Positions 1 to 64,000 of a stretch of DNA of 64,000 nucleotides are shown here, piece by piece. How positions within the stretch are numbered: position 1 is the first letter of the stretch; each line of letters opens with the position of its first letter. The notes under the pieces were generated by a model. That model ran no database searches, had not been told where the DNA came from, and worked only from the letters and a program-made list of their open reading frames with translations. The DNA is from Escherichia phage ST2: sequence record OM982647. One strand, 5' to 3'. The position numbers were made by a program, and so were the translations under genes.

Positions 1-873
1 GAACCATGGGCTGCTAATGAAAATGAGGTGGGCTTCGCCCCACCGTATCCAACAGACTCGGTTTTAGGTGTAACAGATATGTGGACTAACATGATGGGTT
101 TAGTTAAAGTTATCCCATCTATGTTAGACTCGGTTATTCCTAGACGTGACTGGGGAGATATTCGTTATCCAGACCCTTATACATTCAAAATAAATGATAT
201 AGTCGTATGTAATACAGCCCCTTATAATGCTACTGAAGTCGGGGCCGGATGGTTAGTATATCGTTGCGTAGATGTTCCTGATGTTGGGATGTGTTCTATT
301 GAGTCTCTCGACAACAAAGAAGAATGTCTTAAATTAGGTGGTAAATGGACTCCATCTGTTAGGTCTTTAACCCCTCCTGAAGGCCGTGGAGATGCTGAAG
401 GGATTATCGAAGTTGGTGATGGATATATATGGGAGTATCTTTATGAGATTCCACCTGATGTGTCTATAAACCGATGTACTAATGAATATATAGTCGTTCC
501 ATGGCCGGAAGAAGTTAAAGAAGACCCTGCTCGTTGGGGATATGAAAACAATCTAACCTGGCAACAAGATGATTTTGGCCTTGTGTATAGAGTTAAAGCA
601 AACATAATTCGTTTTAAAGCCTATTTAGACTCAGTTTATTTCCCTAATGCAGCACTGCCTGGTAATAAAGGATTTAGACAAATTTCTATTATCACAAACC
701 CCTTGGAAGCTAAACTCCGTCCTAATGACCCTAATATAAAGGCTGAAAAGGATTATTATGACCCCAGAGATTTACAGCGTCATTCTGGTGAAATGATTTA
801 TATGGAAAACCGTCCACCTATTATTATGGCAATGGACCAAACCGAAGAGATCAATATTTTGTTTATGTTCTAA
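1..873 (+). CDS. 8: baseplate wedge protein gp8 (5'-partial, continues upstream of window)
   Basis: Frame 1 is open from nt 1 to TAA 871-873; translation (GFAPPYPTDSVLGVTDMW...PPIIMAMDQTEEINILFMF) is colinear with the C-terminal ~290 aa of T4 gp8. ORF-track start at 28 is an in-frame GTG, not the real start. Confidence 0.9.
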   Translation, partial: EPWAANENEVGFAPPYPTDSVLGVTDMWTNMMGLVKVIPSMLDSVIPRRDWGDIRYPDPYTFKINDIVVCNTAPYNATEVGAGWLVYRCVDVPDVGMCSIESLDNKEECLKLGGKWTPSVRSLTPPEGRGDAEGIIEVGDGYIWEYLYEIPPDVSINRCTNEYIVVPWPEEVKEDPARWGYENNLTWQQDDFGLVYRVKANIIRFKAYLDSVYFPNAALPGNKGFRQISIITNPLEAKLRPNDPNIKAEKDYYDPRDLQRHSGEMIYMENRPPIIMAMDQTEEINILFMF

Positions 874-877
874 TTTA

Positions 878-895
878 GGGAGACTTCGGTCTCCC
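878..895 (+). terminator. stem-loop GGGAGAC-UUCG-GUCUCCC followed by short U-run (putative intrinsic terminator after gene 8)
   Basis: Perfect 7-bp inverted repeat with UUCG tetraloop, 5 nt after the gene 8 stop; identical 18-mer recurs three more times in the window. Confidence 0.6.
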
Positions 896-902
896 TTTCG
901 TG

Positions 903-910
903 TATAAATA
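903..910 (+). promoter_or_regulatory. T4-type late promoter (TATAAATA) for gene 9
   Basis: Exact TATAAATA 26 nt upstream of the gene 9 ATG. Confidence 0.7.
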
Positions 911-935
911 GTATAAACTATTAAGGATTAGCCAC

Positions 936-1799
936 ATGTATATTCAAACTCCAAAACAATTGATTGACGTTGGCGAAATTGGTAACGCTTCTACAGGCGA
1001 TATCCTTTTTGACGGCGGTGTTAAAATAAACAATGATATAAATGCTATTTACAATGCGTTTGGTGACCAACGAAAAATGGCAACTGCTAATGGGACAGGA
1101 CCAAATGGACAAATAATCCATGCCACTGGATACTACCAAAAAGGAGGCCCTACCGATTATTTCACCCCTGTTCCAGTAGGAAGTAGACACGACATAGATG
1201 CTTCTACCGGTGGTGTTATTGTTACTGTTGCTAGAGGTGAACTCGGCGATTCCGTGGAATTTATAAATTCAAACGGATCAATTTCGGTAAATAACCCATT
1301 AAGTATCCAAGCATTAGATTCTATTAAAGGTGTTGCAGGTAATTTAGTTATAACCACACCTTATACTAAAGTTACTCTTCGTTGTATTTCTTCTGGTGCA
1401 GGCGGTTCAATATGGGATTATTCTACAGAAAGTATGTTTAGTCATACCGAAATTCCTGTAGACGGGACATGGAATATTATTTCAGACTATGTCAATATTC
1501 CTCTATTTTATAAAACTGAATATAATGCTGCTAAACTTTTGGTTACATGCCAATCTGCCAACGGCAGAAAAATTAAATCATGTGAAATAAATATTCTAAT
1601 AGATACAATTAATTCAAGAGTTATTTCAACCGAATACGCAGTGATGCGCGTTGGTAATGATAACGAAGAAGATGAAATTGCGAATATTAGTTTTTCGATA
1701 ATTAACAATTTTGCCACTATGACAGTTTCTTCACATATAAATGGTCTTCGAGTGGCAGCTAAAGTTATTTCAACTCAGAAAATTAGGGTCGCTCAATAA
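936..1799 (+). CDS. 9: baseplate wedge / long-tail-fibre attachment protein gp9
   Basis: 287 aa, colinear with T4 gp9 (288 aa): MYIQTPKQLIDVGEIGNASTGDILFDGG..., ...EYAVMRVGN..EEDEIANI. Confidence 0.95.
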   Translation: MYIQTPKQLIDVGEIGNASTGDILFDGGVKINNDINAIYNAFGDQRKMATANGTGPNGQIIHATGYYQKGGPTDYFTPVPVGSRHDIDASTGGVIVTVARGELGDSVEFINSNGSISVNNPLSIQALDSIKGVAGNLVITTPYTKVTLRCISSGAGGSIWDYSTESMFSHTEIPVDGTWNIISDYVNIPLFYKTEYNAAKLLVTCQSANGRKIKSCEINILIDTINSRVISTEYAVMRVGNDNEEDEIANISFSIINNFATMTVSSHINGLRVAAKVISTQKIRVAQ

Positions 1800-3613
1800 T
1801 GAAACAAAATATTAAAATTGGGAACGTCGTTGATGACGGACAAGGCGATTACCTTCGTCGTGGTGGTGCAAAAATTAATGAAAACTTTGATGAGTTGTAT
1901 TATGAATTAGGCGATGGCGAAGTTCCGTATTCCGCTGGTGCCTGGAAAACATACCATTCTTCAGATGGACTTAATTTAGCTGCTGAATGGGGTAAATCAT
2001 ACGCAATTGATACTTCAACAGGGCGTGTTTCTATAAATTTACCTAAAGGAACAGTGGAAGATTATAATAAAGTAATTAGAGCCCGTGATGTATTCGCCAC
2101 ATGGAATATTAACCCTGTAACATTAATTGCTGCCAGCGGTGATACTATTAAAGGTTCTTCTAGCCCAGTAGAAATCAATGTGCAGTTTTCAGACTTAGAA
2201 TTAGTTTACTGTTCTCCTGGGCGTTGGGAATACGTTAAAAATAAACAAATAGACAAAATTACTAGTTCTGATATTAGTAGTGTAGCTCGTAAAGAATTTT
2301 TAGTCGAAGTTCAAGGTCAAACTGATTTTCTTGATGTATTTGGGCCTGTTTCTTATAATGTGAATAATATCCGTGTAAAACATCGTGGTAACGAATTATA
2401 CTACGGTGACGTGTTCAGTGACAATAGTGACTTTGGTTCTCCAGGAGCTAATCCTGGTGAAATCGTTGCATTAGATGGTAAAAACATCCGTTTAAGACAA
2501 CCATGTAATATCGGCGACACCGTACAAATTGAAACCTTTTTAGATGGGATTACACAATTACGTAGTTCTTATTCTCGCCGCCAAATACGTATTTTAGATT
2601 CGAAATTAACAACCCGTCCTTCCTTAGAAGGAAGTGTATATGTCGCGGATTTGTCAACTTTGAAATCTATTCCTTTTTCGGCATTTGGAGTTAATCCTTC
2701 AGAACCGGTCAATACCAATTCTTTAGAAGTTCGTTTTAACGGTATTCTTCAAGAATTAGCTGGTACTGTTGGTTTACCTATGTTCAGGTGTGAAGGTGCT
2801 GATGCAGAAACTTCTACCGAGTGTTCAGCTTTAGGTGGGACTTGGGTTACATCTAACACCGATTATTCTATTGAATATGATGATAACGATGCAACTATTG
2901 CACGTGCTTTAGTCTTTGACCGTAAGTTTGAAGACCAAGACATTATTGATATTACATGGTTTAATAACGATTTAGGCACTTTATTAAGTATCGATGACAT
3001 TTTAGATACAACTGATGAAAGGTATGTCGCACAAGGTGCAACCGTAAATGTGACCGGCGATGTGGCTTTGACAGATTTCAATAATATCGGATGGCCTAAT
3101 GTAGAATCTGTTCCTGCATATAGCAGGGAATTCTCGTCTATTGCAAATATTTTTAACACCATTTACCCTGTCGGTACTATTTACGAAAATGCAGTGAACC
3201 CTAATAACCCAGCCACGTATTTAGGATTTGGCTCTTGGAAATTATGGGGACAAGGAAAAGTATTAGTTGGATGGAACGACGATATTAGCGATCCTAATTT
3301 TGCATTAAATAATAACGACCTTGATTCTAGCGGGAATCCTACACATACCGCCGGTGGAACAGTCGGAACAACGTCTAACACACTAACTAATTCTGATTTA
3401 CCTCCTACTCAAACTGACGAGAAAGTTCTTATTTCCGATGAGAACGGTACAATTATTATTGGTGGTTGTCAATACGACCCTGATGCAGAAGGTCCTATAT
3501 ACACCAAATACCGTGAAGGCCACGCCACAACGAATAGTACACACATACCGCCTCAAGCCGTAAATAATATTCAACCGTCAATTACCGTATATCGTTGGGT
3601 AAGGATTGCATAA
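1799..3613 (+). CDS. 10: baseplate wedge protein gp10
   Basis: 604 aa (T4 gp10 is 602 aa); position between 9 and 11; start overlaps gene 9 stop (TAATG). Confidence 0.93.
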
Positions 3614-4272
3614 TGACCATACTTAATACTAAAGCTGGAGTAATATCCCGCGAAGCAGATTTTTTAGGATTTAGAAAAAATCCTACTCAAATTGATATTT
3701 TAAACAACCAAGGCGTAGGTTCTGTAACCATTTCTCAATTGGCAAAAGGATTCTATGATGATAACGTAGAATCTGCAATAAACGATGTTCATAATATTGC
3801 TAGAGCAGATGTAGGAACAGTTACAATTAACACCTCAGGTGTATCTCCTGAAGGAACTTCACAGGTAGATTATTGGTCCTTTAGTGGAAGTGTAACTGAC
3901 CCTAGTTTGCCCGATGGAAGCCCTGTTATTGTAAAAGTTTACGGGCTTCCTGTTAATGCTACTGTAGGTATGACAGCCGACGAATTTGTTGTACAATTAC
4001 GTACTACTCTCCGGAATGCGATTTCCGACCAATTGGCTATTGCAGAGTATAAAGATGACCCTAATGTTGGGACTAGATTACAAATAACATATTTAGATAA
4101 CCAAAGACACGTACTCCCAACGTATTCCGCTTATGGTATCACGGTTTCTCAAGAAATAGTGTCTCAGGCTAAGTCCGGGTACGGCACTTGGAATTTACTA
4201 GGTGCACAAACCCTTACTCTTGACAACCATACTTCACCTACAACCTTTTATTATTTTGTGAGAACCGCATGA
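3613..4272 (+). CDS. 11: baseplate wedge protein gp11 (short-tail-fibre attachment)
   Basis: ORF-track frame 3595..4272; start set at ATG 3613 ([20 protein letters not shown]...) to match T4 gp11 (219 aa). ATG overlaps gene 10 stop (TAATG). Confidence 0.92.
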
Positions 4273-5819
4273 GTAACAATACATATCAACACGTTTCGAA
4301 CGAATCAGTATATGTTGAATTTGACCCGGTAGGGTCAAATTTTGATAGTTCAATAACCAATGTCCAGGCGGCCTTAGCCTCAATTAGCGCATATGGTGTT
4401 AAAGGTGTTCCGGACGCAAGCGAAGCAGAAAAAGGTGTAATTCAATTAGCGACAGAACAAGAAGTTCTTGATGGATTTAATAGTACTAAAGCCGTTACTC
4501 CCGCCACATTAAATGCAAGACTTCAGTATCCTAACGCGTCAGAAACACAGTACGGCGTAACTAAATATGCAACACAAGAGGAGGCCATTGCTGGCACTTT
4601 AGACACTGTTTCTATTACTCCGCTTAAATTAAACCAAACTATTGATAACACGTTCTCTACTCGTTATTCAACAGAAACAACTAACGGTGTTATTAAAATT
4701 GCAACTCAAACCGCTGCACTTGCCGGGTCTGATGACACCACAGCAATGACTCCGCTTAAAACGCAGCAATTAGCAATAAAATTAATTTCTCAAATAGCTC
4801 CTAATAACGACCCGGCTTCAGAATCTATTACCGGTGTTGTGCGTTTAGCTACGGTGGCTCAAACACGTCAAGGAACTCTTCGCGAAGGATATGCAATTTC
4901 CCCATATACCTTTATGAATTCTGTTGCAACACAAGAATATAAAGGTGTTATACGTCTAGGAACACAAGCGGAAATTAATAGTAATTTGGGAGATGTTGCT
5001 GTAACAGGTGAAACGCTAAATGGTAGAGGAGCTACCGGTTCTATGCGTGGAGTCGTAAAATTAACGACGCAGGCCGGTGTTGCACCCGAAGGCGATAGCT
5101 CTGGAGCATTAGCATGGAACGCAGATGTAATTAATACACGCGGTGGGCAAACTATTAATGGTTCTTTAAATTTAGATCACCTCACAGCAAATGGAATTTG
5201 GTCGCGGGGCGGAATGTGGAAAAACGGTGACCAGCCAGTTGCAACAGAGAGATATGCATCTGAACGTGTTCCTGTTGGAACAATTCAAATGTTCGCAGGT
5301 GATAGTGCTCCTCCAGGTTGGGTTTTATGTCATGGTGGGACCGTTTCTGGAGACCAATTTCCGGACTATCGAAATGTGGTTGGAACGAGATTTGGCGGTG
5401 ATTGGAATAATCCTGGAATTCCAGACATGCGAGGTCTTTTTGTTAGAGGAGCTGGCACAGGCAGCCATATTTTAAATAATCGCGGTCAAGACGGCTATGG
5501 AAAGGATAGATTAGGTGTAGGATGTGACGGCATGCATGTTGGCGGTGTCCAAGCACAGCAAATGTCATATCATAAACACGCTGGTGGATGGGGCGAATAT
5601 CAACGTCATGAGGCACCATTCGGAGCATCCGTATATCAAGGTTATTTGGGTACTAGAAAATACTCTGATTGGGATAATGCGTCATATTTCACAAATGACG
5701 GCTTCGAATTAGGTGGTCACCGTGACGCAACAGGCACTCTTAACCGTGAAGGACTTATCGGATATGAGACTCGTCCATGGAATATATCTTTAAATTATAT
5801 TATTAAAGTCCATTACTAA
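4269..5819 (+). CDS. 12: short tail fibre protein gp12
   Basis: 516 aa; six tandem ~35-aa repeats (GVI[QK]LAT[EQ]...) typical of T4 gp12/gp34 fibre proteins; position after gene 11. Confidence 0.93.
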
Positions 5820-5828
5820 GGGTAAAAA

Positions 5829-7271
5829 ATGATCGAATTAAAAAGTCTACCATACGTTGATGGCCCTCCTGATGAGGGTCAAAAACGTTTAAACTGGATT
5901 AAAAATTCAGAAGAAATAACTGGCGCTGATACGTTATACGGTTCTGAAGGAGTAATGAACCGTCCAATAACAGAAGTTCAACGAAATGTAGAAACAATTA
6001 ACGATAACGTTAAGACTATCGCAGAATCTTTAGATACCGCTAATGCTGATATTGTCACAATTAAAAGTATCTTGGATGTTTCTGGTGACGTAGATGCTTT
6101 AGCACAAATTGGACATAACACTGATGATATTGAAGTATTAAAACACACTGTAAATTCACACGGTGTTGATATTTTAAACACTGAAGAAAAACTAGATGAT
6201 ACTATTGCTAATATCGGAGTAGTTAATCCAGAAACAGATTCGGTGTATCGTACGGTGCGTAACGACCTTCTTTGGATTAAAACCGAATTAGGGCAATATA
6301 CTGGACAAGATATTAATGGTGTCCCAACCGAAGGTAATGAAAGCACCGGGATGAAACGACGTATTATTACTAACAGTTCAGTGTTGGTCGACCAAGGCGT
6401 TCGTTTAACCGAGTTAGAAAATAAATTTGCCGATTCTGACGTTGGGGCTCTGACAACCGAAGTTGAAAACCTCCGTCAAGAAATAGGTCCTAGACCATCG
6501 TTAACAGTACCGGTTTACACTCGTTTATCCGGTATTGATTCATCCATTTCTATCCAAACTAGAGATATTGCGGCATTAAAAGATTTTGTTGGATATCCTA
6601 ATTCAACCGCTATTAAAACTCAAGTCGAGGCCAATCGTCTTTCTATATCAACAATAAATTCAGACATTAACTCGCCTGGCGGTATTAAACCACGTTTGAC
6701 AACGTTAGAAACTACTATAGGCTCTCCAGATTTACCAACTACTCTTCAGGGTAAGATCAAATTAAATACCGATTCTATTTCAGGTATTAACACAGTTTTA
6801 GGTGTTGATTCTTCTAGTGGTTTACGTTTTAACGTAGCATGGCTCAATCAGGTGGTTGGCGTTGATTCAAATGGTGGACAACCTGAACCGGCTGGTTCAC
6901 TTTTATATAGGACTCGTATTCTTGAAACTGGTGTTACTGACCTAGGCAATAACATTCAAAACGTTCAAACCGAATTGGGAACTAATTCGTCCGGTATTAA
7001 AGGACAAGTGACTAGTTTAAATAAACTTATAAGTGGCACTAACCCAAACGGTCAAACCATAGAAGAACGTGGTATATTGCCAACAGTTAAAAACCATGAC
7101 ACAACAATTATGGCTTTAACTACGCGTGTTACCACTTTAGAAACAGACCTTGCTGCAGCAGAAGCTGAAATCCAAACTCTTAAGGACGCTGGATATATTG
7201 AAGATGCTCCTTCAGACGGTAAATTCTATGTTCGCAAAGATGGTGCATGGGTTGAACTTCCTACAGCTTAA
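5829..7271 (+). CDS. wac: fibritin (whisker antigen control), neck whiskers
   Basis: 480 aa; C-terminus GYIEDAPSDGKFYVRKDGAWVELPTA matches the T4 fibritin foldon ([27 protein letters not shown]); coiled-coil-like body. Confidence 0.95.
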   Translation: MIELKSLPYVDGPPDEGQKRLNWIKNSEEITGADTLYGSEGVMNRPITEVQRNVETINDNVKTIAESLDTANADIVTIKSILDVSGDVDALAQIGHNTDDIEVLKHTVNSHGVDILNTEEKLDDTIANIGVVNPETDSVYRTVRNDLLWIKTELGQYTGQDINGVPTEGNESTGMKRRIITNSSVLVDQGVRLTELENKFADSDVGALTTEVENLRQEIGPRPSLTVPVYTRLSGIDSSISIQTRDIAALKDFVGYPNSTAIKTQVEANRLSISTINSDINSPGGIKPRLTTLETTIGSPDLPTTLQGKIKLNTDSISGINTVLGVDSSSGLRFNVAWLNQVVGVDSNGGQPEPAGSLLYRTRILETGVTDLGNNIQNVQTELGTNSSGIKGQVTSLNKLISGTNPNGQTIEERGILPTVKNHDTTIMALTTRVTTLETDLAAAEAEIQTLKDAGYIEDAPSDGKFYVRKDGAWVELPTA

Positions 7272-7277
7272 TGAAAA

Positions 7278-7291
7278 GGGCCTTCGGGCCC
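7278..7291 (+). terminator. stem-loop GGGCC-UUCG-GGCCC after wac
   Basis: 5-bp GC stem with UUCG tetraloop 7 nt after wac stop; no strong U-run, so may be a processing or stability element rather than a terminator. Confidence 0.45.
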
Positions 7292-7303
7292 TAAAGGATT
7301 TAT

Positions 7304-8230
7304 ATGTCAGGTTATAATGCACAAAACCCTAAAGAATTAAAGGACGTAATATTACGTCGTTTAGGCGCTCCTATTGTAAATGTTGAATTAACTACAGACC
7401 AAATTTATGATTGTATTTCACGAGCGTTAGAACTTTATGGTGAATACCATTTTGACGGGTTGAATAAAGGTTTCCATGTATTTTTTGTTGATGACGAAGA
7501 AAAATACCGTCACGGCGTATTTGATATGCGTGGTTCTAACGTATTTGCCGTAACAAGAATTATAAGAACAAACGTTGGCTCTATTACTTCAATGGACGGT
7601 AATGCAACTTATCCTTGGTTCACTGATTTCCTTTTAGGAATGGCAGGTGTTTCAGGTGGTATGGGTAGTAATTGTGGTAAATTCTACGGTCCGAACGCTT
7701 TTGGCGCTGATCTAGGGTATTATTCTCAATTAGTATCTTATATGGGTATGCTTCAAGATATGATTGCTCCTCTTCCAGATTTTTGGTTTAACTCTGCAAA
7801 CGAGCAATTAAAAGTAATGGGTAACTTTAGACAGAAAGATGTCATTATCGTTGAATCATATGTTCGCTCTTATATCGAGACTCATAAGATGGTAGGAAAT
7901 ACAGTAGGTTATGGGCAGGTCGGTCCTCGTGATTCATGGTCTATTTCTGAGCGGTATGACAACCCGGACCATAATTTGGTCGGACGACGAGTTGGTGAAG
8001 ATCCTGCAACTAAACAAGGCGCATATAACAACCGCTGGGTTAAAGATTACGCAACTGCATTAGCTAAAGAGCTTAATGGACAAATTCTTGCTAAACATCA
8101 AGGTATGATGTTACCGGGTGGCGTCACTGTTGACGGTGTTCGATTAATTGAAGAAGCCCGTTTAGAGAAAGAATCTTTGCGAGAAGAGTTATATTTACTA
8201 GACCCTCCTGCAGGTATTTTGGTAGGTTAA
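7304..8230 (+). CDS. 13: neck protein gp13
   Basis: 308 aa (T4 gp13 is 309 aa); position wac-13-14. Confidence 0.92.
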
Positions 8231-8231
8231 T

Positions 8232-8996
8232 ATGGCAACTTATGATAAAAATCTTTTCGCCAAACTAGAAAATCGCGGTGGCTATTCTAAAACTAATGAA
8301 ACCGAGATTTTAAACAAATACGTGAACTTCAACAAATACGAAAATAGTCAAACCCTAGCTGATGTGTTAGTAGCAGAAAGCATACAGATGCGCGGTATTG
8401 AATGTTTTTATGTTCCACGTGAATATGTTGCCGTGGACCTTATCTTTGGTGAAGACCTTAAAAATAAATTTACTAAAGCATGGAAATTTGCTGCATATCT
8501 GAACTCTTTTGAAGGTTATGAAGGAGCGAAATCGTTCTTCAGCAACTTCGGAATGCAAGTTCAAGACGAAGTTACATTATCTATTAACCCGGGTCTTTTC
8601 AAACACCAGGTCAACAATCAGGAGCCTAAGGAAGGTGATTTAATATACTTCCCAATGGACAACAGTTTGTTTGAGATTAACTGGGTTGAACCATATGACC
8701 CATTCTATCAAGTAGGTAAAAATGCGATTCGTAAAATTACTGCAGGCAAGTTTATTTACTCTGGCGAAGAAATCAATCCGGTGCTTCAGAAAAATGAAGG
8801 TATCAATATACCTGAATTTAGTGACTTGGAACTTAACCCTGTTAGAAATCTTGACGGTATCCATGACATTAATATCGATGAATATTCTGAAGTTGAGCAA
8901 ATCAATTCAGAGGCAAGTGAATACGTTGAACCGTACGTAGTAGTTAACAACCGTGGTAGACAAAATTCACCATTTGACGATGGGTTTATGAATTAA
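8232..8996 (+). CDS. 14: neck protein gp14
   Basis: 254 aa (T4 gp14 is 256 aa); start 2 nt after gene 13 stop. Confidence 0.92.
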
Positions 8997-9023
8997 TAAA
9001 TAAATAAATAAGATAAAGCAAAC

Positions 9024-9041
9024 ACCGGTCGAAAGGCCGGT
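9024..9041 (+). promoter_or_regulatory. GAAA-tetraloop stem-loop immediately upstream of the gene 15 Shine-Dalgarno
   Basis: ACCGGUC-GAAA-GGCCGGU (7 bp with one G-U pair) followed directly by UAGGAG and the gene 15 ATG. Confidence 0.4.
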
Positions 9042-9049
9042 TAGGAGAA

Positions 9050-9874
9050 ATGATGTTTGGCTATTTTTACAACTCGTCGTTCAGGCGATATATCACAATG
9101 ATGGGCGATTTGTTTTCAAATATCCAAGTTAACCGTCAATTGTCTACAGGCAATAAATTAATTAGAGTTCCTATTACTTATGCATCTAAAGAGCACTTTA
9201 TGATGAAACTTAATAAATGGACCTCTATAAACTCACAAGAAGATGTGGCTAAAGTCGAAACTATTCTACCACGTATAAATCTCCAAATGGTAGATTTCGT
9301 TTATAACCCAACGTTTAAAACGAATATATTGAATAACTCTCTTTTGAGTAAATCGACTAAGGATATTGTAGACCAATACAACCCGTCACCAATTAAAATG
9401 ATTTTTGAACTGAGCATCTTTACTCGTTATGAAGATGATATGTTCCAAATCGTTGAGCAAATTATTCCATATTTTCAGCCGCATTTTAATACGACTATGA
9501 TTGAGCAATATGGGCAGGATATTCCATTTGAAAGGGATATTAAAGTCGTATGGATGTCAGCAGCAATGGATGAACAAATAGACGGTGATAATTTATCCCG
9601 TCGACGTTTAGAGTGGTCATTAACATTTGAAGTAAATGGATGGATGTATCCTCCGGTAGGCGCAGCAGAAGGCCTTATTAAAACGACTTATCTTGATTTT
9701 CATGCTAATGAACGAGACCTTCAAACAGCCGCCAGTGTTTTTGAATCAGTTGATACAGAAATTAAACCGAGAGACGTTGAAGCACAAGATTGGAATGGCG
9801 AAGTTGAACAAACTTATACTCATGATATTCCAATCCCGTCTCCACCAACCCCTCCTGGTCCTAGAAAACAATAA
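9050..9874 (+). CDS. 15: tail sheath stabiliser / tail completion protein gp15
   Basis: 274 aa; MMFGYFYNSSFRRY... matches T4 gp15 N-terminus (MFGYFYNSSFRRY...); true start may be the second ATG (9053). Confidence 0.93.
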   Translation: MMFGYFYNSSFRRYITMMGDLFSNIQVNRQLSTGNKLIRVPITYASKEHFMMKLNKWTSINSQEDVAKVETILPRINLQMVDFVYNPTFKTNILNNSLLSKSTKDIVDQYNPSPIKMIFELSIFTRYEDDMFQIVEQIIPYFQPHFNTTMIEQYGQDIPFERDIKVVWMSAAMDEQIDGDNLSRRRLEWSLTFEVNGWMYPPVGAAEGLIKTTYLDFHANERDLQTAASVFESVDTEIKPRDVEAQDWNGEVEQTYTHDIPIPSPPTPPGPRKQ

Positions 9875-9883
9875 GAGGTAAAT

Positions 9884-12200
<2,317 letters not shown>

Positions 12201-12227
12201 AAATAAAGCAAATTAAGAGGAATTAAA

Positions 12228-14210
12228 ATGGCACTTCTCTCTCCGGGCGTTGAGCTCAAAGAAACTACCGTACAGAGTACTGTAGTTAATAACTCCACTG
12301 GTACTGCTGCCCTGGCTGGAAAATTCCAATGGGGACCGGCATTCCAGATTAAACAAATCACTGATGAAGTTGCATTAGTTGATATGTTTGGTACTCCTAA
12401 TACGGATACAGCAGATTATTTCATGTCTGCTATGAACTTCCTTCAATATGGTAACGACCTTCGTGTTGTACGCGCAGTCGATCGTGATACTGCTAAGAAC
12501 TCATCTCCTGTAGCAGGTAATATTGAATTCACAATCTCTGCCACTGGTAGTAACTATGCGGTTGGTGATAAAATTATCGTTAAGTATTTGACCGAAACTG
12601 TTGAAGCAGATGGTTATGTCACTTCAGTTGATGTCGATGGTAAAATTCTTAACATTTATATCCCAACTGGTAAAATTATTGCTAAAGCGAAAGAAATCGG
12701 CGAATATCCTGAATTAGGTTCTAACTGGACCGCCGAAGTTGCCAGTTCTTCTTCTGGACTCTCTGGCGTTATTACAATTGGTTCTATCGTAACCGATTCT
12801 GGTATTCTGTTAACTGAAGTTGAAACTTCTGAAGAAGCTATTACTTCTCTAACTTTCCAAGAATCTATTAAAAAATATGGCGTCCCGGGCGTAGTTGCTC
12901 TTTATCCTGGTGAACTTGGCGACCAGCTCGAAATTGAAATCGTATCTAAAGCAGACTATGACAAAGGTGCTTCAGCCCAGTTAAAAATTTATCCTGACGG
13001 TGGCACTCGTGCATCTACTGCTAAAGCAATCTTTGGGTACGGTCCACAGACTGATGACCAATATGCAATTATCGTTCGTCGCAACGACGCGGTAGTCCAG
13101 AGCGTAGTTCTTTCTACTAAACGTGGTGAACGCGATATTTATGGTAGCAATATCTTCATTGATGATTTCTTTGCTAAAGGCGCAAGCAATTATATTTTCG
13201 CTACGGCACAAGGTTGGCCAAAAGGTTTCTCTGGTGTAATCAAACTGAATGGTGGCTTATCATCTAATGAAACGGTTGAAGCCGGTGATTTAATGGAAGC
13301 TTGGGATTTGTTTGCTGACCGTGAATCGGTTAATGCACAGTTGTTTATTGCTGGTTCTTGTGCTGGTGAATCTTTAGAAGTTGCTTCTACAGTTCAGAAA
13401 CATGTTGTAGCAATTGGTGATTCTCGTCAAGATTGCTTGGTTCTTTGCTCACCGCCACGTGCAACTATAGTCGGTATTCCTGTTAATCGTGCAGTTGATA
13501 ATCTGGTTGATTGGCGTACAGCGTCAGGAACTTACACTGATAATAACTTTAATATAAGTTCTACTTATGCTGCTATTGATGGTAACTATAAATATCAATA
13601 TGACAAATATAACGATGTGAATCGTTGGGTTCCATTAGCTGCTGATATCGCCGGTCTTTGTGCTCGAACAGACAATATTTCTCAGCCTTGGATGTCTCCA
13701 GCCGGTTATAACCGTGGACAAATTCTTAACGTTATTAAGCTTGCAATTGAAACTCGTCAAGCACAAAGAGATCGTTTGTACCAGGAAGCTATTAACCCTG
13801 TTACTGGTACCGGTGGTGATGGATATGTTCTGTATGGTGATAAAACTGCCACTTCTGTTCCTTCGCCATTTGACCGTATTAACGTACGTCGTTTGTTTAA
13901 CATGGTTAAAACGAACATTGGTTCGGCATCCAAATACCGCCTATTTGAATTGAACAACGCGTTTACCCGTTCTTCTTTCCGTACAGAGACTTCTCAATAT
14001 CTACAGGGTATTAAAGCTCTTGGTGGTGTATATAACTTTAAAGTTGTTTGTGATACTACCAATAACACCCCAGCAGTTATCGACCGTAATGAATTTGTAG
14101 CTACTTTCTACTTACAACCTGCACGCTCGATAAATTATATTACGTTGAACTTTGTAGCAACAGCAACTGGCGCTGATTTCGACGAACTGATTGGTGCTGT
14201 AGGTGGCTAA
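12228..14210 (+). CDS. 18: contractile tail sheath protein gp18
   Basis: 660 aa (T4 gp18 is 659 aa); MALLSPGVELKETTVQS... N-terminus as in T4. Confidence 0.97.
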   Translation: MALLSPGVELKETTVQSTVVNNSTGTAALAGKFQWGPAFQIKQITDEVALVDMFGTPNTDTADYFMSAMNFLQYGNDLRVVRAVDRDTAKNSSPVAGNIEFTISATGSNYAVGDKIIVKYLTETVEADGYVTSVDVDGKILNIYIPTGKIIAKAKEIGEYPELGSNWTAEVASSSSGLSGVITIGSIVTDSGILLTEVETSEEAITSLTFQESIKKYGVPGVVALYPGELGDQLEIEIVSKADYDKGASAQLKIYPDGGTRASTAKAIFGYGPQTDDQYAIIVRRNDAVVQSVVLSTKRGERDIYGSNIFIDDFFAKGASNYIFATAQGWPKGFSGVIKLNGGLSSNETVEAGDLMEAWDLFADRESVNAQLFIAGSCAGESLEVASTVQKHVVAIGDSRQDCLVLCSPPRATIVGIPVNRAVDNLVDWRTASGTYTDNNFNISSTYAAIDGNYKYQYDKYNDVNRWVPLAADIAGLCARTDNISQPWMSPAGYNRGQILNVIKLAIETRQAQRDRLYQEAINPVTGTGGDGYVLYGDKTATSVPSPFDRINVRRLFNMVKTNIGSASKYRLFELNNAFTRSSFRTETSQYLQGIKALGGVYNFKVVCDTTNNTPAVIDRNEFVATFYLQPARSINYITLNFVATATGADFDELIGAVGG

Positions 14211-14223
14211 TAAGACGCCTGAT

Positions 14224-14241
14224 GGGCTATTTCGGTAGCCC
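14224..14241 (+). terminator. UUCG-tetraloop stem-loop after gene 18
   Basis: GGGCUAU-UUCG-GUAGCCC 14 nt after the gene 18 stop, directly abutting the gene 19 late promoter. Confidence 0.5.
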
Positions 14242-14242
14242 A

Positions 14243-14250
14243 TATAAATA
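14243..14250 (+). promoter_or_regulatory. T4-type late promoter (TATAAATA) for gene 19
   Basis: Exact TATAAATA 73 nt upstream of gene 19 ATG. Confidence 0.65.
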
Positions 14251-14322
14251 TACTATATCGTTTAAAAATTAATTCTATGGGCATCCGGTTAATCCTAAGC
14301 CCATATTACTACAGAGGCTAAT

Positions 14323-14814
14323 ATGTTTGTAGATGACGTAACTCGTGCCTTCGAATCTGGTGATTTCGCTCGCCCTAACCTGTTCGAAGTAGAAATCTCT
14401 TATCTTGGGCAAAACTTTAGCTTCCAGTGTCGTGCTACTGCTCTTCCTGCTGCGATCGTTGAAAAGGTTCCTGTTTCTTATATGAACCGTAAAATTAACG
14501 TGGCCGGTGATCGTACATTCGATGATTGGACTATTACAGTAATGAACGATGATGCTCATAGCATTCGTCAGAAATTTGTTGATTGGCAAGGTATTGCAGC
14601 AGGACAAGGTAATGAAATTACCGGTGGTAAACCTGCTGAATATAAAAAGTCTGCTATCGTTCGTCAATTTGCTCGTGATGCTAAAACTGTCACTAAAGAA
14701 GTTGAAATTGTTGGCTTGTGGCCTACTAACGTTGGCGAAGTATCTCTTGACTGGGACAGCAATAACGAGATTGAAACGTTCGAAGTAACTCTTGCTCTTG
14801 ATTGGTGGGAATAA
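14323..14814 (+). CDS. 19: tail tube protein gp19
   Basis: 163 aa, same length as T4 gp19. Confidence 0.95.
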   Translation: MFVDDVTRAFESGDFARPNLFEVEISYLGQNFSFQCRATALPAAIVEKVPVSYMNRKINVAGDRTFDDWTITVMNDDAHSIRQKFVDWQGIAAGQGNEITGGKPAEYKKSAIVRQFARDAKTVTKEVEIVGLWPTNVGEVSLDWDSNNEIETFEVTLALDWWE

Positions 14815-14821
14815 TCTTGTT

Positions 14822-14835
14822 GGGGAGAAATCCCC
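14822..14835 (+). terminator. GAAA-tetraloop stem-loop after gene 19
   Basis: GGGGA-GAAA-UCCCC 8 nt after gene 19 stop; no U-run, so terminator function uncertain. Confidence 0.4.
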
Positions 14836-14862
14836 AGCTTCCCGTGATGACGGAGAAGTCCA

Positions 14863-14870
14863 TATAAATA
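14863..14870 (+). promoter_or_regulatory. T4-type late promoter (TATAAATA) for gene 20
   Basis: Exact TATAAATA 29 nt upstream of gene 20 ATG. Confidence 0.7.
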
Positions 14871-14898
14871 TAACTATAATTCCCATTCGGAGAATACA

Positions 14899-16470
14899 AT
14901 GAAATTTAATATCTTAAGTTTGTTTGCTCCATGGGCAAAAATGGACGAACGTGATTACAAAGACCAAGAAAAAGAAAATTTAGAATCGATCACCTCACCA
15001 AAATTAGATGACGGCGCTAAAGAATACGAAGTATCTGAAAATGAAGCACAGCAAACATATAATGCTATGTTTCAGAGAATGTTCGGTAGTCAAGAACCAG
15101 GGCTCAAATCAACCCGTGAATTAATTGATACATATCGAAATTTGATGACGAACTATGAAGTGGATAATGCAGTCTCTGAAATAGTTTCCGATGCTATCGT
15201 ATATGAAGATGATACAGAAGTCGTTTCTATAAATTTAGACAACACAAAATTTAGTCCAAATATAAAATCAATGATGTTGGATGAATTTAACGAAGTGTTG
15301 AATCATTTATCTTTCCAACGTAAAGGTTCAGACCATTTTAGGCGTTGGTATGTAGATTCTCGAATTTTCTTCCATAAAATTATTGACCCTAAACGCCCTA
15401 AAGAAGGTATTAAAGAGCTTCGTCGTTTAGACCCACGTCAAGTTCAATATGTCCGTGAAGTTATTACAACCACTGAAGCCGGTGTTAAAATAGTCAAGGG
15501 TTATAAAGAATATTTCATTTATGACACATCACACGAATCTTATGCTTGTGATGGACGCATATATGAAGCTGGCACAAAAATAAAAATCCCTAAAGCCGCG
15601 ATTGTTTATGCCCATTCTGGTTTAGTCGATTGTTGTGGTAAAAATATCATTGGTTATTTGCATCGGGCTATTAAGCCGGCGAACCAATTAAAACTTCTTG
15701 AAGATGCCGTCGTAATTTATCGTATTACTCGTGCTCCCGATCGTCGTGTATGGTACGTTGATACAGGTAATATGCCTTCAAGAAAAGCAGCAGAACATAT
15801 GCAACATGTTATGAATACGATGAAAAACCGTATTGCATATGATGCTACTACAGGCAAGATTAAAAACCAGCAGCATATTATGTCGATGACCGAAGATTAT
15901 TGGTTACAACGACGTGATGGTAAAGCAGTAACAGAAGTTGATACATTACCGGGTGCAGATAATACTGGAAATATGGAAGATGTACGTTGGTTCCGTAATG
16001 CGCTTTATATGGCTTTACGTATTCCTATTACCCGTATTCCAAGCGACCAAGGTGGTATACAGTTTGATGCTGGTACTTCTATTACACGAGATGAATTGTC
16101 ATTTGGTAAATTTATTCGTGAGCTGCAACATAAATTTGAAGAGATATTCCTAGACCCGCTTAAAACCAATTTAATTCTTAAAGGAATTATTACAGAAGAT
16201 GAGTGGAATGATGAAATAAATAATATTAAGATAAAATTTCATCGGGATAGTTATTTCTCGGAATTAAAGGATGCTGAGATTCTGGAGCGTCGCATTAATA
16301 TGCTTCAGATGGCCGAACCATTTATTGGTAAATATATTTCTCACAGAACAGCTATGAAAGATATTCTTCAGATGTCTGACGAGGAAATTGAACAAGAGGC
16401 TAAGCAAATTGAAGAAGAGTCGAAAGAGGCTCGTTTCCAAGACCCCGACCAAGAACAAGAGGATTTTTAA
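14899..16470 (+). CDS. 20: portal vertex protein gp20
   Basis: 523 aa; near-identical to T4 gp20 (524 aa) across the length ([18 protein letters not shown]...). Confidence 0.97.
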
Positions 16471-16706
16471 TGGACGATTTAATTCAAGCTATTAAATCAA
16501 ACGACCTCGTTGCTACTCGAAAGTTTTTTGAAAGTGCAATGGCAGAAAAAACGGTTCGTTTGATTGAAGCACGCAAAGCAGAAATCGCTTCTCAATTTTT
16601 GATTGAAGGCGAAGAACCTGAAGAAGAAAAGAAAGCTAAAGCTTCGGAAGACGACGCTGATGAAGGCGATGACGACGAAGACGAAGATGATGAGGACGAT
16701 GAATAA
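16470..16706 (+). CDS. 67: prohead core protein gp67
   Basis: 78 aa with acidic D/E-rich C-terminus; position 20-67-68-21 as in T4; start overlaps gene 20 stop. Confidence 0.85.
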
Positions 16707-17131
16707 TGTATCTTATCCCTGAATCTTATGAATTGGTACTCGAAAATGTCGAAGCACTTATTCCTGAAGCACAGGGCCGAATCGATGCATTGTCTTCTGC
16801 TCTCGATATTGACGATATAAATACTATTATCGAGAACATGCTTGAAACTGAAACGGATTTAGCTGTTGCAATGGCTTCCATTATTAATGAAGAACAGTTA
16901 AATGAGTTTATCGTTAAACATGTTTCTTCTCGTGGTGAAGTCACTCGCACTAAAGACCGTAAAACTCGTGAACGTAACGCGTTCCAAACAACTGGTCTTT
17001 CTAAAGCAAAACGTAGACAAATCGCTCGTAAGGTCGTTAAAGCTAAAAAAGCTAACCCTTCAGGCCAAGTTAAAGGCTTGCGTAAGCGTAAAAAGGCTCT
17101 TAAACGTCGTAAAGCATTAGGATTAAGCTAA
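16706..17131 (+). CDS. 68: prohead core protein gp68
   Basis: 141 aa (T4 gp68 is 141 aa); basic C-terminus; overlapping stop/start with 67 and 21. Confidence 0.85.
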
Positions 17132-17772
17132 TGAATAAACCCGAGTTACTTATTGAAACTTGGGGTCAACCCGGTGAGATTATTGATGGCGTTCCAATGT
17201 TGGAATCTCATGATGGAAAAGATTCTGGCTTAAAACCAGGGCTTTATATAGAAGGTATTTTTCTTCAGGCAGAGGTTGTTAACCGAAATAAACGTTTATA
17301 TCCTAAACGCGTTTTGGAAAAAGCAGTAAGTGACTATATTAAAGAACAAGTCGCAACCAAACAAGCCCTTGGAGAATTAAACCATCCACCTCGTGCAAAT
17401 GTTGACCCTATGCAAGCCGCTATCATTATTGAAGATATGTGGTGGAAAGGAAACGATGTATATGGACGTGCTAGAATTATTGAAGGCGACCATGGTCCCG
17501 GCGATAAATTAGCTGCTAATATACGAGCTGGTTGGATTCCAGGTGTTTCCTCTCGTGGTCTTGGTTCTTTAACCGACACCAATAAAGGGTACCGTATCGT
17601 GAACGAAGGATTTAAATTAACCGTCGGCGTAGATGCCGTATGGGGACCTTCTGCTCCAGATGCTTGGGTTACTCCTAAACAAATATCAGAATCAGAAAAT
17701 TCGGTGGAAACCACCAAAAACAGTGCTGATGAAGCATTTAAAGCTCTCGCAGAGAGTTTAAAAGCATTATAA
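17131..17772 (+). CDS. 21: prohead core scaffold protein and protease gp21
   Basis: 213 aa (T4 gp21 is 212 aa); position upstream of 22 and 23. Confidence 0.93.
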   Translation: MNKPELLIETWGQPGEIIDGVPMLESHDGKDSGLKPGLYIEGIFLQAEVVNRNKRLYPKRVLEKAVSDYIKEQVATKQALGELNHPPRANVDPMQAAIIIEDMWWKGNDVYGRARIIEGDHGPGDKLAANIRAGWIPGVSSRGLGSLTDTNKGYRIVNEGFKLTVGVDAVWGPSAPDAWVTPKQISESENSVETTKNSADEAFKALAESLKAL

Positions 17773-17775
17773 ATA
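17768..17775 (+). promoter_or_regulatory. T4-type late promoter (TATAAATA) for gene 22
   Basis: Exact TATAAATA overlapping gene 21 stop, 31 nt upstream of gene 22 ATG. Confidence 0.7.
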
Positions 17776-17805
17776 ATAATGTAATCTAAACCACAGGACA
17801 CTAAA

Positions 17806-18618
17806 ATGATCAAAGAACAACTTTTGAAAGAAGCTCAGAACATCGAGACTTCAGTTGCTCTTAATAGTGTTTTCGAATCAGTAGAACTGTCTCCGGACGT
17901 TAAAGCTAATTTCAGCACTGTATTCGAAGCCACCGTTAAGCAGGAAGCAGTCAAACTGGCTGAATCTCATATCAAAGCCATCGCCGAAAAGGCCGAAGAA
18001 GAAGTTGAAAAGGCCAAAGAAGATGCTGAAGAGAAAGCTGATAAAAAATTGGCTGAACAAGCTTCTAAATTCCTAGACCATCTTGCAAAAGAATGGCTCG
18101 CAGAAAACCAAATCGCAGTTGATAAAGGCATTAAAGCTGATTTGTTCGAATCCATGCTTGGTGGTCTGAAAGAACTGTTTGTTGAACATAACGTTGTTGT
18201 TCCAGAAGAATCTGTAGATGTTGTAGCAGAAATGGAAGAAGAGCTGGCCGAACATAAAGAAGAAACCGCTCGTTTGTTCGAAGAAGTTACCAAACGTGAT
18301 GCATATATCAATTACGTTCAGCGTGAAACCGCTATTAATGAAAGCGTAAAAGACCTGACTGAATCTCAGAAAGAAAAAGTTATTGGCCTGGTTGAAGGTA
18401 TGGATTATTCTGACGCATTTGGTACTAAGTTAACTGCTATTGTAGAAATGGTTAAAGGTTCTACTAAAGAAGAAGCCGCTATTACCGAAAGTATAAATAC
18501 AGTTGACAATGACGCTGCCGGTCTTAATTTTGTTGCCGAAGCAGTTGACACTACCACAACTCAGGTAGAACAGAATTCTAATGTAAGTTTATATGCGAAA
18601 GTCGCATCTCGTTTCTAA
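17806..18618 (+). CDS. 22: major prohead scaffolding core protein gp22
   Basis: 270 aa, E/K/A-rich helical protein as T4 gp22 (269 aa). Confidence 0.92.
   Translation: MIKEQLLKEAQNIETSVALNSVFESVELSPDVKANFSTVFEATVKQEAVKLAESHIKAIAEKAEEEVEKAKEDAEEKADKKLAEQASKFLDHLAKEWLAENQIAVDKGIKADLFESMLGGLKELFVEHNVVVPEESVDVVAEMEEELAEHKEETARLFEEVTKRDAYINYVQRETAINESVKDLTESQKEKVIGLVEGMDYSDAFGTKLTAIVEMVKGSTKEEAAITESINTVDNDAAGLNFVAEAVDTTTTQVEQNSNVSLYAKVASRF
18492..18499 (+). promoter_or_regulatory. T4-type late promoter (TATAAATA) embedded in the 3' end of gene 22, candidate promoter for gene 23
   Basis: Exact TATAAATA inside gene 22 coding sequence, 137 nt upstream of gene 23 ATG; no closer TATAAATA exists. Confidence 0.5.
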
Positions 18619-18635
18619 TTTAAAGGTTAACACAA

Positions 18636-20204
18636 ATGACTACTATCAAAACTAAAGCTCAGCTCGTAGACAAATGGAAAGAATTGCTGGAAGGTGAAGG
18701 CCTGCCGGAAATCGCTAATAGCAAGCAGGCTATTATCGCTAAAATCTTCGAAAACCAGGAAAAAGATTTCGAAGTATCCCCTGAATATAAAGACGAGAAA
18801 ATCGCTCAGGCATTTGGTTCTTTCTTGACCGAAGCTGAAATTGGTGGTGACCACGGTTATAATGCTCAGAACATCGCAGCAGGTCAAACCTCTGGTGCAG
18901 TAACCCAAATTGGGCCGGCAGTTATGGGTATGGTTCGTCGTGCTATTCCTAATCTGATCGCTTTTGATATTTGTGGTGTTCAGCCTATGAACAGCCCTAC
19001 CGGTCAGGTATTTGCTCTCCGTGCAGTATATGGTAAAGACCCTATCGCTGCTGGCGCTAAAGAAGCTTTCCATCCGATGTATGCCCCAGACGCGATGTTC
19101 TCTGGACAGGGTGCTGCTAAGAAATTCCCAGCTCTGGCTGCCGACACTACTACTGTTGTAGGTGATATCTATACTCACTTCTTCCAAGAAACTGGTACTG
19201 TATATCTGCAAGCTTCTGCTGTCGTAACACTTGATTCTGGTGCAACTGATGCAGCTAAATTAGATGCTGAAATTAAGAAACAAATGGAAGCTGGTGCACT
19301 GGTAGAAATCGCTGAAGGTATGGCTACTTCTATCGCTGAACTCCAGGAAGGTTTCAACGGTTCTACCGACAACCCGTGGAACGAAATGGGCTTCCGTATC
19401 GACAAACAAGTTATTGAAGCTAAATCTCGTCAGCTGAAAGCAGCTTACTCCATCGAATTGGCACAAGACCTCCGTGCAGTACACGGTATGGATGCTGATG
19501 CTGAACTGAGCGGTATTCTTGCTACTGAAATTATGCTAGAAATCAACCGTGAAGTTGTTGATTGGATTAACTACTCGGCACAGGTTGGTAAATCTGGTAT
19601 GACCCTGACTCCGGGTTCTAAAGCTGGCGTATTTGACTTCCAGGACCCGATTGATATCCGTGGTGCTCGTTGGGCCGGTGAAAGCTTTAAATCTCTGTTG
19701 TTCCAGATTGATAAAGAAGCAGTTGAAATTGCTCGTCAAACCGGTCGTGGTGAAGGTAACTTCATTATCGCTTCCCGTAACGTAGTTAACGTACTGGCTT
19801 CAGTTGACACTGGTATTTCTTACGCTGCACAGGGTCTGGCTTCTGGTTTTAATACCGACACTACTAAGTCTGTATTTGCCGGTGTACTTGGTGGTAAATA
19901 CCGCGTATACATCGACCAGTATGCTAAACAGGATTACTTCACCGTTGGTTACAAAGGCGCTAACGAAATGGATGCAGGTATTTACTATGCTCCTTACGTT
20001 GCACTTACCCCACTGCGTGGTTCCGATCCTAAGAACTTCCAGCCGGTAATGGGCTTTAAAACTCGTTACGGTATCGGTGTTAACCCGTTTGCTGAAAGTT
20101 CCCTGCAGGCTCCAGGTGCTCGCATCCAGTCCGGTATGCCGTCTATCCTGAACAGCCTTGGTAAGAACGCTTACTTTAGACGCGTCTACGTTAAAGGAAT
20201 TTAA
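18636..20204 (+). CDS. 23: major capsid protein gp23
   Basis: 522 aa (T4 gp23 is 521 aa); MTTIKTKAQLVDKWKELLEGEGLPEIANSKQAII... N-terminal propeptide and body as in T4. Confidence 0.98.
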   Translation: MTTIKTKAQLVDKWKELLEGEGLPEIANSKQAIIAKIFENQEKDFEVSPEYKDEKIAQAFGSFLTEAEIGGDHGYNAQNIAAGQTSGAVTQIGPAVMGMVRRAIPNLIAFDICGVQPMNSPTGQVFALRAVYGKDPIAAGAKEAFHPMYAPDAMFSGQGAAKKFPALAADTTTVVGDIYTHFFQETGTVYLQASAVVTLDSGATDAAKLDAEIKKQMEAGALVEIAEGMATSIAELQEGFNGSTDNPWNEMGFRIDKQVIEAKSRQLKAAYSIELAQDLRAVHGMDADAELSGILATEIMLEINREVVDWINYSAQVGKSGMTLTPGSKAGVFDFQDPIDIRGARWAGESFKSLLFQIDKEAVEIARQTGRGEGNFIIASRNVVNVLASVDTGISYAAQGLASGFNTDTTKSVFAGVLGGKYRVYIDQYAKQDYFTVGYKGANEMDAGIYYAPYVALTPLRGSDPKNFQPVMGFKTRYGIGVNPFAESSLQAPGARIQSGMPSILNSLGKNAYFRRVYVKGI

Positions 20205-20233
20205 TGCTTTAACGTTAAAATACATAACCTTAT

Positions 20234-20251
20234 GGGAGACTTCGGTCTCCC
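20234..20251 (+). terminator. intrinsic terminator GGGAGAC-UUCG-GUCUCCC + U5 after gene 23
   Basis: Perfect 7-bp stem with UUCG tetraloop followed by CAUUUUUGG, 30 nt after gene 23 stop; same 18-mer as at 878, 42737 and 57467. Confidence 0.75.
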
Positions 20252-20261
20252 ATTTTTGGTT

Positions 20262-20531
20262 TTATTTCTGTGCAATTTCGATGTAAGTTTTCAAAATATT
20301 TTGCCAATTAGGCATACCTTCTTGGACATATGCTGGAGAACCGTCTTTGTTTTTGAATGATGCAAGTTTATCAGTGGCCCAATAACCTTTAGCTCGAGCT
20401 TCAGAATCAACTTTCATCCATACTTTGTTGAAGGCATTACCATTAACTTTTGCACCATATTTTTCTACTAACTTAACTGCTTCAGCTTCCAGAACTTTTA
20501 AAGTATCTCTTAAGAAACGTGCTTTAGTCAT
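20262..20531 (-). CDS. hypothetical early protein (89 aa) in the 23-24 intergenic slot
   Basis: ATG start with GAGGAG Shine-Dalgarno, own early-type promoter upstream; no family recognised by eye; occupies the position of segD in T4. Confidence 0.55.
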   Translation of the reverse strand: MTKARFLRDTLKVLEAEAVKLVEKYGAKVNGNAFNKVWMKVDSEARAKGYWATDKLASFKNKDGSPAYVQEGMPNWQNILKTYIEIAQK

Positions 20532-20560
20532 TTTGTTTACTCCTCTGTAGTTGATAAGTC

Positions 20561-20591
20561 TATAGTATCACATACCAAATACGTTGTAAAC
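20561..20591 (-). promoter_or_regulatory. T4 early-type promoter (GTTTAC -35, 17-bp spacer, TGnnATACTAT extended -10) for the 89-aa ORF
   Basis: Minus-strand GTTTAC at 20586-20591 and -10 region at ~20561-20568; same architecture as other early promoters in the window. Confidence 0.6.
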
Positions 20592-20597
20592 AATCTT

Positions 20598-20605
20598 TAT
20601 AAATA
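20598..20605 (+). promoter_or_regulatory. T4-type late promoter (TATAAATA) for gene 24
   Basis: Exact TATAAATA 28 nt upstream of gene 24 ATG. Confidence 0.7.
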
Positions 20606-20632
20606 ATCTATATCACATAAGGAAAAAATGCA

Positions 20633-21916
20633 ATGAGTAAAATCCAAAAATTATTGCGTGAATCTACAACGTCTACTAGCAACTCAATCGGTCGCCCAAA
20701 TCTCGTTGCTTTGACTCGCGCTACGACTAAATTAATATATTCTGACATTGTAGCAACACAAAGAACTAATCAACCTGTTGCTGCTTTTTATGGTATCAAA
20801 TATCTTAACCCAGATAACGAATTCACATTTAAAACTGGTGCTACTTATGCGGGTGAAGTTGGATATGTAGACCGAGAAAAAATTACTGAGCTCACAGAAG
20901 AATCAAAAGTCACACTAAATAAAGGCGATTTTTTCAAATATAATAATATCGTCTATAAAGTGTTAGAAGATACACCATTTGCAGATATTCAAGAAAGTGA
21001 TCTAGAATTAGCTCTTCAGATTGCAGTCGTTCATTTAAAGGTACGGTTATTTTCAGATGCAGCGGTAACAAGCAAATTTGAAAGCTCTGGTAGCGAAATT
21101 TCTGATGCAAGATTCCAGATTAATAAATGGCAAACTTCAGTCAAATCTCGTAAACTTAAAACCGGCCTCACTGTTGAATTAGCGCAAGATTTGGAAGCGA
21201 ATGGATTTGATGCCCCTAACTTCTTAGAAGATTTGCTTGCTACTGAAATGGCTGATGAAATTAATAAAGATATTCTTCAGTCTTTAATTACTGTATCGAA
21301 ACGTTATAAAGTTACTGGAATTACTGACACTGGATTTATTGACTTGAGCTATGCATCCGCTCCAGAAGCAGGTCGTTCATTATATCGAATGGTGTGTGAA
21401 ATGGTATCACACATTCAAAAAGAGACAACTTATACTGCAACGTTTTGTGTAGCCTCAGCCCGTGCAGCTGCTATTCTTGCTGCTTCCGGTTGGTTAAAAC
21501 ATAAGCCAGAAGATGACAAGTATCTTTCACAAAATGCTTATGGATTCTTGGCAAATGGATTACCTCTTTACTGCGATACCAACAGCCCGTTAGATTATGT
21601 TATTGTGGGTGTTGTAGAAAATATCGGCGAAAAAGAAATTGTAGGGTCCATCTTTTATGCTCCATACACTGAAGGAGTAGATTTAGATGACCCGGAACAT
21701 GTTGGTGCATTTAAAGTTGTAGTTGATCCAGAAAGCTTGCAACCGTCTATCGGATTATTGGTTAGATATGCTTTATCAGCAAATCCTTACACAGTAGCAA
21801 AAGACGAAAAAGAAGCGAGAATAATTGATGGTGGGGACATGGATAAAATGGCAGGACGTTCAGACTTGTCTGTTTTACTCGGTGTTAAATTGCCTAAAAT
21901 TATTATAGATGAATAA
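20633..21916 (+). CDS. 24: capsid vertex protein gp24
   Basis: 427 aa, same length as T4 gp24; gp23 paralogue fold signature (…ELAQDLEA…). Confidence 0.95.
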   Translation: MSKIQKLLRESTTSTSNSIGRPNLVALTRATTKLIYSDIVATQRTNQPVAAFYGIKYLNPDNEFTFKTGATYAGEVGYVDREKITELTEESKVTLNKGDFFKYNNIVYKVLEDTPFADIQESDLELALQIAVVHLKVRLFSDAAVTSKFESSGSEISDARFQINKWQTSVKSRKLKTGLTVELAQDLEANGFDAPNFLEDLLATEMADEINKDILQSLITVSKRYKVTGITDTGFIDLSYASAPEAGRSLYRMVCEMVSHIQKETTYTATFCVASARAAAILAASGWLKHKPEDDKYLSQNAYGFLANGLPLYCDTNSPLDYVIVGVVENIGEKEIVGSIFYAPYTEGVDLDDPEHVGAFKVVVDPESLQPSIGLLVRYALSANPYTVAKDEKEARIIDGGDMDKMAGRSDLSVLLGVKLPKIIIDE

Positions 21917-21924
21917 ACGAAAAA

Positions 21925-21940
21925 GGGACCGTAAGGTCCC
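21925..21940. terminator. bidirectional intrinsic terminator between convergent genes 24 and rnlB
   Basis: A5-GGGACC-GUAA-GGUCCC-U5: GC stem flanked by A-run and T-run, so a U-tract follows the hairpin on either strand. Confidence 0.8.
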
Positions 21941-21947
21941 TTTTTCG

Positions 21948-22946
21948 TTATGATACTAATTCAATCCATGCAGGACGCAGAACATCTTGCACCATTCTAA
22001 TTAATTCTTTCTTAACAAGACTCGGGTCATCGGATGATGTTAATACAATACCTTCACGAGAAGTTTCTTCTAGAATATCTTTAACAGTCAATCCAGTCAC
22101 TTTACCGAAATCTTTTGGCGTTACAGCCCCAATCTTAGAAATCACATTATTAACACGATTTAATGTAACATAACAAGCTAGAACATCAAGCAAGTTTTTG
22201 TCAATTTCGGTTAATGGAACCTGAGTTTTAATAGGCTTATCAGACTTTTTCTTTTCACTGAATTTAGAGTTCTTGCACTTAATAGCTACACGAGTACCGT
22301 TTGGCAGCCATTTAGGGAAACAGGGCTTCAGAACATAACCTTCCGCAGTATTATTACCAATAACATTAGCATCAAATACACAATTATTTGCTTCGACAAG
22401 GTCTTCTGACGCAGTAGCATTATAAGCGGCTAAGACAGAATCAAGGTCGTTTGGAATCATGATAAGAGAATCAAATGTTCCACGTCCAAGCATTGGTGCC
22501 ATTTTAAAACCGAATTCATTACAGAAATCTTGCATTTCGTAATCGGTCAAATACGTATTATCACCACTTTCTGTATTGATAATGATATCGAACACATAAA
22601 AATCTTTTTCACCATAGTCAACACCTTTCTGGATTCCACCACCAGCGAATTCACCGAATACTTGATATGATACGGCTCGAGCTGCGTGCATTAATTCCTG
22701 AACGGCTTTAATAGCTTTATCATACTTTTTGAGTACTATTTCATAGCCATAAAAATCTTCTGCTGGAAGAATAGGGCCTGTGCGCTTGGCGCATGTGACG
22801 TTGTCACGTTCAATTATTAACGAGAAGTTAGTCCCATGGATTTTCTCACGTGCTACCCAAACACCAGTAGTCAAACCATTAGTGTAGAGTTTTTCAATAA
22901 ACTTAGAGTTGTAGTGGTTTTCAAGACTGCTGTATTTCTTAAACAT
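21948..22946 (-). CDS. rnlB: RNA ligase 2 (Rnl2)
   Basis: 332 aa; nucleotidyltransferase motif I K-I-H-G-T-N (KIHGTNFSL) near N-terminus; T4 Rnl2 is 334 aa; position 24-rnlB-hoc. Confidence 0.93.
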
Positions 22947-23037
22947 AAATCACCATTATAAATAATAATATCAAAATAATTAGCAGAGACTCTATCTCTG
23001 GCCCGATGTTTAATTTGAATGGATAGAACCTAGATTC

Positions 23038-23064
23038 ATTATACCATCAAAAAATGTAAAGCAT
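23038..23064 (-). promoter_or_regulatory. middle promoter (MotA box + -10) upstream of rnlB
   Basis: Minus strand reads aTGCTTTAc - 13 nt - TATAAT; matches T4 MotA-box consensus (a/t)(a/t)TGCTT(t/c)A spaced 11-13 bp from the -10. Confidence 0.6.
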
Positions 23065-23065
23065 A

Positions 23066-23317
23066 TTAGAACTTGATTTCTATCCAATGACCATCGCGCT
23101 GGTCGTGATTAATTTTATACTGAAAGCCATTATCACGTAACCACTGCCCGACTTGCTCGGTGATAGTTAAATCATTCTTTGACGGATAGTATGTAAATTG
23201 TGTCTGGCCTTTGTCAGCGGCTTTCTCTGCCATCACAGAGAAGTTAGTAATAAAATCTCTCAACAAATTGGCTTTAGTGGCCAGGGCCCTTTCTCTTAAT
23301 TCCTGTGCAAAACTCAT
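23066..23317 (-). CDS. hypothetical protein (83 aa), rnlB-hoc interval
   Basis: ATG-initiated ORF overlapping the next gene by 4 nt; occupies T4 24.2/24.3 position. Confidence 0.6.
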   Translation of the reverse strand: MSFAQELRERALATKANLLRDFITNFSVMAEKAADKGQTQFTYYPSKNDLTITEQVGQWLRDNGFQYKINHDQRDGHWIEIKF

Positions 23318-23508
23318 TTCTTCACCTTTTTATTAATCAGACGTTTACGGTATACAACTTTTTCTTTTGCTTTAAACTTTGACCGAGCTGTCTCGGCTTT
23401 AGTCCATAGTAATCCAACTTCTTTAGGTTGTAAACCGATTTTTTGAGCAATTTCTACGAATGAAAATCCCGCCTCATGTAATGTATAAACTTCAACTTCA
23501 GCTCTCAT
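23314..23508 (-). CDS. small helix-turn-helix-like protein (64 aa)
   Basis: ORF-track start 23514 is TTG; first ATG is at 23508. Sequence YTLHEAGFSFVEIAQKIGLQPKEVGLLW resembles an HTH DNA-binding motif; basic C-terminus. Confidence 0.55.
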   Translation of the reverse strand: MRAEVEVYTLHEAGFSFVEIAQKIGLQPKEVGLLWTKAETARSKFKAKEKVVYRKRLINKKVKK

Positions 23509-23589
23509 AATCAATCCCGTATTATTTGGTTTGTGCCATTATATACATCAATCTCAAGTTGTGTTTTGTATGCTTTAAAAACGAAGAAA

Positions 23590-23603
23590 GGGGCCGAAGC
23601 CCC
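23590..23603 (-). terminator. UUCG-tetraloop stem-loop after hoc
   Basis: On the minus strand GGGGC-UUCG-GCCCC, 7 nt after the hoc stop. Confidence 0.55.
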
Positions 23604-23609
23604 TTACGT

Positions 23610-24740
23610 TTATGGATATGTATAGATGATACCAGTTTCCAAAGCAGTTTTATGGATGATGTATCCATTACGTGATTCTTGAACATCAACTTCTGGATAG
23701 TCTTTCATCATCTTCTGAAGAGTGTAACGATGCAGGTAGTATTTACTATCTGGATCTTCAGTTTTCCAATCTTTACCTTCTTCAGTCATTTTTTGGATTT
23801 CATCCATAACCCACCAACCGCACCAGATATAAGCTGAAGTACGATGTGGAAGAGGATGAACATAAGGTAGTTCACCTTCTGGTTCTGGAGCAACTTTATC
23901 AGTCACTTGAACTTGACCTTCTGCTGTAATAGTTTTGCTATCATAATCAGTAGCAGTAACAGTAGCAGTAACTTCAATAGTTTGACTTCCAATAGATGAT
24001 GTATCAACGGTGTATACGTTAGTTGACCCTTCTACAGGAGAAGAATCTTTCTTCCATGAATAAGTAATTTGTGCTTCTTCTGGTGCACCAGTAACATTGG
24101 CTGTAAATGTAGCCGAAGCATCTTGTTGAACGTTAATAGAAGGAGGAGTCAATGTAACCTGCGGATTCATTGTCTTCTTATTAACTGTTAATGATACTTC
24201 ATTAGAAGTAACTGTTTTTGCGTCATAATCCGTTGCTGTTACTTGGGCTACGCATTTAATTCTTTTTACTCCACTTGTAGTTGGAGTGTAATTGAACGTA
24301 GCATTAGTTTCTCCACCAACCTGTGAATCATCTACATACCATTGATAAGTAGCGTTTGCGCCTGATGGCTGCGAAGCTAAAGCGGCCGTAAATTGAACCG
24401 GGGTTCCGATTACTCCTGCTGGAGGACTATCAGGAGTTACTGCTAAGGTAGTCGTTTGTGTCTTGTTTTGAACTGTGATAGTCGTAGTAATTTCTGCTGT
24501 TTCAACGTCAGTATCAGGAATAGTATTTGTTGCAACAACTTTAATTGTTTTTGTTCCAGCAGGTCCTTTTAACACATAATCAAAAGTTTCTGTCGATCCT
24601 ACTTGAGGAGCATCGTCTACACTCCATGCATAGGTAATAGTTCCACCTCCAGTTTCACCACTGGGCGTAGCAGTAAACTGCTGAGTCTGATCTATAACTC
24701 CAGTAGGTGTTTTAGGAGTTATATCAACTGTAAAAGCCAT
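23610..24740 (-). CDS. hoc: highly immunogenic outer capsid protein Hoc (Ig-like domains)
   Basis: 376 aa, same length as T4 Hoc; tandem Ig-like repeats (…TYAWSVDDAPQ…, …TYQWYVDDSQV…, …TYSWKKDSSPV…) and conserved C-terminal capsid-binding region (…PLPHRTSAYIWCGWWVMDEIQKM…). Confidence 0.95.
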   Translation of the reverse strand: MAFTVDITPKTPTGVIDQTQQFTATPSGETGGGTITYAWSVDDAPQVGSTETFDYVLKGPAGTKTIKVVATNTIPDTDVETAEITTTITVQNKTQTTTLAVTPDSPPAGVIGTPVQFTAALASQPSGANATYQWYVDDSQVGGETNATFNYTPTTSGVKRIKCVAQVTATDYDAKTVTSNEVSLTVNKKTMNPQVTLTPPSINVQQDASATFTANVTGAPEEAQITYSWKKDSSPVEGSTNVYTVDTSSIGSQTIEVTATVTATDYDSKTITAEGQVQVTDKVAPEPEGELPYVHPLPHRTSAYIWCGWWVMDEIQKMTEEGKDWKTEDPDSKYYLHRYTLQKMMKDYPEVDVQESRNGYIIHKTALETGIIYTYP

Positions 24741-24749
24741 AAGTTATCC

Positions 24750-25418
24750 TTATTTTAATGTTACGAAAGAAGAATTACGAGTTTCACGAATTAGAATTGA
24801 TCCATCGCGATTAATATAATAAATTAAGCTAAATAATGTTTGGTGAGCAGAAGCATGCACAAAACTAGTTGGGCGAGATTTCCAATCAGGTGTTTCGGCT
24901 ATCCATTGATAAATCCACCAAGGAACAGTAACATACCCTGGGCCTTTGCCTAATTTAATGAGTGTAGGACTAAAATTTTCAGGCAGAACAAATTTTACTT
25001 CTTTATTTACCTCTGCCTCAGGCTCTTTTTCAGATTCAACAACCTGAGTAATTGCTTCTTCGAATTTATCATGGTCGAATTCTTTTTCTTGTTCGACAAC
25101 TTCTAATACTTCAACTTGTTCTGTTGGAGAATCAAACAACAGAATAGCTTCTTCTTTAACTTCTTCGTTGGTGAAATTAACACCGTCCACATCATCTGCG
25201 GCAGTAATTAAATCGGTGATAGATAATCCATCAGTTTCAGGTAATGGTTCATCAGCCAGTGCGTTAAGAGCTTCTTCGATATCAATAACAATATTATCGA
25301 ATGATTTTGTTTTCTTAACACTAATGCCAAATTGTTTCGCATATTCGAACAGTTTAGCTTTGGCTTCCTTTTTATCAGAAAGAGCACGTAACTCTTCAAT
25401 ATAGTCTTTATCGATCAT
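24750..25418 (-). CDS. inh: inhibitor of prohead protease Inh
   Basis: 222 aa (T4 Inh is 226 aa); position hoc-inh-uvsW. Confidence 0.85.
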   Translation of the reverse strand: MIDKDYIEELRALSDKKEAKAKLFEYAKQFGISVKKTKSFDNIVIDIEEALNALADEPLPETDGLSITDLITAADDVDGVNFTNEEVKEEAILLFDSPTEQVEVLEVVEQEKEFDHDKFEEAITQVVESEKEPEAEVNKEVKFVLPENFSPTLIKLGKGPGYVTVPWWIYQWIAETPDWKSRPTSFVHASAHQTLFSLIYYINRDGSILIRETRNSSFVTLK

Positions 25419-25431
25419 GGTATTTCCTCAT

Positions 25432-25439
25432 TATAAATA
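25432..25439 (+). promoter_or_regulatory. T4-type late promoter (TATAAATA) for uvsW
   Basis: Exact TATAAATA 30 nt upstream of uvsW ATG; uvsW is a late gene in T4. Confidence 0.7.
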
Positions 25440-25468
25440 TAACTATATTTATTACATGGTAATTTGAC

Positions 25469-26983
25469 ATGACTGACATTAAAGTACATTTTTATGATTT
25501 TAGTCACGTGCGCATTGAATGCGACGAAAGTACGTTTTACGAACTTCGTGACTTTTTTAGCTTTGAAGCTGACGGGTACAAATTCAACCCGCGTTACAAA
25601 TATGGGAACTGGGATGGTAGAATTCGACTTTTAGATTACAACCGTTTGTTACCATATGGACTTGTAGGACAAATAAAAAAGTTCTGTAACAATATGAGTT
25701 ATTCTGTATGGATTGACCCTAAAATCTTTGAGACTGAAGACCTTACCAGGGAAGATTTTGACGCATGGCTTTCTAAACAAGAGATTTATTCAGGCAACTC
25801 CAAAATAGAACCACATTGGTATCAAAAAGATGCAGTATATGAAGGTCTGGTTAATCGTCGTCGAATTTTAAACCTTCCAACATCAGCAGGTAAATCACTA
25901 ATCCAAGCACTTTTAGCTCGGTATTATCTAGAGAACTATGAAGGTAAAATTCTCATTATCGTCCCTACAACAGCATTGACAACCCAGATGGCTAATGATT
26001 TTGTTGATTATCGCTTGTTTAGTCATTCGATGATTAAGAAAATTGGTGGTGGTGCTGATAAAGCTGACAAATCTAAAAACGACGCTCCAATTATTGTTGG
26101 CACATGGCAAACGGTAGTTAAGCAGCCTAAAGAATGGTTCTCTCAGTTCGGTATGATGATGAACGATGAATGCCACTTAGCAACAGGCAAAAGTATTTCT
26201 TCAATCATCTCAGGATTAAATAATTGCATGTTTAAATTCGGTTTATCTGGCTCATTAAGAGACGGAAAAGCCAATGTAATGCAGTACGTAGGTATGTTCG
26301 GCGAAATCTTCCGTCCTGTTAGCACGTCTAAATTAATGGAAGATGGACAGGTAACTGAGCTTAAGATTAATAGTATTTTCCTTCGTTATCCAGACGAATT
26401 CACTGTTAAATTAAAAGGTAAAACATACCAAGAAGAAGTTAAAATTATTACCGGACTAAAACGACGTACAAAGTGGATTGCTCAACTTTCGGTCAAATTG
26501 GCTAAGAAAGACGAGAACGCCTTTGTAATGTTTAAACACGTTACACACGGTAAAGAAATATTTGAAGCTATTAAAGAGCTTGGATACGAAAAAGTTTATT
26601 ACGTATCAGGTGAAGTTGATACTGAAACACGTAACGCGCTTAAAGTCATGGCAGAAAATGGTAAAGGCATTATTATTGTTGCATCATATGGAGTATTCTC
26701 TACTGGTATTTCAGTCAAGAATCTTCATCATGTTATTTTTGCCCATGGTGTTAAATCAAAAATTATCGTACTTCAAACCGTAGGTCGTGTGCTTCGTAAG
26801 CACGGTTCTAAAGCTGTTGCTACAGTTTGGGATCTCATCGACGATGCAGGTGTAAAACCTAAATCATTAAATACTAAAAAGAAGTATACTCATCTTAATT
26901 ACTTGTTAAAACACGGTATTGATCGTATCCAACGTTACGCTGATGAGAAATTTAACTATGTAATGAAAACAATTAATTTATAA
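25469..26983 (+). CDS. uvsW: UvsW RNA-DNA / DNA helicase (SF2)
   Basis: 504 aa; Walker A-like PTSAGKS, DECH box (MMMNDECHLATG), helicase C-terminal motifs; plus-strand island among minus-strand genes as in T4. Confidence 0.93.
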   Translation: MTDIKVHFYDFSHVRIECDESTFYELRDFFSFEADGYKFNPRYKYGNWDGRIRLLDYNRLLPYGLVGQIKKFCNNMSYSVWIDPKIFETEDLTREDFDAWLSKQEIYSGNSKIEPHWYQKDAVYEGLVNRRRILNLPTSAGKSLIQALLARYYLENYEGKILIIVPTTALTTQMANDFVDYRLFSHSMIKKIGGGADKADKSKNDAPIIVGTWQTVVKQPKEWFSQFGMMMNDECHLATGKSISSIISGLNNCMFKFGLSGSLRDGKANVMQYVGMFGEIFRPVSTSKLMEDGQVTELKINSIFLRYPDEFTVKLKGKTYQEEVKIITGLKRRTKWIAQLSVKLAKKDENAFVMFKHVTHGKEIFEAIKELGYEKVYYVSGEVDTETRNALKVMAENGKGIIIVASYGVFSTGISVKNLHHVIFAHGVKSKIIVLQTVGRVLRKHGSKAVATVWDLIDDAGVKPKSLNTKKKYTHLNYLLKHGIDRIQRYADEKFNYVMKTINL

Positions 26984-26997
26984 GGGCTTCGGCCCTT
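26982..26997 (+). terminator. UUCG-tetraloop stem-loop between uvsW and uvsW.1
   Basis: AAGGGC-UUCG-GCCCUU overlapping the uvsW stop codon. Confidence 0.45.
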
Positions 26998-27008
26998 AGG
27001 AGATAAAA

Positions 27009-27242
27009 ATGGTACTTGAATTTAAACAATTTTTATACGAAGCATCTATTGACGAATTCATGGGTAAAATTGCTAATTGTCATACCTTAGAAGGGCTTGA
27101 AGAATTGGAAGCTTATTACAAGAAACGTATAAAAGAAACGGAATTAAAAGATACAGATGATATTTCTGTCAGGGATGCCTTAGCAGGTAAGCGTGCCGAA
27201 CTTGAAGGCGACGATGATGAGGATGCGGAAGAAGACTTCTAA
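27009..27242 (+). CDS. uvsW.1: UvsW.1 small acidic helicase-associated protein
   Basis: 77 aa with acidic tail (…EGDDDEDAEEDF); T4 uvsW.1 is 76 aa at the same position. Confidence 0.8.
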   Translation: MVLEFKQFLYEASIDEFMGKIANCHTLEGLEELEAYYKKRIKETELKDTDDISVRDALAGKRAELEGDDDEDAEEDF

Positions 27243-27251
27243 TTAAAAAAA

Positions 27252-27274
27252 GGCCCGACCTTTTTGGAAGGGCC
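27252..27274 (-). terminator. interrupted stem-loop with U-tract after uvsY.-2 (between convergent uvsW.1 and uvsY.-2)
   Basis: GGCCCgaCC-uuuuu-GGaaGGGCC; on the minus strand it is followed by U7. Confidence 0.5.
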
Positions 27275-27299
27275 AAAAACCATAGGCAAAAAGGTAACA

Positions 27300-27467
27300 C
27301 TATAGTAAAAGTTGGGTTTCATTCAATTGCTCTTCTGAACTTTCTGAAACCGGCAATTGTTGGACATAATTATAACAAGGACCAGGATGTGCTGGACCTT
27401 TGTCTGTTTCAACAACCAATGCAGAATCGATTGGAGTTTTACAGACAACACAAATCTTATCTGACAT
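27300..27467 (-). CDS. small cysteine-containing protein (55 aa), uvsY.-2-like; absent from the ORF track (<60 aa)
   Basis: AGGAGG Shine-Dalgarno 6 nt before ATG at 27467; MSDKICVVCKTPIDSALVVETDKGPAHPGPCYNY... (CxxC ... H ... C); TAG stop at 27300-27302; late promoter 30 nt upstream. Confidence 0.6.
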   Translation of the reverse strand: MSDKICVVCKTPIDSALVVETDKGPAHPGPCYNYVQQLPVSESSEEQLNETQLLL

Positions 27468-27496
27468 GATTGCCTCCTAAGTTGAAATTACATATC

Positions 27497-27504
27497 TATT
27501 TATA
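27497..27504 (-). promoter_or_regulatory. T4-type late promoter (TATAAATA on minus strand) upstream of uvsY.-2
   Basis: Plus-strand TATTTATA overlapping the uvsY.-1 stop codon. Confidence 0.6.
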
Positions 27505-27724
27505 CCACTCGCATGCACATATCGATACCCATATCTTTTGTATAAAAATACTCGTCGATGTACCCGGCAAACTTCCCTTTAATATAAAGGACGTCTTCGC
27601 CACAAGGATGGTCTGCCAGGATACGAATATCCTGACGACGTAGACGATACTTTTCCATTAAGAATTTAATTTCAGTTTCAAATTCTTCATCATTATTAAA
27701 GGCATCTTCAATTGAGTACCGCAT
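27500..27724 (-). CDS. hypothetical protein (74 aa), uvsY.-1-like
   Basis: ATG start overlapping uvsY stop by 1 nt; position matches T4 uvsY.-1. Confidence 0.7.
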   Translation of the reverse strand: MRYSIEDAFNNDEEFETEIKFLMEKYRLRRQDIRILADHPCGEDVLYIKGKFAGYIDEYFYTKDMGIDMCMRVV

Positions 27725-28137
27725 TATTGCCCCGCTTCAAATTCTCGCATATCCTGGATATGTTTAAGTGCAAAACTACGAGACTTAACTGCGTCAAGTG
27801 CACCACTACAGAACTCAAGTAAAATTCCCCAGTATTGTAAAGTAGTCTCTATTTTAAGCACATCTTTATCTGCAGCCAGGACAGTTTTCATTTCGGATTT
27901 CTCGTATCGGTCCATACTGAATTCATCACCGTCACCTCGTCCCGAGTAGTAGTCTAATCTTGCTTTTAGAGCAGTTTTCTTCTGAGTCTCTATACGCAAC
28001 ATTTCTTTACGAATAAATGAGTGCTTACGTAGCCATTTGCTGTATAACTTAACATTATTCGCCGTCTCGTATTGCAACTTTGTCGTATCAATAACTAAGT
28101 CTGCGTCTAACTCTTCCTGTAAATCTTCCAGCTTCAT
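27724..28137 (-). CDS. uvsY: UvsY recombination mediator protein
   Basis: ORF-track frame 27724..28218; start set at ATG 28137 giving 137 aa (MKLEDLQEELDADLVIDTTKLQYETANNVKLYSKWL…YYSGRGDGDEFSMDRYEKSEMK…), colinear with T4 UvsY (137 aa). Confidence 0.93.
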   Translation of the reverse strand: MKLEDLQEELDADLVIDTTKLQYETANNVKLYSKWLRKHSFIRKEMLRIETQKKTALKARLDYYSGRGDGDEFSMDRYEKSEMKTVLAADKDVLKIETTLQYWGILLEFCSGALDAVKSRSFALKHIQDMREFEAGQ

Positions 28138-28192
28138 AATATTCTCTCTTTTAACTAATAATCTCCCGGCTGTATCGGAAGGACCTAAAACC

Positions 28193-28217
28193 ATTATACA
28201 TAGGTTGCCTTGAAGCA
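28193..28217 (-). promoter_or_regulatory. middle promoter (MotA box TGCTTCA + TATAAT) upstream of uvsY; candidate oriF-type origin promoter
   Basis: Minus strand reads aaTGCTTCA - 12 nt - TATAAT, overlapping the end of gene 25. In T4 the uvsY middle promoter drives the R-loop at replication origin oriF. Confidence 0.6.
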
Positions 28218-28616
28218 TTACACTCTATTGCTTGATGCTAACTGAAGTTTGATTTGTTCGATATCATCAGGGTTATCTACGACCGAAAATCTAATCTCTA
28301 CTATAACTGTATAGTCATCATATACTGGCGTTACACTTACAGAAAGTTTGTCGATGCGCGGCTCATAGTTACGGACGGCTGCCTGGATATTACGCTCAAT
28401 CGTATCGGCTGTAAGCGGTGTCATGTTCTCGAAAAGTTCATCAACCAAATCGCATCCAAATTCAGGGTCGAAGGGGCGTGAGCCTTTTCTAGTTGTCACT
28501 ATGCCAAGAAGACTATTTTTAATAGAACGAAGTCCTACAGAACGAGCAACGTCCTTGTTCCAATCCATACGCATTTCTGGGTCGATATCTGAATAAAGTT
28601 TATTGATATTAGACAT
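28218..28616 (-). CDS. 25: baseplate wedge protein gp25 (lysozyme-like fold)
   Basis: 132 aa, same length as T4 gp25. Confidence 0.93.
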   Translation of the reverse strand: MSNINKLYSDIDPEMRMDWNKDVARSVGLRSIKNSLLGIVTTRKGSRPFDPEFGCDLVDELFENMTPLTADTIERNIQAAVRNYEPRIDKLSVSVTPVYDDYTVIVEIRFSVVDNPDDIEQIKLQLASSNRV

Positions 28617-29242
28617 TATAGTAACTCAAAGAATTCTTTGAGGCCTCGTATTGTGTGAACGTGTGACGCCCCACATTTGGGACATTTAATAGGGGTTGCC
28701 AGATAAATTGATGGCGATACTAAAAGATTTTTAATATTGATCATGTCATCTTCTGTTATAAGACCGTAAAGGTCGTTTATTTCTGCTTCAGTTAAATCTT
28801 CAACAGGGATGGACTCTCCGTTGACAAAAACGGCCTCAATACATGAAGCAATCATTAATGCGATATTTTTATCGTCAAATAATTTAGGTTGACGGAACTT
28901 AATTTTAATACCACTAAACGAATACCAGGGATCGGCCTGTTCATCCAATTGAGTGTGCAATAAATTCATATAGACTTGAAACGAATGCCCACAGGAACAA
29001 TTCCAGGTGTGTTCTTGATTCACTTCACCTAACGAATGTGCCCACAGATTTACCAACAATAGCTCGGCTTCTTGTTTAGTCAAGTTTTTAGCATTAGAGC
29101 AATTAGTGATAATATTGTTCACTGCTGATTCAATAGTACCGGTAGCCCGCGCACCTATGAGTCCTAAATATTCTTTTAAAGTAAAGGCTCTACAATTCAC
29201 TTCTTTATCGCCTAAACGTACGGTAAACGTATATTTGTACAT
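28616..29242 (-). CDS. 26: baseplate hub protein gp26
   Basis: 208 aa, same length as T4 gp26; divergent from gene 51. Confidence 0.9.
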   Translation of the reverse strand: MYKYTFTVRLGDKEVNCRAFTLKEYLGLIGARATGTIESAVNNIITNCSNAKNLTKQEAELLLVNLWAHSLGEVNQEHTWNCSCGHSFQVYMNLLHTQLDEQADPWYSFSGIKIKFRQPKLFDDKNIALMIASCIEAVFVNGESIPVEDLTEAEINDLYGLITEDDMINIKNLLVSPSIYLATPIKCPKCGASHVHTIRGLKEFFELL

Positions 29243-29260
29243 GTTAACTCCTTTATTGTG

Positions 29261-29268
29261 TATTTATA
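29261..29268 (-). promoter_or_regulatory. T4-type late promoter (minus-strand TATAAATA) for gene 26
   Basis: Half of the 12-bp palindrome TATTTATAAATA; 19 nt upstream of gene 26 ATG. Confidence 0.6.
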
Positions 29269-29272
29269 AATA
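29265..29272 (+). promoter_or_regulatory. T4-type late promoter (TATAAATA) for gene 51
   Basis: Other half of palindrome TATTTATAAATA; 18 nt upstream of gene 51 ATG. Confidence 0.6.
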
Positions 29273-29289
29273 ATAGAAAAGGAGTAATT

Positions 29290-30042
29290 ATGGCTAATAT
29301 AATTCGTTGTAAATTACCAGATGGTGTTCATCGTTTCAAGCCGTTCACCGTGGCGGATTATAGAGACTTTTTACTAGTTAGAAATGATATCGAACATCGT
29401 TCGCCGCAAGAACAAAAAGAAATAATTGCCGATCTGATTGATGATTATTTTGGCGAGTACCCTAAAACATGGCAACCATTTATATTCCTGCAAGTTTTTG
29501 CAGGCTCTATAGGCAAAACAAAAGTTCCCGTTATTTTCACTTGCCCTAAATGCTCTAAAGAAAAAACTGCACCATTTGAGATATATCAAAAAGAACTAGT
29601 CGAACCTGAACTTGATGTTGCTGGTATAAAAATACGTTTTTCTTTCCCTGAAAAGTTTTATGACAATAAAGCATTAATGATAAGTGAAAACATAAAAGAA
29701 ATATATTATAATGATGAATGGTACCCATGGAATGATTTGACTGAAGAGAACCAAATCCAAGTAATAGAAGCAATAGACATTGACTCGCTCGAGAAGGTTA
29801 TTGCTTCTATGAACCCTATTAATTTGACCCTTAGATTAGGTTGTTGTGAACGTCATGTTAAAACATATACTGATATCTTAGAGGTTTTTAAATTGTTAGT
29901 TAACCCTGATGAGATTTTTACATTCTATCAGATAAACCATTCACTAGTAAAGAGTCAATACACATTGGATTCTATTATGCAAATGATTCCTGTTGAACGT
30001 GGTATTGCTTTAACATTAGTAGAAAAGGACCATAAAAAATGA
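29290..30042 (+). CDS. 51: baseplate hub assembly catalyst gp51
   Basis: 250 aa (T4 gp51 is 249 aa); two CxxC pairs (CPKCSKEK…CCERH). Confidence 0.9.
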
Positions 30043-31211
30043 CAGTATTCCAACGTCCAGGATATCCTAACTTAAGCGTTAAATTATACCAAGATTATTC
30101 GGCTTGGCAAGAAAATAGATACGTTGAACTCGCAGCAACAATAACAACTTTAACCATGCGAGATTCGCTATACGGAAGAAATGAAGGGATTCTTCAATTT
30201 TATGACACTAAAAACATCCACACTAAAATGGATGGTAGACAGATAGTCCAAATCTCTGTTTCAAATTCAAACACACCTCTCCAAGTTAGAACTCGAATTT
30301 ACGGATGTAGACATTATTCTGTGTCTGTGGACTCAAAAGGTGACAATATTATTGCAATTGAGCTTGGAACAATACATTCTATAGAGAACCTTAAATTTGG
30401 GCGACCATTCTTCCCAGACGCAGGAGAATCTATACGCGAAATGTTAGGTGTCATATATAAAGACCGTACATTAATTACTCCGCCAATAAACACTATTAAT
30501 GCTTATGTTCCTGATATTCCTTGGACAAGCACATTTGATGATTATTTGGCATATGTCAGAGAATTAGGACTTGCTACAGCGAGTGATAAGTTCGTATTCG
30601 TATGGCAAGATATTTTAGGTGTAAACATGATTGACTACGATACTCTTATTGGTCAGGAAGGCATTAAGATGATTGTAGGCGAGCCAAATACCGTAGGTCA
30701 GTATATTCAAGAGCTTGAGTATCCATTAGTATGGGATTTCACCTGGATGACTAAAGCTAACCAATTTACAAGAGACCCTATTAAAAACGCCACGATATTC
30801 GCCCATTCATTTTTAGATACATCTATTCCGGTTATTGTTACAGGCGATGGTGATAATGCTATTGTTGTGTCAAGATCTGGTGGATATTCCGAAATGACCT
30901 ATCGTAATGGATTTGAAGAAGCAAGTCGTCTTCAGACAATGGCCCAATATGACGGATATGCTAAATGCACTACTACAGGTAATTTTAACATAACGCCTGC
31001 TACTAAAATTATATTTGTTGACCAAAAGAACCAATTCAAATCCGAATTTTACGTAGATGAAGTTATTCATGAGTTATCAAATAACAACTCACAAACTCAT
31101 CTGTACATGTTTACCAACTCAATGGTGTTAGAACCTGTTAACCCAGTTAAGGTTAAAAATGAACTTAAATCTGATTCTACCTCTAAAGAAAATAATTCTA
31201 CCACAGTCTAA
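30039..31211 (+). CDS. 27: baseplate hub protein gp27
   Basis: 390 aa (T4 gp27 is 391 aa). Confidence 0.93.
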
Positions 31212-31692
31212 TAAAAAGGTAATGATTCCTAAATTAGGGCTCAAACATTATAATCTTTTAAAGGACGTTAAAGGTCCTGACGAAAACATGAAAATCTTAG
31301 CTGATTCTATTTGTAAAAATATGAGTCCGGCAGATTTTGATTTTGCATGTCTACACATATTGGAATTTAATAACAAACTTAAGTCTGAAGTTGAAAAAGA
31401 TGGATTCACTTATAAACTAGATGACGTCTATGTATGCCAACGAACAGAATTCCAATTTCAAGGTAATACTTTTTATTTTAGACCTCCAGGCAAATTTGAA
31501 CAATTCGCTACAATCAGTGAAATGCTATCAAATTGCTTAATAAAAGTTAATGACGAAGAGAAAGAAATTTCTTTCCTTGAGATGCCTGCTTTTGTAATCA
31601 AATGGGCAGAAGACCTTTCGACAACCATTGCTATTCCAGGCCCCAATGGTCCTATTAAGGGTATAGCAGAAATTATTGGATTGCTTGAATGA
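31159..31692 (+). CDS. 28: baseplate hub distal subunit gp28
   Basis: 177 aa, matches T4 gp28 ([11 protein letters not shown]…); overlaps gene 27 by 53 nt in another frame. Confidence 0.9.
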
Positions 31693-33461
31693 AACCTGAA
31701 GAAATGAAATCCATGCGTAGAAATAAGGTCATTGCCGATAATAAACCACAAAAAGTAGCTGCAACAGCAGCTACCGATTCATTAGAAGCATTGAATAACA
31801 TTTCATCAAAACTAGACGATGTCCAAGCCGCGTCTGAACTCACATCACAAAGTGTAGAAGATAAAGGCAATGGAATTATTGAATCAATTGGAGACTTAAA
31901 GAATTCGACAGATAATACTGCTGAAGGCACAGAGCTTATCGCAGAAGTTATTGAAAAACAAACTGAAGTCACTAAAAGTATAAACGAAGTTTCTAGTGCA
32001 ATAAGCTCTAAGTTAGACAGATTAGCTACATTATTAGAGCAAAAATTACAAACATCTACCGCTATTCAAAATACAGGAGGCACCTCTCTTGAAGTAATTG
32101 AGAACGCAATACCTGTTAAAGTGGTTGAGAACGAAACTTCTGATGAGTTGTTTAAAGCATTACCTACACCTGAAAAGATTGATAATAAGCCAGACGAAGA
32201 TTTCTTCCCGGTCCCGGTTCAAGAAAGTGCTAATTCTACTTCCGATTCTAAAAGCGGAATTAGCTTTAAATTGAGCGATAAAATTGCAATGCTCACCAAA
32301 ACAGTTCAAACCGGGTTTAATAAATCAATATCAATTTCAGACAGAATTGCTGGAATGCTTTTCAAATACACTATAACGGCCGCTATTGAAGCAGCAAAAA
32401 TGGCCGCACTTATTCTTGGTATTGTTATCGGTATTGATTTATTGATAGTCCATTTCAAATATTGGACAGACAAGTTCACTTCTGCTTGGGATTTATTTGA
32501 TGAAAACTTTACTAAATTCTCCGATGAAGCTAAAGAGTGGGGTAAATTCTTAAGTGATATATTCACTTCTATTGACTCGATAAAACAATTATGGGAAGCT
32601 GGAGACTGGGGTGGTTTAACCGTTGCTATTGTCAAAGGTGTAGGAACAGCATTAATGAACTTAGGTGAACTAATTCAATTAGGAATGGCTAAACTCTCCG
32701 CGTCTATATTGCGTGCTATAGGTTTTGGTGATACTGCGGACGAAATAGAAGGACGTGCTTTGGAAGGATTCCAAGAAACTACTGGGAACAAATTAAAGAA
32801 AGAAGACCAAGAGAAAGTCGCTAAATATCAAATGAAGCGTGACGATGGGGAATTAGGAACCGTTTCTAAAGGTCTTGATATGTTACAGCGCGGCAAAACA
32901 TTCGTTACTAACTGGGTTCGTGGTAATGACAATAAAGAAGAGTTTAGTACAAGCGATGAGCGTGCTGCGGAATCAGCAAAATTAAAAGAGTTACCTGAAG
33001 AGGAGCGTAAAGAAGCGTATATAAAAGCTAATGAAACTCGTGCGGCACTTGTTAGATTTGAGGATTATATCGATAAAATCGATATGACTAATCCGGAAAA
33101 TGCTAAAAACGTCGAGAAGTCTTATGCTGATTTAAGTAAACTTATTAAAGACCCTGAACTTAATAAAACTCCTGTTGTTAAAAAGGAATTAGATGCTAGA
33201 TTTGAAAAGCTAAATAATAAAATGGCTGAAGCCAAAAAGGCTCAGACAACAGTTAAGCCTGAATCTTCGTCTAAATCTCCGGAAGCAAAACAAGTTCAGT
33301 CAATAGAGAAAGGACGTGCTTCTGAATCTAAACAACAGCAACCGGTAGCGGCGATTAGTAACACAAATAATGTCGTCAAAAAGAATACCGTAGTCCAGAA
33401 TATGACCCCTGTAACAAGTACAACGGCTCCTGGAATTTTCCATGCCACCGGTGTTAATTAA
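31689..33461 (+). CDS. 29: tail length tape-measure / baseplate hub protein gp29
   Basis: 590 aa, same length as T4 gp29; internal hydrophobic segment. Confidence 0.93.
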   Translation: MKPEEMKSMRRNKVIADNKPQKVAATAATDSLEALNNISSKLDDVQAASELTSQSVEDKGNGIIESIGDLKNSTDNTAEGTELIAEVIEKQTEVTKSINEVSSAISSKLDRLATLLEQKLQTSTAIQNTGGTSLEVIENAIPVKVVENETSDELFKALPTPEKIDNKPDEDFFPVPVQESANSTSDSKSGISFKLSDKIAMLTKTVQTGFNKSISISDRIAGMLFKYTITAAIEAAKMAALILGIVIGIDLLIVHFKYWTDKFTSAWDLFDENFTKFSDEAKEWGKFLSDIFTSIDSIKQLWEAGDWGGLTVAIVKGVGTALMNLGELIQLGMAKLSASILRAIGFGDTADEIEGRALEGFQETTGNKLKKEDQEKVAKYQMKRDDGELGTVSKGLDMLQRGKTFVTNWVRGNDNKEEFSTSDERAAESAKLKELPEEERKEAYIKANETRAALVRFEDYIDKIDMTNPENAKNVEKSYADLSKLIKDPELNKTPVVKKELDARFEKLNNKMAEAKKAQTTVKPESSSKSPEAKQVQSIEKGRASESKQQQPVAAISNTNNVVKKNTVVQNMTPVTSTTAPGIFHATGVN

Positions 33462-33469
33462 GGATTATT

Positions 33470-34579
33470 ATGATTAGTGTAAAAGAAATAGTAGTAGATG
33501 CAAAGGATTTAAATAAAGCAATCCCAGTCTCAGAAAGTGCTGGGCAAAGCACTAAAACCGAAACAACTACTAAAACTTATGTTGCTCAATTTCCTACAGG
33601 AAGAGCAGCCGGAAATGACTCCACAGGAGACTTCCAGGTAACAGACCTTTATAAGAATGGATTATTATTTACCGCGTACAATATGTCTGCACGCGATTCA
33701 GGATCCCTCAGGAATTTACGTCCGGCATACGCCGGGACTTCATCTAATGGTATCATATCAGATTTAGCTGATAATGTGAAAGATGCAGTGACTAAATTCT
33801 CAAACGGATTGCTTCCTGCTGGAGCTAATAAATCTACTATAAATAAAACTCCTGTTGCCAATATCCTTTTGCCACGTTCCAAATCTGACGTTGATACAAC
33901 TTCACATCGTTTTAATGATATCGGTGATAGTCTTATTACTAAAGGTGGAGGTACTGCTACGGGTGTTTTAAGTAACATTGCTTCTACTGCAGTTTTTGGT
34001 GCATTAGATTCTATTACCCAAGGGCTTATGGCTGATAATAACGAACAGATTTATACGACTTCTCGTAGTATGTATGGTGGTGCCGAGAACCGTACTAAAG
34101 TCTTTACATGGGATTTAACTCCACGTTCAACTGAAGACCTTATGGCTATTATAAACATTTACCAGTATTTTAATTATTTCTCATATGGTGAGACCGGTAA
34201 ATCACAGTACGCCCAAGAGATTAAAAGTTATTTAGACGAATGGTACCGTTCAACGTTTATTGAGCCTATGACACCAGACGATGCTGTAAAAAATAAGACA
34301 TTGTTTGAAAAGATTACTGCGTCGTTAACAAACGTATTAGTTGTAAGCAACCCTACGATTTGGATGGTTAAAAACTTTGGACACACATCTAAATTTGACG
34401 GGTTAACTGATGTATTTGGCCCATGTCAAATTCAAAGCGTACGTTTTGATAAAACTCCAAATGGACAATTTAATGGTCTCGCTGTTGCTCCTAACTTACC
34501 GTCAACATTTACGTTAGAGATAACAATGCGAGAAATTATTACATTAAACCGTTCTTCACTTTATGCGGGGACTTTCTAA
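33470..34579 (+). CDS. 48: baseplate-tail tube junction protein gp48
   Basis: 369 aa (T4 gp48 is 364 aa). Confidence 0.92.
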   Translation: MISVKEIVVDAKDLNKAIPVSESAGQSTKTETTTKTYVAQFPTGRAAGNDSTGDFQVTDLYKNGLLFTAYNMSARDSGSLRNLRPAYAGTSSNGIISDLADNVKDAVTKFSNGLLPAGANKSTINKTPVANILLPRSKSDVDTTSHRFNDIGDSLITKGGGTATGVLSNIASTAVFGALDSITQGLMADNNEQIYTTSRSMYGGAENRTKVFTWDLTPRSTEDLMAIINIYQYFNYFSYGETGKSQYAQEIKSYLDEWYRSTFIEPMTPDDAVKNKTLFEKITASLTNVLVVSNPTIWMVKNFGHTSKFDGLTDVFGPCQIQSVRFDKTPNGQFNGLAVAPNLPSTFTLEITMREIITLNRSSLYAGTF

Positions 34580-35541
34580 TGTACTCTTTAGAAGAATTTA
34601 ATAACCAAGCTATAAATGCAGATTTCCAACGAAACAATATGTTTAGTTGTGTATTTGCTACTACACCATCAACCAAATCGTCTTCACTAATTTCGTCAAT
34701 TGGTAGTTTTGCTTATAATAACTTAGGGTTGGATTCTGATTGGCTAGGATTGACTCAAGGTGATATCAATCAGGGCGTAACAACCCTGATTACAGCAGGA
34801 ACACAGAAATTAATTCGAAAATCAGGTATAAGTAAATATCTGATTGGAGCAATGAGTCAACGTACGGTACAAAGCTTGTTAGGTGAGTTCACAGTAGGAG
34901 CTTATCTGATAGACTTCTTCAATATGGCATATAATAATACAGGTTTAATGATTTATTCTGTAAAAATGCCTGAGAACCGATTATCTTATGAAACAGATTT
35001 CAACTATAACTCACCGAACATCCGAATTACCGGTCGTGAAATGGACCCGTTAGTAATAAGCTTTAGAATGGATTCTGAAGCATCTAACTTTAGAGCAATG
35101 CAAGACTGGGTAAACTCAGTCCAAGACCCTGTAACAGGTCTTCGTGCTTTACCACAAGACGTCGAAGCAGATATTCAGGTTAATTTACATGCACGAAATG
35201 GTTTACCACATACCGCTGTCATGTTCACCGGATGTATTCCTGTTAGTGTCTCTTCTCCTGAGTTAACGTATGATGGCGATAATCAGATAACAGTTTTTGA
35301 TGTAACATTTGCTTATCGCGTTATGCAATCAGGTGCTGTAAATAGACAGGCTGCTTTAGAATGGTTGGAATCAGGACTTATTAGTAGTGTTTCAGGAATG
35401 TTTGGAAATAATCAGAATGATTCTGGACTAGGAAGTGCCGTATCAAGACTTTCTAGATTAGGTGGGACTGCTGGAGGTGTGTCTAATATAAACACATTGA
35501 CAGGTGTGGTGAATTCTGCGTCAAGAGTTTTAGGACTATAA
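34579..35541 (+). CDS. 54: baseplate tail tube initiator gp54
   Basis: 320 aa, same length as T4 gp54. Confidence 0.93.
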   Translation: MYSLEEFNNQAINADFQRNNMFSCVFATTPSTKSSSLISSIGSFAYNNLGLDSDWLGLTQGDINQGVTTLITAGTQKLIRKSGISKYLIGAMSQRTVQSLLGEFTVGAYLIDFFNMAYNNTGLMIYSVKMPENRLSYETDFNYNSPNIRITGREMDPLVISFRMDSEASNFRAMQDWVNSVQDPVTGLRALPQDVEADIQVNLHARNGLPHTAVMFTGCIPVSVSSPELTYDGDNQITVFDVTFAYRVMQSGAVNRQAALEWLESGLISSVSGMFGNNQNDSGLGSAVSRLSRLGGTAGGVSNINTLTGVVNSASRVLGL

Positions 35542-35548
35542 GAAAAAA

Positions 35549-35565
35549 GGGAGACGTTGTCTCCC
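35549..35565. terminator. bidirectional terminator between convergent gene 54 and the alt-distal ORF
   Basis: A6-GGGAGAC-guu-GUCUCCC-U3: near-copy of the recurrent GGGAGAC hairpin, flanked by A-run and T-run. Confidence 0.7.
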
Positions 35566-35574
35566 TTTAGGGGT

Positions 35575-35868
35575 TTATTTACGGAATGAAAGGAATGCTG
35601 GTGCTCGAAATGGAGTATCATCTTTAGAGTATTTAACTAATACGACCATTGGTACCTCTGTTTCTAAATGACCTGTCAATACACCGATAAAAATTTGATC
35701 AGTGTGCTCAGGGTCACGAAAGTTTTTAAGAGGTTCCATAGCAATATGGAATGCACCTGGGAATACTCGATTCAATTCGTCAATCACAGCTTCGTTAAAA
35801 ACATCATCTGCCGGGATAACATCTTCAACTACTAGTTCTTGACCATTAAAGCGAAGCATAGATTTCAT
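35575..35868 (-). CDS. hypothetical early protein (97 aa) downstream of alt
   Basis: ORF-track frame 35575..35940; start set at ATG 35868 preceded by GAGGAAAA Shine-Dalgarno, with early promoter just upstream. Confidence 0.6.
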   Translation of the reverse strand: MKSMLRFNGQELVVEDVIPADDVFNEAVIDELNRVFPGAFHIAMEPLKNFRDPEHTDQIFIGVLTGHLETEVPMVVLVKYSKDDTPFRAPAFLSFRK

Positions 35869-35898
35869 AACGTTTTCCTCATGTTGTTGATGAGATGA

Positions 35899-35927
35899 TA
35901 GTATCACACATCCATGTGTTTGTAAAC
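35899..35927 (-). promoter_or_regulatory. T4 early-type promoter for the 97-aa ORF
   Basis: Minus-strand GTTTAC (35922-35927, overlapping alt stop) - 17 bp - TGnATACTAT. Confidence 0.6.
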
Positions 35928-38014
35928 TATCCTTGGACAAATTTAAACGGAACTGATTCTAAATCCATTAAAGATGCTAACAATTTCAAACCTTTAGGTG
36001 CACTAGTTTTTTCTACAAATGAGGAGAACGATACCGGCTCATCTGATTCGATTTCACCCGCCATAGCAACCACCTCGCCTGTTTCCATGAGAACATCGCC
36101 GTCGTAAATGACAGCTTCATCCAACTGGTCCGAGGACATGACTTCAGCTTGAATAAATTTAAGGTTGGATTCTAAACCTGCACCGGTGTCAGATGACGCA
36201 TCTGTAATTTTATTTATCTGCAAGAGAATGCCTCTAGGCAAAATAATTTCTTGCTCATTAGGGTGATTACTCAACTGTCCTGGATAAATCACGTTAACTT
36301 TATGGGCGCCATCAATAGCCCATCCAACGTTAACACGGATTTGTTCTGGTGCATGCATAGCTGTTCTTACTTGACTAGGAGAAATGGTAACACCTTCGTC
36401 ATTATTGTCAATGTTAAGCTCTTTGCGAACTTCTTCAGGAGCAAGTCCAAGGGCAACGTTCTCTTTAAACCCGCCGAAAATAATAGGAGCTAGTGAAGTG
36501 GAAACATAGTTTCTGAAGTAGAATACCTTATTTTTAACCATTGCTTCGTAAATAGGCATTCTGATAGACTGAGCTCTATATAACGTTAGTCCTTCAGGTA
36601 AACGGTCTCCATTTAAAAACGCCGAATCAAGACCATCAATAGCGCGTTTAACTTCATCTTCATCCGCAACATCGTAAAAATCTGGTTTATAACGACCTAA
36701 CAACATATTATTGATATCGGTATACGCAGAAGAGGCATATTCACGAATAGCTCGTTTTTCAGCAACAGAGTATTGTTTAGGGTCCCGATTCATTGTTATA
36801 TTAAAGGTGCCTCTAGCCGATTCTCGTGCATAAGTATACATCACATTAGACAAGAACGCTGATTTACGTTGTTTCCAAGTTTTTTCAGATACTTCAGCTA
36901 AAACATCGTCGGCCAGTTGGAAATTATCACGTCTAAAATCTTCAAACCATTCGTCTTTAATAGAGTCTGCAATTTCGTTTGCAGCTTCAACAAAAGCAGC
37001 TAATGCTTTAACAGATGTTGTTTTTTCAGTTTTAATTTTCTTAGCAAACTTTTCTAAAGTTGGCTTAATAACACTACCATAAGAAACTTCATCAGCAAAT
37101 CTAAAGGATTCATCAATACGATTATAAATCTTATTTTCGATATCAGCAACTAAAGTGCCTTTTGCTGTGGATGATGCTTGGGCTAGTACGATTTCATATG
37201 CTTCAGGAAGTAATTCGGCTGTAGCCGGGCCACTAACTTCTTTAGCAGAATTTTCGTATTTCTGGAATAACTCACCTTCTTGGCGGTCAGCTTCTAAAGA
37301 TTGGCTTGCGGCAATAGCGCGCCGAGAAATTTTAGTACGAGCAATAACAGGCTTATCTTTACGTTTTTCTTCTACAGCAGCAATAGAACCAGCGATAGCC
37401 GTTTCTTTGGTGACCTTTTCGCCAGTCTTTTTACTCACATAAACTTCGCCAACATCAGAATCTACTTTCGTGTACAACTCTGTGTTAATGTTAGGGATGC
37501 CTTTAATATCTTCAATGTTGGCATTTTTACGAACCATCATCACATAGGTGTGTTTACCTGTGAATTGATACATTGCCGACAATACTTTAAAACGACCACC
37601 GGTTTTAGTAGAAACTAAACGAGCAAGAAGAGTTTGAAGTTGTTGTCCGCGTCCTTTCAATTTCTTGGTAGGGAATCTGAACAGAACCGCGTCCATACGA
37701 AGAGCTTTAACCTGTTCATATACTGTATTGAAAATGGTGTTGATTGCATCAATAGGAGCAGGACCAAGACCGTTTTTCAATTCAGCGAGATTACCCTTTT
37801 CAGACAGACTCATAATAACGACATGAGCATATTTGTCGCCAAGTTTAACTTGTTTTACAGCATCGCCTTCAGAAAGGTAAGAGAATAAGCGAACTACGAT
37901 GTTTGTATCGATATCACCAATTTTCCAGACTTGTGGAACTTTAGCTTTAGGGTTCAAATTGACGACAGGAAGACTGCCTTCAGATTCAAACACTTCATTT
38001 AATTGTTCAGACAT
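35927..38014 (-). CDS. alt: Alt ADP-ribosyltransferase (virion-packaged, modifies host RNA polymerase)
   Basis: 695 aa (T4 Alt is 682 aa); position 54-alt-30 as in T4. Confidence 0.92.
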   Translation of the reverse strand: MSEQLNEVFESEGSLPVVNLNPKAKVPQVWKIGDIDTNIVVRLFSYLSEGDAVKQVKLGDKYAHVVIMSLSEKGNLAELKNGLGPAPIDAINTIFNTVYEQVKALRMDAVLFRFPTKKLKGRGQQLQTLLARLVSTKTGGRFKVLSAMYQFTGKHTYVMMVRKNANIEDIKGIPNINTELYTKVDSDVGEVYVSKKTGEKVTKETAIAGSIAAVEEKRKDKPVIARTKISRRAIAASQSLEADRQEGELFQKYENSAKEVSGPATAELLPEAYEIVLAQASSTAKGTLVADIENKIYNRIDESFRFADEVSYGSVIKPTLEKFAKKIKTEKTTSVKALAAFVEAANEIADSIKDEWFEDFRRDNFQLADDVLAEVSEKTWKQRKSAFLSNVMYTYARESARGTFNITMNRDPKQYSVAEKRAIREYASSAYTDINNMLLGRYKPDFYDVADEDEVKRAIDGLDSAFLNGDRLPEGLTLYRAQSIRMPIYEAMVKNKVFYFRNYVSTSLAPIIFGGFKENVALGLAPEEVRKELNIDNNDEGVTISPSQVRTAMHAPEQIRVNVGWAIDGAHKVNVIYPGQLSNHPNEQEIILPRGILLQINKITDASSDTGAGLESNLKFIQAEVMSSDQLDEAVIYDGDVLMETGEVVAMAGEIESDEPVSFSSFVEKTSAPKGLKLLASLMDLESVPFKFVQG

Positions 38015-38054
38015 AGTGTTTTCCTTTTAGTAATAATTTATATTTATGCCAAAA

Positions 38055-38070
38055 AGAGCCCGAAGGCTCT
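38055..38070 (-). terminator. UUCG-tetraloop stem-loop upstream of alt
   Basis: Minus strand AGAGCC-UUCG-GGCUCU followed by U-rich stretch, overlapping the stop of the small ORF downstream of gene 30. Confidence 0.5.
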
Positions 38071-38258
38071 TAATCCACAATCGGGAGCAAAGTACGATAA
38101 ACTTCAAAATTAGGGCCTTTTTCGTACCCATTAACGTTATCTACGAAAACCCGATACGAATTTTCATTAGGAAAATCTAATATAATCTGAGAGCAAGAGG
38201 TGGAAACATCTCCACCATCCTTCTTAGCTACAATAACTGTTTCTAAATAAGCTTTCAT
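38070..38258 (-). CDS. hypothetical small protein (62 aa) between gene 30 and alt
   Basis: ORF-track frame 38070..38279 overlaps gene 30; first ATG is at 38258, overlapping the ligase stop as TAATG; weak ribosome-binding site. Confidence 0.35.
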   Translation of the reverse strand: MKAYLETVIVAKKDGGDVSTSCSQIILDFPNENSYRVFVDNVNGYEKGPNFEVYRTLLPIVD

Positions 38259-39751
38259 TATAAACCTGTCTGGGACCACGGTCCAAATACGTCTTCAAAT
38301 GAATCCGCTTCTGTTTTATCAAAACGGAACCCTTTAATAATTGGAAGGAAAATACCTACAGTACCTTCACGGCCTTTAGAATGAACCCAACCATTACATT
38401 CACAATCAGCGATACGTCCAATTAATTTACCTTCACGAGCTTCGGTCATTAATCGTTCACGGTCTAAATCATGACGCTCGTCTAAAGGAATAAGAACCTT
38501 TACACCATCAACTGTTTTATGAGTTGTATCTTTAAAACCTGAACCACAATCGGTTGTAATACGACGACAACGTGATACGAGTTCGACACCACCTAATTTG
38601 TTAGGGTCTTTAGAGTGTTCATAGTATCCTACAACTTCTAAAGCGATATCAATAACTTCTTTAAATTTAATTAGATTCTTAGAGCGTTTGTTTTCCCAAT
38701 ATGAATCACGGTTTTTAAGGATAATACCTTCAAGACCTTGGTCAACATATTTTTTATAAACCACTTTAGCTTCGTCAAGATTACGAACTAACTGATTTTC
38801 AATTGGCTCAATTCGCTTAAAGCCTTCAGCCATATTTTCAAGAGCAGCAAAACGAACATCGTATTTCTGACCTTTAATTTTGCCGTCAGAATAGACTTCA
38901 TCTAAAGGAACATAGTCCCAGGCTTGAAGAACCATACCTTCCGCTTCTTTAGGAGAAATAGTCCCTTGAAGAGATTTATTTGCTAAACCGTTTGAAGTGC
39001 TACGGTCTGCAACTTGTACTTCTTCGGATTCTTCATTATCACCAAATAAGAACGACAGGTCATTTCCTGAGCTCACAGCCTTTTTAATATCAAATGAATG
39101 ATAAACTAATTCACCGTCGATTAAAACCCCATTAGGGTGTCTTTCACGAGCTTCTTTAGTCATTTCCATTAGTTCATCTGCTAATAGAGTAAGACCATGG
39201 TATTCATTACCGGCACGAGAAAAGAATTGAACACCATCATCGCGAACTTCAGCGAAACAACGAGCACCATCGGCTTTTAATTGAGCAAATGCAGGCCATT
39301 TAATATTTTTAGTAATCAATTTCTCATCATATGCAGATGCTAACATCTGTGGCTGCAATTGAATAAGACCAGGCCACACCTTATTCGCGATAGACACTGA
39401 AGCACCTACTTCAAGGTCGCGCATCATTACACGACGAAGGACTTCTACATCATCAGGTTTACCATCAGCGATATAACCCATGAGCTCTTTAATTGCAGCA
39501 TTACCAGTGAGTTTACGAGTGGCTAATGTGAACTCAATAAAATCCAACATGTCATCTAATTCAAGAAGACCATACGCTTGAGACCTTTCACCTGGTCCTG
39601 GCCATTTCTTAATATAATACTGGATACCACGTGCATATGTTAAACGATACACACGTTCAAGTAATTTGTTGTCCTTATTTTTCTTAAGGATTTCTTGTTT
39701 TGTTTTAGTAGAACCGATCGCAGCTATTTGGTTTAAAATATCTAAAATCAT
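38258..39751 (-). CDS. 30: ATP-dependent DNA ligase gp30
   Basis: 497 aa (T4 ligase is 487 aa); adenylation motif I K-A-D-G-A-R (LKADGARCFAEV). Confidence 0.96.
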   Translation of the reverse strand: MILDILNQIAAIGSTKTKQEILKKNKDNKLLERVYRLTYARGIQYYIKKWPGPGERSQAYGLLELDDMLDFIEFTLATRKLTGNAAIKELMGYIADGKPDDVEVLRRVMMRDLEVGASVSIANKVWPGLIQLQPQMLASAYDEKLITKNIKWPAFAQLKADGARCFAEVRDDGVQFFSRAGNEYHGLTLLADELMEMTKEARERHPNGVLIDGELVYHSFDIKKAVSSGNDLSFLFGDNEESEEVQVADRSTSNGLANKSLQGTISPKEAEGMVLQAWDYVPLDEVYSDGKIKGQKYDVRFAALENMAEGFKRIEPIENQLVRNLDEAKVVYKKYVDQGLEGIILKNRDSYWENKRSKNLIKFKEVIDIALEVVGYYEHSKDPNKLGGVELVSRCRRITTDCGSGFKDTTHKTVDGVKVLIPLDERHDLDRERLMTEAREGKLIGRIADCECNGWVHSKGREGTVGIFLPIIKGFRFDKTEADSFEDVFGPWSQTGL

Positions 39752-40017
39752 TTGATGTCCTCGATTTTGGTTACGGTTCTATTATAAGCCACTTCATCTA
39801 GAAGCGATTTCAGCGTTTTCTGATAAGTGGTAATCCGTTTACCGAGTCCTTCAACGTAGTATTCTGAAATGTAGATGAACCCTTGTTCAACACACTCTTT
39901 AAATATTTCTGCGTCTTTTACTGAACGAAACAATGGCCAGTCTCGAAAGAACATGTTAACGTGACCGTAGTCACGCGTTGTGTTTTTACCATCTGTAATA
40001 TCATGAACTACAAACAT
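39748..40017 (-). CDS. hypothetical protein (89 aa), 30.1-position
   Basis: ATG start with AAGGGA Shine-Dalgarno; overlaps gene 30 start by 4 nt. Confidence 0.6.
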   Translation of the reverse strand: MFVVHDITDGKNTTRDYGHVNMFFRDWPLFRSVKDAEIFKECVEQGFIYISEYYVEGLGKRITTYQKTLKSLLDEVAYNRTVTKIEDIK

Positions 40018-40026
40018 AAGTATCCC

Positions 40027-40851
40027 TTAACAATTTATAGACCAAGTCCATTTAGACGAATCTAAAGGAAAGTTTTGAATCGTCCACCACGGCCGCATAT
40101 CGGTTGGTCCTGGGGTTCGCCAGGTATATGGAGTACGTGTTGTCGAGGGGCCACCAATTTGATTAGGCCATGCACCTGGACTTGTTGCACCAGATTCTTT
40201 AAGCAAATCCGCCAATCGTTTTAAAAGGTCTTCACGATCTGAATCTGAATTATGCTCGGGTGGAACCAAACGAGATTCAATATCATCCCACGTGTGTACA
40301 CGTTGTGCAGTGCGAGGAATATCATCACGTTCACCACGAGCCAACCAATAAATCGGTACATTAAGAATTTCTGCCGCATGGTCACAGTGATGAGCTAAAT
40401 CGTCAACGTAACAAATCACGTTATATTTTGTTTTAGCTAGTTCGAATAATTGTTCCTTTGAAGAATCATGACCACACATCATTACTTCAGAGAAAGCGCC
40501 TGGGAACAAAGCGTTCAAATTAAATTGTCTATTCAATCGAGCATCAATTGAATCACCTAGCGCCGTCACGGCTACAAAATTATAGTCTTCTTTTAGTTTA
40601 TTGATAACTCGAAGAGCATCCGAATAAGGCGCTAAGTAACGAATAAAATCAGAGCGATTATATTTTTCTATTAATTGTTTACCAAGGTTATCGTCGGTAT
40701 TGAACAGTTTACCAGGAGAAATAAATTTTTCGTCCTGAATCATTTTTAAAATATGTTCTAATGGAAGATTATATTTTTGGGCAAAATAAGGAAGCCCAGA
40801 TTGCCAGCTTAAACATACACCATCAATATCAGTCAAAATAGTAGGTTTCAT
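40027..40851 (-). CDS. HAD-superfamily hydrolase (5'-nucleotidase-like) with unusual Trp/Pro-rich C-terminal extension
   Basis: N-terminal HAD motif I (ILTDIDGVCLSW, DxDG), later aspartate-containing motif (VICYVDDL); C-terminal ~55 aa is W/P/T-rich and encoded by a locally GC-rich stretch. Confidence 0.75.
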   Translation of the reverse strand: MKPTILTDIDGVCLSWQSGLPYFAQKYNLPLEHILKMIQDEKFISPGKLFNTDDNLGKQLIEKYNRSDFIRYLAPYSDALRVINKLKEDYNFVAVTALGDSIDARLNRQFNLNALFPGAFSEVMMCGHDSSKEQLFELAKTKYNVICYVDDLAHHCDHAAEILNVPIYWLARGERDDIPRTAQRVHTWDDIESRLVPPEHNSDSDREDLLKRLADLLKESGATSPGAWPNQIGGPSTTRTPYTWRTPGPTDMRPWWTIQNFPLDSSKWTWSINC

Positions 40852-41300
40852 AAAGAGTCTCTTAATAGGTTTAACACATCAATAAATTCAACTTCGGTTA
40901 GTATTGTATCATCTTTTGTTAGGTGGCTGGCCATGCTGTGCTTCAAAATTTTTCCTTTAGAGGCTTGTAATGCATCACGAAACCCCTTGTTTTGGATCGC
41001 GGCTTCAAAATATGCATTTGTATATAATTCTTTCCACGCTTCGGAGTATCTTGAAAATGGAACTCCTAACCAGAAGAGAGTCCCACGGTCCTGAGCTCTT
41101 GCATAAGACCTTCCAGCTTGCTGTGCAGCCAATCCAGACAACCTGAATATACGTCTTTGTTGTTCAACATTTTTCACCTTACATCCTTGGAGAAATCCTT
41201 CAAGTCCTCCGAATTGAATACCATCCATGACGAAAGGCCATTGGGCGAAGTTACTTAATGCACATGACGGCCATGGAAAATTGCTTCTGATTTCAATCAT
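40848..41300 (-). CDS. NADAR / YbiA-like (DUF1768) domain protein
   Basis: 150 aa; ALSNFAQWPFVMDGIQFGGLEGFLQGCKV aligns with the E. coli YbiA core DFSNFAAWPIKVDGKTWPTSEHYFQAQKF. Confidence 0.75.
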   Translation of the reverse strand: MIEIRSNFPWPSCALSNFAQWPFVMDGIQFGGLEGFLQGCKVKNVEQQRRIFRLSGLAAQQAGRSYARAQDRGTLFWLGVPFSRYSEAWKELYTNAYFEAAIQNKGFRDALQASKGKILKHSMASHLTKDDTILTEVEFIDVLNLLRDSL

Positions 41301-41491
41301 AGTCTTTTAAGGCTTTTGATAACTTCTAATTCAGAACTCATGCGAACGTCTTCAGTTCCATCGACCCATAGGACGGTGTAGGCTTCTTTAATTTGAGTAT
41401 TACCTAATTTAAAAGCAGGTAGAACCTTTGAAATCATTCCAGGAATACCTATGCCTTTTAACTGGACTGTTTGCGATAAAAATAGTTGCAT
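41297..41491 (-). CDS. hypothetical protein (64 aa)
   Basis: ATG-initiated ORF overlapping neighbours by 1-4 nt in the early operon. Confidence 0.5.
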   Translation of the reverse strand: MQLFLSQTVQLKGIGIPGMISKVLPAFKLGNTQIKEAYTVLWVDGTEDVRMSSELEVIKSLKRL

Positions 41492-41778
41492 TAGAACCTC
41501 ATCTGGAACCCGTGTGATTTAACATTACCACCGTAGATGTCAGAGGTATTGACTTCACGGGCGGCACTATGGACGATATTGATATCGTGGTTGAGCTTAG
41601 TGATTGCTAAGGTATCACGGCCGTTAACAGTACGGAATTCTACCGGGCACACAACATCAGCATAAGCCTTAATAGATTCACGAGTAGGTTGTTTGTCGGC
41701 AGGAACGTCTTTACCTGCTTTAGAGAAAACAACTTCACAGAAATTTTTACGAGTATCGAAATAAGTGGTCATAAACAT
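41491..41778 (-). CDS. hypothetical protein (95 aa)
   Basis: ORF-track frame 41491..41811; the first 11 codons are the terminator hairpin at 41794-41809, so start set at ATG 41778 preceded by GAGGAAAA. Confidence 0.55.
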   Translation of the reverse strand: MFMTTYFDTRKNFCEVVFSKAGKDVPADKQPTRESIKAYADVVCPVEFRTVNGRDTLAITKLNHDINIVHSAAREVNTSDIYGGNVKSHGFQMRF

Positions 41779-41793
41779 AATATTTTCCTCAAA

Positions 41794-41809
41794 GGAGGCC
41801 GAAGCCTCC
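41794..41809 (-). terminator. UUCG-tetraloop stem-loop after the 121-aa ORF
   Basis: Minus strand GGAGGC-UUCG-GCCUCC followed by UUUGAGG; 10 nt after the stop at 41819. Confidence 0.5.
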
Positions 41810-41818
41810 ATTTTAAGA

Positions 41819-42184
41819 TTAGATATCGAATTCGTTAAGAACTACATCAAAGATTGCTTCGAGATGTTCAGGTTTAGCTCGGTTACTCAGGATATGACGA
41901 ATCCAAGTTTTAACCAGAAGTTTACGATTAACACCATTCCAGCAAGGATGAGTACCTAAATCACGTTGACGGAAATCGTCATCTAATGCAATTTTGAAGT
42001 TGGAACCTTCCATCGTGATTGAAACCGTGATGCCGTTTTCAAATCGCATATAAACGTAATTAGGAGTCATGCACTGTTCGATTTCACAAACTGAACCGTT
42101 ATTATGCTTCCATAAGCAAATAACTTCAGAAGAACCAGCGATACCGTTAGAAACATATTTACGTTCGAAGTTGGTGTAGTTCAT
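41819..42184 (-). CDS. hypothetical early protein (121 aa)
   Basis: ATG start with GGAGAA Shine-Dalgarno and own early promoter; no recognisable family. Confidence 0.6.
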   Translation of the reverse strand: MNYTNFERKYVSNGIAGSSEVICLWKHNNGSVCEIEQCMTPNYVYMRFENGITVSITMEGSNFKIALDDDFRQRDLGTHPCWNGVNRKLLVKTWIRHILSNRAKPEHLEAIFDVVLNEFDI

Positions 42185-42225
42185 TTTATTCTCCAGATGT
42201 TTAAGTTGTTTGTTGGTACAGGTCT

Positions 42226-42254
42226 ATAATAACATAACCTGTACCAAAGTAAAC
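42226..42254 (-). promoter_or_regulatory. T4 early-type promoter for the 121-aa ORF, -10 bracketed by a 9-bp inverted repeat
   Basis: Minus-strand GTTTAC (42249-42254) - 17 bp - TGTTATTAT; GGTACAGGT (42215-42223) and ACCTGTACC (42237-42245) flank the -10. Confidence 0.6.
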
Positions 42255-42258
42255 ATTT

Positions 42259-42630
42259 TTATTTGATTTTTGTCCACTTAGCTGAATCAATAACACCTTT
42301 TGCTTTAATCTTCTCAATTAATGACTCTGCGCGATTTCTGGCGTTTTCGTACCATACAACATCTTCAGAGTAACCAGTTTCTTCATCTTCGTAAGTTTTA
42401 GAACGAATACAGCCGTAAACTGTAGAATTCAGGCGGTAAATTTCACCAGTGAAAAAGTTTTCGATTTCGATATGATAACAAAAATCGTCTGAAGGGCCAT
42501 CAGGAGTTGTACAATAAACCACATCACCTTGAACTGAACGAACCATCCACTGTAACTCGTTAACAACTTGAGATTTATATCCATCATGGTCGCGGCATTT
42601 AATTGTAGCATTTAAATTGATAGTGTTCAT
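42259..42630 (-). CDS. hypothetical early protein (123 aa)
   Basis: ATG start with GGAGAA Shine-Dalgarno; early promoter-like sequence upstream (GTTTAC at ~42697). Confidence 0.6.
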   Translation of the reverse strand: MNTINLNATIKCRDHDGYKSQVVNELQWMVRSVQGDVVYCTTPDGPSDDFCYHIEIENFFTGEIYRLNSTVYGCIRSKTYEDEETGYSEDVVWYENARNRAESLIEKIKAKGVIDSAKWTKIK

Positions 42631-42736
42631 TTTATTCTCCGGTTGTTTTATTGATTAGGTGGTACAAGTCTATAGTAACACATCCTACAGGAGAGTAAAC
42701 ATCTTTTTAAACTTTTTCTGCCCTAAACGCACAAAA

Positions 42737-42754
42737 GGGAGACCGAAGTCTCCC
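42737..42754 (-). terminator. intrinsic terminator GGGAGAC-UUCG-GUCUCCC + U-run after the small basic protein gene
   Basis: Same 18-mer as after genes 8, 23 and 32; on the minus strand followed by UUUUGU. Confidence 0.7.
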
Positions 42755-42759
42755 TAAAA

Positions 42760-42939
42760 TTATGCAACAACCTTTCCAAAACGAGAAGCATCATCTCGAA
42801 GAACTGCACGTGCTCTGCGCATGATCTTCTCAACTGTTTGATTAATACGAGAGTTCGACCCACGCTTGTATCCAGCGCGTTTAGAGGTACCATCAACTTT
42901 CTTTTCAACTGCTTTCTTTGCTTTAGCTTGTTTTGCCAT
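42760..42939 (-). CDS. small lysine/arginine-rich protein (59 aa); not in the ORF track
   Basis: ATG 42939 with AAGAGA 8 nt upstream; MAKQAKAKKAVEKKVDGTSKRAGYKRGSNSRINQTVEKIMRRARAVLRDDASRFGKVVA; TAA at 42760-42762 followed 5 nt later by the strong GGGAGAC terminator. The overlapping track ORF 42723..42908 is in another frame and looks non-coding. Confidence 0.5.
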   Translation of the reverse strand: MAKQAKAKKAVEKKVDGTSKRAGYKRGSNSRINQTVEKIMRRARAVLRDDASRFGKVVA

Positions 42940-43152
42940 TATAAATTCTCTTTAAATGAAAATGCAGGACTTATTGACATTGCCTGCGCAAGCCCTCAAG
43001 GGGAACATAGGTTTTGAATATTTACCGACAGGATAACCATAAACCCGTCATCATACCAACCACGACTTAGACAGATAACCTTTTTCTGACGCGTGATAGT
43101 ACAAAATACATTCAAGAGGTACACCGTAAAACTGCCGGGGTCTTAAAACTAT

Positions 43153-43170
43153 AATGATTCGCAAATCATT
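43153..43170 (-). terminator. stem-loop after rIII
   Basis: AAUGAUU-cgca-AAUCAUU, 33 nt after the rIII stop, followed on the minus strand by AUAGUUUUAAG. Confidence 0.4.
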
Positions 43171-43202
43171 AATCAGACAGTTCGACGGCTCCTCGATTTA
43201 AC

Positions 43203-43451
43203 TTACTTCAGGGTAATAACAAAATGACGTACTGCTTTACGAGCCGCAGAAGCCAAAGGCTTAGCATATTTCAGTTCATCTTTTGCTTCCAGTTCAGAGG
43301 CCAATACAGCTTGGGCAGGGTTCAGATGTTTGAAATAACGCAGGATTTCCAATGCTTCGGCTTCAACATCAATAGATGCACCGTAGTTTTCGTGACCATT
43401 ATTCCATGCGTTTCGTTGCAGTTCAAGAGCGTGTTGTAATTGTTTAATCAT
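43203..43451 (-). CDS. rIII: rIII lysis-inhibition accessory protein
   Basis: 82 aa, same length as T4 RIII (MIKQLQHALELQRNAWNNGHENYGASIDVEAEALEILRYF…). Confidence 0.93.
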   Translation of the reverse strand: MIKQLQHALELQRNAWNNGHENYGASIDVEAEALEILRYFKHLNPAQAVLASELEAKDELKYAKPLASAARKAVRHFVITLK

Positions 43452-43567
43452 TTTAAATTCTCAATTCGAGATAATATTTAGTAGCCACGTTCGTCTGAAT
43501 TTCACCTTCTTTCGACAAGTCTCTCAGTTGTAGGCTACCGCTTAGAAGAGTGTTCTCTTCATATAGT

Positions 43568-43575
43568 TATTTATA
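43568..43575 (-). promoter_or_regulatory. T4-type late promoter (minus-strand TATAAATA) upstream of rIII
   Basis: Plus-strand TATTTATA immediately after the gene 31 stop, 117 nt upstream of rIII ATG; T4 rIII has early and late transcripts. Confidence 0.55.
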
Positions 43576-43908
43576 TCACTTATAAAGACACGGAATAGCT
43601 TTATAGTGGCATGTTACGAATTTCTGTTTAATTTCTTTAGGTTGTTTAAGTCCCAAAGCCACAAATGGATGTGGAACATTTCGAATTTGTCCAACTGGTA
43701 GTGGAGTCAAATCACCGACTTCAACAAAACCTTCAGGAACATCAGGACCTACAGAATGAACTACACATAGTTCAGGAACTTCACCTTGAACACGTTTACC
43801 AATCACAAGTCCTGATTCGGTAACTTCTTCATCACCTGCTTGAGCGGGTTCAGAAACCAGAATAACATATTCACCAACAGCACGAATTGGGAGTTGTACT
43901 TCAGACAT
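43576..43908 (-). CDS. 31: head-assembly co-chaperonin gp31 (GroES analogue)
   Basis: 110 aa; [61 protein letters not shown]… is near-identical to T4 gp31. Confidence 0.96.
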
Positions 43909-43938
43909 CTTATTTCCTTGTTGTTTGACGATAGATTA

Positions 43939-43964
43939 ATAATACCATACTATTCGTAAAGCAT
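43939..43964 (-). promoter_or_regulatory. middle promoter (MotA box + -10) upstream of gene 31
   Basis: Minus strand aTGCTTTAc - 12 nt - TATTAT, ~30 nt upstream of the gene 31 ATG. Confidence 0.55.
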
Positions 43965-43965
43965 A

Positions 43966-44262
43966 TTACATAAGAAGCAAACGTTCAACCGGAGTACCAT
44001 CAACCGAAATTACTTTATCAAGGCGGAAAGAACGCCACTGACCTAACTCGGTATCGAATGCTCGAACTGATTCACGAGGTTCATAACGAACTTCTGTTGC
44101 CGGATTGTTATTTTCATATTTGACTTCAAGTTCATCGCGCGAAGCAAACATAGTGCGTACCTCGCCGTTAGCCTTTTCAAATACAACACAATGAACGCCT
44201 ACAGACAGAATAGTTTTAATACGTTCACGAAGAACCATAGTTTCTTGTTCAGTTAAAATCAT
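43966..44262 (-). CDS. hypothetical protein (98 aa), 31.1-position
   Basis: ORF-track start 44274 is GTG inside cd; first ATG 44262 lies 1 nt after the cd stop (TAATATG). Confidence 0.6.
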   Translation of the reverse strand: MILTEQETMVLRERIKTILSVGVHCVVFEKANGEVRTMFASRDELEVKYENNNPATEVRYEPRESVRAFDTELGQWRSFRLDKVISVDGTPVERLLLM

Positions 44263-44263
44263 A

Positions 44264-44845
44264 TTATTCACCACAAAAGTTTCGAATTTGTTCCCAATTC
44301 AGAGAACGAAGATTATTACGAGAGTACTGAATTACTTCAATACCAGCTTGTTTTAGAATGTCGGCCCAATTTTCAGGAGATCTGTCATATAATTCTGCGT
44401 ATACAACCTTTTTAATACCTGACTGCGTAATAGCTTTAGTGCAATCAGGACACGGAGAAAGCGTAGTATATAACGTAGCACCTTCAATAGAATTACCTTT
44501 ACGAGCTGCAAACAAAATTGCATTCAATTCCGCATGGATTTCATTATTAGCAGACCATGCACTATGAGCGGCCCGATGTTCTTTAGCCAAAACAAAATTA
44601 TCCACCCGTCCAAATGCTGTAGTGCCTTCTTTATGCCCAGCAACGATGACCGGGCTTGGTTTATTCTTCAACCAACCGTTTTCGGATGCATGTTCGCAAC
44701 AGTTTGTACCACCTGAAGGAGAGCCATTATAACCTGTAGAAATAATGCGTCCATCTTTTTCAATGACGGCACCAACTTTCCATGAACAACATTTTGATTC
44801 TTGAGAAATCAGATATGCAATCTGAAGGTATGTGCTAGCTTTCAT
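44264..44845 (-). CDS. cd: dCMP deaminase
   Basis: 193 aa, same length as T4 Cd; zinc-binding deaminase motifs HAELNAI and SPCPDCTKAI. Confidence 0.95.
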   Translation of the reverse strand: MKASTYLQIAYLISQESKCCSWKVGAVIEKDGRIISTGYNGSPSGGTNCCEHASENGWLKNKPSPVIVAGHKEGTTAFGRVDNFVLAKEHRAAHSAWSANNEIHAELNAILFAARKGNSIEGATLYTTLSPCPDCTKAITQSGIKKVVYAELYDRSPENWADILKQAGIEVIQYSRNNLRSLNWEQIRNFCGE

Positions 44846-45837
44846 TATTGAACCTTATTAATATAAGTTAACAGCTCTTTAGTTTGTTCCCAACTGATGC
44901 ACGCATCGGTAATGGAAACGCCATAGGACATATTATCAGAAATTTTTTGATTTCCTTCATGTAGGAATGATTCTATCATAATTCCTTTGACCAAATCATT
45001 AGCTGCTAAATTTTTACCAATACCAATTTGATTGCTATAATGCCCATCAGCGTTTGCATGGCTACAGTCAACCATTACATAATGATTCAGACCTACTGCC
45101 CTTGCTTTGTTAGAAGCTTCTTGAATATCAGAAGAATGATAGTTCGGGCCGTTGGTCCCGCCACGCAATACGATATGCGTATTCTGATTACCTTCAGCTT
45201 CAACAATGCCTACAGTACCATCGACGTCCATACCCATATACCGATGAGGCCAGGCGGCACTATACATCGCGTCTGTAGCTACTTTAATAGAACCATTGGT
45301 TGCGTTCTTGAAGCCTACGCACATCGGTAGACCTGAAGCAATTTCACGATGTGTCTGACTTTCAGTCGTACGGGCGCCAATAGCAACCCATGAGAAAATA
45401 CCAGAAAGATACTTAATCGTGAATGGGTCTAATACTTCAGTTGCTAATGGAAGTCCCATACGTAGAAGTTTACGACACAATGTTCGTGCAACTATAAGAC
45501 CGTGGTTCATATCAAAACTTCCGTCAAGATATGGATCATTTACAAGACCTTTCCAACCTACGGTAGTTCGAGGCTTTTCAAAATAAACGCGCATCACTAA
45601 CAGAACATTAGGAAGACGAGTTTGAAGTTCAGCCAGACGTTTGCCGTATTCAACAGCAGCAATAGGGTCATGAATTGAACAAGGACCTACAACAATAAGT
45701 TTGCGTGGGTCTTCACCATTCATAATCGAATTAACTTGTTCGCGATGAGAAGCCACTTGTGATGCGTAAGCTTCCGACAAAGGAATAATCTCAGCCAGTT
45801 CTTTTGGAGAAATAAGTTTTCCGACGACAGGTAACAT
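44845..45837 (-). CDS. 3-deoxy-D-arabino-heptulosonate 7-phosphate (DAHP) synthase, class I-alpha (AroG/AroF/AroH-like)
   Basis: 330 aa with the DAHP synthase signature blocks GPCSIHD, VYFEKPRTTVGWKG, IGARTTESQTHRE, HIVLRGG, IESFLHEGNQ, ITDACISWE; AAGGA Shine-Dalgarno 6 nt before ATG; stop overlaps cd start. Confidence 0.9.
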   Translation of the reverse strand: MLPVVGKLISPKELAEIIPLSEAYASQVASHREQVNSIMNGEDPRKLIVVGPCSIHDPIAAVEYGKRLAELQTRLPNVLLVMRVYFEKPRTTVGWKGLVNDPYLDGSFDMNHGLIVARTLCRKLLRMGLPLATEVLDPFTIKYLSGIFSWVAIGARTTESQTHREIASGLPMCVGFKNATNGSIKVATDAMYSAAWPHRYMGMDVDGTVGIVEAEGNQNTHIVLRGGTNGPNYHSSDIQEASNKARAVGLNHYVMVDCSHANADGHYSNQIGIGKNLAANDLVKGIMIESFLHEGNQKISDNMSYGVSITDACISWEQTKELLTYINKVQ

Positions 45838-45957
45838 AACAATCCTTAGGAGATATAAACAGATTCTGATTCAACAATACCTTTAACCGGATTAGACAGG
45901 CTAAGTTGGTAGTGCTCAGATTTATGACCATTCTCGATAGTAATTAGATAGCTCTCA

Positions 45958-46194
45958 TTATAGTGTTCCATATACTCGAGTTGCTTCAACAAGACCATCA
46001 CTGCCTAATTTAAGATTAGTAATTTGGTCACCATCTTTAGGATTAACGATTATGAGAAAAGAACGTGGAGATTCTTGAATAACTCGTAATGTTGCATCCT
46101 GGAAACGTTCAGATACTTTATTAATCAAAGTCTGAGCGAACTCTTTTACTTTAACATGAAATTCTTGAAGCGTGATAGGTTTTTCACTTAACAT
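45958..46194 (-). CDS. hypothetical early protein (78 aa)
   Basis: ATG start with GAGGAAAACAGA leader and early promoter upstream. Confidence 0.55.
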   Translation of the reverse strand: MLSEKPITLQEFHVKVKEFAQTLINKVSERFQDATLRVIQESPRSFLIIVNPKDGDQITNLKLGSDGLVEATRVYGTL

Positions 46195-46253
46195 TCTGTT
46201 TTCCTCATTGTGTTGGTAGAGTCATAGTATCACAACTCCACCATGTTGTAAAC

Positions 46254-46529
46254 TTAAATTGCAAAACATTTAATTTCTTGTGAATCGAAATCAACTTCGC
46301 ACTGAATTACTAGTTCAGCATCAAGTCCAAACACAACAATCACATGAGCCGAGCTGGGCAACAGTGTAACAGACACAGAATCCACTTGGTCAGGCACCAG
46401 CGTATTCAAAACGTAGAGTAGTTCAGAGTGGATCTTAAGCTCGGTAGCCGTGTCCAGCTTATCAAAGAAATGATTTGCGATAATCTGACTAAAAACGACC
46501 TTTACAATTTCAGAATATTTAGGGAACAT
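46254..46529 (-). CDS. hypothetical protein (91 aa)
   Basis: ATG-initiated ORF in the cd-pseT accessory interval. Confidence 0.55.
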   Translation of the reverse strand: MFPKYSEIVKVVFSQIIANHFFDKLDTATELKIHSELLYVLNTLVPDQVDSVSVTLLPSSAHVIVVFGLDAELVIQCEVDFDSQEIKCFAI

Positions 46530-46536
46530 AATTACC

Positions 46537-46761
46537 TCAGTGTACAGTATTTACTTTAACTCGAACAACAAATTGCTCGGTCGGTTCGCCTACAGGAACA
46601 AACTCTACATGATATTCGCCTTTGTAACGAGTATTCAGGTCGTTACGAATTTCGGTAAGCTTGTTGATTAATGTAGAACTCATATTAAGTCCCACTAGTT
46701 TACGAAGCATTTTGTATGCTTCATCTTCGATTTCATGATGTTTATCGCACATAGTTTTCAT
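46537..46761 (-). CDS. hypothetical protein (74 aa)
   Basis: ATG-initiated ORF in the cd-pseT accessory interval. Confidence 0.55.
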   Translation of the reverse strand: MKTMCDKHHEIEDEAYKMLRKLVGLNMSSTLINKLTEIRNDLNTRYKGEYHVEFVPVGEPTEQFVVRVKVNTVH

Positions 46762-46932
46762 TTAACCATTCAATTGCCTGGTCGACGTTATCAAATATAC
46801 CACCGTCCAAACGTTCTTCATACTCATAGTCCAGCACATCAATACCGAACTGTCCATTTACTAAAGGCCAGGCTACAAACAAATATTCTTTATGCTGTTC
46901 GATGGCCTCAATCACTTCATATAATCGTTTCA

Positions 46933-46933
<1 letters not shown>
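46742..46933 (-). CDS. hypothetical acidic protein (63 aa)
   Basis: ATG overlaps the pseT stop by 1 nt (coupled translation); 20-nt overlap with the next ORF. Confidence 0.5.
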
Positions 46934-48019
<1,086 letters not shown>

Positions 48020-48020
<1 letters not shown>

Positions 48021-48319
48021 TATTTTATTCCTAAGAAAGTTTCAAGAATACGAATGTTATGCTCGCGCCGGTCTTTATTAATTTCAGCAACGTTTTTATT
48101 AATTGACGTACTTCTAACGTTTGAAGAAATAAATTTAATCATATGACTTTTGAGTTGTTGCAAATCCAACCCTTTTTCTTTAGCAGCTTTACGAAGAGCT
48201 TTACCTGCTTCATCTAGTGCCTTTGCTGCATCTTTATCATAATTGCCAAGTGACATTCCACGGCAGATATCAATATACTCATCCGACCGTTTGATGTAAT
48301 TCTCTAGTAATGTTTTCAT
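48020..48319 (-). CDS. hypothetical protein (99 aa)
   Basis: ATG start with GAGGAAA Shine-Dalgarno; early promoter upstream (GTTTAC at 48372-48377). Confidence 0.55.
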
Positions 48320-48376
48320 TTAGATTTCCTCAATTATCCATAGGAGCATTATACTCTGCTCCCGAGAGTTTGTAAA

Positions 48377-48601
48377 CTATTTTACTAAAGATTCAATATA
48401 CTCATGAAGAGCTTTAGTCGCTACTGCCCACTTATTCTGATATTCATTTTTCAGATTAGCACGAGACTGAACTAACAAGCGGTCATTAGTCGGAGGCAAA
48501 GATTCTAATCGTTGAATCTGGCGCCCATAAATCATAGCCGCCATTTCAGATTCATAGATAAGCCCTTTAATGTATTCATGCTGTTCTTTAGTCATTGGCA
48601 T
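48377..48601 (-). CDS. hypothetical protein (74 aa)
   Basis: ATG start with GAGGAAAAA Shine-Dalgarno; overlaps the o-spanin gene end. Confidence 0.55.
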   Translation of the reverse strand: MPMTKEQHEYIKGLIYESEMAAMIYGRQIQRLESLPPTNDRLLVQSRANLKNEYQNKWAVATKALHEYIESLVK

Positions 48602-48882
48602 TTTTCCTCTTTTAAACCACTACGATAATAACATATCATAGTCTTCTGGTCATGTACATATCTTTTTACGTCATTTAACCAGATACGAAATTCTTGAGAG
48701 TCTTCAAACGGCATTCCAACCCATGGATTACCATCAATAACCTTTACTTGCCATTTCTGGTTATATTCAACAATAGATTCAGGCCATGACGGATGTAAAG
48801 TTTCTTTAGGGCTTAAGGGCACATCCTGGGCACATCCAGCCAAAATGCCAATAGATAATACAACTGCGGTTAATTTAATCAT
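48592..48882 (-). CDS. o-spanin (outer-membrane lipoprotein spanin subunit), T4 pseT.2 equivalent
   Basis: 96 aa; signal peptide with lipobox (MIKLTAVVLSIGILAGC AQ); immediately downstream of the i-spanin gene, overlapping by 4 nt. Confidence 0.75.
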   Translation of the reverse strand: MIKLTAVVLSIGILAGCAQDVPLSPKETLHPSWPESIVEYNQKWQVKVIDGNPWVGMPFEDSQEFRIWLNDVKRYVHDQKTMICYYRSGLKEEKCQ

Positions 48883-49235
48883 TCTGAGAGCTTCCTGAGG
48901 TCTTCTGCAAAGGAATCGAAGGACTTGTTGATTTGTTTTTCGACCAATCCTGGTTTACTTGCCACCACGTTCTTCTTCTTCGAATCCTTACGGAGCTTTT
49001 CATTTTCGGCCTTAAGTTGGTCAACTAAAACACGGTTCTTATAAGTCATTTCTTCGATTGACTGATATTGAACCTTGAAGTCGTCTAATACTTTAGCATT
49101 GTTTTTAGCGGTCTCTTTGACAGAAGCTAATTCAGTATTCAACGAATCAACTTTGTTGTTTAAGACAACTATTGTTACCGTAGAAACTAGAGCAAAAGCT
49201 GCTACTATAGCATAAATCGGATTTACTTTAAGCAT
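48879..49235 (-). CDS. i-spanin (inner-membrane spanin subunit), T4 pseT.3 equivalent
   Basis: 118 aa; N-terminal transmembrane helix (IYAIVAAFALVSTVTIVVL) then coiled-coil-like periplasmic domain. Confidence 0.75.
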   Translation of the reverse strand: MLKVNPIYAIVAAFALVSTVTIVVLNNKVDSLNTELASVKETAKNNAKVLDDFKVQYQSIEEMTYKNRVLVDQLKAENEKLRKDSKKKNVVASKPGLVEKQINKSFDSFAEDLRKLSE

Positions 49236-49723
49236 GTTTTAATAATCTCAATGATTTCATCTCGGGATAATCCATTGATAAGAACGGTTTTCAAACCATC
49301 ACACTGGATTTTGTACGATTCAAACAATACACACAACTCTTCTGCTGTATGATACGGACTTGAAATTCCGAGGCGGTTGAATTTGTCGGTAAGAGGGTCG
49401 CAAATAATGTAGAATTTTATACCTGCGATATGTACGTTTGGTTGACTAATATTAATGAACACATTAGCGTCATATTTAGTCAAATTGTTTTGAAGAAATT
49501 CTACCATGGCATTAACTGCTTCCGGCATTGCTTCACGTTTCTCTTCAGCGTATCGGGTGGAATACTCTTTTTGTTTTACTTTCTTTTTAAGATTTTTGGC
49601 CAGTGTAACACGTAGGTCAGTAAGATAACCAACTGGACGTCCTTTCTTAAAGACCCGGATTCCGTCAGTTGTATCTCCAAAAGCGGTTACGACCATATCG
49701 TTAGTAATCAATTGCATATTCAT
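49223..49723 (-). CDS. alc: Alc (host transcription terminator on cytosine-containing DNA)
   Basis: ORF-track frame 49223..49786; start set at ATG 49723 with GAGGAG Shine-Dalgarno, giving 166 aa (T4 Alc is 167 aa); position between rnlA and spanins. Identity by position and length. Confidence 0.8.
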   Translation of the reverse strand: MNMQLITNDMVVTAFGDTTDGIRVFKKGRPVGYLTDLRVTLAKNLKKKVKQKEYSTRYAEEKREAMPEAVNAMVEFLQNNLTKYDANVFINISQPNVHIAGIKFYIICDPLTDKFNRLGISSPYHTAEELCVLFESYKIQCDGLKTVLINGLSRDEIIEIIKTCLK

Positions 49724-49753
49724 AATTTTCTCCTCGTGTTGTTGATAAAAGCC

Positions 49754-49783
49754 ATAGTAACACCTTCCTTGGTGTTTGTAAAC
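49754..49783 (-). promoter_or_regulatory. T4 early-type promoter upstream of alc
   Basis: Minus-strand GTTTAC (49778-49783) - 17 bp - TTACTAT, directly after the rnlA stop. Confidence 0.55.
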
Positions 49784-49785
49784 CA

Positions 49786-50919
<1,134 letters not shown>

Positions 50920-50966
50920 TCAGTTAGTTTTTTTTAAATTGTACCACAATCCTTGTGGTGTGTAAA

Positions 50967-51377
50967 CTACTTTTTCTTATGTTGGATATTCCAAGGCGGG
51001 TTGAACTTTTTGATAAAAAGCGGTTCTTCAAGGTCCATTGTTGCGATGGTCATTGAACCAAGTTCGTTGGTGACTGAAAGGTCAAAACATTGGCGGGCCC
51101 AGAATTCAACCTTTTTTCCTTGCATTAAGGCATCCAAAATCATAAGTGATTTTCTTGAATCTGAAGTCTGGTCTTTTCGATTTATGGCTGTTCGATAATA
51201 GTTAATGCGTTTCTTTAAATTCTTGGTTTTACCAATATACACAAGTTCGTCATCTATAGCAATAGCGTATATGACATTTTTCTTATTAGGGACATCAACT
51301 GTTTTAATTGTTGCATCTTCTAATAGCTCCAATTCTGTATATTTAATAAAGGAATATTCGGCGGCAATATCTTTCAT
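50967..51377 (-). CDS. denA: endonuclease II (GIY-YIG family, host DNA degradation)
   Basis: 136 aa, same length as T4 DenA; GIY-YIG-like segment VIYAIAIDDELVYIGKTKNLKKRINYY. Confidence 0.9.
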   Translation of the reverse strand: MKDIAAEYSFIKYTELELLEDATIKTVDVPNKKNVIYAIAIDDELVYIGKTKNLKKRINYYRTAINRKDQTSDSRKSLMILDALMQGKKVEFWARQCFDLSVTNELGSMTIATMDLEEPLFIKKFNPPWNIQHKKK

Positions 51378-51385
51378 AATAAAGT

Positions 51386-51399
51386 GGGACCGAAGTCCC
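51386..51399 (-). terminator. UUCG-tetraloop stem-loop between nrdB and denA
   Basis: Minus strand GGGAC-UUCG-GUCCC, 5 nt after the nrdB stop. Confidence 0.5.
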
Positions 51400-51403
51400 G
51401 TCC

Positions 51404-52579
51404 TTAGAAATATTTTTTGTATGAATTGATTACATTTTGGTCTACATCATTATCAATTTGTGCGACAAGATAAGAACTGATTTCAACTTCCTGAGGAGCT
51501 GCTTGAACTAAATCAGAGTTCAGATATTCACGAATCCAAGGATACGGATGTTTGGTCGGAGCATCAGTGATTGGGCATGGCAAACCACACTGTTTCATAC
51601 GAGACACAGTCAAGTAATCAACAAAAGCACACATACTCTGCGTATTGATACCCGGACATGTACCATCTTTAAAGAGGTGTGCAGCCCATTCCTTCTCTTG
51701 TCTATTTACTTCCATAAAAATGTCAACTGCTTCTTGTTCACATTCTTTAGCAATTTGAACCCACTCATCACCATCGGTACCGGACTGAAGTTGACGGATA
51801 ATGTACTGAGTACCCTTGAGGTGGAGTTGTTCGTCGCGAGCAATGAACTTCATAATCTTTGCATTACCTTCCATAATTTCCATATTTTTATGGAAGTTGA
51901 AAGTACATGCAAATGATACGTAAAAACGAATAGCTTCTAAGGCGTTGATAACATGCAAACAGAGATAAAGAGACTTCATTAAATCACGCTTGGCGTTAAA
52001 CATTATTTCTTCGTACATCTCAATATCATTCTGCTGGCATGAGCCTATTGAATACTCATAATTTTCCTTAGCATTTTCCCAATGACGAGTCTTGACTAGA
52101 ACATCATCATAATATTTGCCGATTGATTCCGCACGTTTCATAATTGCTTCATCTAATACAATCTCATCAAATACCTTCGATGGATCAGTATAAAGATTTC
52201 GCATGATATGAGTATATGAACGAGAGTGAATGGTTTCACTGAATGTCCATGTAGCAACCCATGTATCTAATGAAGGGTCGGAAAGCAATGCCATAAGTAC
52301 CGCAGATGGTGCCCTGCCTTGGATAGAATCCAATAATGATTGATACTTAAGGTTGTTCGTAAAGATGTTCTGTTGGAACTGTGGAAGCTTATTGAACTGC
52401 GCAGAGTCCAACATCAAGTTTACCTCTTCAGGGCGCCAAAAAAACGACAATTGCTTTTCAATAAGCTCTTCAAAAACTTTATGGCGTTGAATATCGTAAC
52501 GCGCCAGACCAAGACCGGAACCGAAGAACATTGGTTCATTCAAAACATCAACTTTTTGGGTATTAAAAACTGTACTCAT
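51404..52579 (-). CDS. nrdB: ribonucleotide reductase small (beta) subunit, intronless
   Basis: 391 aa continuous ORF (T4 NrdB is 388 aa); no intron or I-TevIII-like ORF interrupts it. Confidence 0.95.
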   Translation of the reverse strand: MSTVFNTQKVDVLNEPMFFGSGLGLARYDIQRHKVFEELIEKQLSFFWRPEEVNLMLDSAQFNKLPQFQQNIFTNNLKYQSLLDSIQGRAPSAVLMALLSDPSLDTWVATWTFSETIHSRSYTHIMRNLYTDPSKVFDEIVLDEAIMKRAESIGKYYDDVLVKTRHWENAKENYEYSIGSCQQNDIEMYEEIMFNAKRDLMKSLYLCLHVINALEAIRFYVSFACTFNFHKNMEIMEGNAKIMKFIARDEQLHLKGTQYIIRQLQSGTDGDEWVQIAKECEQEAVDIFMEVNRQEKEWAAHLFKDGTCPGINTQSMCAFVDYLTVSRMKQCGLPCPITDAPTKHPYPWIREYLNSDLVQAAPQEVEISSYLVAQIDNDVDQNVINSYKKYF

Positions 52580-52595
52580 TATATTCTCTCAATAG

Positions 52596-52613
52596 TGACT
52601 CATCCATGAGTCA
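52596..52613 (-). repeat. 18-bp palindrome TGACTCAT-CC-ATGAGTCA in the nrdA-nrdB intergenic leader
   Basis: Perfect 8-bp arms around a 2-bp centre, 17-35 nt upstream of the nrdB ATG. Confidence 0.5.
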
Positions 52614-52629
52614 ATTATAAACAAAATTC

Positions 52630-54885
52630 TTAAAGCTTACAAGCGGAGCAATCTTCAGCTTTAGGCGTTTCTAACTCATAGTCATCTGTACCAGAACCAT
52701 CTCGAGTGTTATGATAGTAAAGGTTCTTACCACCAAAGTACCAGAAGTAAAGCAAGTCATCAAGCATTACAGACATTGGCACTTTGCCTTTCTCAAAGAC
52801 TGAAGGGTCGTAGTATGTATTAGCAGAAGCAGATTGGCACACCCATTTTAACATGATAACAACTTGTGTCAGATAAGGCTTATTACCTTTCTTAGCGAGT
52901 TTCCACGCATAGTCATAAAGACCCATGTTGTGTTCAATATTAGGAACTACTTGACGGAAATTACCTTCTTTAGATTCTTTAATACTTACTGGGCCACGAG
53001 GTGGTTCAATACCATTTGTGCTATTTGAGACCTGGCTGCTTGATTCGCATGGCATGAGAGCACTGAGTGTACTGTTACGAATCCCGTGTTCTTTAAGTTC
53101 GGCTCGTAGTTCTTCCCAATCACATACATAGTTTGGGGCTGCGATTTGGTCAATCTTTTTATTGTACCAGTCGATAGGTAATTCGCCTCGAGACCATTTA
53201 GTGTCTGAATAATACTCGCAACGTCCTTTTTCTTTGGCAAGTTTGATTGACGCTTTGATAAGGCCATATTGTAATCTCTCAAACAATTCATGAGTCAAAT
53301 CGTTAGCATCTTCATATGAAGCAAAGTTAGAAGCTAACCAGGCTGCATAGTTAGTAACACCAACACCTAGGTTTCGACGCTTTTTAGCTTTTAAAGCTTC
53401 TGGAACCGGATAATCTTGATAGTCTAACAAGTTATCAAGTGCACGTACTTGCACTTCAGCAAGTTCATTAATTTTATCTTGGTCTTGCCAATCAAATTTA
53501 TCAAGAACAAAAGCAGAAAGAGTGCAAAGTCCAATTTCTGCGTCAGGACTATTAACATCATTAGTTGGAATAGCTATTTCACAACATAGATTGCTCTGAC
53601 GAATAGGAGCTTTTTCACGAATAAATGGAGTGTAGTTATTTGTGTTATCAACAAACTGTGGATAAATTCGAGCAGTGCCAGAACGTTCAGTCATGAACAA
53701 TTCAAAGAGTTCTAGTGCTTTGATTCTTTTCTTTCTGATTGTTGGATCTTTTTCAGCTTTCTCATAAAGCTCACGGAATTTATCTTGATCTTCAAAGAAC
53801 GAGTAGTATAGTTCGCCTGACATTTCGTGAGGGCTAAATAAAGTAATATAATCATTTTTACCAAGGCGTTCCATCATAAGGTCATTAATCTGAATTCCGT
53901 AGTCCATATGTCGAATACGGTTTTCATCCACGCCTTTGTTATTTTTCAGAACTAATAGGTTCTCTACTTCTAAGTGCCACATCGGATAATACGCTGTAGC
54001 AGCACCGCCACGAATACCACCTTGAGAACAAGATTTTACTGCAGTTTGGAAATGTTTCCAGAATGGAATAACACCCGTATGTCGAACTTCACCCATACCG
54101 ATCTTAGAACCTTCCGCACGAAGCATACCAACGTTGATACCGATACCAGCTCGTTTAGAAATATATTCGATAATTGATGCTGAAGTTTTGTTAATAGATT
54201 TTAACGAATCACCAGCTTCAATAACTACACAACTAGAGAACTGGCGAGTCGGAGTACGAGCACCTGCCATAATTGGAGTAGGCAATGAAACTTGATGAGT
54301 AGAAACGGCATCATAAAAACGAATAATATGTTTCAAACGGTCACGAGTTTCGTCTTGATGTAAAGCCATGCCAATAGCCATAATAGCAAACTGTGGAGTT
54401 TCATAAATCTTCCCAGTTGTTTTATCTTTAACTAGATATTTTTCTTTAAGCTGCATAGCGCCAGCATAAGTCAGGTCAAAGTCTCGTTCATGTTTAATCT
54501 GTGAATCGAGATAAATGATTTCTTCTGCAGAATATCTAGACAACAACTCAGGGTCGTATTTGCCTTCATTAACACAATAAGAAATATGGTCGATAAAAGC
54601 AGGCGGTTCAAACTGCCCATATACATCTTTACGAAGTGCAAACATTAGCCCTTTGGCGGCGACATACTGATAATCAGGTTCTTCGACAGAAATCGAGTTA
54701 GCTGCAACTTTAATACAAATCTTCTGGATATCTTTGGTGCTCATCCCATCAACAAGATGGGTCTTAATTTCTTCGTACAATTCATATGGGTCAATTTGTG
54801 TTCCTTCACATTGCCAAGTTAATACTTGAATAATTTTCTGTGCATCAAAATTTTGGGATACACCACTGCTCTTAGTTACTTGCAT
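52630..54885 (-). CDS. nrdA: ribonucleotide reductase large (alpha) subunit
   Basis: 751 aa (T4 NrdA is 754 aa); N-terminal ATP-cone and class Ia catalytic core. Confidence 0.97.
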   Translation of the reverse strand: MQVTKSSGVSQNFDAQKIIQVLTWQCEGTQIDPYELYEEIKTHLVDGMSTKDIQKICIKVAANSISVEEPDYQYVAAKGLMFALRKDVYGQFEPPAFIDHISYCVNEGKYDPELLSRYSAEEIIYLDSQIKHERDFDLTYAGAMQLKEKYLVKDKTTGKIYETPQFAIMAIGMALHQDETRDRLKHIIRFYDAVSTHQVSLPTPIMAGARTPTRQFSSCVVIEAGDSLKSINKTSASIIEYISKRAGIGINVGMLRAEGSKIGMGEVRHTGVIPFWKHFQTAVKSCSQGGIRGGAATAYYPMWHLEVENLLVLKNNKGVDENRIRHMDYGIQINDLMMERLGKNDYITLFSPHEMSGELYYSFFEDQDKFRELYEKAEKDPTIRKKRIKALELFELFMTERSGTARIYPQFVDNTNNYTPFIREKAPIRQSNLCCEIAIPTNDVNSPDAEIGLCTLSAFVLDKFDWQDQDKINELAEVQVRALDNLLDYQDYPVPEALKAKKRRNLGVGVTNYAAWLASNFASYEDANDLTHELFERLQYGLIKASIKLAKEKGRCEYYSDTKWSRGELPIDWYNKKIDQIAAPNYVCDWEELRAELKEHGIRNSTLSALMPCESSSQVSNSTNGIEPPRGPVSIKESKEGNFRQVVPNIEHNMGLYDYAWKLAKKGNKPYLTQVVIMLKWVCQSASANTYYDPSVFEKGKVPMSVMLDDLLYFWYFGGKNLYYHNTRDGSGTDDYELETPKAEDCSACKL

Positions 54886-54972
54886 ATATTCCTCAGTATA
54901 GGTTGATAGACATTACTCCAAACGGGATAGTATTTATCCCGTTAATTTATTATACACTTTTAAACTGAAGCG

Positions 54973-55227
54973 TTAATTATCCTCAGCAATAATTTCTTTA
55001 TATTCTTTAGGAGTCAAGACCGTGATATCGAAATAAACCAATGGTTCTTTTTCCATACCGTAACCACCACAAAATTCACGATATTCATAAATTCGTTCGT
55101 GTGAATGACAAATGAATCGTTCACCTTTAACTGTGATTTCACTATTCGGTGAAGGGATATCTAGTTCGGTAGGATTTTTCATTTCAAAAATTGTGGTGCC
55201 ATATGAATTAATAAAACGTAAAATCAT
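54973..55227 (-). CDS. hypothetical protein (84 aa) between td and nrdA
   Basis: ATG start overlapping td stop by 1 nt; contains CxxH…C spacing; no recognisable family. Confidence 0.55.
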   Translation of the reverse strand: MILRFINSYGTTIFEMKNPTELDIPSPNSEITVKGERFICHSHERIYEYREFCGGYGMEKEPLVYFDITVLTPKEYKEIIAEDN

Positions 55228-56923
<1,696 letters not shown>

Positions 56924-56984
56924 TTTATTCTCCTTCACTTTTATTTGATAGGGCTACTATAACATAGCCCTATCTTGTTATAAA

Positions 56985-57377
56985 CTACTTTTTAAAAGTT
57001 TTTTGCAAAAGTTCGATGATTTCGTCGACGTTGGTTTCATCTACGATACAATGGATTTTTGTTACACCTAAAGTTATACCTTCGTTAGAAGGTTGAGGCT
57101 TTACTAAATCTACCTCAGTAAAGTATTTGAACTCGTCAGGATAAATCTCAAAATAAGTTTCAATTTCACCACCGGCAGAACATACAGTACCATCTTCCAT
57201 AGTTACACTTACTACGTTTGACGTATCGCTATCATAATCAGGTTCCATTCCGTTTACAACAAAACTAGGCCCGTGGAGTTCAATCAATTTTAACATCTTA
57301 GCGTTATTGTGTGGTGCTTCTTGAACAAAGTCATCTTTAAATAAAGGGTTAATGATATAAGATTTTCCGATTTCCAT
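56985..57377 (-). CDS. hypothetical protein (130 aa), frd.2-position
   Basis: ATG start with GAGGAAA Shine-Dalgarno and own early promoter. Confidence 0.6.
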   Translation of the reverse strand: MEIGKSYIINPLFKDDFVQEAPHNNAKMLKLIELHGPSFVVNGMEPDYDSDTSNVVSVTMEDGTVCSAGGEIETYFEIYPDEFKYFTEVDLVKPQPSNEGITLGVTKIHCIVDETNVDEIIELLQKTFKK

Positions 57378-57406
57378 TTTGATTTCCTCATGTTGTTGAT
57401 AAGTCT

Positions 57407-57435
57407 ATACTAACACATCCAGGGAAGAAGTAAAC
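57407..57435 (-). promoter_or_regulatory. T4 early-type promoter for the 130-aa ORF
   Basis: Minus-strand GTTTAC (57430-57435) - 17 bp - TAGTAT region; same conserved leader as other early promoters. Confidence 0.55.
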
Positions 57436-57466
57436 AACTTTTTAGGCAATTTACAGATACTCAAAA

Positions 57467-57484
57467 GGGAGACCGAAGTCTCCC
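57467..57484 (-). terminator. intrinsic terminator GGGAGAC-UUCG-GUCUCCC + U-run after gene 32
   Basis: Same 18-mer as at 878, 20234 and 42737; begins 7 nt after the gene 32 stop; followed on the minus strand by UUUUGAG. Confidence 0.75.
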
Positions 57485-57490
57485 GATTTA

Positions 57491-58390
57491 TTATAGACCA
57501 GCTAACAGGTCATCGAGGTCGCCATCATCAGAGGATGAGGTAGAGCTCATGAAGTCGTCTTCAGTTTTTGCAGAACTAAAGGCTTCCATGTCTTTATCAA
57601 AATCGTCAAGGTCAGAAGCAACTTTATCTGCAACAGAAGCTGCGGCTGCTGCACCACCAAGAGCGGCAGTACCAAGAACCTTAGCGAAAGATTCATTTAA
57701 TTTTTCAAAGGATTTAAACTGGTCTTTAGCCGTCAAAGTAGTAAGATCTACCATCTGGTCATATAGTTCTTTCTGGAATGCTTCATCATTAATACGAGGA
57801 ATTTCAGATTGACCCAAGAATTTAGATTCATCATAGTTGCTAAAACCGGAAACCTGCTTAGCTTTCAGAACGAAGTTAGCACCTTCAAACGGACAAGTAA
57901 CATCAACTGGAGTTTCACCCATTTCGGTATCAACTGCAATCATTGCATTGATTTTGTCCCAAATCTTTTTACCGAAACGATATTTAAATACTTTACCTTC
58001 GTTATCTGGAGCTTGAGGGTCTTTAACAACCAGAATATTAGCCCAATAAGAAGTTTTACGTTTCAGTTGAGAATATTCATTTTTGTTGGTATTGTACAGG
58101 TCATTTTTACTAATGTACTGACATACAGGACAAGAGTCGTAATCACCGTGTGTAGAAGAGCAATTTTCAATATACCATTTACCATTTTTCTTGAAACCAT
58201 GGTTAACAAGAATTGCAAATGGTAGTGCATCATCAGTTTTTGCTGGCAAGAAACGAATTACCGCTTGACCATTACCTGATGCATCTAGCTTCAGCTTCCA
58301 TTCGCCTTTATCTTCTGAAGAGAAACCTTTGTTACCGTTCAGTTTAGCCATTTGAGCAGCGAGGTCAGCAGTAGATTTACGTTTAAACAT
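57491..58390 (-). CDS. 32: single-stranded DNA-binding protein gp32
   Basis: 299 aa; [36 protein letters not shown]… near-identical to T4 gp32; acidic C-terminal tail. Confidence 0.97.
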
Positions 58391-58469
58391 TATATTTACC
58401 TTTATTTAGATTATTTAATTTATTTACAGTTGGTTGCTACGACACTTATACCTCGTAGCTGGTACGATT
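58391..58469 (-). promoter_or_regulatory. gene 32 translational operator: AU-rich unstructured leader plus upstream pseudoknot-forming hairpin
   Basis: Leader reads …AGCUACGAGGUAUAAGUGUCGUAGCAACCAACUG-UAAAUAAAUUAAAUAAUCUAAAUAAAGGUAAAUAUA-AUG; in T4 gp32 binds this repeated UUAAA-type region nucleated at a 5' pseudoknot. Confidence 0.6.
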
Positions 58470-58477
58470 TATTTATA
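58470..58477 (-). promoter_or_regulatory. T4-type late promoter (minus-strand TATAAATA) upstream of gene 32
   Basis: Plus-strand TATTTATA 80 nt upstream of the gene 32 ATG. Confidence 0.55.
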
Positions 58478-58506
58478 AAGTAATTTTAACACACAAGAAA
58501 TAAAGC

Positions 58507-59160
58507 TTAATACTTACACGATTTGATTGTTTCTATGAACAATTTCTTAGCAGCATTTCCATCGATTTGAAGTATTTTTCGATATGCCTTTAATTTGGTA
58601 GAATAATTTTGCCAGACTAAGTTATCGGTGAGTTCGTCGTGCTTATCTATAATATTCAAGAATGAATCCAACAACAAGAAGGTTTCAAACGAAATTATAT
58701 TGCTTTGTAGCAATTTAAATATGTAGCTCGACTGAACTTTATTATTATAATCAAATATCTCTTGAAGCGCACTAACTTCAACTTTCTTACTGAAATAGTA
58801 GATGTTACGTACATCTTCAGCAAACGTCTCCTTGGCTTGTTTGAGACGTCCAATATATTCCCTATAGAAAACTAATGCATCAGCGTCTGATATCTCACCA
58901 ATCCATGCATCTTGGTTAGCAACTAAGTTACTGATGAATATCAAAGTGAGTTCCTTTAACTTATATTTCTCTGCTAGTTTCTCAAAGAAATATTTATCTC
59001 GGCGTTTTTGATACGCATTATCCGAAACACGCATGCACCAGTTATATTTGATTACGTCATACCGACCATTAAAATGTTGTTTGCACATCAAGTATAGTTT
59101 GTATACCGATTTTCCGTTAATATAACGTTCTCCATCAGGAGGCATGCGTATTTTAATCAT
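58507..59160 (-). CDS. 59: gp59 helicase loader (loads gp41 onto gp32-coated DNA)
   Basis: 217 aa, same length as T4 gp59; position 33-59-32. Confidence 0.93.
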   Translation of the reverse strand: MIKIRMPPDGERYINGKSVYKLYLMCKQHFNGRYDVIKYNWCMRVSDNAYQKRRDKYFFEKLAEKYKLKELTLIFISNLVANQDAWIGEISDADALVFYREYIGRLKQAKETFAEDVRNIYYFSKKVEVSALQEIFDYNNKVQSSYIFKLLQSNIISFETFLLLDSFLNIIDKHDELTDNLVWQNYSTKLKAYRKILQIDGNAAKKLFIETIKSCKY

Positions 59161-59495
59161 AATAAGAAATCTAACGTATTAGTTTTTTCACCACGAGCAA
59201 CTGATGGGCGAAGCATGTTTTCGTCAATTGCTTCGCTTGTAATTTTTTCAACAATTCCTGTAGGAATAAATTTAGCAAATTGTGTTTCTGGAATAGAATT
59301 TTCTTCCAAGAAAGCAGTTGTTGCTTCTAAATAAGACATACCAAATTTTTCAACCATGGATTCGATAATGAATCCGTTTTCTTGTCGGTCAAGCAATTTA
59401 GCGATATCATCTTTATCGTGTTTTACTGCTAATTCTTGTTCAGATAAACCGGCCTCATCAACCGGTTTAATATCACTTAGTGAAAACTGTGTCAT
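59157..59495 (-). CDS. 33: gp33 late-transcription co-activator
   Basis: 112 aa, same length as T4 gp33; overlaps gene 59 start by 4 nt. Confidence 0.9.
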   Translation of the reverse strand: MTQFSLSDIKPVDEAGLSEQELAVKHDKDDIAKLLDRQENGFIIESMVEKFGMSYLEATTAFLEENSIPETQFAKFIPTGIVEKITSEAIDENMLRPSVARGEKTNTLDFLL

Positions 59496-59742
59496 AAAGC
59501 TCGACTACCTCTTCGTTTTCAGCTTCAAATTGGTCACGAGCGTCTTTATGATAAAGAGCTAACAAACGATTAAACATTTTTCCATCGACACCAAGCTCTT
59601 CTTTAGCACGAGTACGAATGTCTTTAATCAGTTCGTTATAACCAGAAATTTTAAGTTTGTTATCGGAAGCTTCCTTGACTAGTTTAGCCAGTTCTTCACC
59701 ATGCACATCTTGATTAAATTCAACTGCTTCTTTCTTAGCCAT
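59473..59742 (-). CDS. dsbA: DsbA double-stranded DNA-binding late transcription enhancer
   Basis: ORF-track frame 59473..59760; start set at ATG 59742 (MAKKEAVEFNQDVHGEELAKLVKEASDNKLKISGYNELIKDIR…), 89 aa as T4 DsbA. Confidence 0.88.
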   Translation of the reverse strand: MAKKEAVEFNQDVHGEELAKLVKEASDNKLKISGYNELIKDIRTRAKEELGVDGKMFNRLLALYHKDARDQFEAENEEVVELYDTVFTK

Positions 59743-59749
59743 GTTTACC

Positions 59750-60667
59750 TCAGAATTCATTAATTACACTTGTTAATTTAGAAAGACCAGATTTTACAAA
59801 GTATGAATAAATCTTGCCTTTAGGTTGTTGTTTATATGAGTTATAATACTCTATAATGGTTGAAGCAATATTATCAGGGATATAATCAAAATCAATGAGA
59901 ACCAAATTTTCTTGGTACCGTTTATATTCTTCTGCACTTAATAATACTTCAGCTTGAGAACGATCATTGGCAATTGCTTCAATGATCGTTGTTTTCATGC
60001 TTGGAGTTCGTTCGCCTTCAACTCGAGTAAACCAGAAATCACCACGAACTCGAACAGACGCAACACCATCTTTACGGTCGCCTTTAAGAATTTTAGTCAT
60101 GCAATCAATTTCGGCAGAACCATTCTTAATTTTAACCCATTTTTTCTGCGGTGGTGACCACTGTTTAACGTTAGGGTATTTGTGTAATTGTGTAAAGTCA
60201 CCATCTGATGCAACAATACATACCTTATGACCAGCTAATGACAAATATTTAGTTAATACACCGATATGGTCATCCGCTTCATACTTGTCAATATCCATTA
60301 CAACGTATGGCATGTATTTCTTAATCTCATCAACAACTTGACGGAGCGCAGTAAAATATCCTTCCCAATCCCACTTTGAAGCTTCACGATCGGTTTTACG
60401 ATTTTTCTTGTAATAGTAAGCAAAGTCACGACGCCAATAACCTGAAGTAGCATTATCCATACACAATACAAATTTTGTATAGCCTTGCTTACGGAACATC
60501 ACTACGTTTTTACGAATTGAATTCAAGATTACATGGCGAACCATCGGAACAGTAATTTTATCGCCGTCTTCAAAGTTGTTTAATGCAGCTGCCAATGCAA
60601 TGTTACTAAAGTCGGCAAGTGCAATACCTTCTTTGTAATCTTCATCCAACATCATTTCTAAATCCAT
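59750..60667 (-). CDS. rnh: RNase H (5'-3' exonuclease / flap endonuclease)
   Basis: 305 aa, same length as T4 RNase H; FEN-family acidic clusters. Confidence 0.95.
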   Translation of the reverse strand: MDLEMMLDEDYKEGIALADFSNIALAAALNNFEDGDKITVPMVRHVILNSIRKNVVMFRKQGYTKFVLCMDNATSGYWRRDFAYYYKKNRKTDREASKWDWEGYFTALRQVVDEIKKYMPYVVMDIDKYEADDHIGVLTKYLSLAGHKVCIVASDGDFTQLHKYPNVKQWSPPQKKWVKIKNGSAEIDCMTKILKGDRKDGVASVRVRGDFWFTRVEGERTPSMKTTIIEAIANDRSQAEVLLSAEEYKRYQENLVLIDFDYIPDNIASTIIEYYNSYKQQPKGKIYSYFVKSGLSKLTSVINEF

Positions 60668-60735
60668 ATGAACCTCTTGTTCAGTTAGTCAACTTGGACT
60701 ATAGTAACATACTAGTTCGAAAGCGTAAATAGTCT

Positions 60736-60743
60736 TTTACTCA
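60736..60743 (+). promoter_or_regulatory. T4-type late promoter (TATAAATA) for gene 34
   Basis: Exact TATAAATA 35 nt upstream of the gene 34 ATG. Confidence 0.7.
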
Positions 60744-60777
60744 TTTATAAATAGTAAAATAGAACACATAATGATAA

Positions 60778-63700
60778 GAGGACTACCATGGTTGACATCA
60801 AACGTAAGTTCAGGGCCGAAGATGGTCTTGACGCAGGCGGTGATAAGATAGTTAACGTTGCGCTTGCTGACCGCACAGTTGGCACCGATGGCGTGAACGT
60901 TGACTTTTTGGTGCAAGAAAACACCGTACAGAATTATGACGATACGCGCGCGTATACAAAAGATTTTATTGTTCTTTATGATAATCGTTTTTATCAAGCT
61001 TTAAGCGATATTCCAGCTCCGGCAGGCCCTTTCTCTTTGGCTAAATGGAAGGCAACTCGTACAGATGCAGAATGGATTACAGTTCAAGGCGGAGATTTCC
61101 AATTATCAGTAGGTAACTCTATTGCGGTTGATACTTCAGCTGGCACTGATATTAATTTCACTTTGCCTCAAAATCCTTTAGATGGCGATACAGTTATTTT
61201 GTCTGATATTGGCGGTAGAGTAGGCTATGTAAAAGTTCAAATTACTGCAGCGGCTCAAAGTATTGTAGACTTTAGAGGACAACAGGTTCGTTCAGTTTTA
61301 ATGACGCACCCAAAATCTAAAATGGTCTTCATTTTTAGCAACCGCCTATGGCAAATGTATGTTTCTGATTACGAACGTAATGCAGTCACAGTAACTCCTG
61401 CCACGCCATATCAAGCGCAACCTAATGATTTTATCATTCGACGTTTTACATCAGCCGCTCCTATTAATATTACATTGCCTCGTAATGCTAATAATGGCGA
61501 TATTATTAATTTAGTGGATTTAGACAAATTAAACCCATTATATCACACAATTGTCAAAACTTACGATGAAACAACTTCTATACGAGAAGCTGGTGTTCAT
61601 GTAGCAGAAGGACGTAATACTGCGGAAGCATTCTTTGTTTATGATTCTGCCAATAGTTTATGGCGTGTTTGGGAAGGTGACCAGAAATCTCGTTTACGTA
61701 TAGTTCGTAATGATACTGATTTACGCCCTAATGAAGAAGTTCTTGTTTTTGGAACTAATAATGATACAATCTCGACGGTAAATCTTACTTTGCCTACAGA
61801 TATTTTGTCTGGCGATACTGTTAAAATATCGTTGAATTATATGCGTAAAGGGCAAACTGTAAAAATTAAAGCTGCTGAAGGCGATACAATTGCTAGCAGT
61901 ATTTCTTTATTACAGTTCCCAAAACGTTCGGAGTATCCACCTGATGCACAATGGGTTTCTGTTAGTGAGCTGGAATTTAATGGTGATACTTCGTATGTAC
62001 CTGTACTTGAGTTATCTTATATAGAAGATTATTCATCTGAAACAAAATATTGGGTAGTTCAACAAAACACCGTAACCGTCGAACGAGTCGATGCATCGAG
62101 CAATACCACTCGAGCTCGTTTAGGTGTTATTGCTCTTGCTTCTCAAGCGCAAGCAAATGTCGATTTAGAAAATGCTCCTGGTAAAGAACTGGCTATTACT
62201 CCGGAAACATTAGCAAATCGTACAGCAACTGAAACTCGTCGTGGTATTGCTCGTATTGCAACAACTGCACAAGTTAACCAGAATACCGATTTTGCATTCC
62301 AAGACGACTTGATTATTTCTCCTAAGAAATTGAACGAACGTACAGCAACCGAAACCCGTAGAGGTGTTGCTGAAGTTGCAACTCAGGCTGAAACTAATGC
62401 CGGAACAGATGACACCACTATTATTACTCCTAAGAAATTGGATGCCCGTCAAGGTTCTGAAGTTTTATCTGGTATTGTAAAATACACATCTACGACTGGT
62501 ACTACAGCTGCTACTATTCGTGGTAATGCTGGGACTAACGTTTATAACAAAGCCGTAGATAATTTAACTATTTCTCCAAAGGCCCTTGACCAATATAAAG
62601 CTACCCCTACTCAGCAGGGTGCAGTAATTCTTGCTATTGAAAGTGAAGTTATCGCTGGCGAATCACAGGCCGGTTGGGCTAATGCTGTAGTGACCCCTGA
62701 AACTCTGCATAAGAAAACTTCTACTGATGGACGTATTGGTTTAATTGAAATTGCTACGCAAGCAGAAACTAACACTGGAACTGATTATACTAGAGCAGTA
62801 ACGCCTAAGACGTTAAACGATAGGAAAGCTACGGAAGGATTATCTGGCATAGCCGAAATTGCTACGCAAGTTGAATTTGATACTGGAACTGATGATACTC
62901 GTATCTCGACTCCACTGAAAATTAAAACTCATTTTGATTCTTCTGACCGTACCAGTGTTAATTCTGATTCCGGACTTATTGAAGAAGGAACCTTGTGGAA
63001 CCATTATACTCTTGATATTTCTAAAGCAAATGAAACACAACGTGGTACACTTCGCGTAGCGACCCAGGCAGAATCTAATGCAGGAACTTTAGATGATGTT
63101 CTTATTACTCCTAAAAAGCTTTTAGGGACTAAGTCCACTGAAACGTCTGAAGGCGTAATTAAGGTTGCTACTCAGGCTGAAACTGTAACAGGAACTTCTG
63201 CTAATACTGCTGTATCACCTAAGAATTTAAAATGGATTGTTCAATCAGAACCATCATGGACTGCTACTACGGCAATTCGTGGATTCGTTAAAACTTCATC
63301 TGGTTCTATTACATTTGTTGGTAATGATACAGTTGGTTCAACACAATCTTTAGAATCATATGAGAAAAATAGCTATGCGGTATCACCATATGAATTAAAC
63401 CGTGTACTTGCTAACTACTTACCGTTGAAAGCTAAAGCAGCTGATAGTAATTTGTTAGATGGTCTAGATTCTCTTCAGTTCATCCGTAGAGACATCGACC
63501 AGACGGTTAATGGTTCTTTAAGTCTTACTAAACAGACCAACCTGAGTGCTCCTTTAGTATCTACAAGCACTGCTTCTTTTGGTTCCGAAGCATCTGTTAC
63601 TCGTAGATTAACTCTTAATGATTCTAGCGGTTCTGAAATAATTTTCACTAAAGGAACCCAATCTCTTAGTAATAAAGAGAATTTCGTTGTTAGAGCATGG

Positions 63701-64000
63701 GGTAATAGCGCTACAGATGGTGCCCGTGATACAGTATTTGAAGCGGGTGATGAAACCGGATACCATTTCTATTCTCAGCGCGCTGCTGATAATAGAGTAT
63801 CATTTAATATTAATGGAACACTTTATTCAACAGGTATTGTTTCTACAAATGGATTAAATGTTACAGGTGTTTCTACCTTTACAGGGCCTATTAGTGCTAC
63901 AGGCGAAATTGTTTCTAGTTCTCCTATTGCATTCAGAGCTATTAACGGTAACTATGGTGTTATGCTTTATAATGCTGGTAACAGTTCTTATATTGCATTA
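60778..64000 (+). CDS. 34: long tail fibre proximal subunit gp34 (3'-partial, runs off the window)
   Basis: ATG at 60778 with AAGAGGA Shine-Dalgarno; frame open to the window end (>1070 codons); MVDIKRKFRAEDGLDAGGDKIVNVALADRTVGTDGVNVDFL… and tandem RRGIARIATTAQ / RRGVAEVATQAE repeats match T4 gp34. Not in the ORF track because no stop lies in the window. Confidence 0.95.

Follow-up and report, generated by a model that had tools for sequence, protein, structure and literature searches.

Four identical UUCG hairpins after genes 8, 23, 30.9 and 32 of a Mosigvirus segment as probable intrinsic terminators of a widespread design

T4 mRNA is where the UUCG tetraloop was discovered, and the intergenic regions of this phage are especially rich in CUUCGG hairpins (PMC4371310; PMC8948821). 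For the C(UUCG)G hairpins of T4 these papers cite Tuerk et al. 1988, PNAS 85:1364. A second class of described elements are PeSLs (promoter-early stem-loops), composites of a stem-loop and an early promoter in T4-like phages, for which recombination-mediated modular shuffling has been proposed (Arbiol et al. 2010, PMC2839356; Comeau et al. 2014, PMC4122927) and whose early promoters follow the consensus TTTACW..N17..TAYWAT (PMC4122927). The repeated 18-mer hairpin described here shares with the T4 C(UUCG)G terminators a G/C-rich stem closed by a C-G pair, the UUCG loop, the U-run, the intercistronic position in sense orientation and the sites themselves (after genes 8, 23, 30.9 and 32). The difference is that the lineage studied here uses a GGAGAC stem at seven sites, whereas T4 reuses other stems two to three times each. 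Compared to generic bacterial intrinsic terminators, which include the same 18-mer with a T-rich tail, nothing essential differs, and the U-runs in the phage are rather short. The 18-mer hairpins very probably belong to a kind of ordinary terminator already known since 1988, and they are already labelled as predicted terminators in the GenBank record of a near-identical phage, Escherichia phage vB_EcoM_PhAPEC2.

We analysed a stretch of 64,000 nucleotides of Escherichia phage ST2 (record OM982647), hereafter the window. Its first 6 kb show 99.6% identity to PhAPEC2 and 98.7% to RB69, and the window is therefore a segment of a Mosigvirus, i.e. an RB69-type T-even phage. It spans gene 8 to gene 34, with gene names and strands transferred from the PhAPEC2 annotation. 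The plus-strand genes are those at 1-21.9 kb, 25.5-27.2 kb, 29.3-35.5 kb and beyond 60.8 kb; all others are on the minus strand.

A preliminary description had reported one 18-nt hairpin four times in the transcribed sense, after gp8, gp23, a gene for a small basic protein (gp30.9) and gp32, and our sequence scan confirmed this. The sequence GGGAGACTTCGGTCTCCC (GGGAGAC-UUCG-GUCUCCC in RNA) has four exact copies in the window, which are given below with the promoter-like elements next to them and with a related hairpin after gp54.

878-895, plus strand: copy 1, 4 nt 3' of the gp8 stop codon (871-873), tail UUUCGUG
903-910, plus strand: late promoter box TATAAATA of gene 9, 7 nt 3' of copy 1
20234-20251, plus strand: copy 2, 29 nt 3' of the gp23 stop codon (20202-20204), tail AUUUUUGGUUUU
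20232-20253, plus strand: extended hairpin of copy 2 with two added A-U pairs, followed by UUUUUGGUUUU
35549-35565, both strands: loop variant GGGAGAC-GUU-GUCUCCC between the convergent genes gp54 (plus) and alt.-3 (minus)
42737-42754, minus strand: copy 3, 5 nt 3' of the gp30.9 stop codon (42760-42762), tail UUUUGUG
42672-42699, minus strand: early-promoter-like TTTACT-N16-TACTAT, 3' of copy 3 and 5' of gp30.8
57467-57484, minus strand: copy 4, 6 nt 3' of the gp32 stop codon (57491-57493), tail UUUUGAG
57407-57434, minus strand: early-promoter-like TTTACT-N16-TAGTAT, 3' of copy 4 and 5' of frd.2

The number of copies expected by chance is 0, as none occurred in 100 dinucleotide shuffles of the window, and allowing up to two mismatches added no further match in the window. 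The hairpin at 35549-35565 had been called a one-position variant, which does not hold: its loop has 3 nt and is an indel plus a substitution away from the 18-mer. Its flanks are an A-run upstream and a T-run downstream; together with the convergent arrangement of gp54 and alt.-3 this makes the element look bidirectional, so that we predict a bidirectional terminator, and the PhAPEC2 record labels a terminator on both strands at this site.

All four exact copies read ..GAC-UUCG-GUC.. in the sense RNA of the upstream gene and continue directly into a U-run. The earlier statement that the 18-mer is reused on both strands is thus correct for the DNA but not for the RNA, in which every copy presents UUCG in sense. 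Each copy has the C-G closing pair, the intercistronic position and the UUCG in the mRNA that characterize C(UUCG)G tetraloop hairpins, and each also has the stable G/C-rich stem, the 3' U-run and the sense position past a gene end that are expected of an intrinsic terminator. The bare 18-mer folds at -12.0 kcal/mol into a 7-bp stem with five G-C pairs, a structure that makes up 97% of the ensemble. A consensus terminator scan called copies 2 and 4; copies 1 and 3, with only 3-4 U before an interruption, fell under the U-run threshold of this simple scan. At each of the four sites the PhAPEC2 record bears the label 'putative terminator determined with ARNold'. A search of the whole window against Rfam 15 gave no match at or above the gathering score.

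The sequences 3' of the copies fit transcription-unit boundaries. The box TATAAATA, the late promoter consensus of T4, lies 3' of the gp8 terminator also in T4, VR5 and vB_EQ1. Copies 3 and 4 are each separated from their early promoter by an A-rich stretch, and copy 2, which sits between gp23 and a convergent small ORF (the ORF188c homologue), has no promoter after it. Taken together, the four 18-mers are very probably Rho-independent terminators of a T4-like phage that would at once act as protective hairpins at mRNA 3' ends; termination at these sites, as well as its efficiency, is what we infer from sequence, predicted fold and position. E. coli RNA polymerase would pass the stop codon of gp8, gp23, gp30.9 or gp32, and the nascent RNA would fold into the 7-bp G/C-rich stem with its unusually stable C(UUCG)G tetraloop, followed by 3-5 U at which part of the polymerases would release. 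The freed RNA would retain the hairpin at its 3' end, slowing 3'-5' exonucleases, while the next transcription unit would begin after another few to about 40 nt, at the late promoter after copy 1 and at the early promoters after copies 3 and 4. The copy sites would accordingly mark transcription-unit boundaries of an RB69-type phage, which is of little import beyond annotation, and the hairpins could be used as compact, portable terminators.

Comparison with related phages, which had been suggested as a check, revealed terminators at the same positions in T4, in VR5 and in distant T4-like phages. VR5 is a Dhakavirus and vB_EQ1 a divergent Mosigvirus-like phage. The 5' arm and loop, or the whole 18-mer, at each site are as follows.

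After gene 8: T4 GGGAGCC-CAUG; VR5 GGGCC-GCAA; vB_EQ1 GGGAGCC-UUCG; window and PhAPEC2 the 18-mer
After gene 23: T4 GGGAACC-UUCG; VR5 the exact 18-mer; vB_EQ1 the 18-mer; window and PhAPEC2 the 18-mer
After gp30.9: T4 GGACUCC-UUCG; VR5 GGGACUC-UUCG; vB_EQ1 the 18-mer; window and PhAPEC2 the 18-mer
After gene 32: T4 GGGGACC-CUAGA; VR5 GGGAAGAC-UUCG; VR7 GGGGACC-UUCG; vB_EQ1 the 18-mer; window and PhAPEC2 the 18-mer
Between gene 54 and alt.-3: T4 GGGGACC-GAAA; VR5 GGAGAGC-GUAU; window and PhAPEC2 GGGAGAC-GUU

T4 contains no exact copy of the 18-mer but has a hairpin with U-run at every orthologous site, with a different stem sequence at each, and VR5, VR7 and vB_EQ1 likewise have a hairpin with U-run at the orthologous sites examined. 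The gp23-distal hairpin of the window is identical in VR5, in vB_EQ1 and in one further locus (L140), and vB_EQ1 also carries the 18-mer after gene 35. Among gp23 loci from IMG/VR, all 30 of 30 showed a hairpin with T-rich tail 10-61 nt past the end of the gp23 match; this sample extends to cyanomyovirus-like contigs (gp23 identity 39%), with mostly UUCG loops and very different stems. At the gp30.9 loci (n=20) GG(G)ACUCC-UUCG was found in most genera and GGGACUCC-UUCG across genera. Position and structure are kept while the stem sequence is free, and this is therefore what marks a structural RNA signal, in this case a terminator. The exact 18-mer is retained at the four sites by Mosigvirus genomes with up to ~14% divergence in the compared gp32 region. 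The genes beyond the hairpins differ in an unsystematic comparison: 3' of the gp32 terminator lies frd.3 in T4 vs frd.2 in the window and VR5, and 3' of gp23 lies segD in T4 vs the ORF188c homologue in the window.

The frd.3 homologue is in itself a small gene that has moved between slots flanked by promoters and terminators: it adjoins the gene 32 terminator in T4 (146575-146802), lies between frd.1 and a VR7 gp254-like ORF preceding frd.2 in VR5 (146255-146482), and is found in the e.6-e.8 region of PhAPEC2 (71041-71268).

The proposal that selection maintains the repeated hairpin for termination or for the stability of the transcript has good support from the fold, the sense position, the U-run, the promoter that follows, the terminators of the relatives and the ARNold labels. 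As to which of the two functions prevails, the hairpins might mainly be stabilisers of mRNA 3' ends or processing barriers, with read-through, a cut downstream and trimming back to the UUCG hairpin setting the half-life of the transcript. We consider this possible but rather doubtful. The short and interrupted U-runs of copies 1 and 3 would agree with it, as would the hairpins at 7277, 9024, 14222 and 26981, which are intercistronic and in sense yet lack a U-run, and the varied functions described for CUUCGG hairpins include transcript stabilisation (PMC8948821). However, a T-rich tail follows all four copies and 85% of the listed occurrences of the 18-mer elsewhere, and such a tail would be needless for a pure stability element; moreover, the roles in stability and termination are not exclusive. 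Because their U-runs are short, copies 1 and 3 are probably leaky, and these two may terminate weakly and have mainly a stability or processing role. A literature search for Term-seq or other 3'-end mapping of T4 or RB69 transcripts returned nothing usable.

Terminator function is also the reading suggested by the distribution of the 18-mer beyond T4-like phages. Unrelated viral contigs with a G+C content of 0.30-0.63 (at least 120) and bacterial contigs of many phyla (again at least 120) contain it, in both cases with unrelated flanks among the matches listed. Read in the UUCG sense, the next 6 nt include at least four T in 104 of the 122 occurrences listed for viruses and in 104 of the 126 listed for bacteria, so that ~85% of the listed occurrences have a T-rich tail. 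Two control hairpins, one with swapped arms (GGGTCTCTTCGGAGACCC) and one with permuted inner bases (GGGAAGCTTCGGCTTCCC), were found at 85 and 90 viral loci, respectively, also mostly with T-rich tails. The 18-mer is one member of a small favoured design with a GGG- and purine-rich 5' arm, a C-G closing pair and UUCG, and it is, as far as its occurrences in these genomes indicate, a generic terminator sequence that has arisen many times. Followed by a T4-type late promoter it was found in 56 viral stretches, with up to three per genome. That the 18-mer is uniquely favoured is unsupported, given 85 and 90 viral loci for the controls vs at least 120 for the 18-mer itself; hairpins of this design are common as a class. 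The preliminary description had taken its exact reuse as a sign of selection; this evidence is weaker than claimed, because unrelated phages and bacteria carry the 18-mer and its close analogues ~85 to more than 120 times each and because T4 reuses other hairpins alike. A mobile element or dispersed repeat of the REP/MITE kind was rejected, since flanks are unrelated in the 120 viral and 120 bacterial loci listed; in place of homology past the hairpin, shared flanks or terminal repeats, the longest stretch shared by copies in the window is 29 nt.

Two observations on individual contigs stand apart. Several genomes of iron oxidisers carry two 18-mers within 8 kb, often as ACAG-18mer-CUGUUUUU, and these look like a lineage-specific multi-copy terminator or repeat (bacterial contigs L434, L451, L490, L493, L497 and L508, mostly Gallionellaceae/Nitrosomonadales). 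On the 121-kb IMG/VR contig 2974739009_000001 the gp8-gp9 junction with copy 1 is present twice, 13.5 kb apart, which probably is an assembly artefact or a terminal redundancy.

Within the phage lineage, one stem occupies a quarter of the terminators in Mosigvirus. The complete PhAPEC2 genome has exactly four 18-mers, all in the region of the window; beyond these, gp41 and gp35 are followed by the 16-nt core GGAGAC-UUCG-GUCUCC and gp54 by the loop variant, so that the GGAGAC/GUCUCC stem is present in 7 of ~28 annotated terminators. The GGAGAC stem is absent from T4, and VR5 has it only after gene 23 within the 80.5-170 kb of its genome compared. Judged by their presence in other genera, the hairpins after genes 23 and 35 look old, and the remaining ones are confined to the Mosigvirus lineage.

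In PhAPEC2 identical hairpins are reused as a general trait of the genome. It has the 22-nt terminator hairpin GCCCCUUCC-GAAA-GGUUGGGGC three times (~72.8, 73.3 and 57.4 kb, outside the window) and GGGAC-UUCG-GUCCC four times. T4 shows the same phenomenon with different stems: AGGACUCC-UUCG-GGAGUCCUU followed by UUUU recurs after soc and gp30.9 (15303-15324, 130339-130360), and AAGGGGC-UUCG-GCCCCUU is present both after hoc and at 29952.

That the copies are exactly identical is most likely due to a sequence space that is small and strongly preferred, and lineage-specific homogenisation may have been an added contributor. A stronger version, in which the identical copies are both products of and substrates for recombination, so that gene conversion homogenises them and rearrangements become possible as proposed for PeSL, appears unlikely to us. 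In its specific form, short-patch gene conversion between terminator-promoter cassettes would have carried the ancestral hairpin, the one that several genera share after gp23 and after gp35, to no fewer than four further terminators (gp8, gp30.9, gp32 and gp41), replacing different ancestral stems, and the gp54 terminator would be a loop variant of the same stem; we hold this course of events to be similarly improbable. Several findings do point in its direction. Besides the share of the GGAGAC/GUCUCC stem among PhAPEC2 terminators (7 of ~28, as opposed to none in T4 and the gene 23 site alone in the part of VR5 compared), the gp8 site can be ordered stepwise from T4 GGGAGCC-CAUG over vB_EQ1 GGGAGCC-UUCG to GGGAGAC-UUCG in the window, and the last step changes a C-G to an A-U pair without a wobble intermediate and gives exactly the sequence already resident in the genome. 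Tails co-vary per genome, with CCC-AUUUUUG at gp8, gp23 and gp35 in vB_EQ1 and UUUCG(U/C)G at gp8 and gp35 in the window and PhAPEC2. Copies 1 and 3 have 29 nt at 97% identity in common, and copies 3 and 4 are cassettes of stem-loop and early promoter resembling PeSLs. On the other hand, the flank identity of the seven family members was not significantly above that of other terminators (permutation test in PhAPEC2, p=0.16), and convergence is plainly possible for a hairpin that arises in hundreds of unrelated genomes and whose same-design controls were found at 85 and 90 loci. T4 and PhAPEC2 reuse other short hairpins two to four times too, deletion between direct copies would cost essential genes, and the orientation bias of UUCG speaks for selection on RNA. 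If gene conversion were true, very short regulatory hairpins would be involved in exchange within the genomes of T4-like phages, serving as micro-homology, and the PeSL idea would extend to core late-gene regions.

With 18 bp, the hairpin offers very little sequence for homologous recombination. The suggestion that the copies could act as short recombination sites, for which the published precedent concerns only the longer PeSL composite (PMC2839356, PMC4122927), found no support in the flanks (p=0.16), in the orientation bias at the RNA level or in the genomes compared, in which no rearrangement attributable to the 18-mer was found. The longest stretches shared between copies are the 29 nt at 97% in copies 1 and 3, and a perfect match of 23 nt between copies 3 and 4. 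Copies 3 and 4 resemble PeSLs in the succession of stem-loop, A-rich stretch, TTTACT, 16-nt spacer, TA(C/G)TAT, Shine-Dalgarno sequence and start codon, and a second cassette like that after gp30.9 stands before gp30.7 at a distance of 446 nt, the second one without a stem-loop. Unlike PeSLs, copies 1 and 2 lie in late-gene regions, where a late promoter comes after copy 1 and no promoter after copy 2, and all four copies flank conserved core genes and not hyperplastic regions. For exchange of the PeSL type, the hairpin itself is a poorer candidate than the longer early-promoter cassettes beside copies 3 and 4.

The repeated cassette corresponds to a 111-nt direct repeat with 72% identity (D2; 42168-42278 and 42614-42724, minus strand, 446 nt apart) that contains the early promoter, 5'UTR and first codons before gp30.8 and gp30.7. 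It brackets gene 30.8 in a tandem-cassette layout by which the PeSL papers propose gene excision or insertion. Further repeats of 28-46 nt with 72-89% identity (D3, D4, D7 and D9) are conserved early promoters with 5'UTRs (GTTTAC...TGTGATACTAT...Shine-Dalgarno) in minus sense at 20546-20594, 35863-35930, 46189-46256, 49716-49786 and 57370-57418, a dispersed homology much longer than the 18-mer. Gene 34 contains four copies of a 71-nt unit with 62-73% identity (62346-63205, plus strand), which represent a repeated protein motif of the proximal long tail fibre.

It is very improbable that the exact sequence is the recognition site of a phage or host factor coordinating the four transcripts, such as the GGAG-specific endoribonuclease RegB. 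In favour of it are the retention of all four exact copies in Mosigvirus genomes with up to ~14% divergence in the compared gp32 region, the GGAG within the 5' arm and the regB homologue that the PhAPEC2 annotation lists. Against it, very diverse phages and bacteria without such a factor use the same 18-mer, the orthologous terminators of T4 and VR5 differ in sequence, and the GGAG is enclosed in a stem of high stability, which makes a RegB target unlikely. The GGTCTC inside the 18-mer is the BsaI/Eco31I site. A role as restriction site was set aside as irrelevant for a phage with modified cytosines (PMC6024577); for the UUCG loop no protein binder is known (PMC4371310), which likewise counts against a recognition site.

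Selection on the RNA is also apparent from the UUCG hairpins of the window as a whole. Those whose stem has at least 5 bp number 19 vs 4.3 +/- 2.0 in dinucleotide shuffles (~4.5-fold), and with gene strands according to PhAPEC2 the UUCG is in the sense of the local genes in 18 of these 19; it follows from this bias that selection acts on RNA and not on the DNA palindrome. Ten other intergenic hairpins with UUCG or GAAA loops had been listed in the preliminary description, and all ten are present, although four of them have no U-run in sense.

7277-7292, plus strand: AGGGCC-UUCG-GGCCCU in the wac/gp13 gap, no sense U-run, ending at the Shine-Dalgarno sequence of gp13
9024-9041, plus strand: ACCGGUC-GAAA-GGCCGGU in the gp14/gp15 gap, no U-run, followed by UAGGAG (Shine-Dalgarno)
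14222-14243, plus strand: AUGGGCUAU-UUCG-GUAGCCCAU after gp18, no U-run, its 3' end running into a TATAAATA late promoter box
14819-14838, plus strand: GUUGGGGA-GAAA-UCCCCAGC after gp19
21916-21949, both strands: GGGACC-GUAA-GGUCCC with A/T runs between gp24 and rnlB, a bidirectional terminator in the PhAPEC2 annotation
23588-23605, minus strand: AAGGGGC-UUCG-GCCCCUU with U-rich tail after hoc, a separate UUCG terminator in the PhAPEC2 annotation
26981-26998, plus strand: UAAGGGC-UUCG-GCCCUUA in the uvsW/uvsW.1 gap, no U-run, followed by GGAG (Shine-Dalgarno)
38054-38071, minus strand: AAGAGCC-UUCG-GGCUCUU with UUUGG after alt.1
41794-41809, minus strand: GGAGGC-UUCG-GCCUCC with UUUGAGG in the gp30.x region
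51384-51401, minus strand: ACGGGAC-UUCG-GUCCCAC with UUUAUUAU after nrdB, reported by the terminator scan

The hairpins at 7277, 9024, 14222 and 26981 are intercistronic mRNA hairpins and not sense terminators, since they lack a sense U-run, and a tetraloop hairpin alone therefore does not imply termination. At 7277-7292 the only T-run is on the antisense strand, and it is the reverse strand that scores as terminator-like. The T4 equivalent of the 14222 hairpin is GGCCUGU-UUCG-GCAGGCC followed by ATATAAATA, and T4 also carries the AAGGGGC-UUCG-GCCCCUU hairpin after hoc. Those at 7277-7292, 9024-9041 and 26981-26998 may be processing, stability or translation-insulating structures between cistrons. 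Finally, a 9-bp hairpin, GUCAGGAUA-UUCG-UAUCCUGGC, lies inside the uvsY.-1 coding region (27615-27636, minus strand) and is found at the same place in T4 (114805-114826).

Follow-up and report, generated by a model that had tools for sequence, protein, structure and literature searches.

A conserved, probably early-expressed antisense accessory gene with an orphan predicted fold in the gene 23-24 interval of T-even phages

The minus-strand open reading frame (ORF) that lies between capsid genes 23 and 24 of Escherichia phage ST2 is, on comparative evidence, a real gene under selection: the protein, its position and its upstream promoter are conserved among T-even phages, and no relatives are known beyond the family to which it belongs. 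It is almost certainly an independent accessory gene and not a remnant of the homing endonuclease SegD, which occupies the same interval in T4. The overall explanation that we favour, with modest confidence, is that of a non-essential T-even accessory gene, expressed early, whose product would bind an anionic target in host takeover or counter-defence.

The window analysed here is a stretch of 64,000 nucleotides of the phage ST2 record (OM982647) and comes from a Mosigvirus, one of the RB69-like T-even phages; over the 1.2 kb that surround the ORF it is 99.5% identical with Escherichia phage ECO111 5-P and 97-98% identical with many other Mosigvirus genomes. An earlier note, made from the letters of the window, had described an antisense ORF set between the terminator of gene 23 and the late promoter of gene 24 and equipped with a strong Shine-Dalgarno sequence; the coordinates, strand, ATG start and length proved exact, and the Shine-Dalgarno sequence was seen at its place (Table 1). 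The G+C content of the ORF, about 0.35, is ordinary for a T-even phage and gives no sign of recent foreign origin, and an Rfam scan of the gene 23-24 interval found nothing near any family threshold.

Table 1. Coordinates of the features in and around the gene 23-24 interval of the window, and of features in compared loci (L numbers)
Feature	Sequence	Position	Strand	Remark
Gene 21	window	17131-17772		local gene order
Gene 22	window	17806-18618		local gene order
Gene 23, major capsid protein	window	18636-20204	+	left flank of the slot
GC-rich hairpin, 9 bp, with T-run	window	20232-20253	+	directly 3' of gene 23; intrinsic terminator of gene 23
ORF, 89 aa, ATG start	window	20262-20531	minus	Mosigvirus-type allele of the PHROG 6003 family
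Shine-Dalgarno GAGGAG	window	20545-20540	minus	8 nt 5' of the ATG (20531-20529)
T4-early-type sigma-70 promoter	window	20562-20591	minus	GTTTACA (20591-20585), 17 nt, TG-n-TACTAT (-10 at 20567-20562)
Late promoter motif TATAAATA of gene 24	window	20598-20605	+	back-to-back with the early promoter of the ORF
Gene 24, capsid vertex protein	window	20633-21916	+	right flank of the slot
rnlB	window	21948-22946	minus	
Dhakavirus-type allele with SegD orthologue	L008 (LF82-5)	1958-2887		
Dhakavirus-type allele with SegD orthologue	L013 (PNJ-9)	1731-2660		
Tandem gp24 paralogues	L003	1335-3899		
Tandem gp24 paralogues	L004	1330-3894		
Tandem gp24 paralogues	L025	337-2901		
Tandem gp24 paralogues	L014			
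Tandem gp24 paralogues	L015			

The length of the ORF says little about its reality, as ORFs of 60-190 aa are common by chance on the antisense strands of the window and 89 codons are unremarkable in such an AT-rich sequence. The matter is settled by comparative data on conservation and selection. The protein was detected by tblastn in 187 phage records, with at least 80% of its length covered in 185 of these, and a more distant family member used as query retrieved 238 records. The match to PHROG 6003 takes in the whole protein (E 2.1e-45, residues 1-89 on profile positions 1-90 of 90). Pairwise Nei-Gojobori estimates of dN/dS lie at 0.08-0.15, both within and between allele groups, which is the mark of purifying selection, and across three genera the protein is conserved even though synonymous sites in the DNA have reached saturation. 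The chance of a fortuitous reading frame in an AT-rich intergenic region, which the abundance of random antisense ORFs might otherwise suggest, is negligible in the face of this conservation, the full-length PHROG match and the confident fold prediction described below. PHROG 6003, a family for which no function has been described, includes JS98 orf173, VR7ORF190c and the disrupted RB69ORF188c/189c, and its members occupy the same slot, on the same strand and at the same length, in Mosigvirus, Dhakavirus and Gaprivervirus. The ORF of the window differs from them in nothing and is a full member. Some 190-240 GenBank phage records already carry it as a 'hypothetical protein', and our search of the literature found no paper discussing either the ORF or PHROG 6003.

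The interval between genes 23 and 24 was surveyed across T4-like phages with a query that consisted of the interval and 400 bp from either neighbouring gene; the interval size was read from the stretch that the joined matches covered. Four states were found. The slot is empty, at about 83 bp with only the terminator and the late promoter, in most Tequatrovirus (e.g. OE5505) and in many other T4-like genera, those of Klebsiella and Salmonella included; it holds the ORF alone in Mosigvirus, Dhakavirus, Gaprivervirus and three metagenomic T4-like contigs; it holds the ORF and segD in tandem in LF82-5, PNJ-9, vB_EcoM_005 and IME341, where the arrangement was verified; and it holds segD alone in T4, Gelderlandvirus CGG4-1 and Marfavirus PhiKpNIH-6. 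SegD orthologues, at 52-61% identity, keep to this slot across genera, and segD of the LF82-5 type occurs at 90% identity or more in about 33 records. The insertion hotspot postulated in the earlier note is thus real, T4 does keep segD there on the same antisense strand, and the suggestion that the ORF might be an unrelated accessory gene at such a site agrees with an interval that is empty, or contains segD, or (in three genera) contains the ORF. A search for related loci with the family alignment recovered nine only, all from Dhakavirus or Gaprivervirus. When viral contigs were scanned with the protein of the window, 18 peptide patterns matched, none of which was confirmed by tblastn; close relatives are abundant among GenBank phages. 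On the right flank, two tandem paralogues of gp24, the vertex protein, are present in Dhakavirus, Gaprivervirus, CGG4-1, PhiKpNIH-6 and a 173-kb metagenomic phage; a single copy is present in the window and in T4.

The shared slot raises the question of whether the ORF descends from segD. The earlier note had entertained an endonuclease remnant reduced to its DNA-binding domain, and the ORF does resemble T4 segD in its intergenic slot, its antisense orientation and a promoter-like element placed back-to-back with the late promoter of gene 24. The proteins themselves are unrelated, with 89 against 223 aa and neither a nuclease nor a helix-turn-helix (HTH) domain in the shorter one. BLASTP of the ORF protein against T4 SegD returned a single alignment of 17 residues (E 0.022) to SegD residues 93-109, and so outside the C-terminal HTH at about 194-217, the region for which the note had proposed an alignment. 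The GIY-YIG models of Pfam (PF01541 / PF19835) gave no match at E <=1, and the HNH and HTH models none, when the protein of the window and 10 family members were scanned; in the same scan T4 SegD scored 27.8 bits against a GIY-YIG cut-off of 25 bits, and the LF82-5 SegD orthologue, at 20 bits, fell below the threshold. The ORF protein contains no Cys and no His, which leaves no place for the His/Asn/His motif of an HNH enzyme or its usual Cys/His zinc site, and the note's reading that neither nuclease motif is present was correct. The protein belongs to neither the Seg nor the Mob family.

Decisive on this point is the coexistence of the two genes. In the Mosigviruses LF82-5 and PNJ-9, an 88-aa family member and a 219-aa SegD orthologue (57% identity with T4 SegD) are separate, intact genes in tandem, the ORF first and segD 3 nt downstream. 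The same pairing is found in Dhakavirus IME341 (ORF 68900-69163, segD 69170-69838); in Dhakavirus IME08 only the segD match was seen. Because the ORF and an intact SegD orthologue stand side by side, and with a dN/dS of about 0.1 that is unlike that of a decaying remnant, descent of the ORF from the DNA-binding domain of a SegD-like GIY-YIG or HNH enzyme is extremely unlikely, in spite of the common slot, strand and promoter position.

The ORF has diverged quickly. Mosigvirus-type and Dhakavirus/Gaprivervirus-type alleles share 32-38% protein identity, against 65-84% for the flanking gp22, gp23, gp24 and RnlB of the same genomes, and by this comparison the ORF is a fast-evolving gene. The Mosigvirus-type class comprises the window and metagenomic relatives at 61-71% identity, and the Mosigviruses that bear segD carry the Dhakavirus-type allele of the ORF. 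LF82-5 is 98.9% identical with the window up to 20265 and 97.5% identical from 20540 on; the replaced patch, window 20266-20539, is exactly the coding sequence, for which a Dhakavirus-type allele and segD have been substituted. In the alignments this looks like cassette exchange between genera. It might be asked whether the ORF is bound to SegD mobility, as a resident cargo or target whose allele classes are swapped together with segD, for instance through allele-specific cleavage sensitivity or immunity. The exact fit of the LF82-5 patch between flanks that are nearly identical, the recurrence of the pair in Dhakavirus IME341 and the approximately 33 records of LF82-type segD would all accord with such a link, but mosaic boundaries may only mark where homology resumes, distant homologues occur without segD nearby, and phages with segD only (T4, CGG4-1, PhiKpNIH-6) exist alongside many with the ORF only. 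Since both kinds of phage exist, neither gene needs the other, and we regard a SegD-linked role as improbable.

The earlier note had also assigned the ORF an early promoter of its own. In a single sequence the match is not above chance (2 found, 2.8 expected in shuffles), and it is the conservation across lineages that supports the claim. The region from the start of gene 24 to the start of the downstream gene was aligned for nine lineages, in which the -35 element (G/A)T(T/G)TACA is conserved, the -10 element TGnTAnnAT is present in eight (CJ20 has CATAAT without the TG), and the 17-nt spacer between them is essentially unconserved. The complement of the late promoter, TATTTATA on the ORF strand, is kept in all nine, and GGAG stands at the Shine-Dalgarno position in 8/9. 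Conserved elements with a free spacer are the footprint of a working sigma-70 promoter, and the element has the sequence characters of a T4-type early promoter, namely a GTTTAC-type -35, a 17-nt spacer and a TGn-extended TAnnnT -10. From these features we infer that the ORF is probably transcribed early in infection.

This promoter accompanies all three occupied states of the slot, including segD in T4, CGG4-1 and PhiKpNIH-6, and no such promoter was found in the gene 23-24 interval of empty-slot phages. Upstream of segD in T4 stand TTTACA, 17 nt and TG-n-TATTAT (NC_000866 about 107253-107281, minus strand; L007 3754-3782), with 10/12 consensus positions, and this promoter-like element is positionally homologous to the promoter of the window ORF. 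A 2010 review of T4 mobile elements stated that a segD-specific promoter was not identifiable and guessed that transcript levels were vanishingly low (PMC2988022). The alignment suggests that a host-type promoter belongs to the slot and appears to drive whichever gene occupies it.

Downstream of the ORF stop codon, the minus-strand RNA folds into a hairpin of -19.1 kcal/mol (z -4.6, 20205-20275) that is followed by a poor U-tract; the hairpin at 20232-20253 is identical in JS98 and LF82-5. Early transcripts may read past it into gene 23 in antisense. The corresponding hairpin of Gaprivervirus CJ20 is scored as a terminator on either strand. It could be argued from this layout that the unit acts mainly as an early antisense ('anti-late') transcript into gene 23 and that the peptide is incidental: the promoter points into the capsid operon, the weak U-tract makes read-through plausible, and the promoter is conserved whichever gene comes next. 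The protein, however, is under strong purifying selection, its Shine-Dalgarno sequence is strong and conserved, its fold is predicted with confidence, its homologues occur in unrelated genomic contexts, and the promoter is absent from empty-slot phages, all of which makes a predominantly antisense function very unlikely.

The product is a basic protein of 10.1 kDa with a pI of 9.6 and a net charge of about +5.5, and the basic character is kept in all allele classes (pI 9.5-9.6). AlphaFold, run with an alignment of 8 sequences, gave a mean pLDDT of 91.6, with all five models at 86.7 or above and in agreement with the first model. The predicted fold consists of a helix (residues 3-25), a second helix (31-48), a beta-hairpin (52-60/66-70) and a C-terminal helix (76-88). 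Invariant or near-invariant positions are M1, K3, F6, L14, L21, N30-G31-N32, N35, A45, S57, G64 and Q70, with an invariant core G-N-x-x-N at the start of helix 2 that is extended to N-G-N-x-x-N in 9/10 members; the Asn and Gln residues among them amount to a polar cluster near the points where helix 2 begins and the hairpin ends. Profile search and structure prediction, both proposed in the earlier note, thus established membership of PHROG 6003 and a confident fold, but yielded no nuclease or HTH similarity.

Searches for relatives were extensive. Pfam and NCBIfam scans returned sub-threshold matches only, inconsistent from member to member (DUF4859, Ca_bind_SSO6904, EcoRI), and none of the PADLOC anti-phage defence models was matched. 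A word-indexed search of 5.8 billion proteins found only close relatives, and when 1.84 billion representatives were searched exhaustively with the profile, 7 hits came back. Phage proteins of the family account for 6 of them, namely a 41-aa fragment and five proteins of 84-90 aa. The remaining hit, P0013, carries Cyt-b5 domains in six tandem copies and was rejected: residues 40-70 were matched through summed repeats, a single repeat scoring 5.5 bits against the broader family HMM, and no homology with the cytochrome b5-like domain (PF00173) was found beyond a short hairpin motif. A profile search of PDB sequences found nothing below E 1, Foldseek against the PDB gave E values above 0.39 and no informative neighbour, and a structure search of BFVD returned one family member only. 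Winged-helix proteins were among the top Foldseek PDB matches and were set aside, with TM-scores <=0.26 and probabilities <=0.18. Taken together, the model and the searches describe a confidently predicted orphan fold with no sequence or structural relatives outside a tiny phage-only family. One 90-aa member, P0006 (L025 3001-3273), bears the JGI name 'NADPH-dependent curcumin reductase CurA', which is unsupported: it has no Pfam match and belongs to the phage family.

The earlier note had also considered homology to a characterised, non-mobile T4 protein, and here the answer was negative: the family HMM found nothing among 2,407 six-frame T4 segments, the best E being 0.77. Within the window, the only other match of the family HMM is to the DsbA orthologue (59473-59742, minus strand), the counterpart of the 89-aa dsDNA-binding protein DsbA of T4 (PF11126). 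The match has an E of 0.0026 summed over two stretches, and the two proteins have in common their length of 89 aa, a helical character and a short V-[ND]-G-x-x-F-N motif, so that a very distant paralogue of T4 DsbA, itself an enhancer of late transcription, might be envisaged as a DNA-binding transcription modulator. Each stretch alone, however, has an E of about 0.6, profile-profile comparison (hhalign) gives a probability of 2.2% over 21 columns, and no family member matches PF11126. DsbA is not a supported relative, and this kinship is very unlikely.

Beyond the T4-like phages, distant members (30-35% identity) lie in small-gene arrays of an rV5-like Acinetobacter phage and of a related metagenomic contig, whose array includes a T7 gp0.6-family gene. 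Another distant member, from a different type of phage, is located between a GpJ-type tail gene and replication genes and is preceded by a terminator and a TTGACG-17-TGnTATATT promoter. Distant homologues placed behind sigma-70-like promoters of their own form the pattern of a portable accessory gene, one that would be expressed by the host polymerase. Neither T4 nor any of the empty-slot phages has the ORF. In the RB69 reference (L002 3937-4177), +1 and -1 indels and clustered substitutions split the gene into ORF189c and ORF188c, and in phage mogra (L034 327-595) the loss of one base from an A5 run shifts its frame. These frameshifts are either natural knock-outs of viable phages or sequencing errors. 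By its distribution the gene is conserved but dispensable, with the patchy occurrence typical of accessory genes.

Small early accessory ORFs of T-even phages are host-takeover and counter-defence genes of the hyperplastic regions. The ORF is like them in its small size, its early-type sigma-70 promoter, its dispensability, its patchy occurrence and its rapid divergence, but stands alone inside the late capsid operon and not in a long array of early genes.

Our favoured explanation, an independent early accessory gene, leads to the following sequence of events. Unmodified host RNA polymerase would most likely transcribe the ORF early from GTTTACA-17-TGnTAnnAT, running antisense to the capsid operon and ending at or near the shared hairpin. 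The product would be a compact basic protein of 10 kDa, helix-helix-beta-hairpin-helix in outline, devoid of catalytic or metal-binding residues, and for this reason we infer that it acts by binding. Its most likely mode would be stoichiometric binding of an anionic target, which may be a nucleic acid, a nucleotide-like ligand or an acidic host protein; the basic charge is weak evidence for nucleic acid in particular. Such binding would serve host takeover or counter-defence. This last part, the host-directed binder, is tentative and is put forward with clearly less confidence than the accessory-gene explanation as a whole. A more ambitious version, in which PHROG 6003 would be a new-fold, phage-only effector of counter-defence or host takeover with two allele classes about 33% identical, exchanged as cassettes between T-even genera, one of them linked to segD, and in which the slot promoter would be the real promoter of T4 segD, is unlikely to hold in full.

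For the T-even phages, the ORF adds one more small, probably early gene that awaits characterisation to the accessory repertoire, a modest result of an ordinary kind. Modestly new are the description of the four-state slot, the allele-plus-segD cassette and the conserved promoter that also precedes segD. Comparison with the ORF clarifies the architecture of the SegD slot, and the conserved slot promoter might account for the expression of segD in T4, where this gene lies in antisense. As a single-gene early unit isolated in the late capsid operon, with a confidently predicted orphan fold, possible natural knock-outs (RB69, mogra), natural allele swaps and empty-slot relatives, the locus offers a clean test case.

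Follow-up and report, generated by a model that had tools for sequence, protein, structure and literature searches.

The window analyzed here is the whole stretch of 64,000 nucleotides from Escherichia phage ST2 (record OM982647), a Tequatrovirus that in this region is about 97% identical to Escherichia phage vB_VIPECOMC06 and its relatives. On the minus strand, at positions 40848..41300 including the stop codon, lies an ATG-to-TGA open reading frame for 150 residues, which the first-pass annotation had placed at exactly this position. The listing of open reading frames showed it to be part of a tightly packed run of genes in the same direction. Its start codon overlaps the stop codon of a 64-residue upstream ORF (41297..41491), a homolog of T4 30.5 and not of 30.4, in an ATGA sequence at 41297..41300, and its stop codon overlaps the start of gene 30.2 in a second ATGA (40848..40851), an overlap that is the same in T4. 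Downstream on the minus strand follow gene 30.2 (40027..40851; 274 aa), gene 30.1 (39748..40017; an 89-residue DUF3045 protein), the ATP-dependent DNA ligase (38258..39751; PF01068) and alt (35927..38014; a 695-residue ADP-ribosyltransferase, PF03496). The first-pass annotation had set the ORF next to the ligase and about 3 kb from alt. The end of alt is indeed close, at 2.8 kb, but the ligase is two genes off, with 30.1 and 30.2 between.

The run had also been described as an early operon. A scan for promoters and terminators found 20 promoter-like sites, compared to 17.5 ± 4.6 in shuffled sequence, and its counts did not differ from those in the shuffles. No DarT is encoded among the neighbours, namely the 30.5-like gene, 30.2 (HAD), 30.1, the ligase and Alt, nor were riboflavin genes present nearby. 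A PADLOC scan of the ORF and three neighbours returned noise only (a Type I specificity subunit, E=0.035, 10.9 bits).

Because the product matches PF08010 (Phage_30_3) with E=9.1e-69 (230.1 bits relative to a cutoff of 36) and phrog_652 with E=3.4e-51, and because tblastn found the gene in 1510 phage records from phages of many hosts, 30.3 is, as judged from its homologs, not a chance ORF. The Pfam match spans model positions 2-138 of 138; the PHROGs family is unannotated. An exhaustive profile search collected 1385 cluster representatives of the gp30.3 family (50% identity, E<=1e-3). Among its members are also long proteins that carry the domain in duplicate or combine it with others (P0025, P0045, P0102, P0138, P0141 and others); the partners, according to Pfam, include a GDSL lipase, LGT or FtsW-like segments and leucine-rich repeats of the BspA type. 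Gene-calling fusions may account for some of these long proteins.

The first-pass annotation had called the product a NADAR/YbiA-like protein and had proposed a profile search as a check. In hmmscan against Pfam at E<=10, PF08010 was the sole return and the window protein did not match PF08719 (NADAR) directly; a scan of NCBIfam assigned no family. Kinship to YbiA emerged as profiles were added. With the single sequence, the sole match among PDB sequences was to E. coli YbiA and fell short of significance (E=0.29), aligning window residues 15-41 with YbiA 29-55 (11 of the 29 quoted positions identical). With a profile of 10 family sequences the match rose to E=8.8e-4, and YbiA was still the sole PDB match. 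A 52-member alignment (A3) did worse (YbiA E=0.75), its profile swollen to 335 positions by fusion partners. When a clean alignment (A4) of 44 single-domain gp30.3 members, reaching down to 31% identity, was compared by hhalign to 15 YbiA-type sequences plus the Phytophthora NADAR (PnNADAR), the probability was 97.8% with E=8.7e-13 over 141 columns. PF08719 was also matched, weakly, by 7 of the 52 divergent PF08010 members, and several YbiA homologs carry precomputed matches to both PF08010 and PF08719. On this sequence evidence the missing PF08719 match reflects Pfam's division of the family, not absent homology. Since Pfam hides the NADAR kinship behind PF08010, the absence of a NADAR hit, taken as a test, would wrongly refute a correct idea; the proposed profile search thus came out negative for PF08719 itself and positive for YbiA by hhalign and the family profile.

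Mapping of the catalytic residues, another of the proposed checks, gave a similar picture. The YbiA and PnNADAR sequences were taken from PDB alignments; the YbiA sequence used was 100% identical to 2b3w, and a chain offset of 2 put all eight of the PnNADAR residues named in the literature on the correct letters. The glutamate and lysine of the E..Q..K motif are both kept in the window protein. The catalytic glutamate E34 (codon 41199..41201, minus strand) aligns with T4 E36, YbiA E48 and PnNADAR E43 and is conserved in 44/44 family members, and the ADP-ribose-contacting lysine K41 (codon 41178..41180, minus strand) aligns with T4 K43, YbiA K55 and PnNADAR K50, the position being K in 39 of the 44 and R in 3. 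A third residue, H121 (codon 40938..40940, minus strand), belongs to the last of the predicted strands (residues 119-121) and is likewise conserved in 44/44, so that N17, E34, H121 and T135 are all invariant across the 44-member family.

The residue in the last strand differs by class: His marks phage NADARs, Glu the YbiA family and Asp the DarG1 type (PMC11543638, PMC11125620, PMC12945103). YbiA E125 is invariant in the YbiA alignment, while the corresponding column of the gp30.3 family is an invariant His. Because hhalign sets H121 against YbiA H126, with a gap at E125, the equivalence is good to ±1 residue by sequence, and H121 is probably the counterpart of the catalytic Glu to within one residue.

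The predicted model folds like YbiA, with two small beta-sheets flanking an alpha-helical core, and E. coli YbiA is the closest solved structure. The product is a single, core-only domain, with only about 10 residues ahead of the SNF motif. Confidence was moderate at residues 1-20 and 121-140 (pLDDT 51-79), which includes the loop after H121. The C-terminal alpha-helix (residues 136-150; 40851..40895, minus strand) is intact, modelled as a helix over residues 136-149, and residues 136-150 match T4 at 14 of 15 positions, the exception being V137/A139.

Relative to T4 gp30.3 (NC_000866, 128307..128765), 141 of 149 residues are identical without gaps (95%), and all eight substitutions fall in columns that vary in the 44-member alignment. 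Gene order around the locus is the same as in T4: both genes lie upstream of 30.2, 30.1 and the ligase and both are coupled to 30.2 by ATGA. The two proteins share the catalytic E, K and H, the C-terminal helix and a length class (150 vs 152 aa), although the N-terminus of the window protein is two residues shorter. In T4, 30.4 overlaps the start of 30.3; the window lacks 30.4 and the 30.5 homolog abuts the gene directly. The annotated T4 internal ORF 30.3' (75 aa) was considered as a hidden second product and rejected: in the window, its region (about 40943..41170, minus strand, frame +1 inside the gene) meets a stop after 34 codons, an interruption that speaks against 30.3' as a conserved gene. 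Taken together, we regard it as highly probable that the ORF is adfN, the ortholog of T4 gene 30.3, and encodes a minimal, core-only ADP-ribosylglycohydrolase of the phage branch of the NADAR superfamily.

The function of AdfN is already known from T4. Schuller et al. (2023) established NADARs as enzymes that undo the ADP-ribosylation of guanine by DarT1 and pointed out a phage class of NADARs (PMC11543638). T4 gp30.3 was then found to remove ADP-ribose from guanine, but not from thymidine, in vitro, and did not rescue uninfected cells from DarT1 toxicity (2024, PMC11125620). Johannesman et al. (2025) renamed the gene adfN and showed that its deletion abolishes plaquing of T4 and T2 on DarTG1 and that adfN in trans rescues RB69 on DarTG1 hosts (PMC11825919). 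In the same study purified T4 AdfN stripped ADP-ribose from DarT1-modified DNA and the E36A protein did not; in vivo, E36A and K43A of T4 gave partial rescue only. T4 AdfN did not associate stably with DarT1, did not affect DarTG2 and was fully effective only in T-even infections, a restriction that does not depend on DNA modification (PMC11825919). The T4 enzyme does not remove ADP-ribose from cytidine (2026, PMC12945103), and adfN is conditionally essential on DarTG1, where transposon insertions in it are lost (bioRxiv 10.1101/2025.11.20.689424). The suggestion made from the letters of the window, a counter-defence role against guanine ADP-ribosylation of the DarT type, was therefore right as far as the T4 ortholog can speak for this one; indeed, every element of that hypothesis and every check proposed for it have already been carried out on this 95% identical protein.

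Natural variation bears on whether the copy in the window is active. RB69 adfN carries a natural frameshift that drops the last 15 residues, RB69 is sensitive to DarTG1, and T4 AdfN truncated at the same point has reduced activity (PMC11825919). An intact C-terminal helix therefore matters, since the RB69 frameshift that removes it leaves the phage sensitive. All full-length Tevenvirinae alleles of adfN tested so far confer resistance to DarTG1. Gene calls for gp30.3 that are truncated or fused, 83-126 aa long (P0010, P0014, P0015, P0018, P0022), occur in public T4-like phage genomes and metagenomes, for example in phages SV76, UGJNEcP4, vB_Eco_NR1 and RPN226; they may be natural loss-of-function alleles like that of RB69, which would predict sensitivity to DarTG1. 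The RB69 frameshift and the clusters of shortened copies (86-126 aa) in public phage genomes raise the question of whether the window allele has decayed in the same way, which we consider very improbable: its reading frame runs on to the stop codon used in T4, the C-terminal helix has not been lost, the invariant residues of the family are all retained and the substitutions are confined to variable columns. As the allele is full length and keeps every conserved residue, we infer from the T4 ortholog that it is active and predict that the phage resists DarTG1.

On the mechanism shown for the T4 ortholog, AdfN would act as follows. Infection of a DarTG1 host would free the DarT1 toxin, which would use NAD+ to ADP-ribosylate guanine bases of the phage DNA and so block replication. 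AdfN, produced from the co-directional 30.x cluster, would hydrolyze the N-glycosidic bond between guanine and ADP-ribose, restoring normal DNA and releasing ADP-ribose. Its target would be the lesion and not the toxin, and it would be specific for guanine adducts, leaving the thymidine adducts made by DarT2 and cytidine adducts in place. In the active site, E34 and K41 would grip the distal ribose and the phosphates and H121 would stand in for the catalytic Glu or Asp of other NADARs. In Acinetobacter phage Konradin a putative ADP-ribose pyrophosphatase (nudE; L003:2918-3442) is encoded next to pseT, about 2.5 kb upstream of 30.3. Free ADP-ribose is the product of AdfN, and this proximity may or may not be meaningful.

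How widely this activity is directed is a separate question. The main substrate might instead be ADP-ribosylated RNA (guanine adducts in tRNA or mRNA), or the enzyme might face an ADP-ribosylating defence that is still unknown, with DarTG1 as one target of several. The authors of PMC11825919 raised other defences that ADP-ribosylate DNA or RNA as possible, and the size of the family, together with its spread over phages of many hosts, would fit such a role. We nevertheless think this unlikely, because the sole in vivo phenotype on record is specific to DarTG1 and complete, with no plaques in the absence of adfN, and no link is on record between adfN and an RNA-targeting defence that ADP-ribosylates guanine.

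The mechanism set out above for AdfN, removal of guanine adducts from DNA, has a missing component in vivo, because T4 AdfN does not rescue cells from DarT1 toxicity outside infection and reaches its full effect only when the infecting phage is a T-even. A phage "potentiating factor" for AdfN of the T4 type has been posited (PMC11825919). The neighbouring gp30.2 drew attention in this regard. It is labelled hypothetical in the databases and has no Pfam match above threshold, yet the HAD motifs D8-x-D10, K132 and D150-D151 are invariant and at least 90% of sequences keep T96. In the AF2 model pLDDT exceeds 90 over residues 1-190, and Foldseek returned 92 matches to the HAD superfamily at E<=1e-3, the tightest being 5'(3')-deoxyribonucleotidases; the protein ends in a disordered tail (residues 228-274) with a high content of Pro, Trp and Thr. 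On the basis of these motifs and this model gp30.2 is a HAD-fold hydrolase, a phosphatase resembling the deoxyribonucleotidases.

Given the ATGA coupling and the HAD fold, we considered gp30.2 as an obligatory partner of AdfN and rejected it. Gene 30.2 adjoins 30.3 in Tequatrovirus and in the Acinetobacter, Providencia and Klebsiella phages, but JSE, Aeromonas phage 31 and Rhizobium RL2RES lack it beside 30.3, as searched by tblastn over +/-6 kb. The mapping with chimeras implicated only the 3' part of 30.3 (PMC11825919), and the T4 transposon screen identified adfN for DarTG1 with 30.2 unmentioned (bioRxiv 10.1101/2025.11.20.689424). In view of this patchy co-occurrence with 30.3 and its absence from the published genetics, gp30.2 is unlikely to be the missing T-even factor. 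The broader proposal that this cluster of tightly coupled genes also encodes the potentiating factor, with gp30.2 as leading candidate, is thus one to which we attach little credence.

Alt is the other neighbour that had been linked to the gene: the first-pass annotation implied a pairing of an ADP-ribosyltransferase with an enzyme that processes ADP-ribose. Under this proposal AdfN would be a functional partner of Alt, reversing or editing its modifications or processing their products. The two genes are close and in the same orientation, and the neighbourhood of alt, ligase, 30.2 and 30.3 is retained in Acinetobacter phage Konradin and Providencia phage PSTRCR_121. However, a synteny check of six divergent phages carrying 30.3, by tblastn over +/-6 kb, found no alt around the gene in four of them (JSE, Klebsiella phiKp_1, Aeromonas phage 31 and Rhizobium RL2RES), and the alt of Konradin lies on the strand opposite to 30.3. 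In Aeromonas phage 31, 30.3 sits within a tRNA cluster and in Rhizobium RL2RES it adjoins a helicase. The alt of the window is only 41% identical to that of T4 compared to 95% for 30.3, which indicates that the two genes have had separate histories. Alt modifies arginine in proteins. The NADARs tested, in contrast, are confined to guanine N2 and do not accept even the other bases (PMC11125620, PMC12945103). Both synteny and chemistry therefore argue against Alt as a functional partner, which we consider most improbable; the proximity of alt to adfN is inherited synteny and not evidence of a functional pair.

The divergence of alt is part of a wider pattern, in that the region 35927..46200 is a mosaic relative to T4. 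Protein identity to T4 is 92-96% for 30.3, 30.7, 30.9, rIII and gp31 but only 39-72% for alt, the ligase, 30.1, 30.2, 30.5, 30.8, 31.1 and cd (30.8, 39%; 31.1, 45%; 30.1, 58%; ligase, 64%; 30.2 and 30.5, about 66%). With 41% identity to T4 Alt over its full length, the Alt-like protein is, by sequence comparison, a strongly diverged allele or a paralog. Homologs of T4 30.4, 31.2 and cd.1 were found nowhere in the 64-kb window. In the spot where T4 has cd.1, directly upstream of the dCMP deaminase gene, is a gene for a 330-residue DAHP synthase (PF00793, E=4e-75; 44845..45837, minus strand), which catalyzes the opening step in the synthesis of aromatic amino acids; one is similarly placed in Providencia phage PSTRCR_121.

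For annotation, the correct name of the gene would be adfN, a NADAR-family anti-DarT factor with DNA ADP-ribosylglycohydrolase activity, yet it is labelled "hypothetical protein" in nearly all GenBank records, that of RefSeq T4 included. The phage is predicted to form plaques on E. coli that carries DarTG1, which bears on host-range prediction for therapeutic T4-like phages.

Among known systems, the closest solved structure is that of E. coli YbiA (PDB 2b3w; PF08719, NADAR/DUF1768), about 20% identical to the window protein. The ybiA gene belongs to the host, in an operon under LexA control, and its product carries the annotation of an N-glycosidase of riboflavin intermediates (PMC11543638, PMC11125620), an annotation that might suggest a YbiA-like housekeeping enzyme that detoxifies intermediates of the riboflavin pathway. 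We find such a role for the adfN product scarcely credible: the last-strand glutamate that defines the YbiA family (E125) is a histidine in the window protein, T4 gp30.3 has been shown to free DNA of ADP-ribose and to have a defence phenotype, and riboflavin genes are absent from the neighbourhood.

The anti-DarT1 enzyme AdfN also differs from the DarG1 NADARs (the BC4488 family, with the G. lovleyi NADAR, PDB 8bat, and the E. coli C7 NADAR). The window gene is an orphan with no adjoining DarT, and the DarG1 proteins have Asp in the last strand in place of His121. They also carry an N-terminal beta-beta-alpha extension, a proposed binder of ssDNA, that is missing from the shorter window protein (150 aa vs 219); 120 of the 219 residues of 8bat align with it. 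Nor can T4 AdfN substitute for DarG1 in uninfected cells. AdfN-Bas32 and AdfN-Bas60, from T5-like phages and Vequintavirinae, are likewise phage NADARs with specificity for guanine and act against DarTG1 (PMC11825919). These two proteins, however, belong to other NADAR branches and were acquired independently, and unlike T4 AdfN they work without T-even infection, even as antitoxins in uninfected cells (PMC11825919).

Follow-up and report, generated by a model that had tools for sequence, protein, structure and literature searches.

Some early promoters of T4-type phages carry a stem-loop known as a PeSL (short for "promoter-early stem-loop"), which was described in RB49 and phi1 by Arbiol et al. 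2010 (PMC2839356) and extended to T4/PST and nt-1/KVP40 by Comeau et al. 2014 (PMC4122927). Arbiol et al. proposed that PeSLs terminate or attenuate upstream transcription, and they used a lacZ construct to test a single stem-loop, PeSL211/210; terminator activity has been demonstrated for one RB49 stem only (PMC2839356). They also showed that PeSLs recombine with one another (PMC2839356). The T4/PST group is more variable in its stem motif (PMC4122927). Neither paper mentions RB69, covariation or translation (PMC2839356, PMC4122927).

In the e, soc, 49 and I-TevI leaders of T4, longer transcripts form a helix in which the Shine-Dalgarno (SD) sequence is sequestered, and a late promoter lies within the 5' strand of that helix (PMC3014915). 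In bacteria, promoter-coupled terminators are the subject of a preprint by Fletcher et al. 2026 (10.64898/2026.08.19.745784). In this type, the stem lies over the -35 element, a T-tract lies in the spacer upstream of the -10 element, and the RNA 3' end falls about 10 bp upstream of the start site; occupancy of the promoter modulates termination, enhancing it (10.64898/2026.08.19.745784).

We analysed 64,000 nt of Escherichia phage ST2 (OM982647; hereafter, the window), which is an RB69-like phage (Mosigvirus; 93-97% identity for 41.5-43.5 kb and for 36-61 kb by megablast). The hairpins in its early promoters are of the PeSL kind: they are real and under selection, and they represent an already known motif in a phage group that had not been listed before. 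Like PeSLs, they combine an AT-rich upstream region, a strong early promoter, and a stem between the -35 and -10 elements or over the -10 element, followed by an SD and an ATG, and their cassettes are intergenic, between small ORFs and at the edges of swapped ORFs. The stems of RB49 are typically polyG/polyC, whereas those of the window have mixed sequences that differ at every promoter, so that there is no stem motif shared across the phage (such as GN-loop-CN in RB49 or AGNA-loop-TCNT in PST). Also, T4/PST stems lie just upstream of the promoter (PMC4122927), while the window stems begin in the spacer and extend as far as the start site.

As in the T4 e, soc, 49 and I-TevI leaders, the promoter is in the 5' arm, and only read-through RNA would fold, leaving the promoter's own transcript free. 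However, the 3' arm in the window is at the start site instead of the SD, and the promoters are early, not late. With the elements of Fletcher et al., the window elements would share the use of one stretch of DNA, between tandem genes, both to terminate the upstream unit and to initiate the next one. Unlike that type, the window stems have no T-tract, and they start in the spacer and reach the start site.

Inverted repeats in the early promoters of the window

The initial annotation of this DNA had reported four inverted repeats, each within an early promoter. A string search of the coordinates confirmed that all four exist. The positions given for the 30.7 and rnlA repeats were exact, while the repeat at the promoter of the RB69ORF231c homologue was off by 1 nt and the arms at 30.7 and frd.1 (first noted as 42215-42245 and 56948-56973) turned out to be longer, at 11 and 10 bp. 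We found a fifth repeat, which had been overlooked, at the cd.2 promoter. This promoter is the orthologue of T4 Pe133295, which is annotated as an early promoter. All five are listed in the table, along with the other hairpins and terminators that we discuss.

Gene names were taken from the annotated regions of RB69, PhAPEC2, Shf125875, T4, IME08 and VR25. The minus-strand genes of the window include alt, 30, 30.x, rIII, 31, cd, pseT, alc and rnlA, as well as denA, nrdB, nrdA, td, frd, 32, 59, 33, dsbA and rnh. Judging from sequence, the four repeats first reported appear to lie within T4-type early promoters on this (gene) strand, with a GTTTAC -35 element, a spacer of 17-18 nt that ends in TGn, and a TAnnAT -10 element. 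An SD and an ATG follow 20-35 nt downstream. The A-rich upstream tract, the GTTTAC -35, the TGn spacer and the TAnnAT -10 can be recognized at 5/5 sites, including cd.2, and by sequence all 5 have the strong sigma70-type early promoter with AT-rich upstream region that is characteristic of PeSLs. Each cassette begins at the stop codon of the previous gene and ends with the SD and start codon of the next gene, and the 5' UTRs of these promoters are 21-35 nt long.

Stem-loops, terminators and other hairpins in the window. Positions of the -35 and -10 elements are given in the direction of transcription, and the last column gives the predicted RNA folding energy (kcal/mol) and its z score.
Feature	Position	Strand	Arms and loop	-35	-10	Fold
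30.7 early promoter (S1)	42213-42247	minus	11-bp arms TTGGTACAGGT / ACCTGTACCAA, 13-nt loop	GTTTAC, 42254-42249	TATTAT, 42231-42226, in loop	-20.4, z -4.4
frd.1 early promoter (S2)	56947-56974	minus	10-bp arms GATAGGGCTA / TAGCCCTATC, 8-nt loop	56985-56980	TATAGT, 56961-56956, straddles loop and arm 2	-18.7, z -6.7
cd.2 early promoter	46214-46243	minus	arms TGGTGGAGT / ACTCTACCA, one G.U pair; or GGTGGAGT/ACTCTACC, one G.U pair	46253-46248	TACTAT, 46229-46224, bracketed by arms	-16.0, z -3.9
RB69ORF231c-homologue promoter (S4)	48342-48363	minus	GGAGCA / TGCTCC, 6 bp (7 with outer G.U); true 6-bp arms 48343-48348 and 48357-48362, 8-nt loop	48377-48372	TATAAT, 48353-48348, mostly in loop	-12.2, z about -3.2
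rnlA early promoter (S3)	50943-50959	minus	ACCACAA gga TTGTGGT, 7-bp arms, 3-nt loop, wholly inside spacer	50967-50962	TACAAT, 50943-50938	-7.2, z -1.5 (not significant)
alc spacer hairpin	49759-49776					-7.3, z -1.6
Canonical intrinsic terminator upstream of 30.8 early promoter	42733-42754	minus	GGGAGAC-UUCG-GUCUCCC then UUUU			
Canonical terminator after gene 32, upstream of frd.2 early promoter	57463-57484	minus	same as 42733-42754			
Canonical terminator	51381-51399					
Canonical terminator	38051-38070					
Terminator core GGGAGAC-TTCG-GTCTCCC	877-896	plus				
Variant of terminator core	20232-20253					
Hairpin between nrdA and nrdB	52596-52613	minus	TGACTCA-TGGA-TGAGTCA, directly after TATAAT			
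Hairpin upstream of nrdA	54921-54943	minus	9-10 bp, AACGGGATA...TATCCCGTT, downstream of a TGTATAAT			
Repeat within rnh coding region	59959-59990		11-bp perfect inverted repeat AACGATCATTG...CAATGATCGTT, 10-nt loop			

In the layout that we call a bracket, the 5' arm lies in the spacer between the -35 and -10 elements and the 3' arm begins at the end of the -10 element and reaches about as far as the transcription start. In the 19 stems of the bracket class, the end of arm 2 is 6-13 nt past the -10 element (median 10). Transcription is expected to start about 7 nt after the -10 element, and the predicted start site is inside arm 2 or at its 3' end. Arm 1 lies upstream of the start in every case, and at all of the window sites it is in the spacer. 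This implies that the hairpin forms only in read-through RNA or in (single-stranded) DNA. The earlier suggestion that the repeats structure the nascent 5' end can be dismissed, since the promoter's own transcript lacks arm 1.

We also considered whether the bracket hairpins of the window mask the ribosome binding site. At 30.7 and frd.1, arm 2 stops 12-18 nt before the GGAG Shine-Dalgarno. For the window's four bracket promoters, the predicted probabilities that the SD is unpaired in the promoter's own transcript and in read-through RNA are 0.65/0.60, 0.70/0.56, 0.48/0.48 and 0.32/0.56. As predicted accessibility is alike in the two kinds of transcript, we discarded SD masking as a role for these hairpins.

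As for hairpins elsewhere in the window (see the table), the one between nrdA and nrdB is conserved in IME08, has a compensatory change from A-U to G-C in VR25, and has a T.T mismatch in RB69. It may be the 5' hairpin of a middle-promoter transcript.

Chance expectation, conservation and covariation

We compared the number of perfect inverted repeats in the window (with loops of 3-14 nt) to the expectation from first-order Markov sequences. There are 6 repeats with arms of at least 10 bp (1.0 expected), 30 with at least 8 bp (14.6 expected), and 262 with at least 6 bp (209 expected), or about 1 per 244 nt for the last group. Early promoters occupy about 1% of the sequence, and 2 of the 6 longest repeats sit on them. 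Because repeats of 6 bp or more are so common, the arm lengths at rnlA and at the RB69ORF231c homologue do not stand out on their own; the chance that a stretch of 50 nt contains a repeat with arms of 6-7 bp is about 20%. Thus, the long repeats are far beyond chance, and each 6-7 bp repeat, taken singly, is at chance level. An Rfam scan of the window gave no family match.

For a census of cassettes, we then searched the homologous regions in six annotated phages as well as in about 60 IMG/VR contigs. A cassette was defined by GTTTAC with at most 1 mismatch, a spacer of 17-19 nt, TAnnnT, an SD, an ATG and an ORF, and the census comprises 282 unique sequences in 132 clusters. As a control, we paired one promoter's spacer with another promoter's downstream region, which keeps the position-specific composition (the "swap control"). 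Stems that join the spacer to the -10 element or start site and score at least 8 were found in 12.9% of the clusters, as compared to 1.2% in the swap control, and those that score at least 10 were found in 8.3%, as compared to 0.13%. Overall, spacer-to-start-site stems are about 10-fold enriched over the swap control (132 clusters). In the window itself, bracket stems that score at least 9.5 are present at 3 of 11 promoters, versus about 0.4% in the swap control.

The frd.1 promoter could be traced through about 27 distinct sequences, and in every one of them there is a stem of 7-11 bp whose arm 1 is in the spacer and whose arm 2 begins in or just past the -10 element. The sequence of the stem is specific to the clade: we found GATAGGGCTA/TAGCCCTATC, AGGGCTAT/ATAGCCCT, GGGTTAT/ATAACCC, GGAGCTAT/ATAGCTCC, ACAGGGTAAT/ATTACCCTGT, GGTGTAAGAT/ATCTTACACC and GGTGTAGAGGC/GCTTCTACACC. 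That pairing is kept while the sequence differs between clades implies that the stem itself is under selection. In a gap-free alignment of ten sequences in the window's register, 90% of the cells pair, as compared to 32-48% with slid partners, although the 90% is inflated because the structure comes from the same sequences. Both sides have changed in 7 of the 12 pairs, and the 18 cells with double changes were matched by 0 of 500 shuffles. We take these seven apparently compensatory pairs as strong evidence of covariation. The comparison shows that among T4-like phages it is the predicted pairing, not the sequence, that is conserved.

For the other promoters, IMG/VR yielded 15 loci for gp30.7 and for Dda, with a single distant contig (L016), which has an SD-pairing stem at 30.7 instead. 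The 8-bp core of the 30.7 stem does not change across T4, RB69, IME08-like and VR25-like phages, whereas its loop and flanks vary, and one orthologous sequence carries a G.U pair. The arms at the RB69ORF231c homologue are unchanged in Mosigviruses and in one Dhakavirus-like contig, except that Shf125875 has A-U in place of the outer G.U pair. The absence of covariation at these two sites reflects their invariant arms, and at 30.7 the comparison points to constraint without covariation. At the position equivalent to cd.2, T4 has GGTAGAG/CTCTACC: a G.U pair in the window corresponds to A-U in T4, and a U-A pair corresponds to U.G. The hairpin CCACAU-GGA-GUGUGG, which is retained at the T4 rnlA middle promoter, has a different closing pair and lends the rnlA stem weak support. 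The covariation of arms with orthologous T4 early promoters, which the initial annotation had put forward as a check, is therefore found at frd.1, weakly suggested at rnlA, and not seen at 30.7 or at the RB69ORF231c homologue.

If the stem acts as RNA of the sense strand, then G.U mismatches should outnumber A.C mismatches. Among deep internal mismatches there were 9 G.U and 3 A.C, which is suggestive at most (p = 0.15), and a symmetric scan of mismatches gave 16 G.U and 14 A.C. As instances of the PeSL type, we consider the stem-loops at 30.7, frd.1 and cd.2 to be solid, the one at the RB69ORF231c homologue to be probable, and the one at rnlA to be doubtful. It is also doubtful that the alc spacer hairpin is a selected element.

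Possible termination and predicted Shine-Dalgarno pairing in read-through RNA

The idea that the same sequence serves as both terminator and promoter, which was raised when the repeats were first noticed, agrees with the published reading of PeSLs and fits the read-through geometry, but there is no U-tract. In the 8 nt that follow arm 2, the 19 bracket-class stems have a mean of 1.2 T and a maximum of 3. Like the intrinsic terminators of T-even phages, the bracket hairpins are intergenic and follow a stop codon, and their predicted stability is equal or greater. Those terminators have a GC stem, a UUCG loop and a U-run, whereas the bracket hairpins have no U-run, loops of 8-13 nt that contain the -10 element, and A-rich 3' tails. 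A consensus terminator scan of the gene strand flagged none of the bracket hairpins, and in the ARNold annotation of PhAPEC2, only UUCG-type terminators are called, not these hairpins. Without a U-tract, they are not canonical intrinsic terminators, and intrinsic termination at these sites would therefore be unconventional. Our literature search for transcript 3'-end or Term-seq data in T4 or RB69 found none. Given the missing U-tract and the lack of SD masking, we rate a role as terminator or attenuator as plausible rather than proven.

For the canonical terminators of the phage itself, the folding energies are -13 to -14 kcal/mol, and the core of the one upstream of the 30.8 promoter recurs in the window (see the table). 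The early promoters of 30.8 and frd.2 are both preceded by a canonical terminator and are without an internal repeat. In the census, the hairpin was likewise rarer at promoters preceded by a canonical terminator (5/21 versus 27/75), although this trend is not significant (p = 0.43).

In many relatives, the spacer sequence just past the -35 element pairs instead with the SD of the downstream gene, over 9-15 bp. At T4 alc (L017/L101), for example, the stem is AAGUCC(C)UCGUGUU/AACAUGAGGACUU, and at alc of IME08-like phages it is TCTCCTCAT/ATGAGGAGA. Stems of this class are also present at alc of several IMG/VR phages, at 30.7 of contig L016, and in RB69 (L102) near position 7429 (TTCTCCTCTGGTT/AACCAGAGGAGAA). 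SD-pairing stems scoring at least 8 were found in 9.1% of the 132 clusters, versus 1.6% in the swap control. In this class, only read-through RNA is predicted to have a masked ribosome site, which is the logic of the T4 e, soc, 49 and I-TevI leaders but with early promoters.

Within the window, predicted SD accessibility drops from 0.79 in the promoter's own transcript to 0.17 in read-through RNA for the alc promoter at 49783. For the 30.8 promoter at 42700, it drops from 0.51 to 0.25, with a -35-proximal ACUCUCC that pairs with GGAGAAU. For the promoter at 20591, it drops from 0.78 to 0.31, and the -35 GUUUAC pairs with GUAAAC just past the SD.

Orthologous promoters switch between the two classes. 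The alc promoter is of the SD type in most genera and of the bracket type in contig L043, while the 30.7 promoter is of the bracket type in four genera and of the SD type in contig L016. From these switches we infer a shared role that is directed against read-through RNA: both classes may keep the downstream gene from being expressed from it.

Possible functions of the hairpins

We propose that these are PeSL-type elements in which an early promoter and a hairpin share the same ~45 bp, with the hairpin insulating against read-through from upstream. We give this explanation a probability of roughly 0.6, and on present sequence evidence, insulation against read-through from upstream early promoters is the most likely function. 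As arm 1 is absent from the promoter's own transcript, the hairpin would form only in RNA made by polymerases from upstream promoters, and it would thereby insulate adjacent early gene cassettes. Most likely, read-through would be attenuated or ended there, or the hairpin would mark where the upstream message has its 3' end. As a result, the expression of each small early gene would depend mainly on its own promoter and would cease when that promoter is switched off.

A broader version of this idea, which we offer only tentatively and think unlikely to hold as stated, is that T4-like phages have a general "read-through discriminator" in the spacers of early promoters, whose 5' arm pairs either with the start-site region or with the next gene's SD. 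The two forms appear to be interchangeable between orthologous promoters. About a fifth of early genes would then be expressed from their own promoter only. In the bracket form, the looped -10 element might make incoming polymerases pause in a sigma70-dependent manner, or a polymerase bound at the promoter might block their way. Either would stand in for the missing U-tract, and these hairpins would then be a new kind of terminator that lacks one.

The cassettes might also double as joints for recombination, as conserved cassettes flank variable ORFs. Relative to PhAPEC2 and Shf125875, the window has about 100% identity down to 42643, then 50-85% identity across the 30.8 ORF, and is back to 95-100% from 42243, inside the 30.7 cassette. 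The divergent ORF spans 42260-42642, and both of the flanking promoter cassettes are about 100% identical. By this comparison, the apparent replacement of the 30.8 allele is bounded exactly by two early-promoter cassettes. Among the window stems, such an ORF replacement between close relatives, which is typical of the modular shuffling of PeSLs, was found only for the one at 30.7.

Other rearrangements were noticed at or near early promoters. A 330-aa ORF between cd and cd.2 (44845-45837) is annotated as phospho-2-dehydro-3-deoxyheptonate aldolase in PhAPEC2 and Shf125875. It is absent from RB69, which implies an indel adjoining the cd.2 promoter cassette. In T4 (L017), the early promoters upstream of alc and alt.-3 are near-identical copies of about 60 nt at distant loci (GTTTACAAGTCCCTCGTGTTGTGTTATAGTAGTCTTACT.ACATAACATGAGGA), and the copies include the leader and the Shine-Dalgarno. 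Also in T4, GenBank notes for positions 133300-133313 of NC_000866 (L101 4001-4014) that the sequence is the "inverted complement of previously reported sequence", which corrects Pe133295. These 14 nt are precisely the loop TTGTGATATTATAG between the arms GGTAGAG/CTCTACC. As the correction covers the exact loop, the loop was flipped in the earlier sequence, whether by a real inversion or by an artefact that the hairpin caused.

An RNA hairpin that does not act on transcription could instead serve as a barrier or a processing mark, which would keep exonucleases from attacking the upstream cistron at its 3' end once RegB or RNase E/G has cut in the A-rich leader or at the GGAG Shine-Dalgarno. 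The stems are stable (-16 to -20 kcal/mol) and have A-rich tails in place of a U-tract, a GGAG Shine-Dalgarno lies 12-18 nt downstream of the stems at 30.7 and frd.1, and RegB does cleave in intergenic GGAG (reviewed in PMC3014915). However, a barrier has no need to overlap the promoter and could as well lie upstream of it; nor does it account for orthologous promoters that exchange this hairpin for one that sequesters the SD. We consider this explanation to be unlikely. Selection of the repeat as DNA, as a hairpin or cruciform substrate and a patch of homology for recombination (PeSL shuffling or mini-circles) with no role in RNA, seems quite improbable to us, even though Arbiol et al. mapped crossovers within PeSLs (PMC2839356), the 30.8 allele swap is delimited by promoter cassettes, the earlier T4 sequence was inverted for exactly the hairpin loop of the cd.2 promoter, and one scan gave nearly symmetric counts of G.U and A.C. 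Evolvability is under weak selection, yet compensatory change keeps the pairing across genera, which argues that the stem is functional and not a mere recombination scar. Furthermore, homologous recombination requires a conserved cassette, not a palindrome, and the related SD-pairing class makes sense only in RNA.

Compensation could be mimicked, with no function at all, if hairpin-templated mutation at a quasi-palindrome copies one arm to the other. The inverted loop in the T4 record would fit events of the strand-switch type at such a hairpin, or artefacts of sequencing, and many of the stems are perfect Watson-Crick palindromes. Neutral maintenance of this kind is nevertheless very unlikely, as it leaves unexplained the roughly 10-fold enrichment at one precise promoter position, the fact that arm 2 ends consistently at the start site, and the tolerated G.U pairs. 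Some hairpins could simply be a by-product of the promoter consensus, with the ACA past the -35 element complementary to the TGT of the extended -10. This applies to the short spacer hairpins at rnlA and alc, given their z scores (-1.5 and -1.6) and a disrupting change to the alc hairpin in PhAPEC2. Spacer-internal hairpins of at least 6 bp, such as that at rnlA, are not enriched in the census (6.3% versus 4.1% in column shuffles), and this leaves them unsupported as a selected class. For the stems at 30.7, frd.1 and cd.2, chance is excluded by their length, by the swap control and by covariation, so as a general explanation it has hardly any credence with us. A binding site for a regulator, which was among the first suggestions for these repeats, would take the form of a palindromic operator at which a dimeric phage or host protein shuts off early promoters. 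The repeats do overlap the -10 element, where a repressor would act, and how early promoters are shut off is, according to two publications, not understood (PMC3014915, PMC2988021). But the repeat is different at each promoter, with no motif shared among the five stems of the window (GGTACAGG, GATAGGGCTA, GGTGGAGT, GGAGCA and ACCACAA); orthologues change the sequence and keep the pairing, G.U pairs included, as in the covarying arms at frd.1; and most early promoters are without any such repeat. We rejected an operator, and its probability is negligible.

In summary, the motif itself was known, and what our analysis of these PeSL-type elements adds is the covariation, the read-through geometry and the missing U-tract, which is a feature that the "terminator" label in the literature calls for. 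If the hairpins stop or mark read-through without a U-tract, this would explain how dozens of closely packed early genes can behave as independent units that are promptly switched off, and they would also be compact promoter-insulator parts for engineering. Otherwise, the terminator interpretation of PeSLs in T-even phages requires revision.

Follow-up and report, generated by a model that had tools for sequence, protein, structure and literature searches.

Autoregulatory pseudoknots are known from several mRNA leaders, among them those of T4 gene 32 and of the E. coli genes rpsO (S15) and rplT (L20). Hairpins closed by a C(UUCG)G tetraloop are reportedly frequent between T4 genes, as Tuerk et al. 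are said to have described in PNAS in 1988. Likewise, PeSL cassettes, which join an early promoter to a stem-loop, have reportedly been found in T4-type genomes by Arbiol, Comeau, Krisch and colleagues in 2010. The closest described counterpart of the locus studied here is gene 30.9 of T4, which the T4 record places at 130364..130540 with a product of 58 aa. We analysed a stretch of 64,000 nt from Escherichia phage ST2 (OM982647), called the window in the following, in which a preliminary description had proposed a gene for a basic 59-aa protein. On balance we favour the reading that this gene is a genuine, dispensable early accessory gene, which forms the last cistron of a rIII-30.9 unit and encodes a probable polyanion binder; we hold this with moderate confidence.

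Identity and reading frame of the 59-aa gene

The proposed ORF is present exactly as described, with 59 codons running from an ATG at 42939 to 42760 on the minus strand and with a product rich in Lys and Arg, which reads MAKQAKAKKAVEKKVDG...RFGKVVA in the ORF listing and MAKQAKAKKAVEKKVDGTSKRAGYKRGSNSRINQTVEKIMRRARAVLRDDASRFGKVVA in full. The gene and the elements that precede it are the following:

42760 to 42939, minus strand: coding sequence of gene 30.9 (59 aa, 6.56 kDa, pI 11.35), ATG start and TAA stop
42948 to 42953, minus strand: Shine-Dalgarno-like AAAGAG, read from the sequence, 8 nt before the AUG
43203 to 43451, minus strand: rIII, from the ORF listing and annotated in RB69, PhAPEC2 and T4; upstream of 30.9 and in the same direction

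The 59-aa protein is 100% identical to RB69 gp30.9 (AAP76119.1) and ~95% identical to T4 gp30.9 (NP_049823.1, 58 aa; UniProt P17310), and it matches PHROG 1427, a family of unassigned function, over residues 1-57 with E = 2.4e-31. Its gene is flanked by rIII and 30.8 and shares their strand in the window as well as in RB69, PhAPEC2 and T4. The RB69 record labels the same CDS "gp30.9 conserved hypothetical protein", and the PhAPEC2 record lists it as PhAPEC2_200, similar to T4 gp30.9. The window DNA is 96-99.7% identical to Mosigvirus genomes (RB69, PhAPEC2); its source is, by this measure, an RB69-like Mosigvirus. Relatives of gp30.9 fall into 65 clusters and occur in 1006 phage records (tblastn), the hosts of which include Escherichia, Klebsiella, Shigella, Enterobacter, Yersinia, Salmonella, Serratia and Citrobacter, among others. 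Judged by homology, the 59-aa ORF is the ortholog of T4 gene 30.9. The homology search and the comparison with the small T4 30.x ORFs, both of which had been suggested as checks, thus end at gene 30.9 and PHROG 1427, and the view of an unlisted, missed gene has to be given up, the gene being publicly annotated as 30.9 in T4, RB69 and PhAPEC2. In itself the finding of 30.9 is the re-discovery of an annotated gene and matters little.

The absence of 30.9 from the ORF track is probably due to the default cut-off of that track, which according to the tool description is 60 aa and thus just exceeds the length of the protein. A chance ORF of 61 aa with a TTG start (42723..42908, minus strand), which overlaps 30.9 in the +1 frame, clears the same cut-off and was probably listed instead for this reason. 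A cut-off of 60 aa can therefore hide genuine phage genes while listing spurious overlapping frames.

The choice between the two frames was put to conservation across related phages, which had been named as a possible refutation and which came out in favour of the basic frame. A set of 40 IMG/VR contigs together with RB69, PhAPEC2 and the window provided 37 distinct coding sequences, and the 35 of them that align over their full length entered a pooled Nei-Gojobori analysis. Here, pN/pS is 0.415 in the 30.9 frame, compared to 1.27 in the +1 and 1.37 in the +2 frame, while the antisense frames are either rich in stops or show pN/pS near 1. Variable columns at codon positions 1, 2 and 3 number 37, 29 and 54, the last of these out of 62 third positions. 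Every frame other than that of 30.9 carries stops in relatives, and the +1 frame used by the 61-aa ORF is broken by stops in 27 of the 35. Purifying selection is confined to the 30.9 frame, which settles the frame question for the basic ORF.

The start codon is equally well defined. As a stop lies in frame 4 codons 5' of the ATG, no N-terminal extension is possible in the window. A start of the form M(A/S)K is kept in all 37 distinct loci, 12-19 residues before an invariant SKRAGYKR motif. The N-terminal extensions that some entries carry (97 aa in total for T4 P17310, 68 aa for Klebsiella phage calls) share no common conserved sequence, and the frame of the T4 extension is disrupted by single-base indels between T4 and the window. 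Comparison of the loci hence confirms the gene model of 58-59 aa over that of 97 aa, although UniProt P17310 still gives the 97-aa "11.1 kDa" form. This entry, as well as over-extended or mis-named calls in many genomes (e.g. "1,4-alpha-glucan branching enzyme"), reads through non-coding leader RNA. The proposed ribosome-binding site was likewise recovered in the form of AAAGAG, which agrees with AAGGAG at 5/6 positions and would be of moderate strength; relatives carry GGAAGA in its place.

The protein and its possible partners

With 10 Lys and 8 Arg (18 K/R) against 5 D/E, gp30.9 has a net charge of about +13, and it contains no hydrophobic segment. Its invariant motif can be written SKRAGYKR-SN-R, and the residues S19, K20, R21, A22, Y24, K25, S28, N29, R42 and V46 are invariant. 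An AlphaFold model (mean pLDDT 66.6) predicts a Lys/Ala-rich N-terminus of low confidence, a short helix across the SKRAGYKR motif and a long helix at residues 29-54 with pLDDT 82-88. No Pfam or NCBIfam domain was detected, a PDB profile search found no solved relative (best E = 0.12), and Foldseek returned 0 matches against the PDB. Matches to MreB-like_C (E = 0.14), YbaK (E = 0.034) and SlmA (E = 0.12) in the Pfam, NCBIfam and PDB profile searches are insignificant and were put down to chance. A profile search of 1.84 billion representatives yielded 17 proteins, of which 16 are small and basic with the same layout and one, a repetitive protein of 617 aa, is spurious; none of the 17 ties gp30.9 to a known family. 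Nucleic-acid binding is thus plausible from the composition of the protein, with no support from domain, solved structure or fold. From charge and architecture we give slightly less than an even chance to the more specific notion that gp30.9 binds a polyanion, most likely RNA; such a charge is not specific, and a small protein carrying it might just as well attach to an acidic protein of the host or to the surface of a membrane.

What is known about expression and importance of the gene comes from T4. The T4 30.9 transcript is classed as early, and in a time-resolved proteome recorded by mass spectrometry the protein class is NA, i.e. not detected (PMC9697503, Table S2). This non-detection is weak evidence, since a K/R-rich protein of 58 aa is expected to be missed after trypsin, and it lends no support to abundance either. 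Knock-down of T4 30.9 by CRISPRi-ART gave a score of 0.04 (p = 0.26, "Not Fit"; function listed as unknown), the score of the neighbouring T4 gene 31 being 4.1 (PMC11879866). By analogy with T4, 30.9 of ST2 would be transcribed early and be dispensable. A 2003 paper in Biologija on the in-vivo expression of rIII and 30.9 is cited in PMC9409239, so that experimental work on the gene does exist; beyond it, our literature search found no functional study of 30.9, nor did it find a ribosome-profiling data set for T4.

The main alternative, which we consider less likely, is a partner other than nucleic acid. Hereby gp30.9 would bind a host or phage protein or a membrane, for instance as a partner of RIII in lysis inhibition or by inhibiting a defence or an enzyme of the host. 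Linkage to rIII, which lies upstream of 30.9 in 36 of the 37 distinct related loci, is in line with such a role, although gene order is conserved throughout T4-like genomes, which makes the linkage weak evidence. That the gene is early and dispensable in a laboratory host is what one typically sees with host-specific accessory genes; many of the small early proteins of T4 inhibit a host defence or enzyme, and the Pfam, NCBIfam and PDB searches gave no nucleic-acid-binding domain. However, the lack of a hydrophobic segment speaks against this view, and a charge of +13 over 59 residues combined with an Arg-rich helix appears more typical of RNA binders.

RNA structure in the rIII-30.9 spacer

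rIII and 30.9 are separated by a spacer of 263 nt that contains a series of RNA elements:

43061 to 43095, minus strand: hairpin Z, CAGA-AAAAGGUUA-UCUG inside CACG...CGUG, from the fold
43007 to 43049, minus strand: module B, H-type pseudoknot with stem S1 GACGGG/CCUGUC, stem S2 UA[U]GGUU/AACCUA and A-rich loop GGUAAAUAUUCAA
42993 to 43003, minus strand: module C, short candidate hairpin CCC-CUUGA-GGG, followed by a conserved GCUUGCG
42964 to 42987, minus strand: hairpin P4, GCAGG/CCUGC, ending ~25 nt before the AUG

The 121 nt that directly precede the AUG occur in 767 phage records, and in 739 of these the identity is at least 90%. This leader is present in one copy per genome and is either unannotated or hidden under over-long "hypothetical protein" calls. 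Across distant genera the spacer splits into small modules, the order of which differs between genera. In six related loci (L020, L030, L031, L033, L038 and L040) the modules begin right at the stop codon of rIII or already overlap it, which leaves no room for a separate promoter and implies co-transcription of rIII and 30.9. In ST2, read-through from rIII would follow the same pattern.

The strongest evidence for structure was obtained for module B. Here, the loop of S1 pairs with the sequence that follows a conserved A-rich stretch, GUUAAAUAUCCAA, and thereby forms S2. Both stems vary widely between lineages: S1 appears elsewhere as GUCGUAG/CUAGAC, GUGGA/UCCAC or GGCGAGG/CCUGCC and S2 as UUGGUAG/CUACUAA, UUAGUAGUU/AACUACUAA, GAUGG/CCAUC or, read by hand in L037, UUGUGAG/CUCACAA. 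Covariation was evaluated after plain MAFFT alignment of 26 distinct sequences, with pairing partners slid by 1-3 columns and 500 shuffles as controls. The predicted partners pair in 82% of cells (S1 87%, S2 78%), compared to 34-52% in the slid controls, and cells with double changes number 58 versus 8-16. Double changes affect 8 of the 13 pairs, and none of the 500 shuffles reaches the observed pairing or covariation score. S2 is imperfect in the lineage of the window, and its support comes from other lineages. G-U pairs are found only in the orientation in which 30.9 is sense, which argues for an RNA rather than a DNA feature. With a covariance model built for module B, a single match was obtained in the window (42999-43057, 63 bits), and 39 of 41 related loci likewise have one copy upstream of 30.9; the other two are an incomplete locus and the divergent L044. 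Covariation thus shows module B to be an H-type pseudoknot. By thermodynamic folding the leader does not stand out (z = +0.8), and support for the structure comes from covariation only.

The remaining elements differ in how clearly they can be recognised. Module C, with only 3-4 bp, is a weak hairpin candidate, the variants of which in other lineages read GCC/GGC, GCU/AGC and CCUC/GAGG. At the position of P4, relatives carry a hairpin with other stems (GGGAGC/GCUCCC, GAACUGG/CCAGUUC, GUGGAG/CUCCAC, GGCGA/UCGCC), which were read from the sequences by eye, as the P4 strands of different lineages are out of register in the MAFFT alignment of the C/P4 region. The stem of hairpin Z is CAGC/GCUG in L006 and L033, and the hairpin is absent from T4. 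Many phages of Klebsiella, Enterobacter, Citrobacter and Serratia type possess in their spacer an additional multi-helix RNA of ~135 nt, module A, for which compensatory changes were seen in 18 of 40 predicted pairs; neither the window nor T4 contains it.

Comparison with known RNAs did not yield a relative. Rfam gave no match to the leader at E <= 1 for six loci or at E <= 10 for the window spacer. The Rfam matches Atu_C8, sroE and BSR0709 are terminator look-alikes, and snoRNA-like matches are due to chance. The idea that the pseudoknot series resembles tmRNA was dropped, as ARAGORN found no tRNA or tmRNA, and resemblances to preQ1-I, the hammerhead, a C/D box and the GAAA receptor find no support in Rfam or in the way the sequences vary. 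An alternative pairing of the window lineage, AGGGCUUG/UAAGUCCU, is not kept in L029 or L038 and was rejected on these grounds. The spacer RNA has no similarity to E. coli genomes, i.e. there is no sequence-level sign of host-RNA mimicry. In the part of the literature covered, no description of the spacer pseudoknot or of the other structures was found; among the features of this locus, it is the pseudoknot that appears to be new, a structured RNA left unannotated in the best-studied phage family.

As to their role, the spacer RNAs could serve as a 30.9 operator, as a stabiliser or processing site of the mRNA, or as a platform to which gp30.9, RIII or ribosomal protein S1 attaches; binding of S1 by RIII is reported in the title of PMC9409239. 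A wider reading, which we regard as doubtful, is that the rIII-30.9 region of T4-like phages, T4 included, houses an undescribed modular RNA family, comprising the ~45-nt pseudoknot and the ~135-nt RNA, that is coupled to gp30.9. The pseudoknot would then belong to essentially every rIII-30.9 genome, and the RNAs may act as binding platform for gp30.9 or as translational operator. If this is true, spacer RNA and gp30.9 would constitute a new phage RNA-protein regulatory module.

We consider unlikely a narrower version of the favoured reading, namely that gp30.9 binds the pseudoknot and hairpins of the spacer RNA and thereby exerts feedback on its own mRNA, in the manner of T4 gp32 with its leader pseudoknot and of the ribosomal proteins S15 and L20 with theirs. 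The strong covariation of module B, its G-U pairs restricted to the sense orientation, its single copy in the 64 kb of the window and upstream of 30.9 in nearly all related loci, and the small, basic, ribosomal-protein-like character of gp30.9 are what such feedback would lead one to expect. Yet these data establish co-occurrence of pseudoknot and 30.9, from which any link between protein and leader would have to be inferred. Moreover, the order of the modules changes between genera and in some lineages they lie >200 nt from the AUG, which fits independent stability or processing elements equally well; the divergent L044 homolog is preceded by a short, plain leader, and the ribosome-binding site is not obviously buried in the structure. 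Should the spacer RNA nonetheless regulate gp30.9 or be bound by it, it would provide a handle on a conserved gene of unassigned function.

Terminator, 30.8 junction and comparison with known systems

Downstream of its stop codon, 30.9 is followed by two further elements:

42725 to 42755, minus strand: predicted intrinsic terminator, 8-bp stem AGGGAGAC/GUCUCCCU with UUCG loop, then UUUUGUGCGUUU; from the RNA fold
42672 to 42700, minus strand: putative T4-early-type promoter of 30.8, GTTTAC, 17 nt, TACTAT; read from the sequence

The hairpin contains the 18-mer GGGAGACTTCGGTCTCCC (42737-42754, minus strand), which begins 5 nt after the TAA stop and leads into the U tract UUUUGUGCGUUU. In the centroid fold it is the dominant element (-14.1 kcal/mol), and the PhAPEC2 annotation includes it on the basis of ARNold; a generic scan of the window for sigma-70 promoters and terminators listed neither this terminator nor the promoter-like site of 30.8. 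The 30.9 stop is followed, at a distance of ~3-12 nt, by a GC-rich hairpin with a U tract in 36 of the 37 distinct related loci. At least four different stems were found, all compensating (GGGAGAC/GUCUCCC, GGACUCC/GGAGUCC, GGGAACC/GGUUCCC and GGGGCUCC/GGAGCCCC), and the loops are UUCG, UACG, UAUG, CGAA or 5-6 nt long. Stems and loops therefore vary while pairing is compensated, which points to selection on structure. This supports the view of the hairpin as a conserved intrinsic terminator, termination itself being predicted.

According to the preliminary description, the same 18-nt hairpin, GGGAGAC-UUCG-GUCUCCC, also follows genes 8, 23 and 32. This is borne out: the window contains four exact copies, with 0 expected from 100 shuffles, which are located 5 nt past gene 8 (ends at 873), 29 nt past gene 23 (18636-20204), directly after gene 32 and after 30.9, the three other genes having been located by alignment to RB69. 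Its designation as a "structural-gene-type" terminator, in contrast, does not stand, given that relatives use other stems after 30.9, that no fewer than nine other hairpins of the stem-UUCG-stem kind, all GC-rich in the stem, are scattered over the window, and that the 18-mer, matched by sequence alone, occurs in >120 IMG/VR stretches on contigs of 4 kb to >300 kb from many samples. The four identical copies hence point to a generally favoured sequence rather than to a speciality of these genes, and an 18-mer that is so widespread says nothing about abundance.

Consequently, we consider it highly unlikely that 30.9 encodes an abundant nucleic-acid-binding protein whose abundance is signalled by the terminator in common with genes 8, 23 and 32. 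The identical 18-mer behind those genes and the very basic nature of gp30.9 agree with this idea. However, a terminator fixes the end of a transcript and not its output, the stems behind 30.9 differ in relatives (GGACUCC, GGGAACC, GGGGCUCC), and AAAGAG is only a moderate ribosome-binding site. In addition, the T4 transcript is early, unlike those of the late genes 8 and 23, the T4 protein went undetected and knock-down had no fitness effect. Taken from T4 and not from ST2, these data leave the inference of high abundance unsupported. The chance that the 61-aa ORF is the true gene, or a second, overprinted one, is practically nil: the window and its close relatives do have this frame open, but it evolves with the pN/pS and the stops given above, passes through the terminator hairpin, starts at a TTG with no spaced ribosome-binding site upstream and has no PHROG or Pfam match.

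The GTTTAC element recurs 30-55 nt past the terminator in most related loci, and promoter activity at 42672..42700 may be inferred from it. Terminator and promoter would then form a junction at which the transcription unit ending with 30.9 gives way to one that begins with 30.8. For a dispensable early accessory gene at the end of a rIII-30.9 unit, the following course of events can thus be envisaged. Transcripts that run through rIII or start behind it would cross the 263-nt spacer with hairpin Z, pseudoknot B, hairpin C and hairpin P4. Ribosomes would start at the AUG at 42939, guided by AAAGAG, and produce the 59-aa, 6.6-kDa protein with its net charge of ~+13. The hairpin with the UUCG loop, 5 nt beyond the stop, and its U tract would end transcription, after which a fresh early-type promoter would serve 30.8. 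The protein is predicted to consist of a disordered Lys/Ala-rich N-terminus, the invariant SKRAGYKR-SN-R and one long, amphipathic, Arg-rich helix. It would most likely bind a polyanion early in infection, RNA being likelier than DNA, and would tune phage growth rather than be required for it.

Among the systems described at the outset, the leaders of gene 32, rpsO and rplT resemble the spacer in that a covarying H-type pseudoknot precedes the gene of a small basic protein. They differ from module B in that there is no relation by sequence or Rfam, in that position and order of module B relative to the AUG vary between genera, and in that protein binding is hypothetical here. With PeSL cassettes the 30.9/30.8 junction shares a stem-loop at a gene boundary, followed within ~50 nt by a promoter of the GTTTAC early type, and this arrangement is kept in most relatives; the likeness considered here is one of layout. 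The C(UUCG)G terminators are matched more directly by a GC-rich stem closed by C-UUCG-G with a U tract right after the stop, several of which exist in the window, with the difference that in this genome four copies are identical over 18 nt. The closest agreement is with T4 gp30.9 itself, for which start, size, position between rIII and 30.8 and the downstream terminator all match, with no substantive difference.

RNA modules between rIII and 30.9

The spacer between rIII and 30.9, the gene of the 59-aa basic protein, is a patchwork of small RNA modules, of which Z, B, C and P4 are found in the window and A, X and Y in other loci. Module order varies among genera (B-C in the window, C-B in the related locus L031, B-A-C in L011), and there are lineages in which modules extend over the stop codon of rIII. 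The elements concerned are:

42940-43202 (-), rIII-30.9 spacer with small RNA modules
43007-43049 (-), module B, an H-type pseudoknot in this spacer, with covariation
43108-43132 (-), conserved 25-nt block GTTTTACGGTGTACCTCTTGAATGT
L011, about 1250-1390, module A, a multi-helix RNA of ~135 nt between rIII and 30.9

Both helices of the module B pseudoknot show strong covariation, and it lies 5' of 30.9 in 39 of the 41 related loci. Its covariance model matches 42999-43057, the single copy in the window. Module A, with a sequence running CGGCAAGUGCAUGC...ACAGAUAAGAG, is carried by L011, L024, L037, L045 and 15 further loci, in each case between rIII and 30.9; neither the window nor T4 has it. 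Here, compensatory changes occur in 18 of the 40 predicted pairs, a GAAA/UAAA-loop hairpin within the module covaries, and internal pseudoknots are probable. Neither module B nor module A matched a family in Rfam.

The 25-nt block, common to the window, T4, L024 and L029, shows similarity to module A's 3' end (AACGGUGUGCAAC...). Judged by its sequence in the window (TTTACG, 16 nt, TATTTT), it could act as a weak early promoter; against this reading, the block adjoins module B in T4 and L029 and is there devoid of a recognisable -10 element.

Gene models and a divergent homolog

UniProt entry P17310 (97 aa, "11.1 kDa") stretches 30.9 into the non-coding leader (T4 130541-130660, L046), and numerous calls in GenBank, 68-102 aa long, likewise run into it. 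The name "1,4-alpha-glucan branching enzyme, GH-13-type", which several records give the gene, is evidently an annotation-pipeline error. Other coding sequences concerned are:

44264-44845 (-), dCMP deaminase, 193 aa
L044, 1495-1773, divergent 92-aa 30.9 homolog, Pseudomonas phage PspYZU05 type

The deaminase comprises 193 aa in the window and PhAPEC2 compared to 169 aa (510 nt) annotated in RB69, which is a difference in start-codon annotation. The L044 homolog keeps the N-terminal half with SKRAGYKR and carries a long Lys/Ala/Pro-rich C-terminal tail; its locus shows no rIII neighbour, pseudoknot leader or clear terminator.

UUCG hairpins and the junction after 30.9

878-895 (+), 20234-20251 (+), 42737-42754 (-), 57467-57484 (-), four identical 18-nt UUCG hairpins
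7277, 14222, 23588 (-), 26981, 38054 (-), 41794 (-), 51386 (-), further stem-UUCG-stem hairpins
42672-42755 (-), terminator hairpin, then a GTTTAC-type early promoter-like site

The further hairpins have different stems, likewise GC-rich, and several are followed by a U tract; the one at 41794-41809 (-) falls within the first codons of ORF 41491..41811. The 18-mer of the four identical hairpins also terminates 30.9 in other genera (L015, L040) and is present in >120 IMG/VR stretches among the matches listed. It seems to be a terminator sequence that is favoured in general or can be exchanged. The arrangement of hairpin and GTTTAC-type site is found again in most related loci, and the junction presumably resembles the promoter-stem-loop cassettes of T4-type genomes.

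Follow-up and report, generated by a model that had tools for sequence, protein, structure and literature searches.

The window analysed here, that is, the whole stretch of 64,000 nucleotides of Escherichia phage ST2 (OM982647), is that of a Mosigvirus, a T4-like coliphage, and its positions 42700-43500 are 99.6% identical to phage PhAPEC2. The genes of this region all lie on the minus strand and follow the same order as in T4, namely cd, 31.1, 31, rIII, a gap, 30.9, a terminator and 30.8. The first-pass annotation of the sequence had drawn attention to an island without open reading frames between rIII and a gene for a small basic protein. The borders given for it, 42940-43202, are exact: 263 bp separate the rIII stop codon from the ATG of 30.9 on the minus strand, and because the gene order matches that of T4, the small basic protein is gp30.9. 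The gap is framed by the following features:

43203-43451, minus strand: rIII, the upstream neighbour, 82 aa, identified from the list of open reading frames and the PhAPEC2 annotation (99.6%).
42760-42939, minus strand: gene 30.9, the downstream neighbour, encoding a 59-aa basic protein.
42737-42754, minus strand: intrinsic terminator after 30.9, GGGAGAC-UUCG-GUCUCCC and then UUUUGUG.

The terminator (dG -14.1 kcal/mol, z = -4.3) is annotated as such in PhAPEC2 and G53, and likely marks where the island's transcription unit stops. The product of 30.9 belongs to PHROG 1427 (category 'unknown function'), and searches of Pfam, NCBIfam and PDB sequences gave it no significant match; the label '1,4-alpha-glucan branching enzyme' that it bears in several records is surely an annotation-transfer error. 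T4 records disagree on the length of 30.9, which is given as 97 aa ('ORF D', X17657; L005 137-430), 72 aa and 58 aa (T4 reference). The 72-aa version starts at an upstream ATG within the hairpin that is called M7 below (other 30.9 record loci are L008 824-1042 and L185 465-641), and the 72-aa and 97-aa versions would overlap conserved RNA modules. On the other side of rIII, the 124-bp spacer towards gene 31 (43452-43575) is also without an open reading frame; it has the lowest identity to T4 of the segments compared (76.6%, with 23 gap columns). A candidate for the proximal rIII promoter lies within it, a promoter-like site at 43499-43471 on the minus strand. For rIII, promoters of the early, middle and late classes have been reported (PMC9409239).

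The statement that the gap holds no open reading frame of more than 30 codons is correct for ATG starts but not for GTG or TTG starts. Two such frames lie within the gap on the minus strand, one of 42 aa (GTG, 42996-43124) and one of 37 aa (TTG, 43051-43164), and a 59-aa frame on the plus strand (42838-43017) enters it from outside. The 37-aa and 42-aa frames are carried as CDS in two GenBank records; a 1-nt insertion in other Mosigviruses disrupts them, as do a 2-nt deletion in L137 and a deletion of ~50 nt in T4. No frame is kept in homologous phages and the T4 reference annotates nothing here, which upholds the noncoding reading. A decayed gene, one of the possibilities named at first, is contradicted by this lack of a conserved frame and by an identity to T4 that exceeds that of the coding neighbours. 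The island is marginally more GC-rich than the sequence further out (0.41 vs 0.33-0.40), as had been noted, but not than rIII and 30.9, which also stand at 0.41. A promoter scan of the gene strand of 42940-43202 found no promoter-like site or hexamer pair. A terminator scan of the region found no canonical terminator in the island; this negative is weak, because the same scan misses the true 30.9 terminator. ARAGORN reports no tRNA or tmRNA gene in 42000-44000, and T4 rnaC and rnaD share only chance matches of 7-11 nt with the island (blastn, word size 7). In Rfam, the 4-kb region (E up to 10) and ten related loci (E up to 0.1) gave nothing beyond chance matches of the snoRNA type, and 42900-43230 (331 nt, E up to 10) gave two chance snoRNA matches only and no ribozyme.

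Read in the sense of the genes, the island divides into modules, whose names (M1-M7) were coined in this analysis; the ST2 window has the arrangement M2-M3-M4-M6-M7. The features proposed are:

43116-43194, minus strand: M2, a long branched hairpin, backed by covariation and by its minimum-energy fold.
43152-43171, minus strand: hairpin D, inside M2, UAAUGAUU-UGCG-AAUCAUUA with a UNCG-type loop; U run at 43145-43148.
43061-43095, minus strand: M3, a hairpin that has an asymmetric internal loop as well as a conserved 9-nt loop, AAAAGGUUA; contains the repeat copy at 43070-43080.
43007-43057, minus strand: M4, an H-type pseudoknot, backed by covariation; contains the repeat copy at 43027-43038 and the conserved linker GGUAAAUAUUCAAAA.
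42989-43006, minus strand: M6, a small hairpin, GUUCCCC-UUGA-GGGCUUG.
42964-42987, minus strand: M7, the final hairpin ahead of the 30.9 ribosome-binding site, GCAGG-14-nt loop CAAUGUCAAUAAGU-CCUGC.
42945-42963, minus strand: a predicted weak hairpin, AUUUUC-AUUUAAA-GAGAAU, over the 30.9 Shine-Dalgarno sequence (~42948-42952).

Of the 770 phage records, T4 included, that contain homologues of the island, 518 cover 80% or more of it. The synteny comparison with the T4 30.9-rIII interval, which had been suggested as a check, reveals a homologous noncoding spacer of 244 bp in T4 (130541-130784), unannotated in the reference genome. Identity to T4 reaches 98.9% in M2, 95.7% in M4 and 98.3% over M6-M7 with the ribosome-binding site, against 88.8% in rIII, 89.5% in gene 31 and 92.1% in 30.9. 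A noncoding stretch that is more conserved than its coding neighbours is either under selection or was recently exchanged. The alignment of ST2 with T4 has a gap of ~50 nt that coincides with M3, and T4 is without M3. As for an origin in the host, the island is unmatched in 5,426 complete E. coli genomes, and three pattern matches in bacterial genomes are attributable to chance (~4 expected by our own estimate; model scores insignificant). In IMG/VR, the M4 pattern matches on contigs of T-even size only, and a search with the 14-mer TTTTACGGTGTACC returned mostly chance loci, real copies of M2 making up 7 of 100 and all lying on T-even contigs.

M2 is built from helices A (GAGG/CCUC), B (GCCGU/ACGGU) and C ((G)AACUGUC/GGCAGUU(U)), which enclose hairpin D and the single-stranded segment UAGUUUUAAGACCCC. 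Across 14 distinct sequences, 98.6% of cells are paired and six pairs have changed on both sides, while sliding the partner strand as a control lowers the pairing to 28-62%. In phiWec190 and UPEC06, helix C has gained matching extra bases on both strands. G-U occurs without exception at two pairs, and 8 of the 14 sequences have U-G at a third; since G-U pairs become A-C on the opposite strand, the folded species is the rIII-sense RNA. Folded alone, M2 adopts the same structure as its minimum-energy fold (-25.9 kcal/mol, z = -2.8). Hairpin D occurs with three stem versions, AAUGAUU/AAUCAUU, AUCGAUU/(A/G)AUCGGU and AGUGAUU/GAUCACU, all of which pair. It corresponds to what the first-pass annotation had called the rIII terminator hairpin. 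A hairpin is indeed present just downstream of rIII and is followed by UAGUUUU, a U run kept in all variants, but its status as a terminator is doubtful: the 8-bp stem with its single G-C pair is weak (dG -4.7 vs -14.1 kcal/mol for the 30.9 terminator) and lies inside a larger fold, in which helices B and C, both covarying, surround it and have their 3' strands past the U run. The GGAG of M2 (GGAGCCGUCGA) was also considered as a target of the RNase RegB, whose site consensus is GGAGRAYARAA (PMC1702504); because it departs from this consensus and is base-paired, RegB probably does not cut there.

The near-direct repeat reported earlier is present as GACAGGATAACC (43027-43038) and GACAGATAACC (43070-43080), and a match of 11/12 within 263 bp would be expected ~0.01 times by chance according to our own estimate. 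On the gene-sense strand it reads GGUUAUC(C)UGUC and makes up the end of the loop and the 3' stem in M3 and M4 alike, which gives the two modules the look of related hairpins. The inner stem of M3 is CAGA/UCUG in ST2, CAGC/GCUG in L133 and L152 and CAGGC/GCUUG in phiWec190. In M4, stem 1 joins 43044-43049 with 43027-43032, and the pseudoknot helix joins the loop bases 43035-43038 (GGUU) with 43010-43013 (AACC). Two positions of stem 1 vary as UA (12), AU (11) or GC (1) and as CG (16), GC (5) or UA (3), with no unpaired cells. The second helix, formed by the hairpin loop with bases after the conserved linker CGUUAAAUAUCCAAAA, has 4-5 bp in ST2 and T4 and 7-9 bp in other cases, such as UUGUUGGUU/AACCAACGG and UUCAAGGUU/AAUCUUGGG; the loop forms 5.87 bp with its own tail as compared with 4.59 bp with the tails of other lineages. 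Covariation in stem 1 as high as observed arose in 0 of 500 shuffles, and a loop-tail value as high in 0 of 5000 permutations; these counts are not probabilities, the structures having been derived from the same sequences that were used to test them, and shuffle tests overstate significance because the sequences are related. A covariance model of M4 has one match of 68 bits in the 64 kb, and M4 is therefore not a dispersed repeat.

Closer to 30.9, the flanks of M6 are nearly invariant, GU(A/U) on one side and CUUG on the other (CUUU in L150). Its stem has only 3-4 bp, so that sequence conservation speaks for M6 more than covariation does, and covariation in the CUUG flank is unreadable since CUUG hardly varies. 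The stem of M7 is GCAGG/CCUGC in ST2 and GAACUGG/CCAGUUC in L147 and L160, which have the same loop type, and unrelated hairpins replace M7 in other lineages. Where ST2 has the predicted Shine-Dalgarno hairpin, many other lineages have UCUCC...GGAAGA; a hairpin covering the Shine-Dalgarno sequence before 30.9 thus appears, from folding predictions, to recur across lineages and to be of low stability. Compensatory changes in M2 and M4 answer the covariance check against related phages that the first-pass annotation had called for. The RNA structure prediction proposed alongside it gave a divided result: M2 and stem 1 of M4 are the only parts that are notable when folded alone; taken in full, the island is no more stably folded than its shuffled versions (gene strand, z = -0.66; opposite strand, z = -0.35), which is uninformative.

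How these modules vary was followed in 40 rIII loci from IMG/VR together with T4, NP4 and the carriers outside the T-even group. The rIII-30.9 spacer of T-even phages ranges from 121 to 420 bp and is composed of recurring modules. M4 and M6 are present in every T-even spacer examined and, with the terminal hairpin, always lie between rIII and 30.9. Their order is M4-M6 in ST2 and T4 and M6-M4 in L152, L154 and L170, and in L147, L149, L151, L155 and L159 either M1 or M5 is inserted between them. M1, M2, M3 and M5 have been gained or lost between close relatives, and the distance from M4 to the start of 30.9 varies from ~50 to ~280 nt. M1, a 31-bp hairpin (GGAGAUUCACUGCAUUAGCGUGAGC), stands right after the rIII stop codon in T4 and most Mosigviruses (cf. 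L134 1749-1790) and is missing in ST2, PhAPEC2, moha and JS98-type phages; the ST2 junction at 43200-43202 (TAAGTTAAATCGAGG) is identical to that of the JS98 type, which suggests a recombinant patch. M5 is a domain of ~140 nt (CGGCAAGUGCAUGC...GCAACAGAUAAGAG), in the M3 slot or elsewhere, that many T-even phages possess and ST2 does not (L139 at ~1840-1990, L143, L145, L149-L151, L153, L155-L159, L161, L162 and L167). RNAalifold predicts for it a multi-helix fold with compensatory changes in 17 of 44 pairs, and the closing stem covaries. One hairpin of this fold has a GNRA loop (UCGA-GAAA-UCGA, with the stem variants CUGA/UCAG and CCGA/UCGG), and M5 has no match in Rfam. Distant T4-like phages that are without 30.9 are also without the spacer. 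In five of these distant phages (L163, L164, L166, L168 and L169), whose RIII is only 54-64% identical, an ORF of ~110 aa with the motif DSQDAGY...TLETPR...LGPKDY begins 0-50 nt after rIII and replaces the spacer and 30.9. The unit of spacer, 30.9 and terminator therefore looks like a T-even-specific cassette.

Pieces of the island also occur in the tRNA gene clusters of three unrelated coliphage lineages, represented by phiWec190, UPEC06 and phi92. In phiWec190, M1-M2-M3 lies between tRNA-Gln and tRNA-Pro, with spacers of ~9 and ~14 nt. In UPEC06, M2-M4 without M6 directly precedes a tRNA-like sequence (L010 ~2385-2470, minus strand) that has a 7-bp acceptor stem (GCGCGGG...CCCGCGC), a T arm (GAAGG-UUCGAGU-CCUUC) and an over-long middle; ARAGORN makes no tRNA call on it, and it could be an intron-containing or degenerate tRNA. 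In phi92 (L006 2901-3248), the entire T4-type island, 98% identical, lies between tRNA-Gly and tRNA-Gln. This copy of 338 bp is circularly permuted: with GCAAAA as the junction, the island and the start of 30.9 are followed by the final 98 bp of rIII. The copy ends on both sides in the same 16 bases, TA(G/A)TTTATTGGAGATT, of which 15 are identical. The related phage PHB05 (L173 ~440-470) has the empty site, with TTTATTGGAGATT at the 5' end of tRNA-Gln. The permuted copy and the empty site are what integration of a 338-bp circle via 13-nt homology would produce. T4-type phages have been reported to form small circles of DNA when short repeats that lie near each other recombine (Arbiol et al. 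2010, PMC2839356), and the phi92 copy looks like such a mini-circle after integration. The phi92 protein gp113, annotated as 'putative rIII', is a chimera of the 30.9 leader and the rIII tail. Copies outside the T-even group are rare in their lineages, most of the UPEC06 query being covered in 4 records and the phi92 query in 17.

Among the possibilities listed in the first-pass annotation, a structured RNA, be it a leader or a small RNA, is the one that gains most from these observations, namely that the island is more conserved than the genes on either side, that M2 and M4 show compensatory changes, and that there are G-U pairs specific to one strand. We consider it very probable that the island is a functional structured RNA. 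The explanation that we prefer as a whole is a transcribed, structured noncoding RNA between rIII and 30.9 that acts in cis on the expression of both genes, and we give it a probability of about 0.5; that the RNA is mainly cis-acting, taken as a separate point, is a tentative view that we rate slightly below even odds. The island should sit on rIII transcripts, since it has no internal promoter-like site and the only strong terminator follows 30.9. Read-through from the rIII promoters would thus transcribe it, in a unit that ends at the 30.9 terminator. The resulting RNA would be a string of independently folding modules, with a core (the M4 pseudoknot, M6 and the final hairpin beside a weakly sequestered ribosome-binding site) and accessory domains (M2 and M3 in ST2, M1 and M5 in relatives). 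The core and the last hairpins would set the level of 30.9 translation from the read-through RNA, and M2, with its weak hairpin and U run, may provide rIII messages with a protected, partly terminating 3' end.

The variable distance from M4 to 30.9 and the variable order of the modules are unusual for a single cis operator, and the modules found in the tRNA clusters of phiWec190 and UPEC06 without 30.9 or rIII fit independent RNAs better than a leader. The main rival, which we hold to be rather unlikely, is that the modules are genes for stable small RNAs that are cut from the transcript, in the manner of the T4 stable RNAs C and D, and act in trans, and that their position between rIII and 30.9 is incidental. 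The copies in the tRNA clusters of phiWec190, UPEC06 and phi92, where tRNA processing would release discrete structured RNAs, are in line with this, as are the free order of the modules, each closed by a stem of its own, and the resemblance of hairpin D with its conserved U run to the 3' end of a small RNA. Yet the copies outside the T-even group are rare and recent and could be neutral insertions at one tolerant noncoding region, and the modules have neither similarity to rnaC or rnaD nor a tRNA-like feature detectable by ARAGORN. More speculative, and in our judgement unlikely, is the idea that the modules form a horizontally mobile family of structured RNAs that travels on DNA mini-circles between unrelated coliphages. 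Under it, M4 with M6 would be a new permutable ribozyme or switch, or the modules would be stable decoy or processing RNAs; they would be kept in tRNA operons for an action on host or phage RNA metabolism, and M5 would be a further complex member.

The remaining explanations we consider far less probable. Natural ribozymes show circular permutation, and the arrangements M4-M6, M6-M4 or with a domain in between are similar to this; M4 and M6, which co-occur in every T-even spacer examined, might then be a self-cleaving ribozyme, distantly pistol-like, that cuts the rIII-30.9 transcript. The parallel with the layout of pistol and the CG-UUAAAUA linker of env25 point the same way (PMC6101554, PMC4604425). 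A ribozyme is nevertheless very unlikely, given that no Rfam ribozyme matches, that P2 could consist only of CAA/UUG, that the junction is C or CU, and that UPEC06 has M4 without M6. A role of the DNA itself (a hotspot for recombination or mini-circles, an array of protein-binding sites, or a PeSL-type cassette of promoter and terminator) would account for the gain, loss and reordering of modules at this hotspot and for the circularly permuted copy in phi92, which recalls the small DNA circles of T4-type phages (PMC2839356). Against such a role, to which we attach little probability, stand the compensatory changes that keep helices and the G-U pairs on one strand, which point to RNA, together with the lack of a promoter-like hexamer pair on the gene strand and of a canonical terminator, and the single copy of M4. 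That the spacer is a decayed-gene remnant or functionless and neutral is barely credible: its length of 121-420 bp and the short GTG and TTG frames, annotated in some records, would suit this view, but conservation is higher in the modules than in the genes next to them, the frames are broken between close relatives, and double changes maintain the helices.

As a structured leader or noncoding RNA of phages, the island is absent from Rfam and from the T4 reference annotation. Literature searches on rIII with 30.9, on T4 noncoding RNAs and on T4 transcript maps turned up no description of the region, though an older one is possible. T4 is the reference phage of molecular biology, and an unannotated gap of 244 bp in it holds folds that are supported by covariation and are more conserved than the neighbouring genes. 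RIII has recently been linked to ribosomal protein S1 and to the RNase RegB (PMC9409239). The island is thus a testable handle on post-transcriptional control in T-even phages, on the function of gp30.9 and on RIII. In addition, the exchange of RNA domains in a mosaic, and the uptake of such domains into tRNA clusters of unrelated phages, constitute a natural record of the movement of noncoding-RNA modules between phages.

Several known systems invite comparison. The leader of T4 gene 32 contains an H-type pseudoknot followed by A/U-rich sequence, which is conserved in T-even phages and acts as a translational operator; it lies at a fixed distance from the start codon and is bound by gp32. To our knowledge, gene 32 is the one established case of a pseudoknot that governs translation in the T-even group. 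The island resembles it in placing a conserved H-type pseudoknot, with A/U-rich sequence behind it, in a putative noncoding leader, but differs in that the distance from M4 to 30.9 is variable, from ~50 to ~280 nt. If the island acts as we propose, the gene 32 leader pseudoknot would be its nearest functional parallel within the phage group. Phage T4 encodes two structured stable RNAs, C and D (species 1 and 2), that are released from a tRNA operon by processing. A comparable place is taken by the modules in phiWec190, UPEC06 and phi92, whereas the T-even island lies outside the tRNA cluster.

With respect to genomic behaviour, PeSL elements consist of an early promoter (TTTACW-N17-TAYWAT) and a terminator stem-loop and are present in many copies per genome (Comeau et al. 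2014, PMC4122927). Both they and the island are intergenic stem-loops tied to module shuffling. The island, in contrast, is without a promoter-like site, has a single-copy core and forms complex folds; as a PeSL cassette it was rejected, there being no promoter-like site on the gene strand and only one match of M4 in the 64 kb. For small DNA circles, a role in carrying sequence horizontally has been proposed (Arbiol et al. 2010, PMC2839356), and the permuted copy in phi92 fits this.

With respect to shape, preQ1-I aptamers have the topology and size class of M4: a stem of 5-6 bp, pairing between loop bases and the 3' end, and a linker rich in A that might lie along the groove of the stem. The preQ1-I family (RF00522) gave no Rfam match, its conserved bases differ, and the neighbours of the island (rIII, 30.9, gene 31 and cd) include no queuosine genes. 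In the pistol ribozyme, a hairpin loop pairs downstream and a small variable hairpin follows (PMC4604425), and pistol is often associated with phages (PMC4604425, PMC6101554). Its covariance model, with 10 highly conserved nucleotides and helices P1-P3, has no match in 42900-43230 at E up to 10. The loop measures 11 nt in M4 as against 6 nt in pistol; for a P2 helix, only CAA/UUG could pair in M4-M6; and the junction after M6 is C or CU, whereas that of pistol is strictly 2 nt, usually GU, and holds the cleavage site. What pistol (RF02679) shares with M4 and M6 is the general layout and a CG-UUAAAUA linker right after the hairpin, as in the env25 pistol (PMC6101554), and M4 has the P1-type hairpin with a pseudoknot from loop to downstream sequence, as seen in the covariation of stem 1 and of the loop-tail helix. 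The nearest known systems are small pseudoknot aptamers and the P1-pseudoknot module of pistol in shape, and PeSL cassettes and mini-circles in genomic behaviour.
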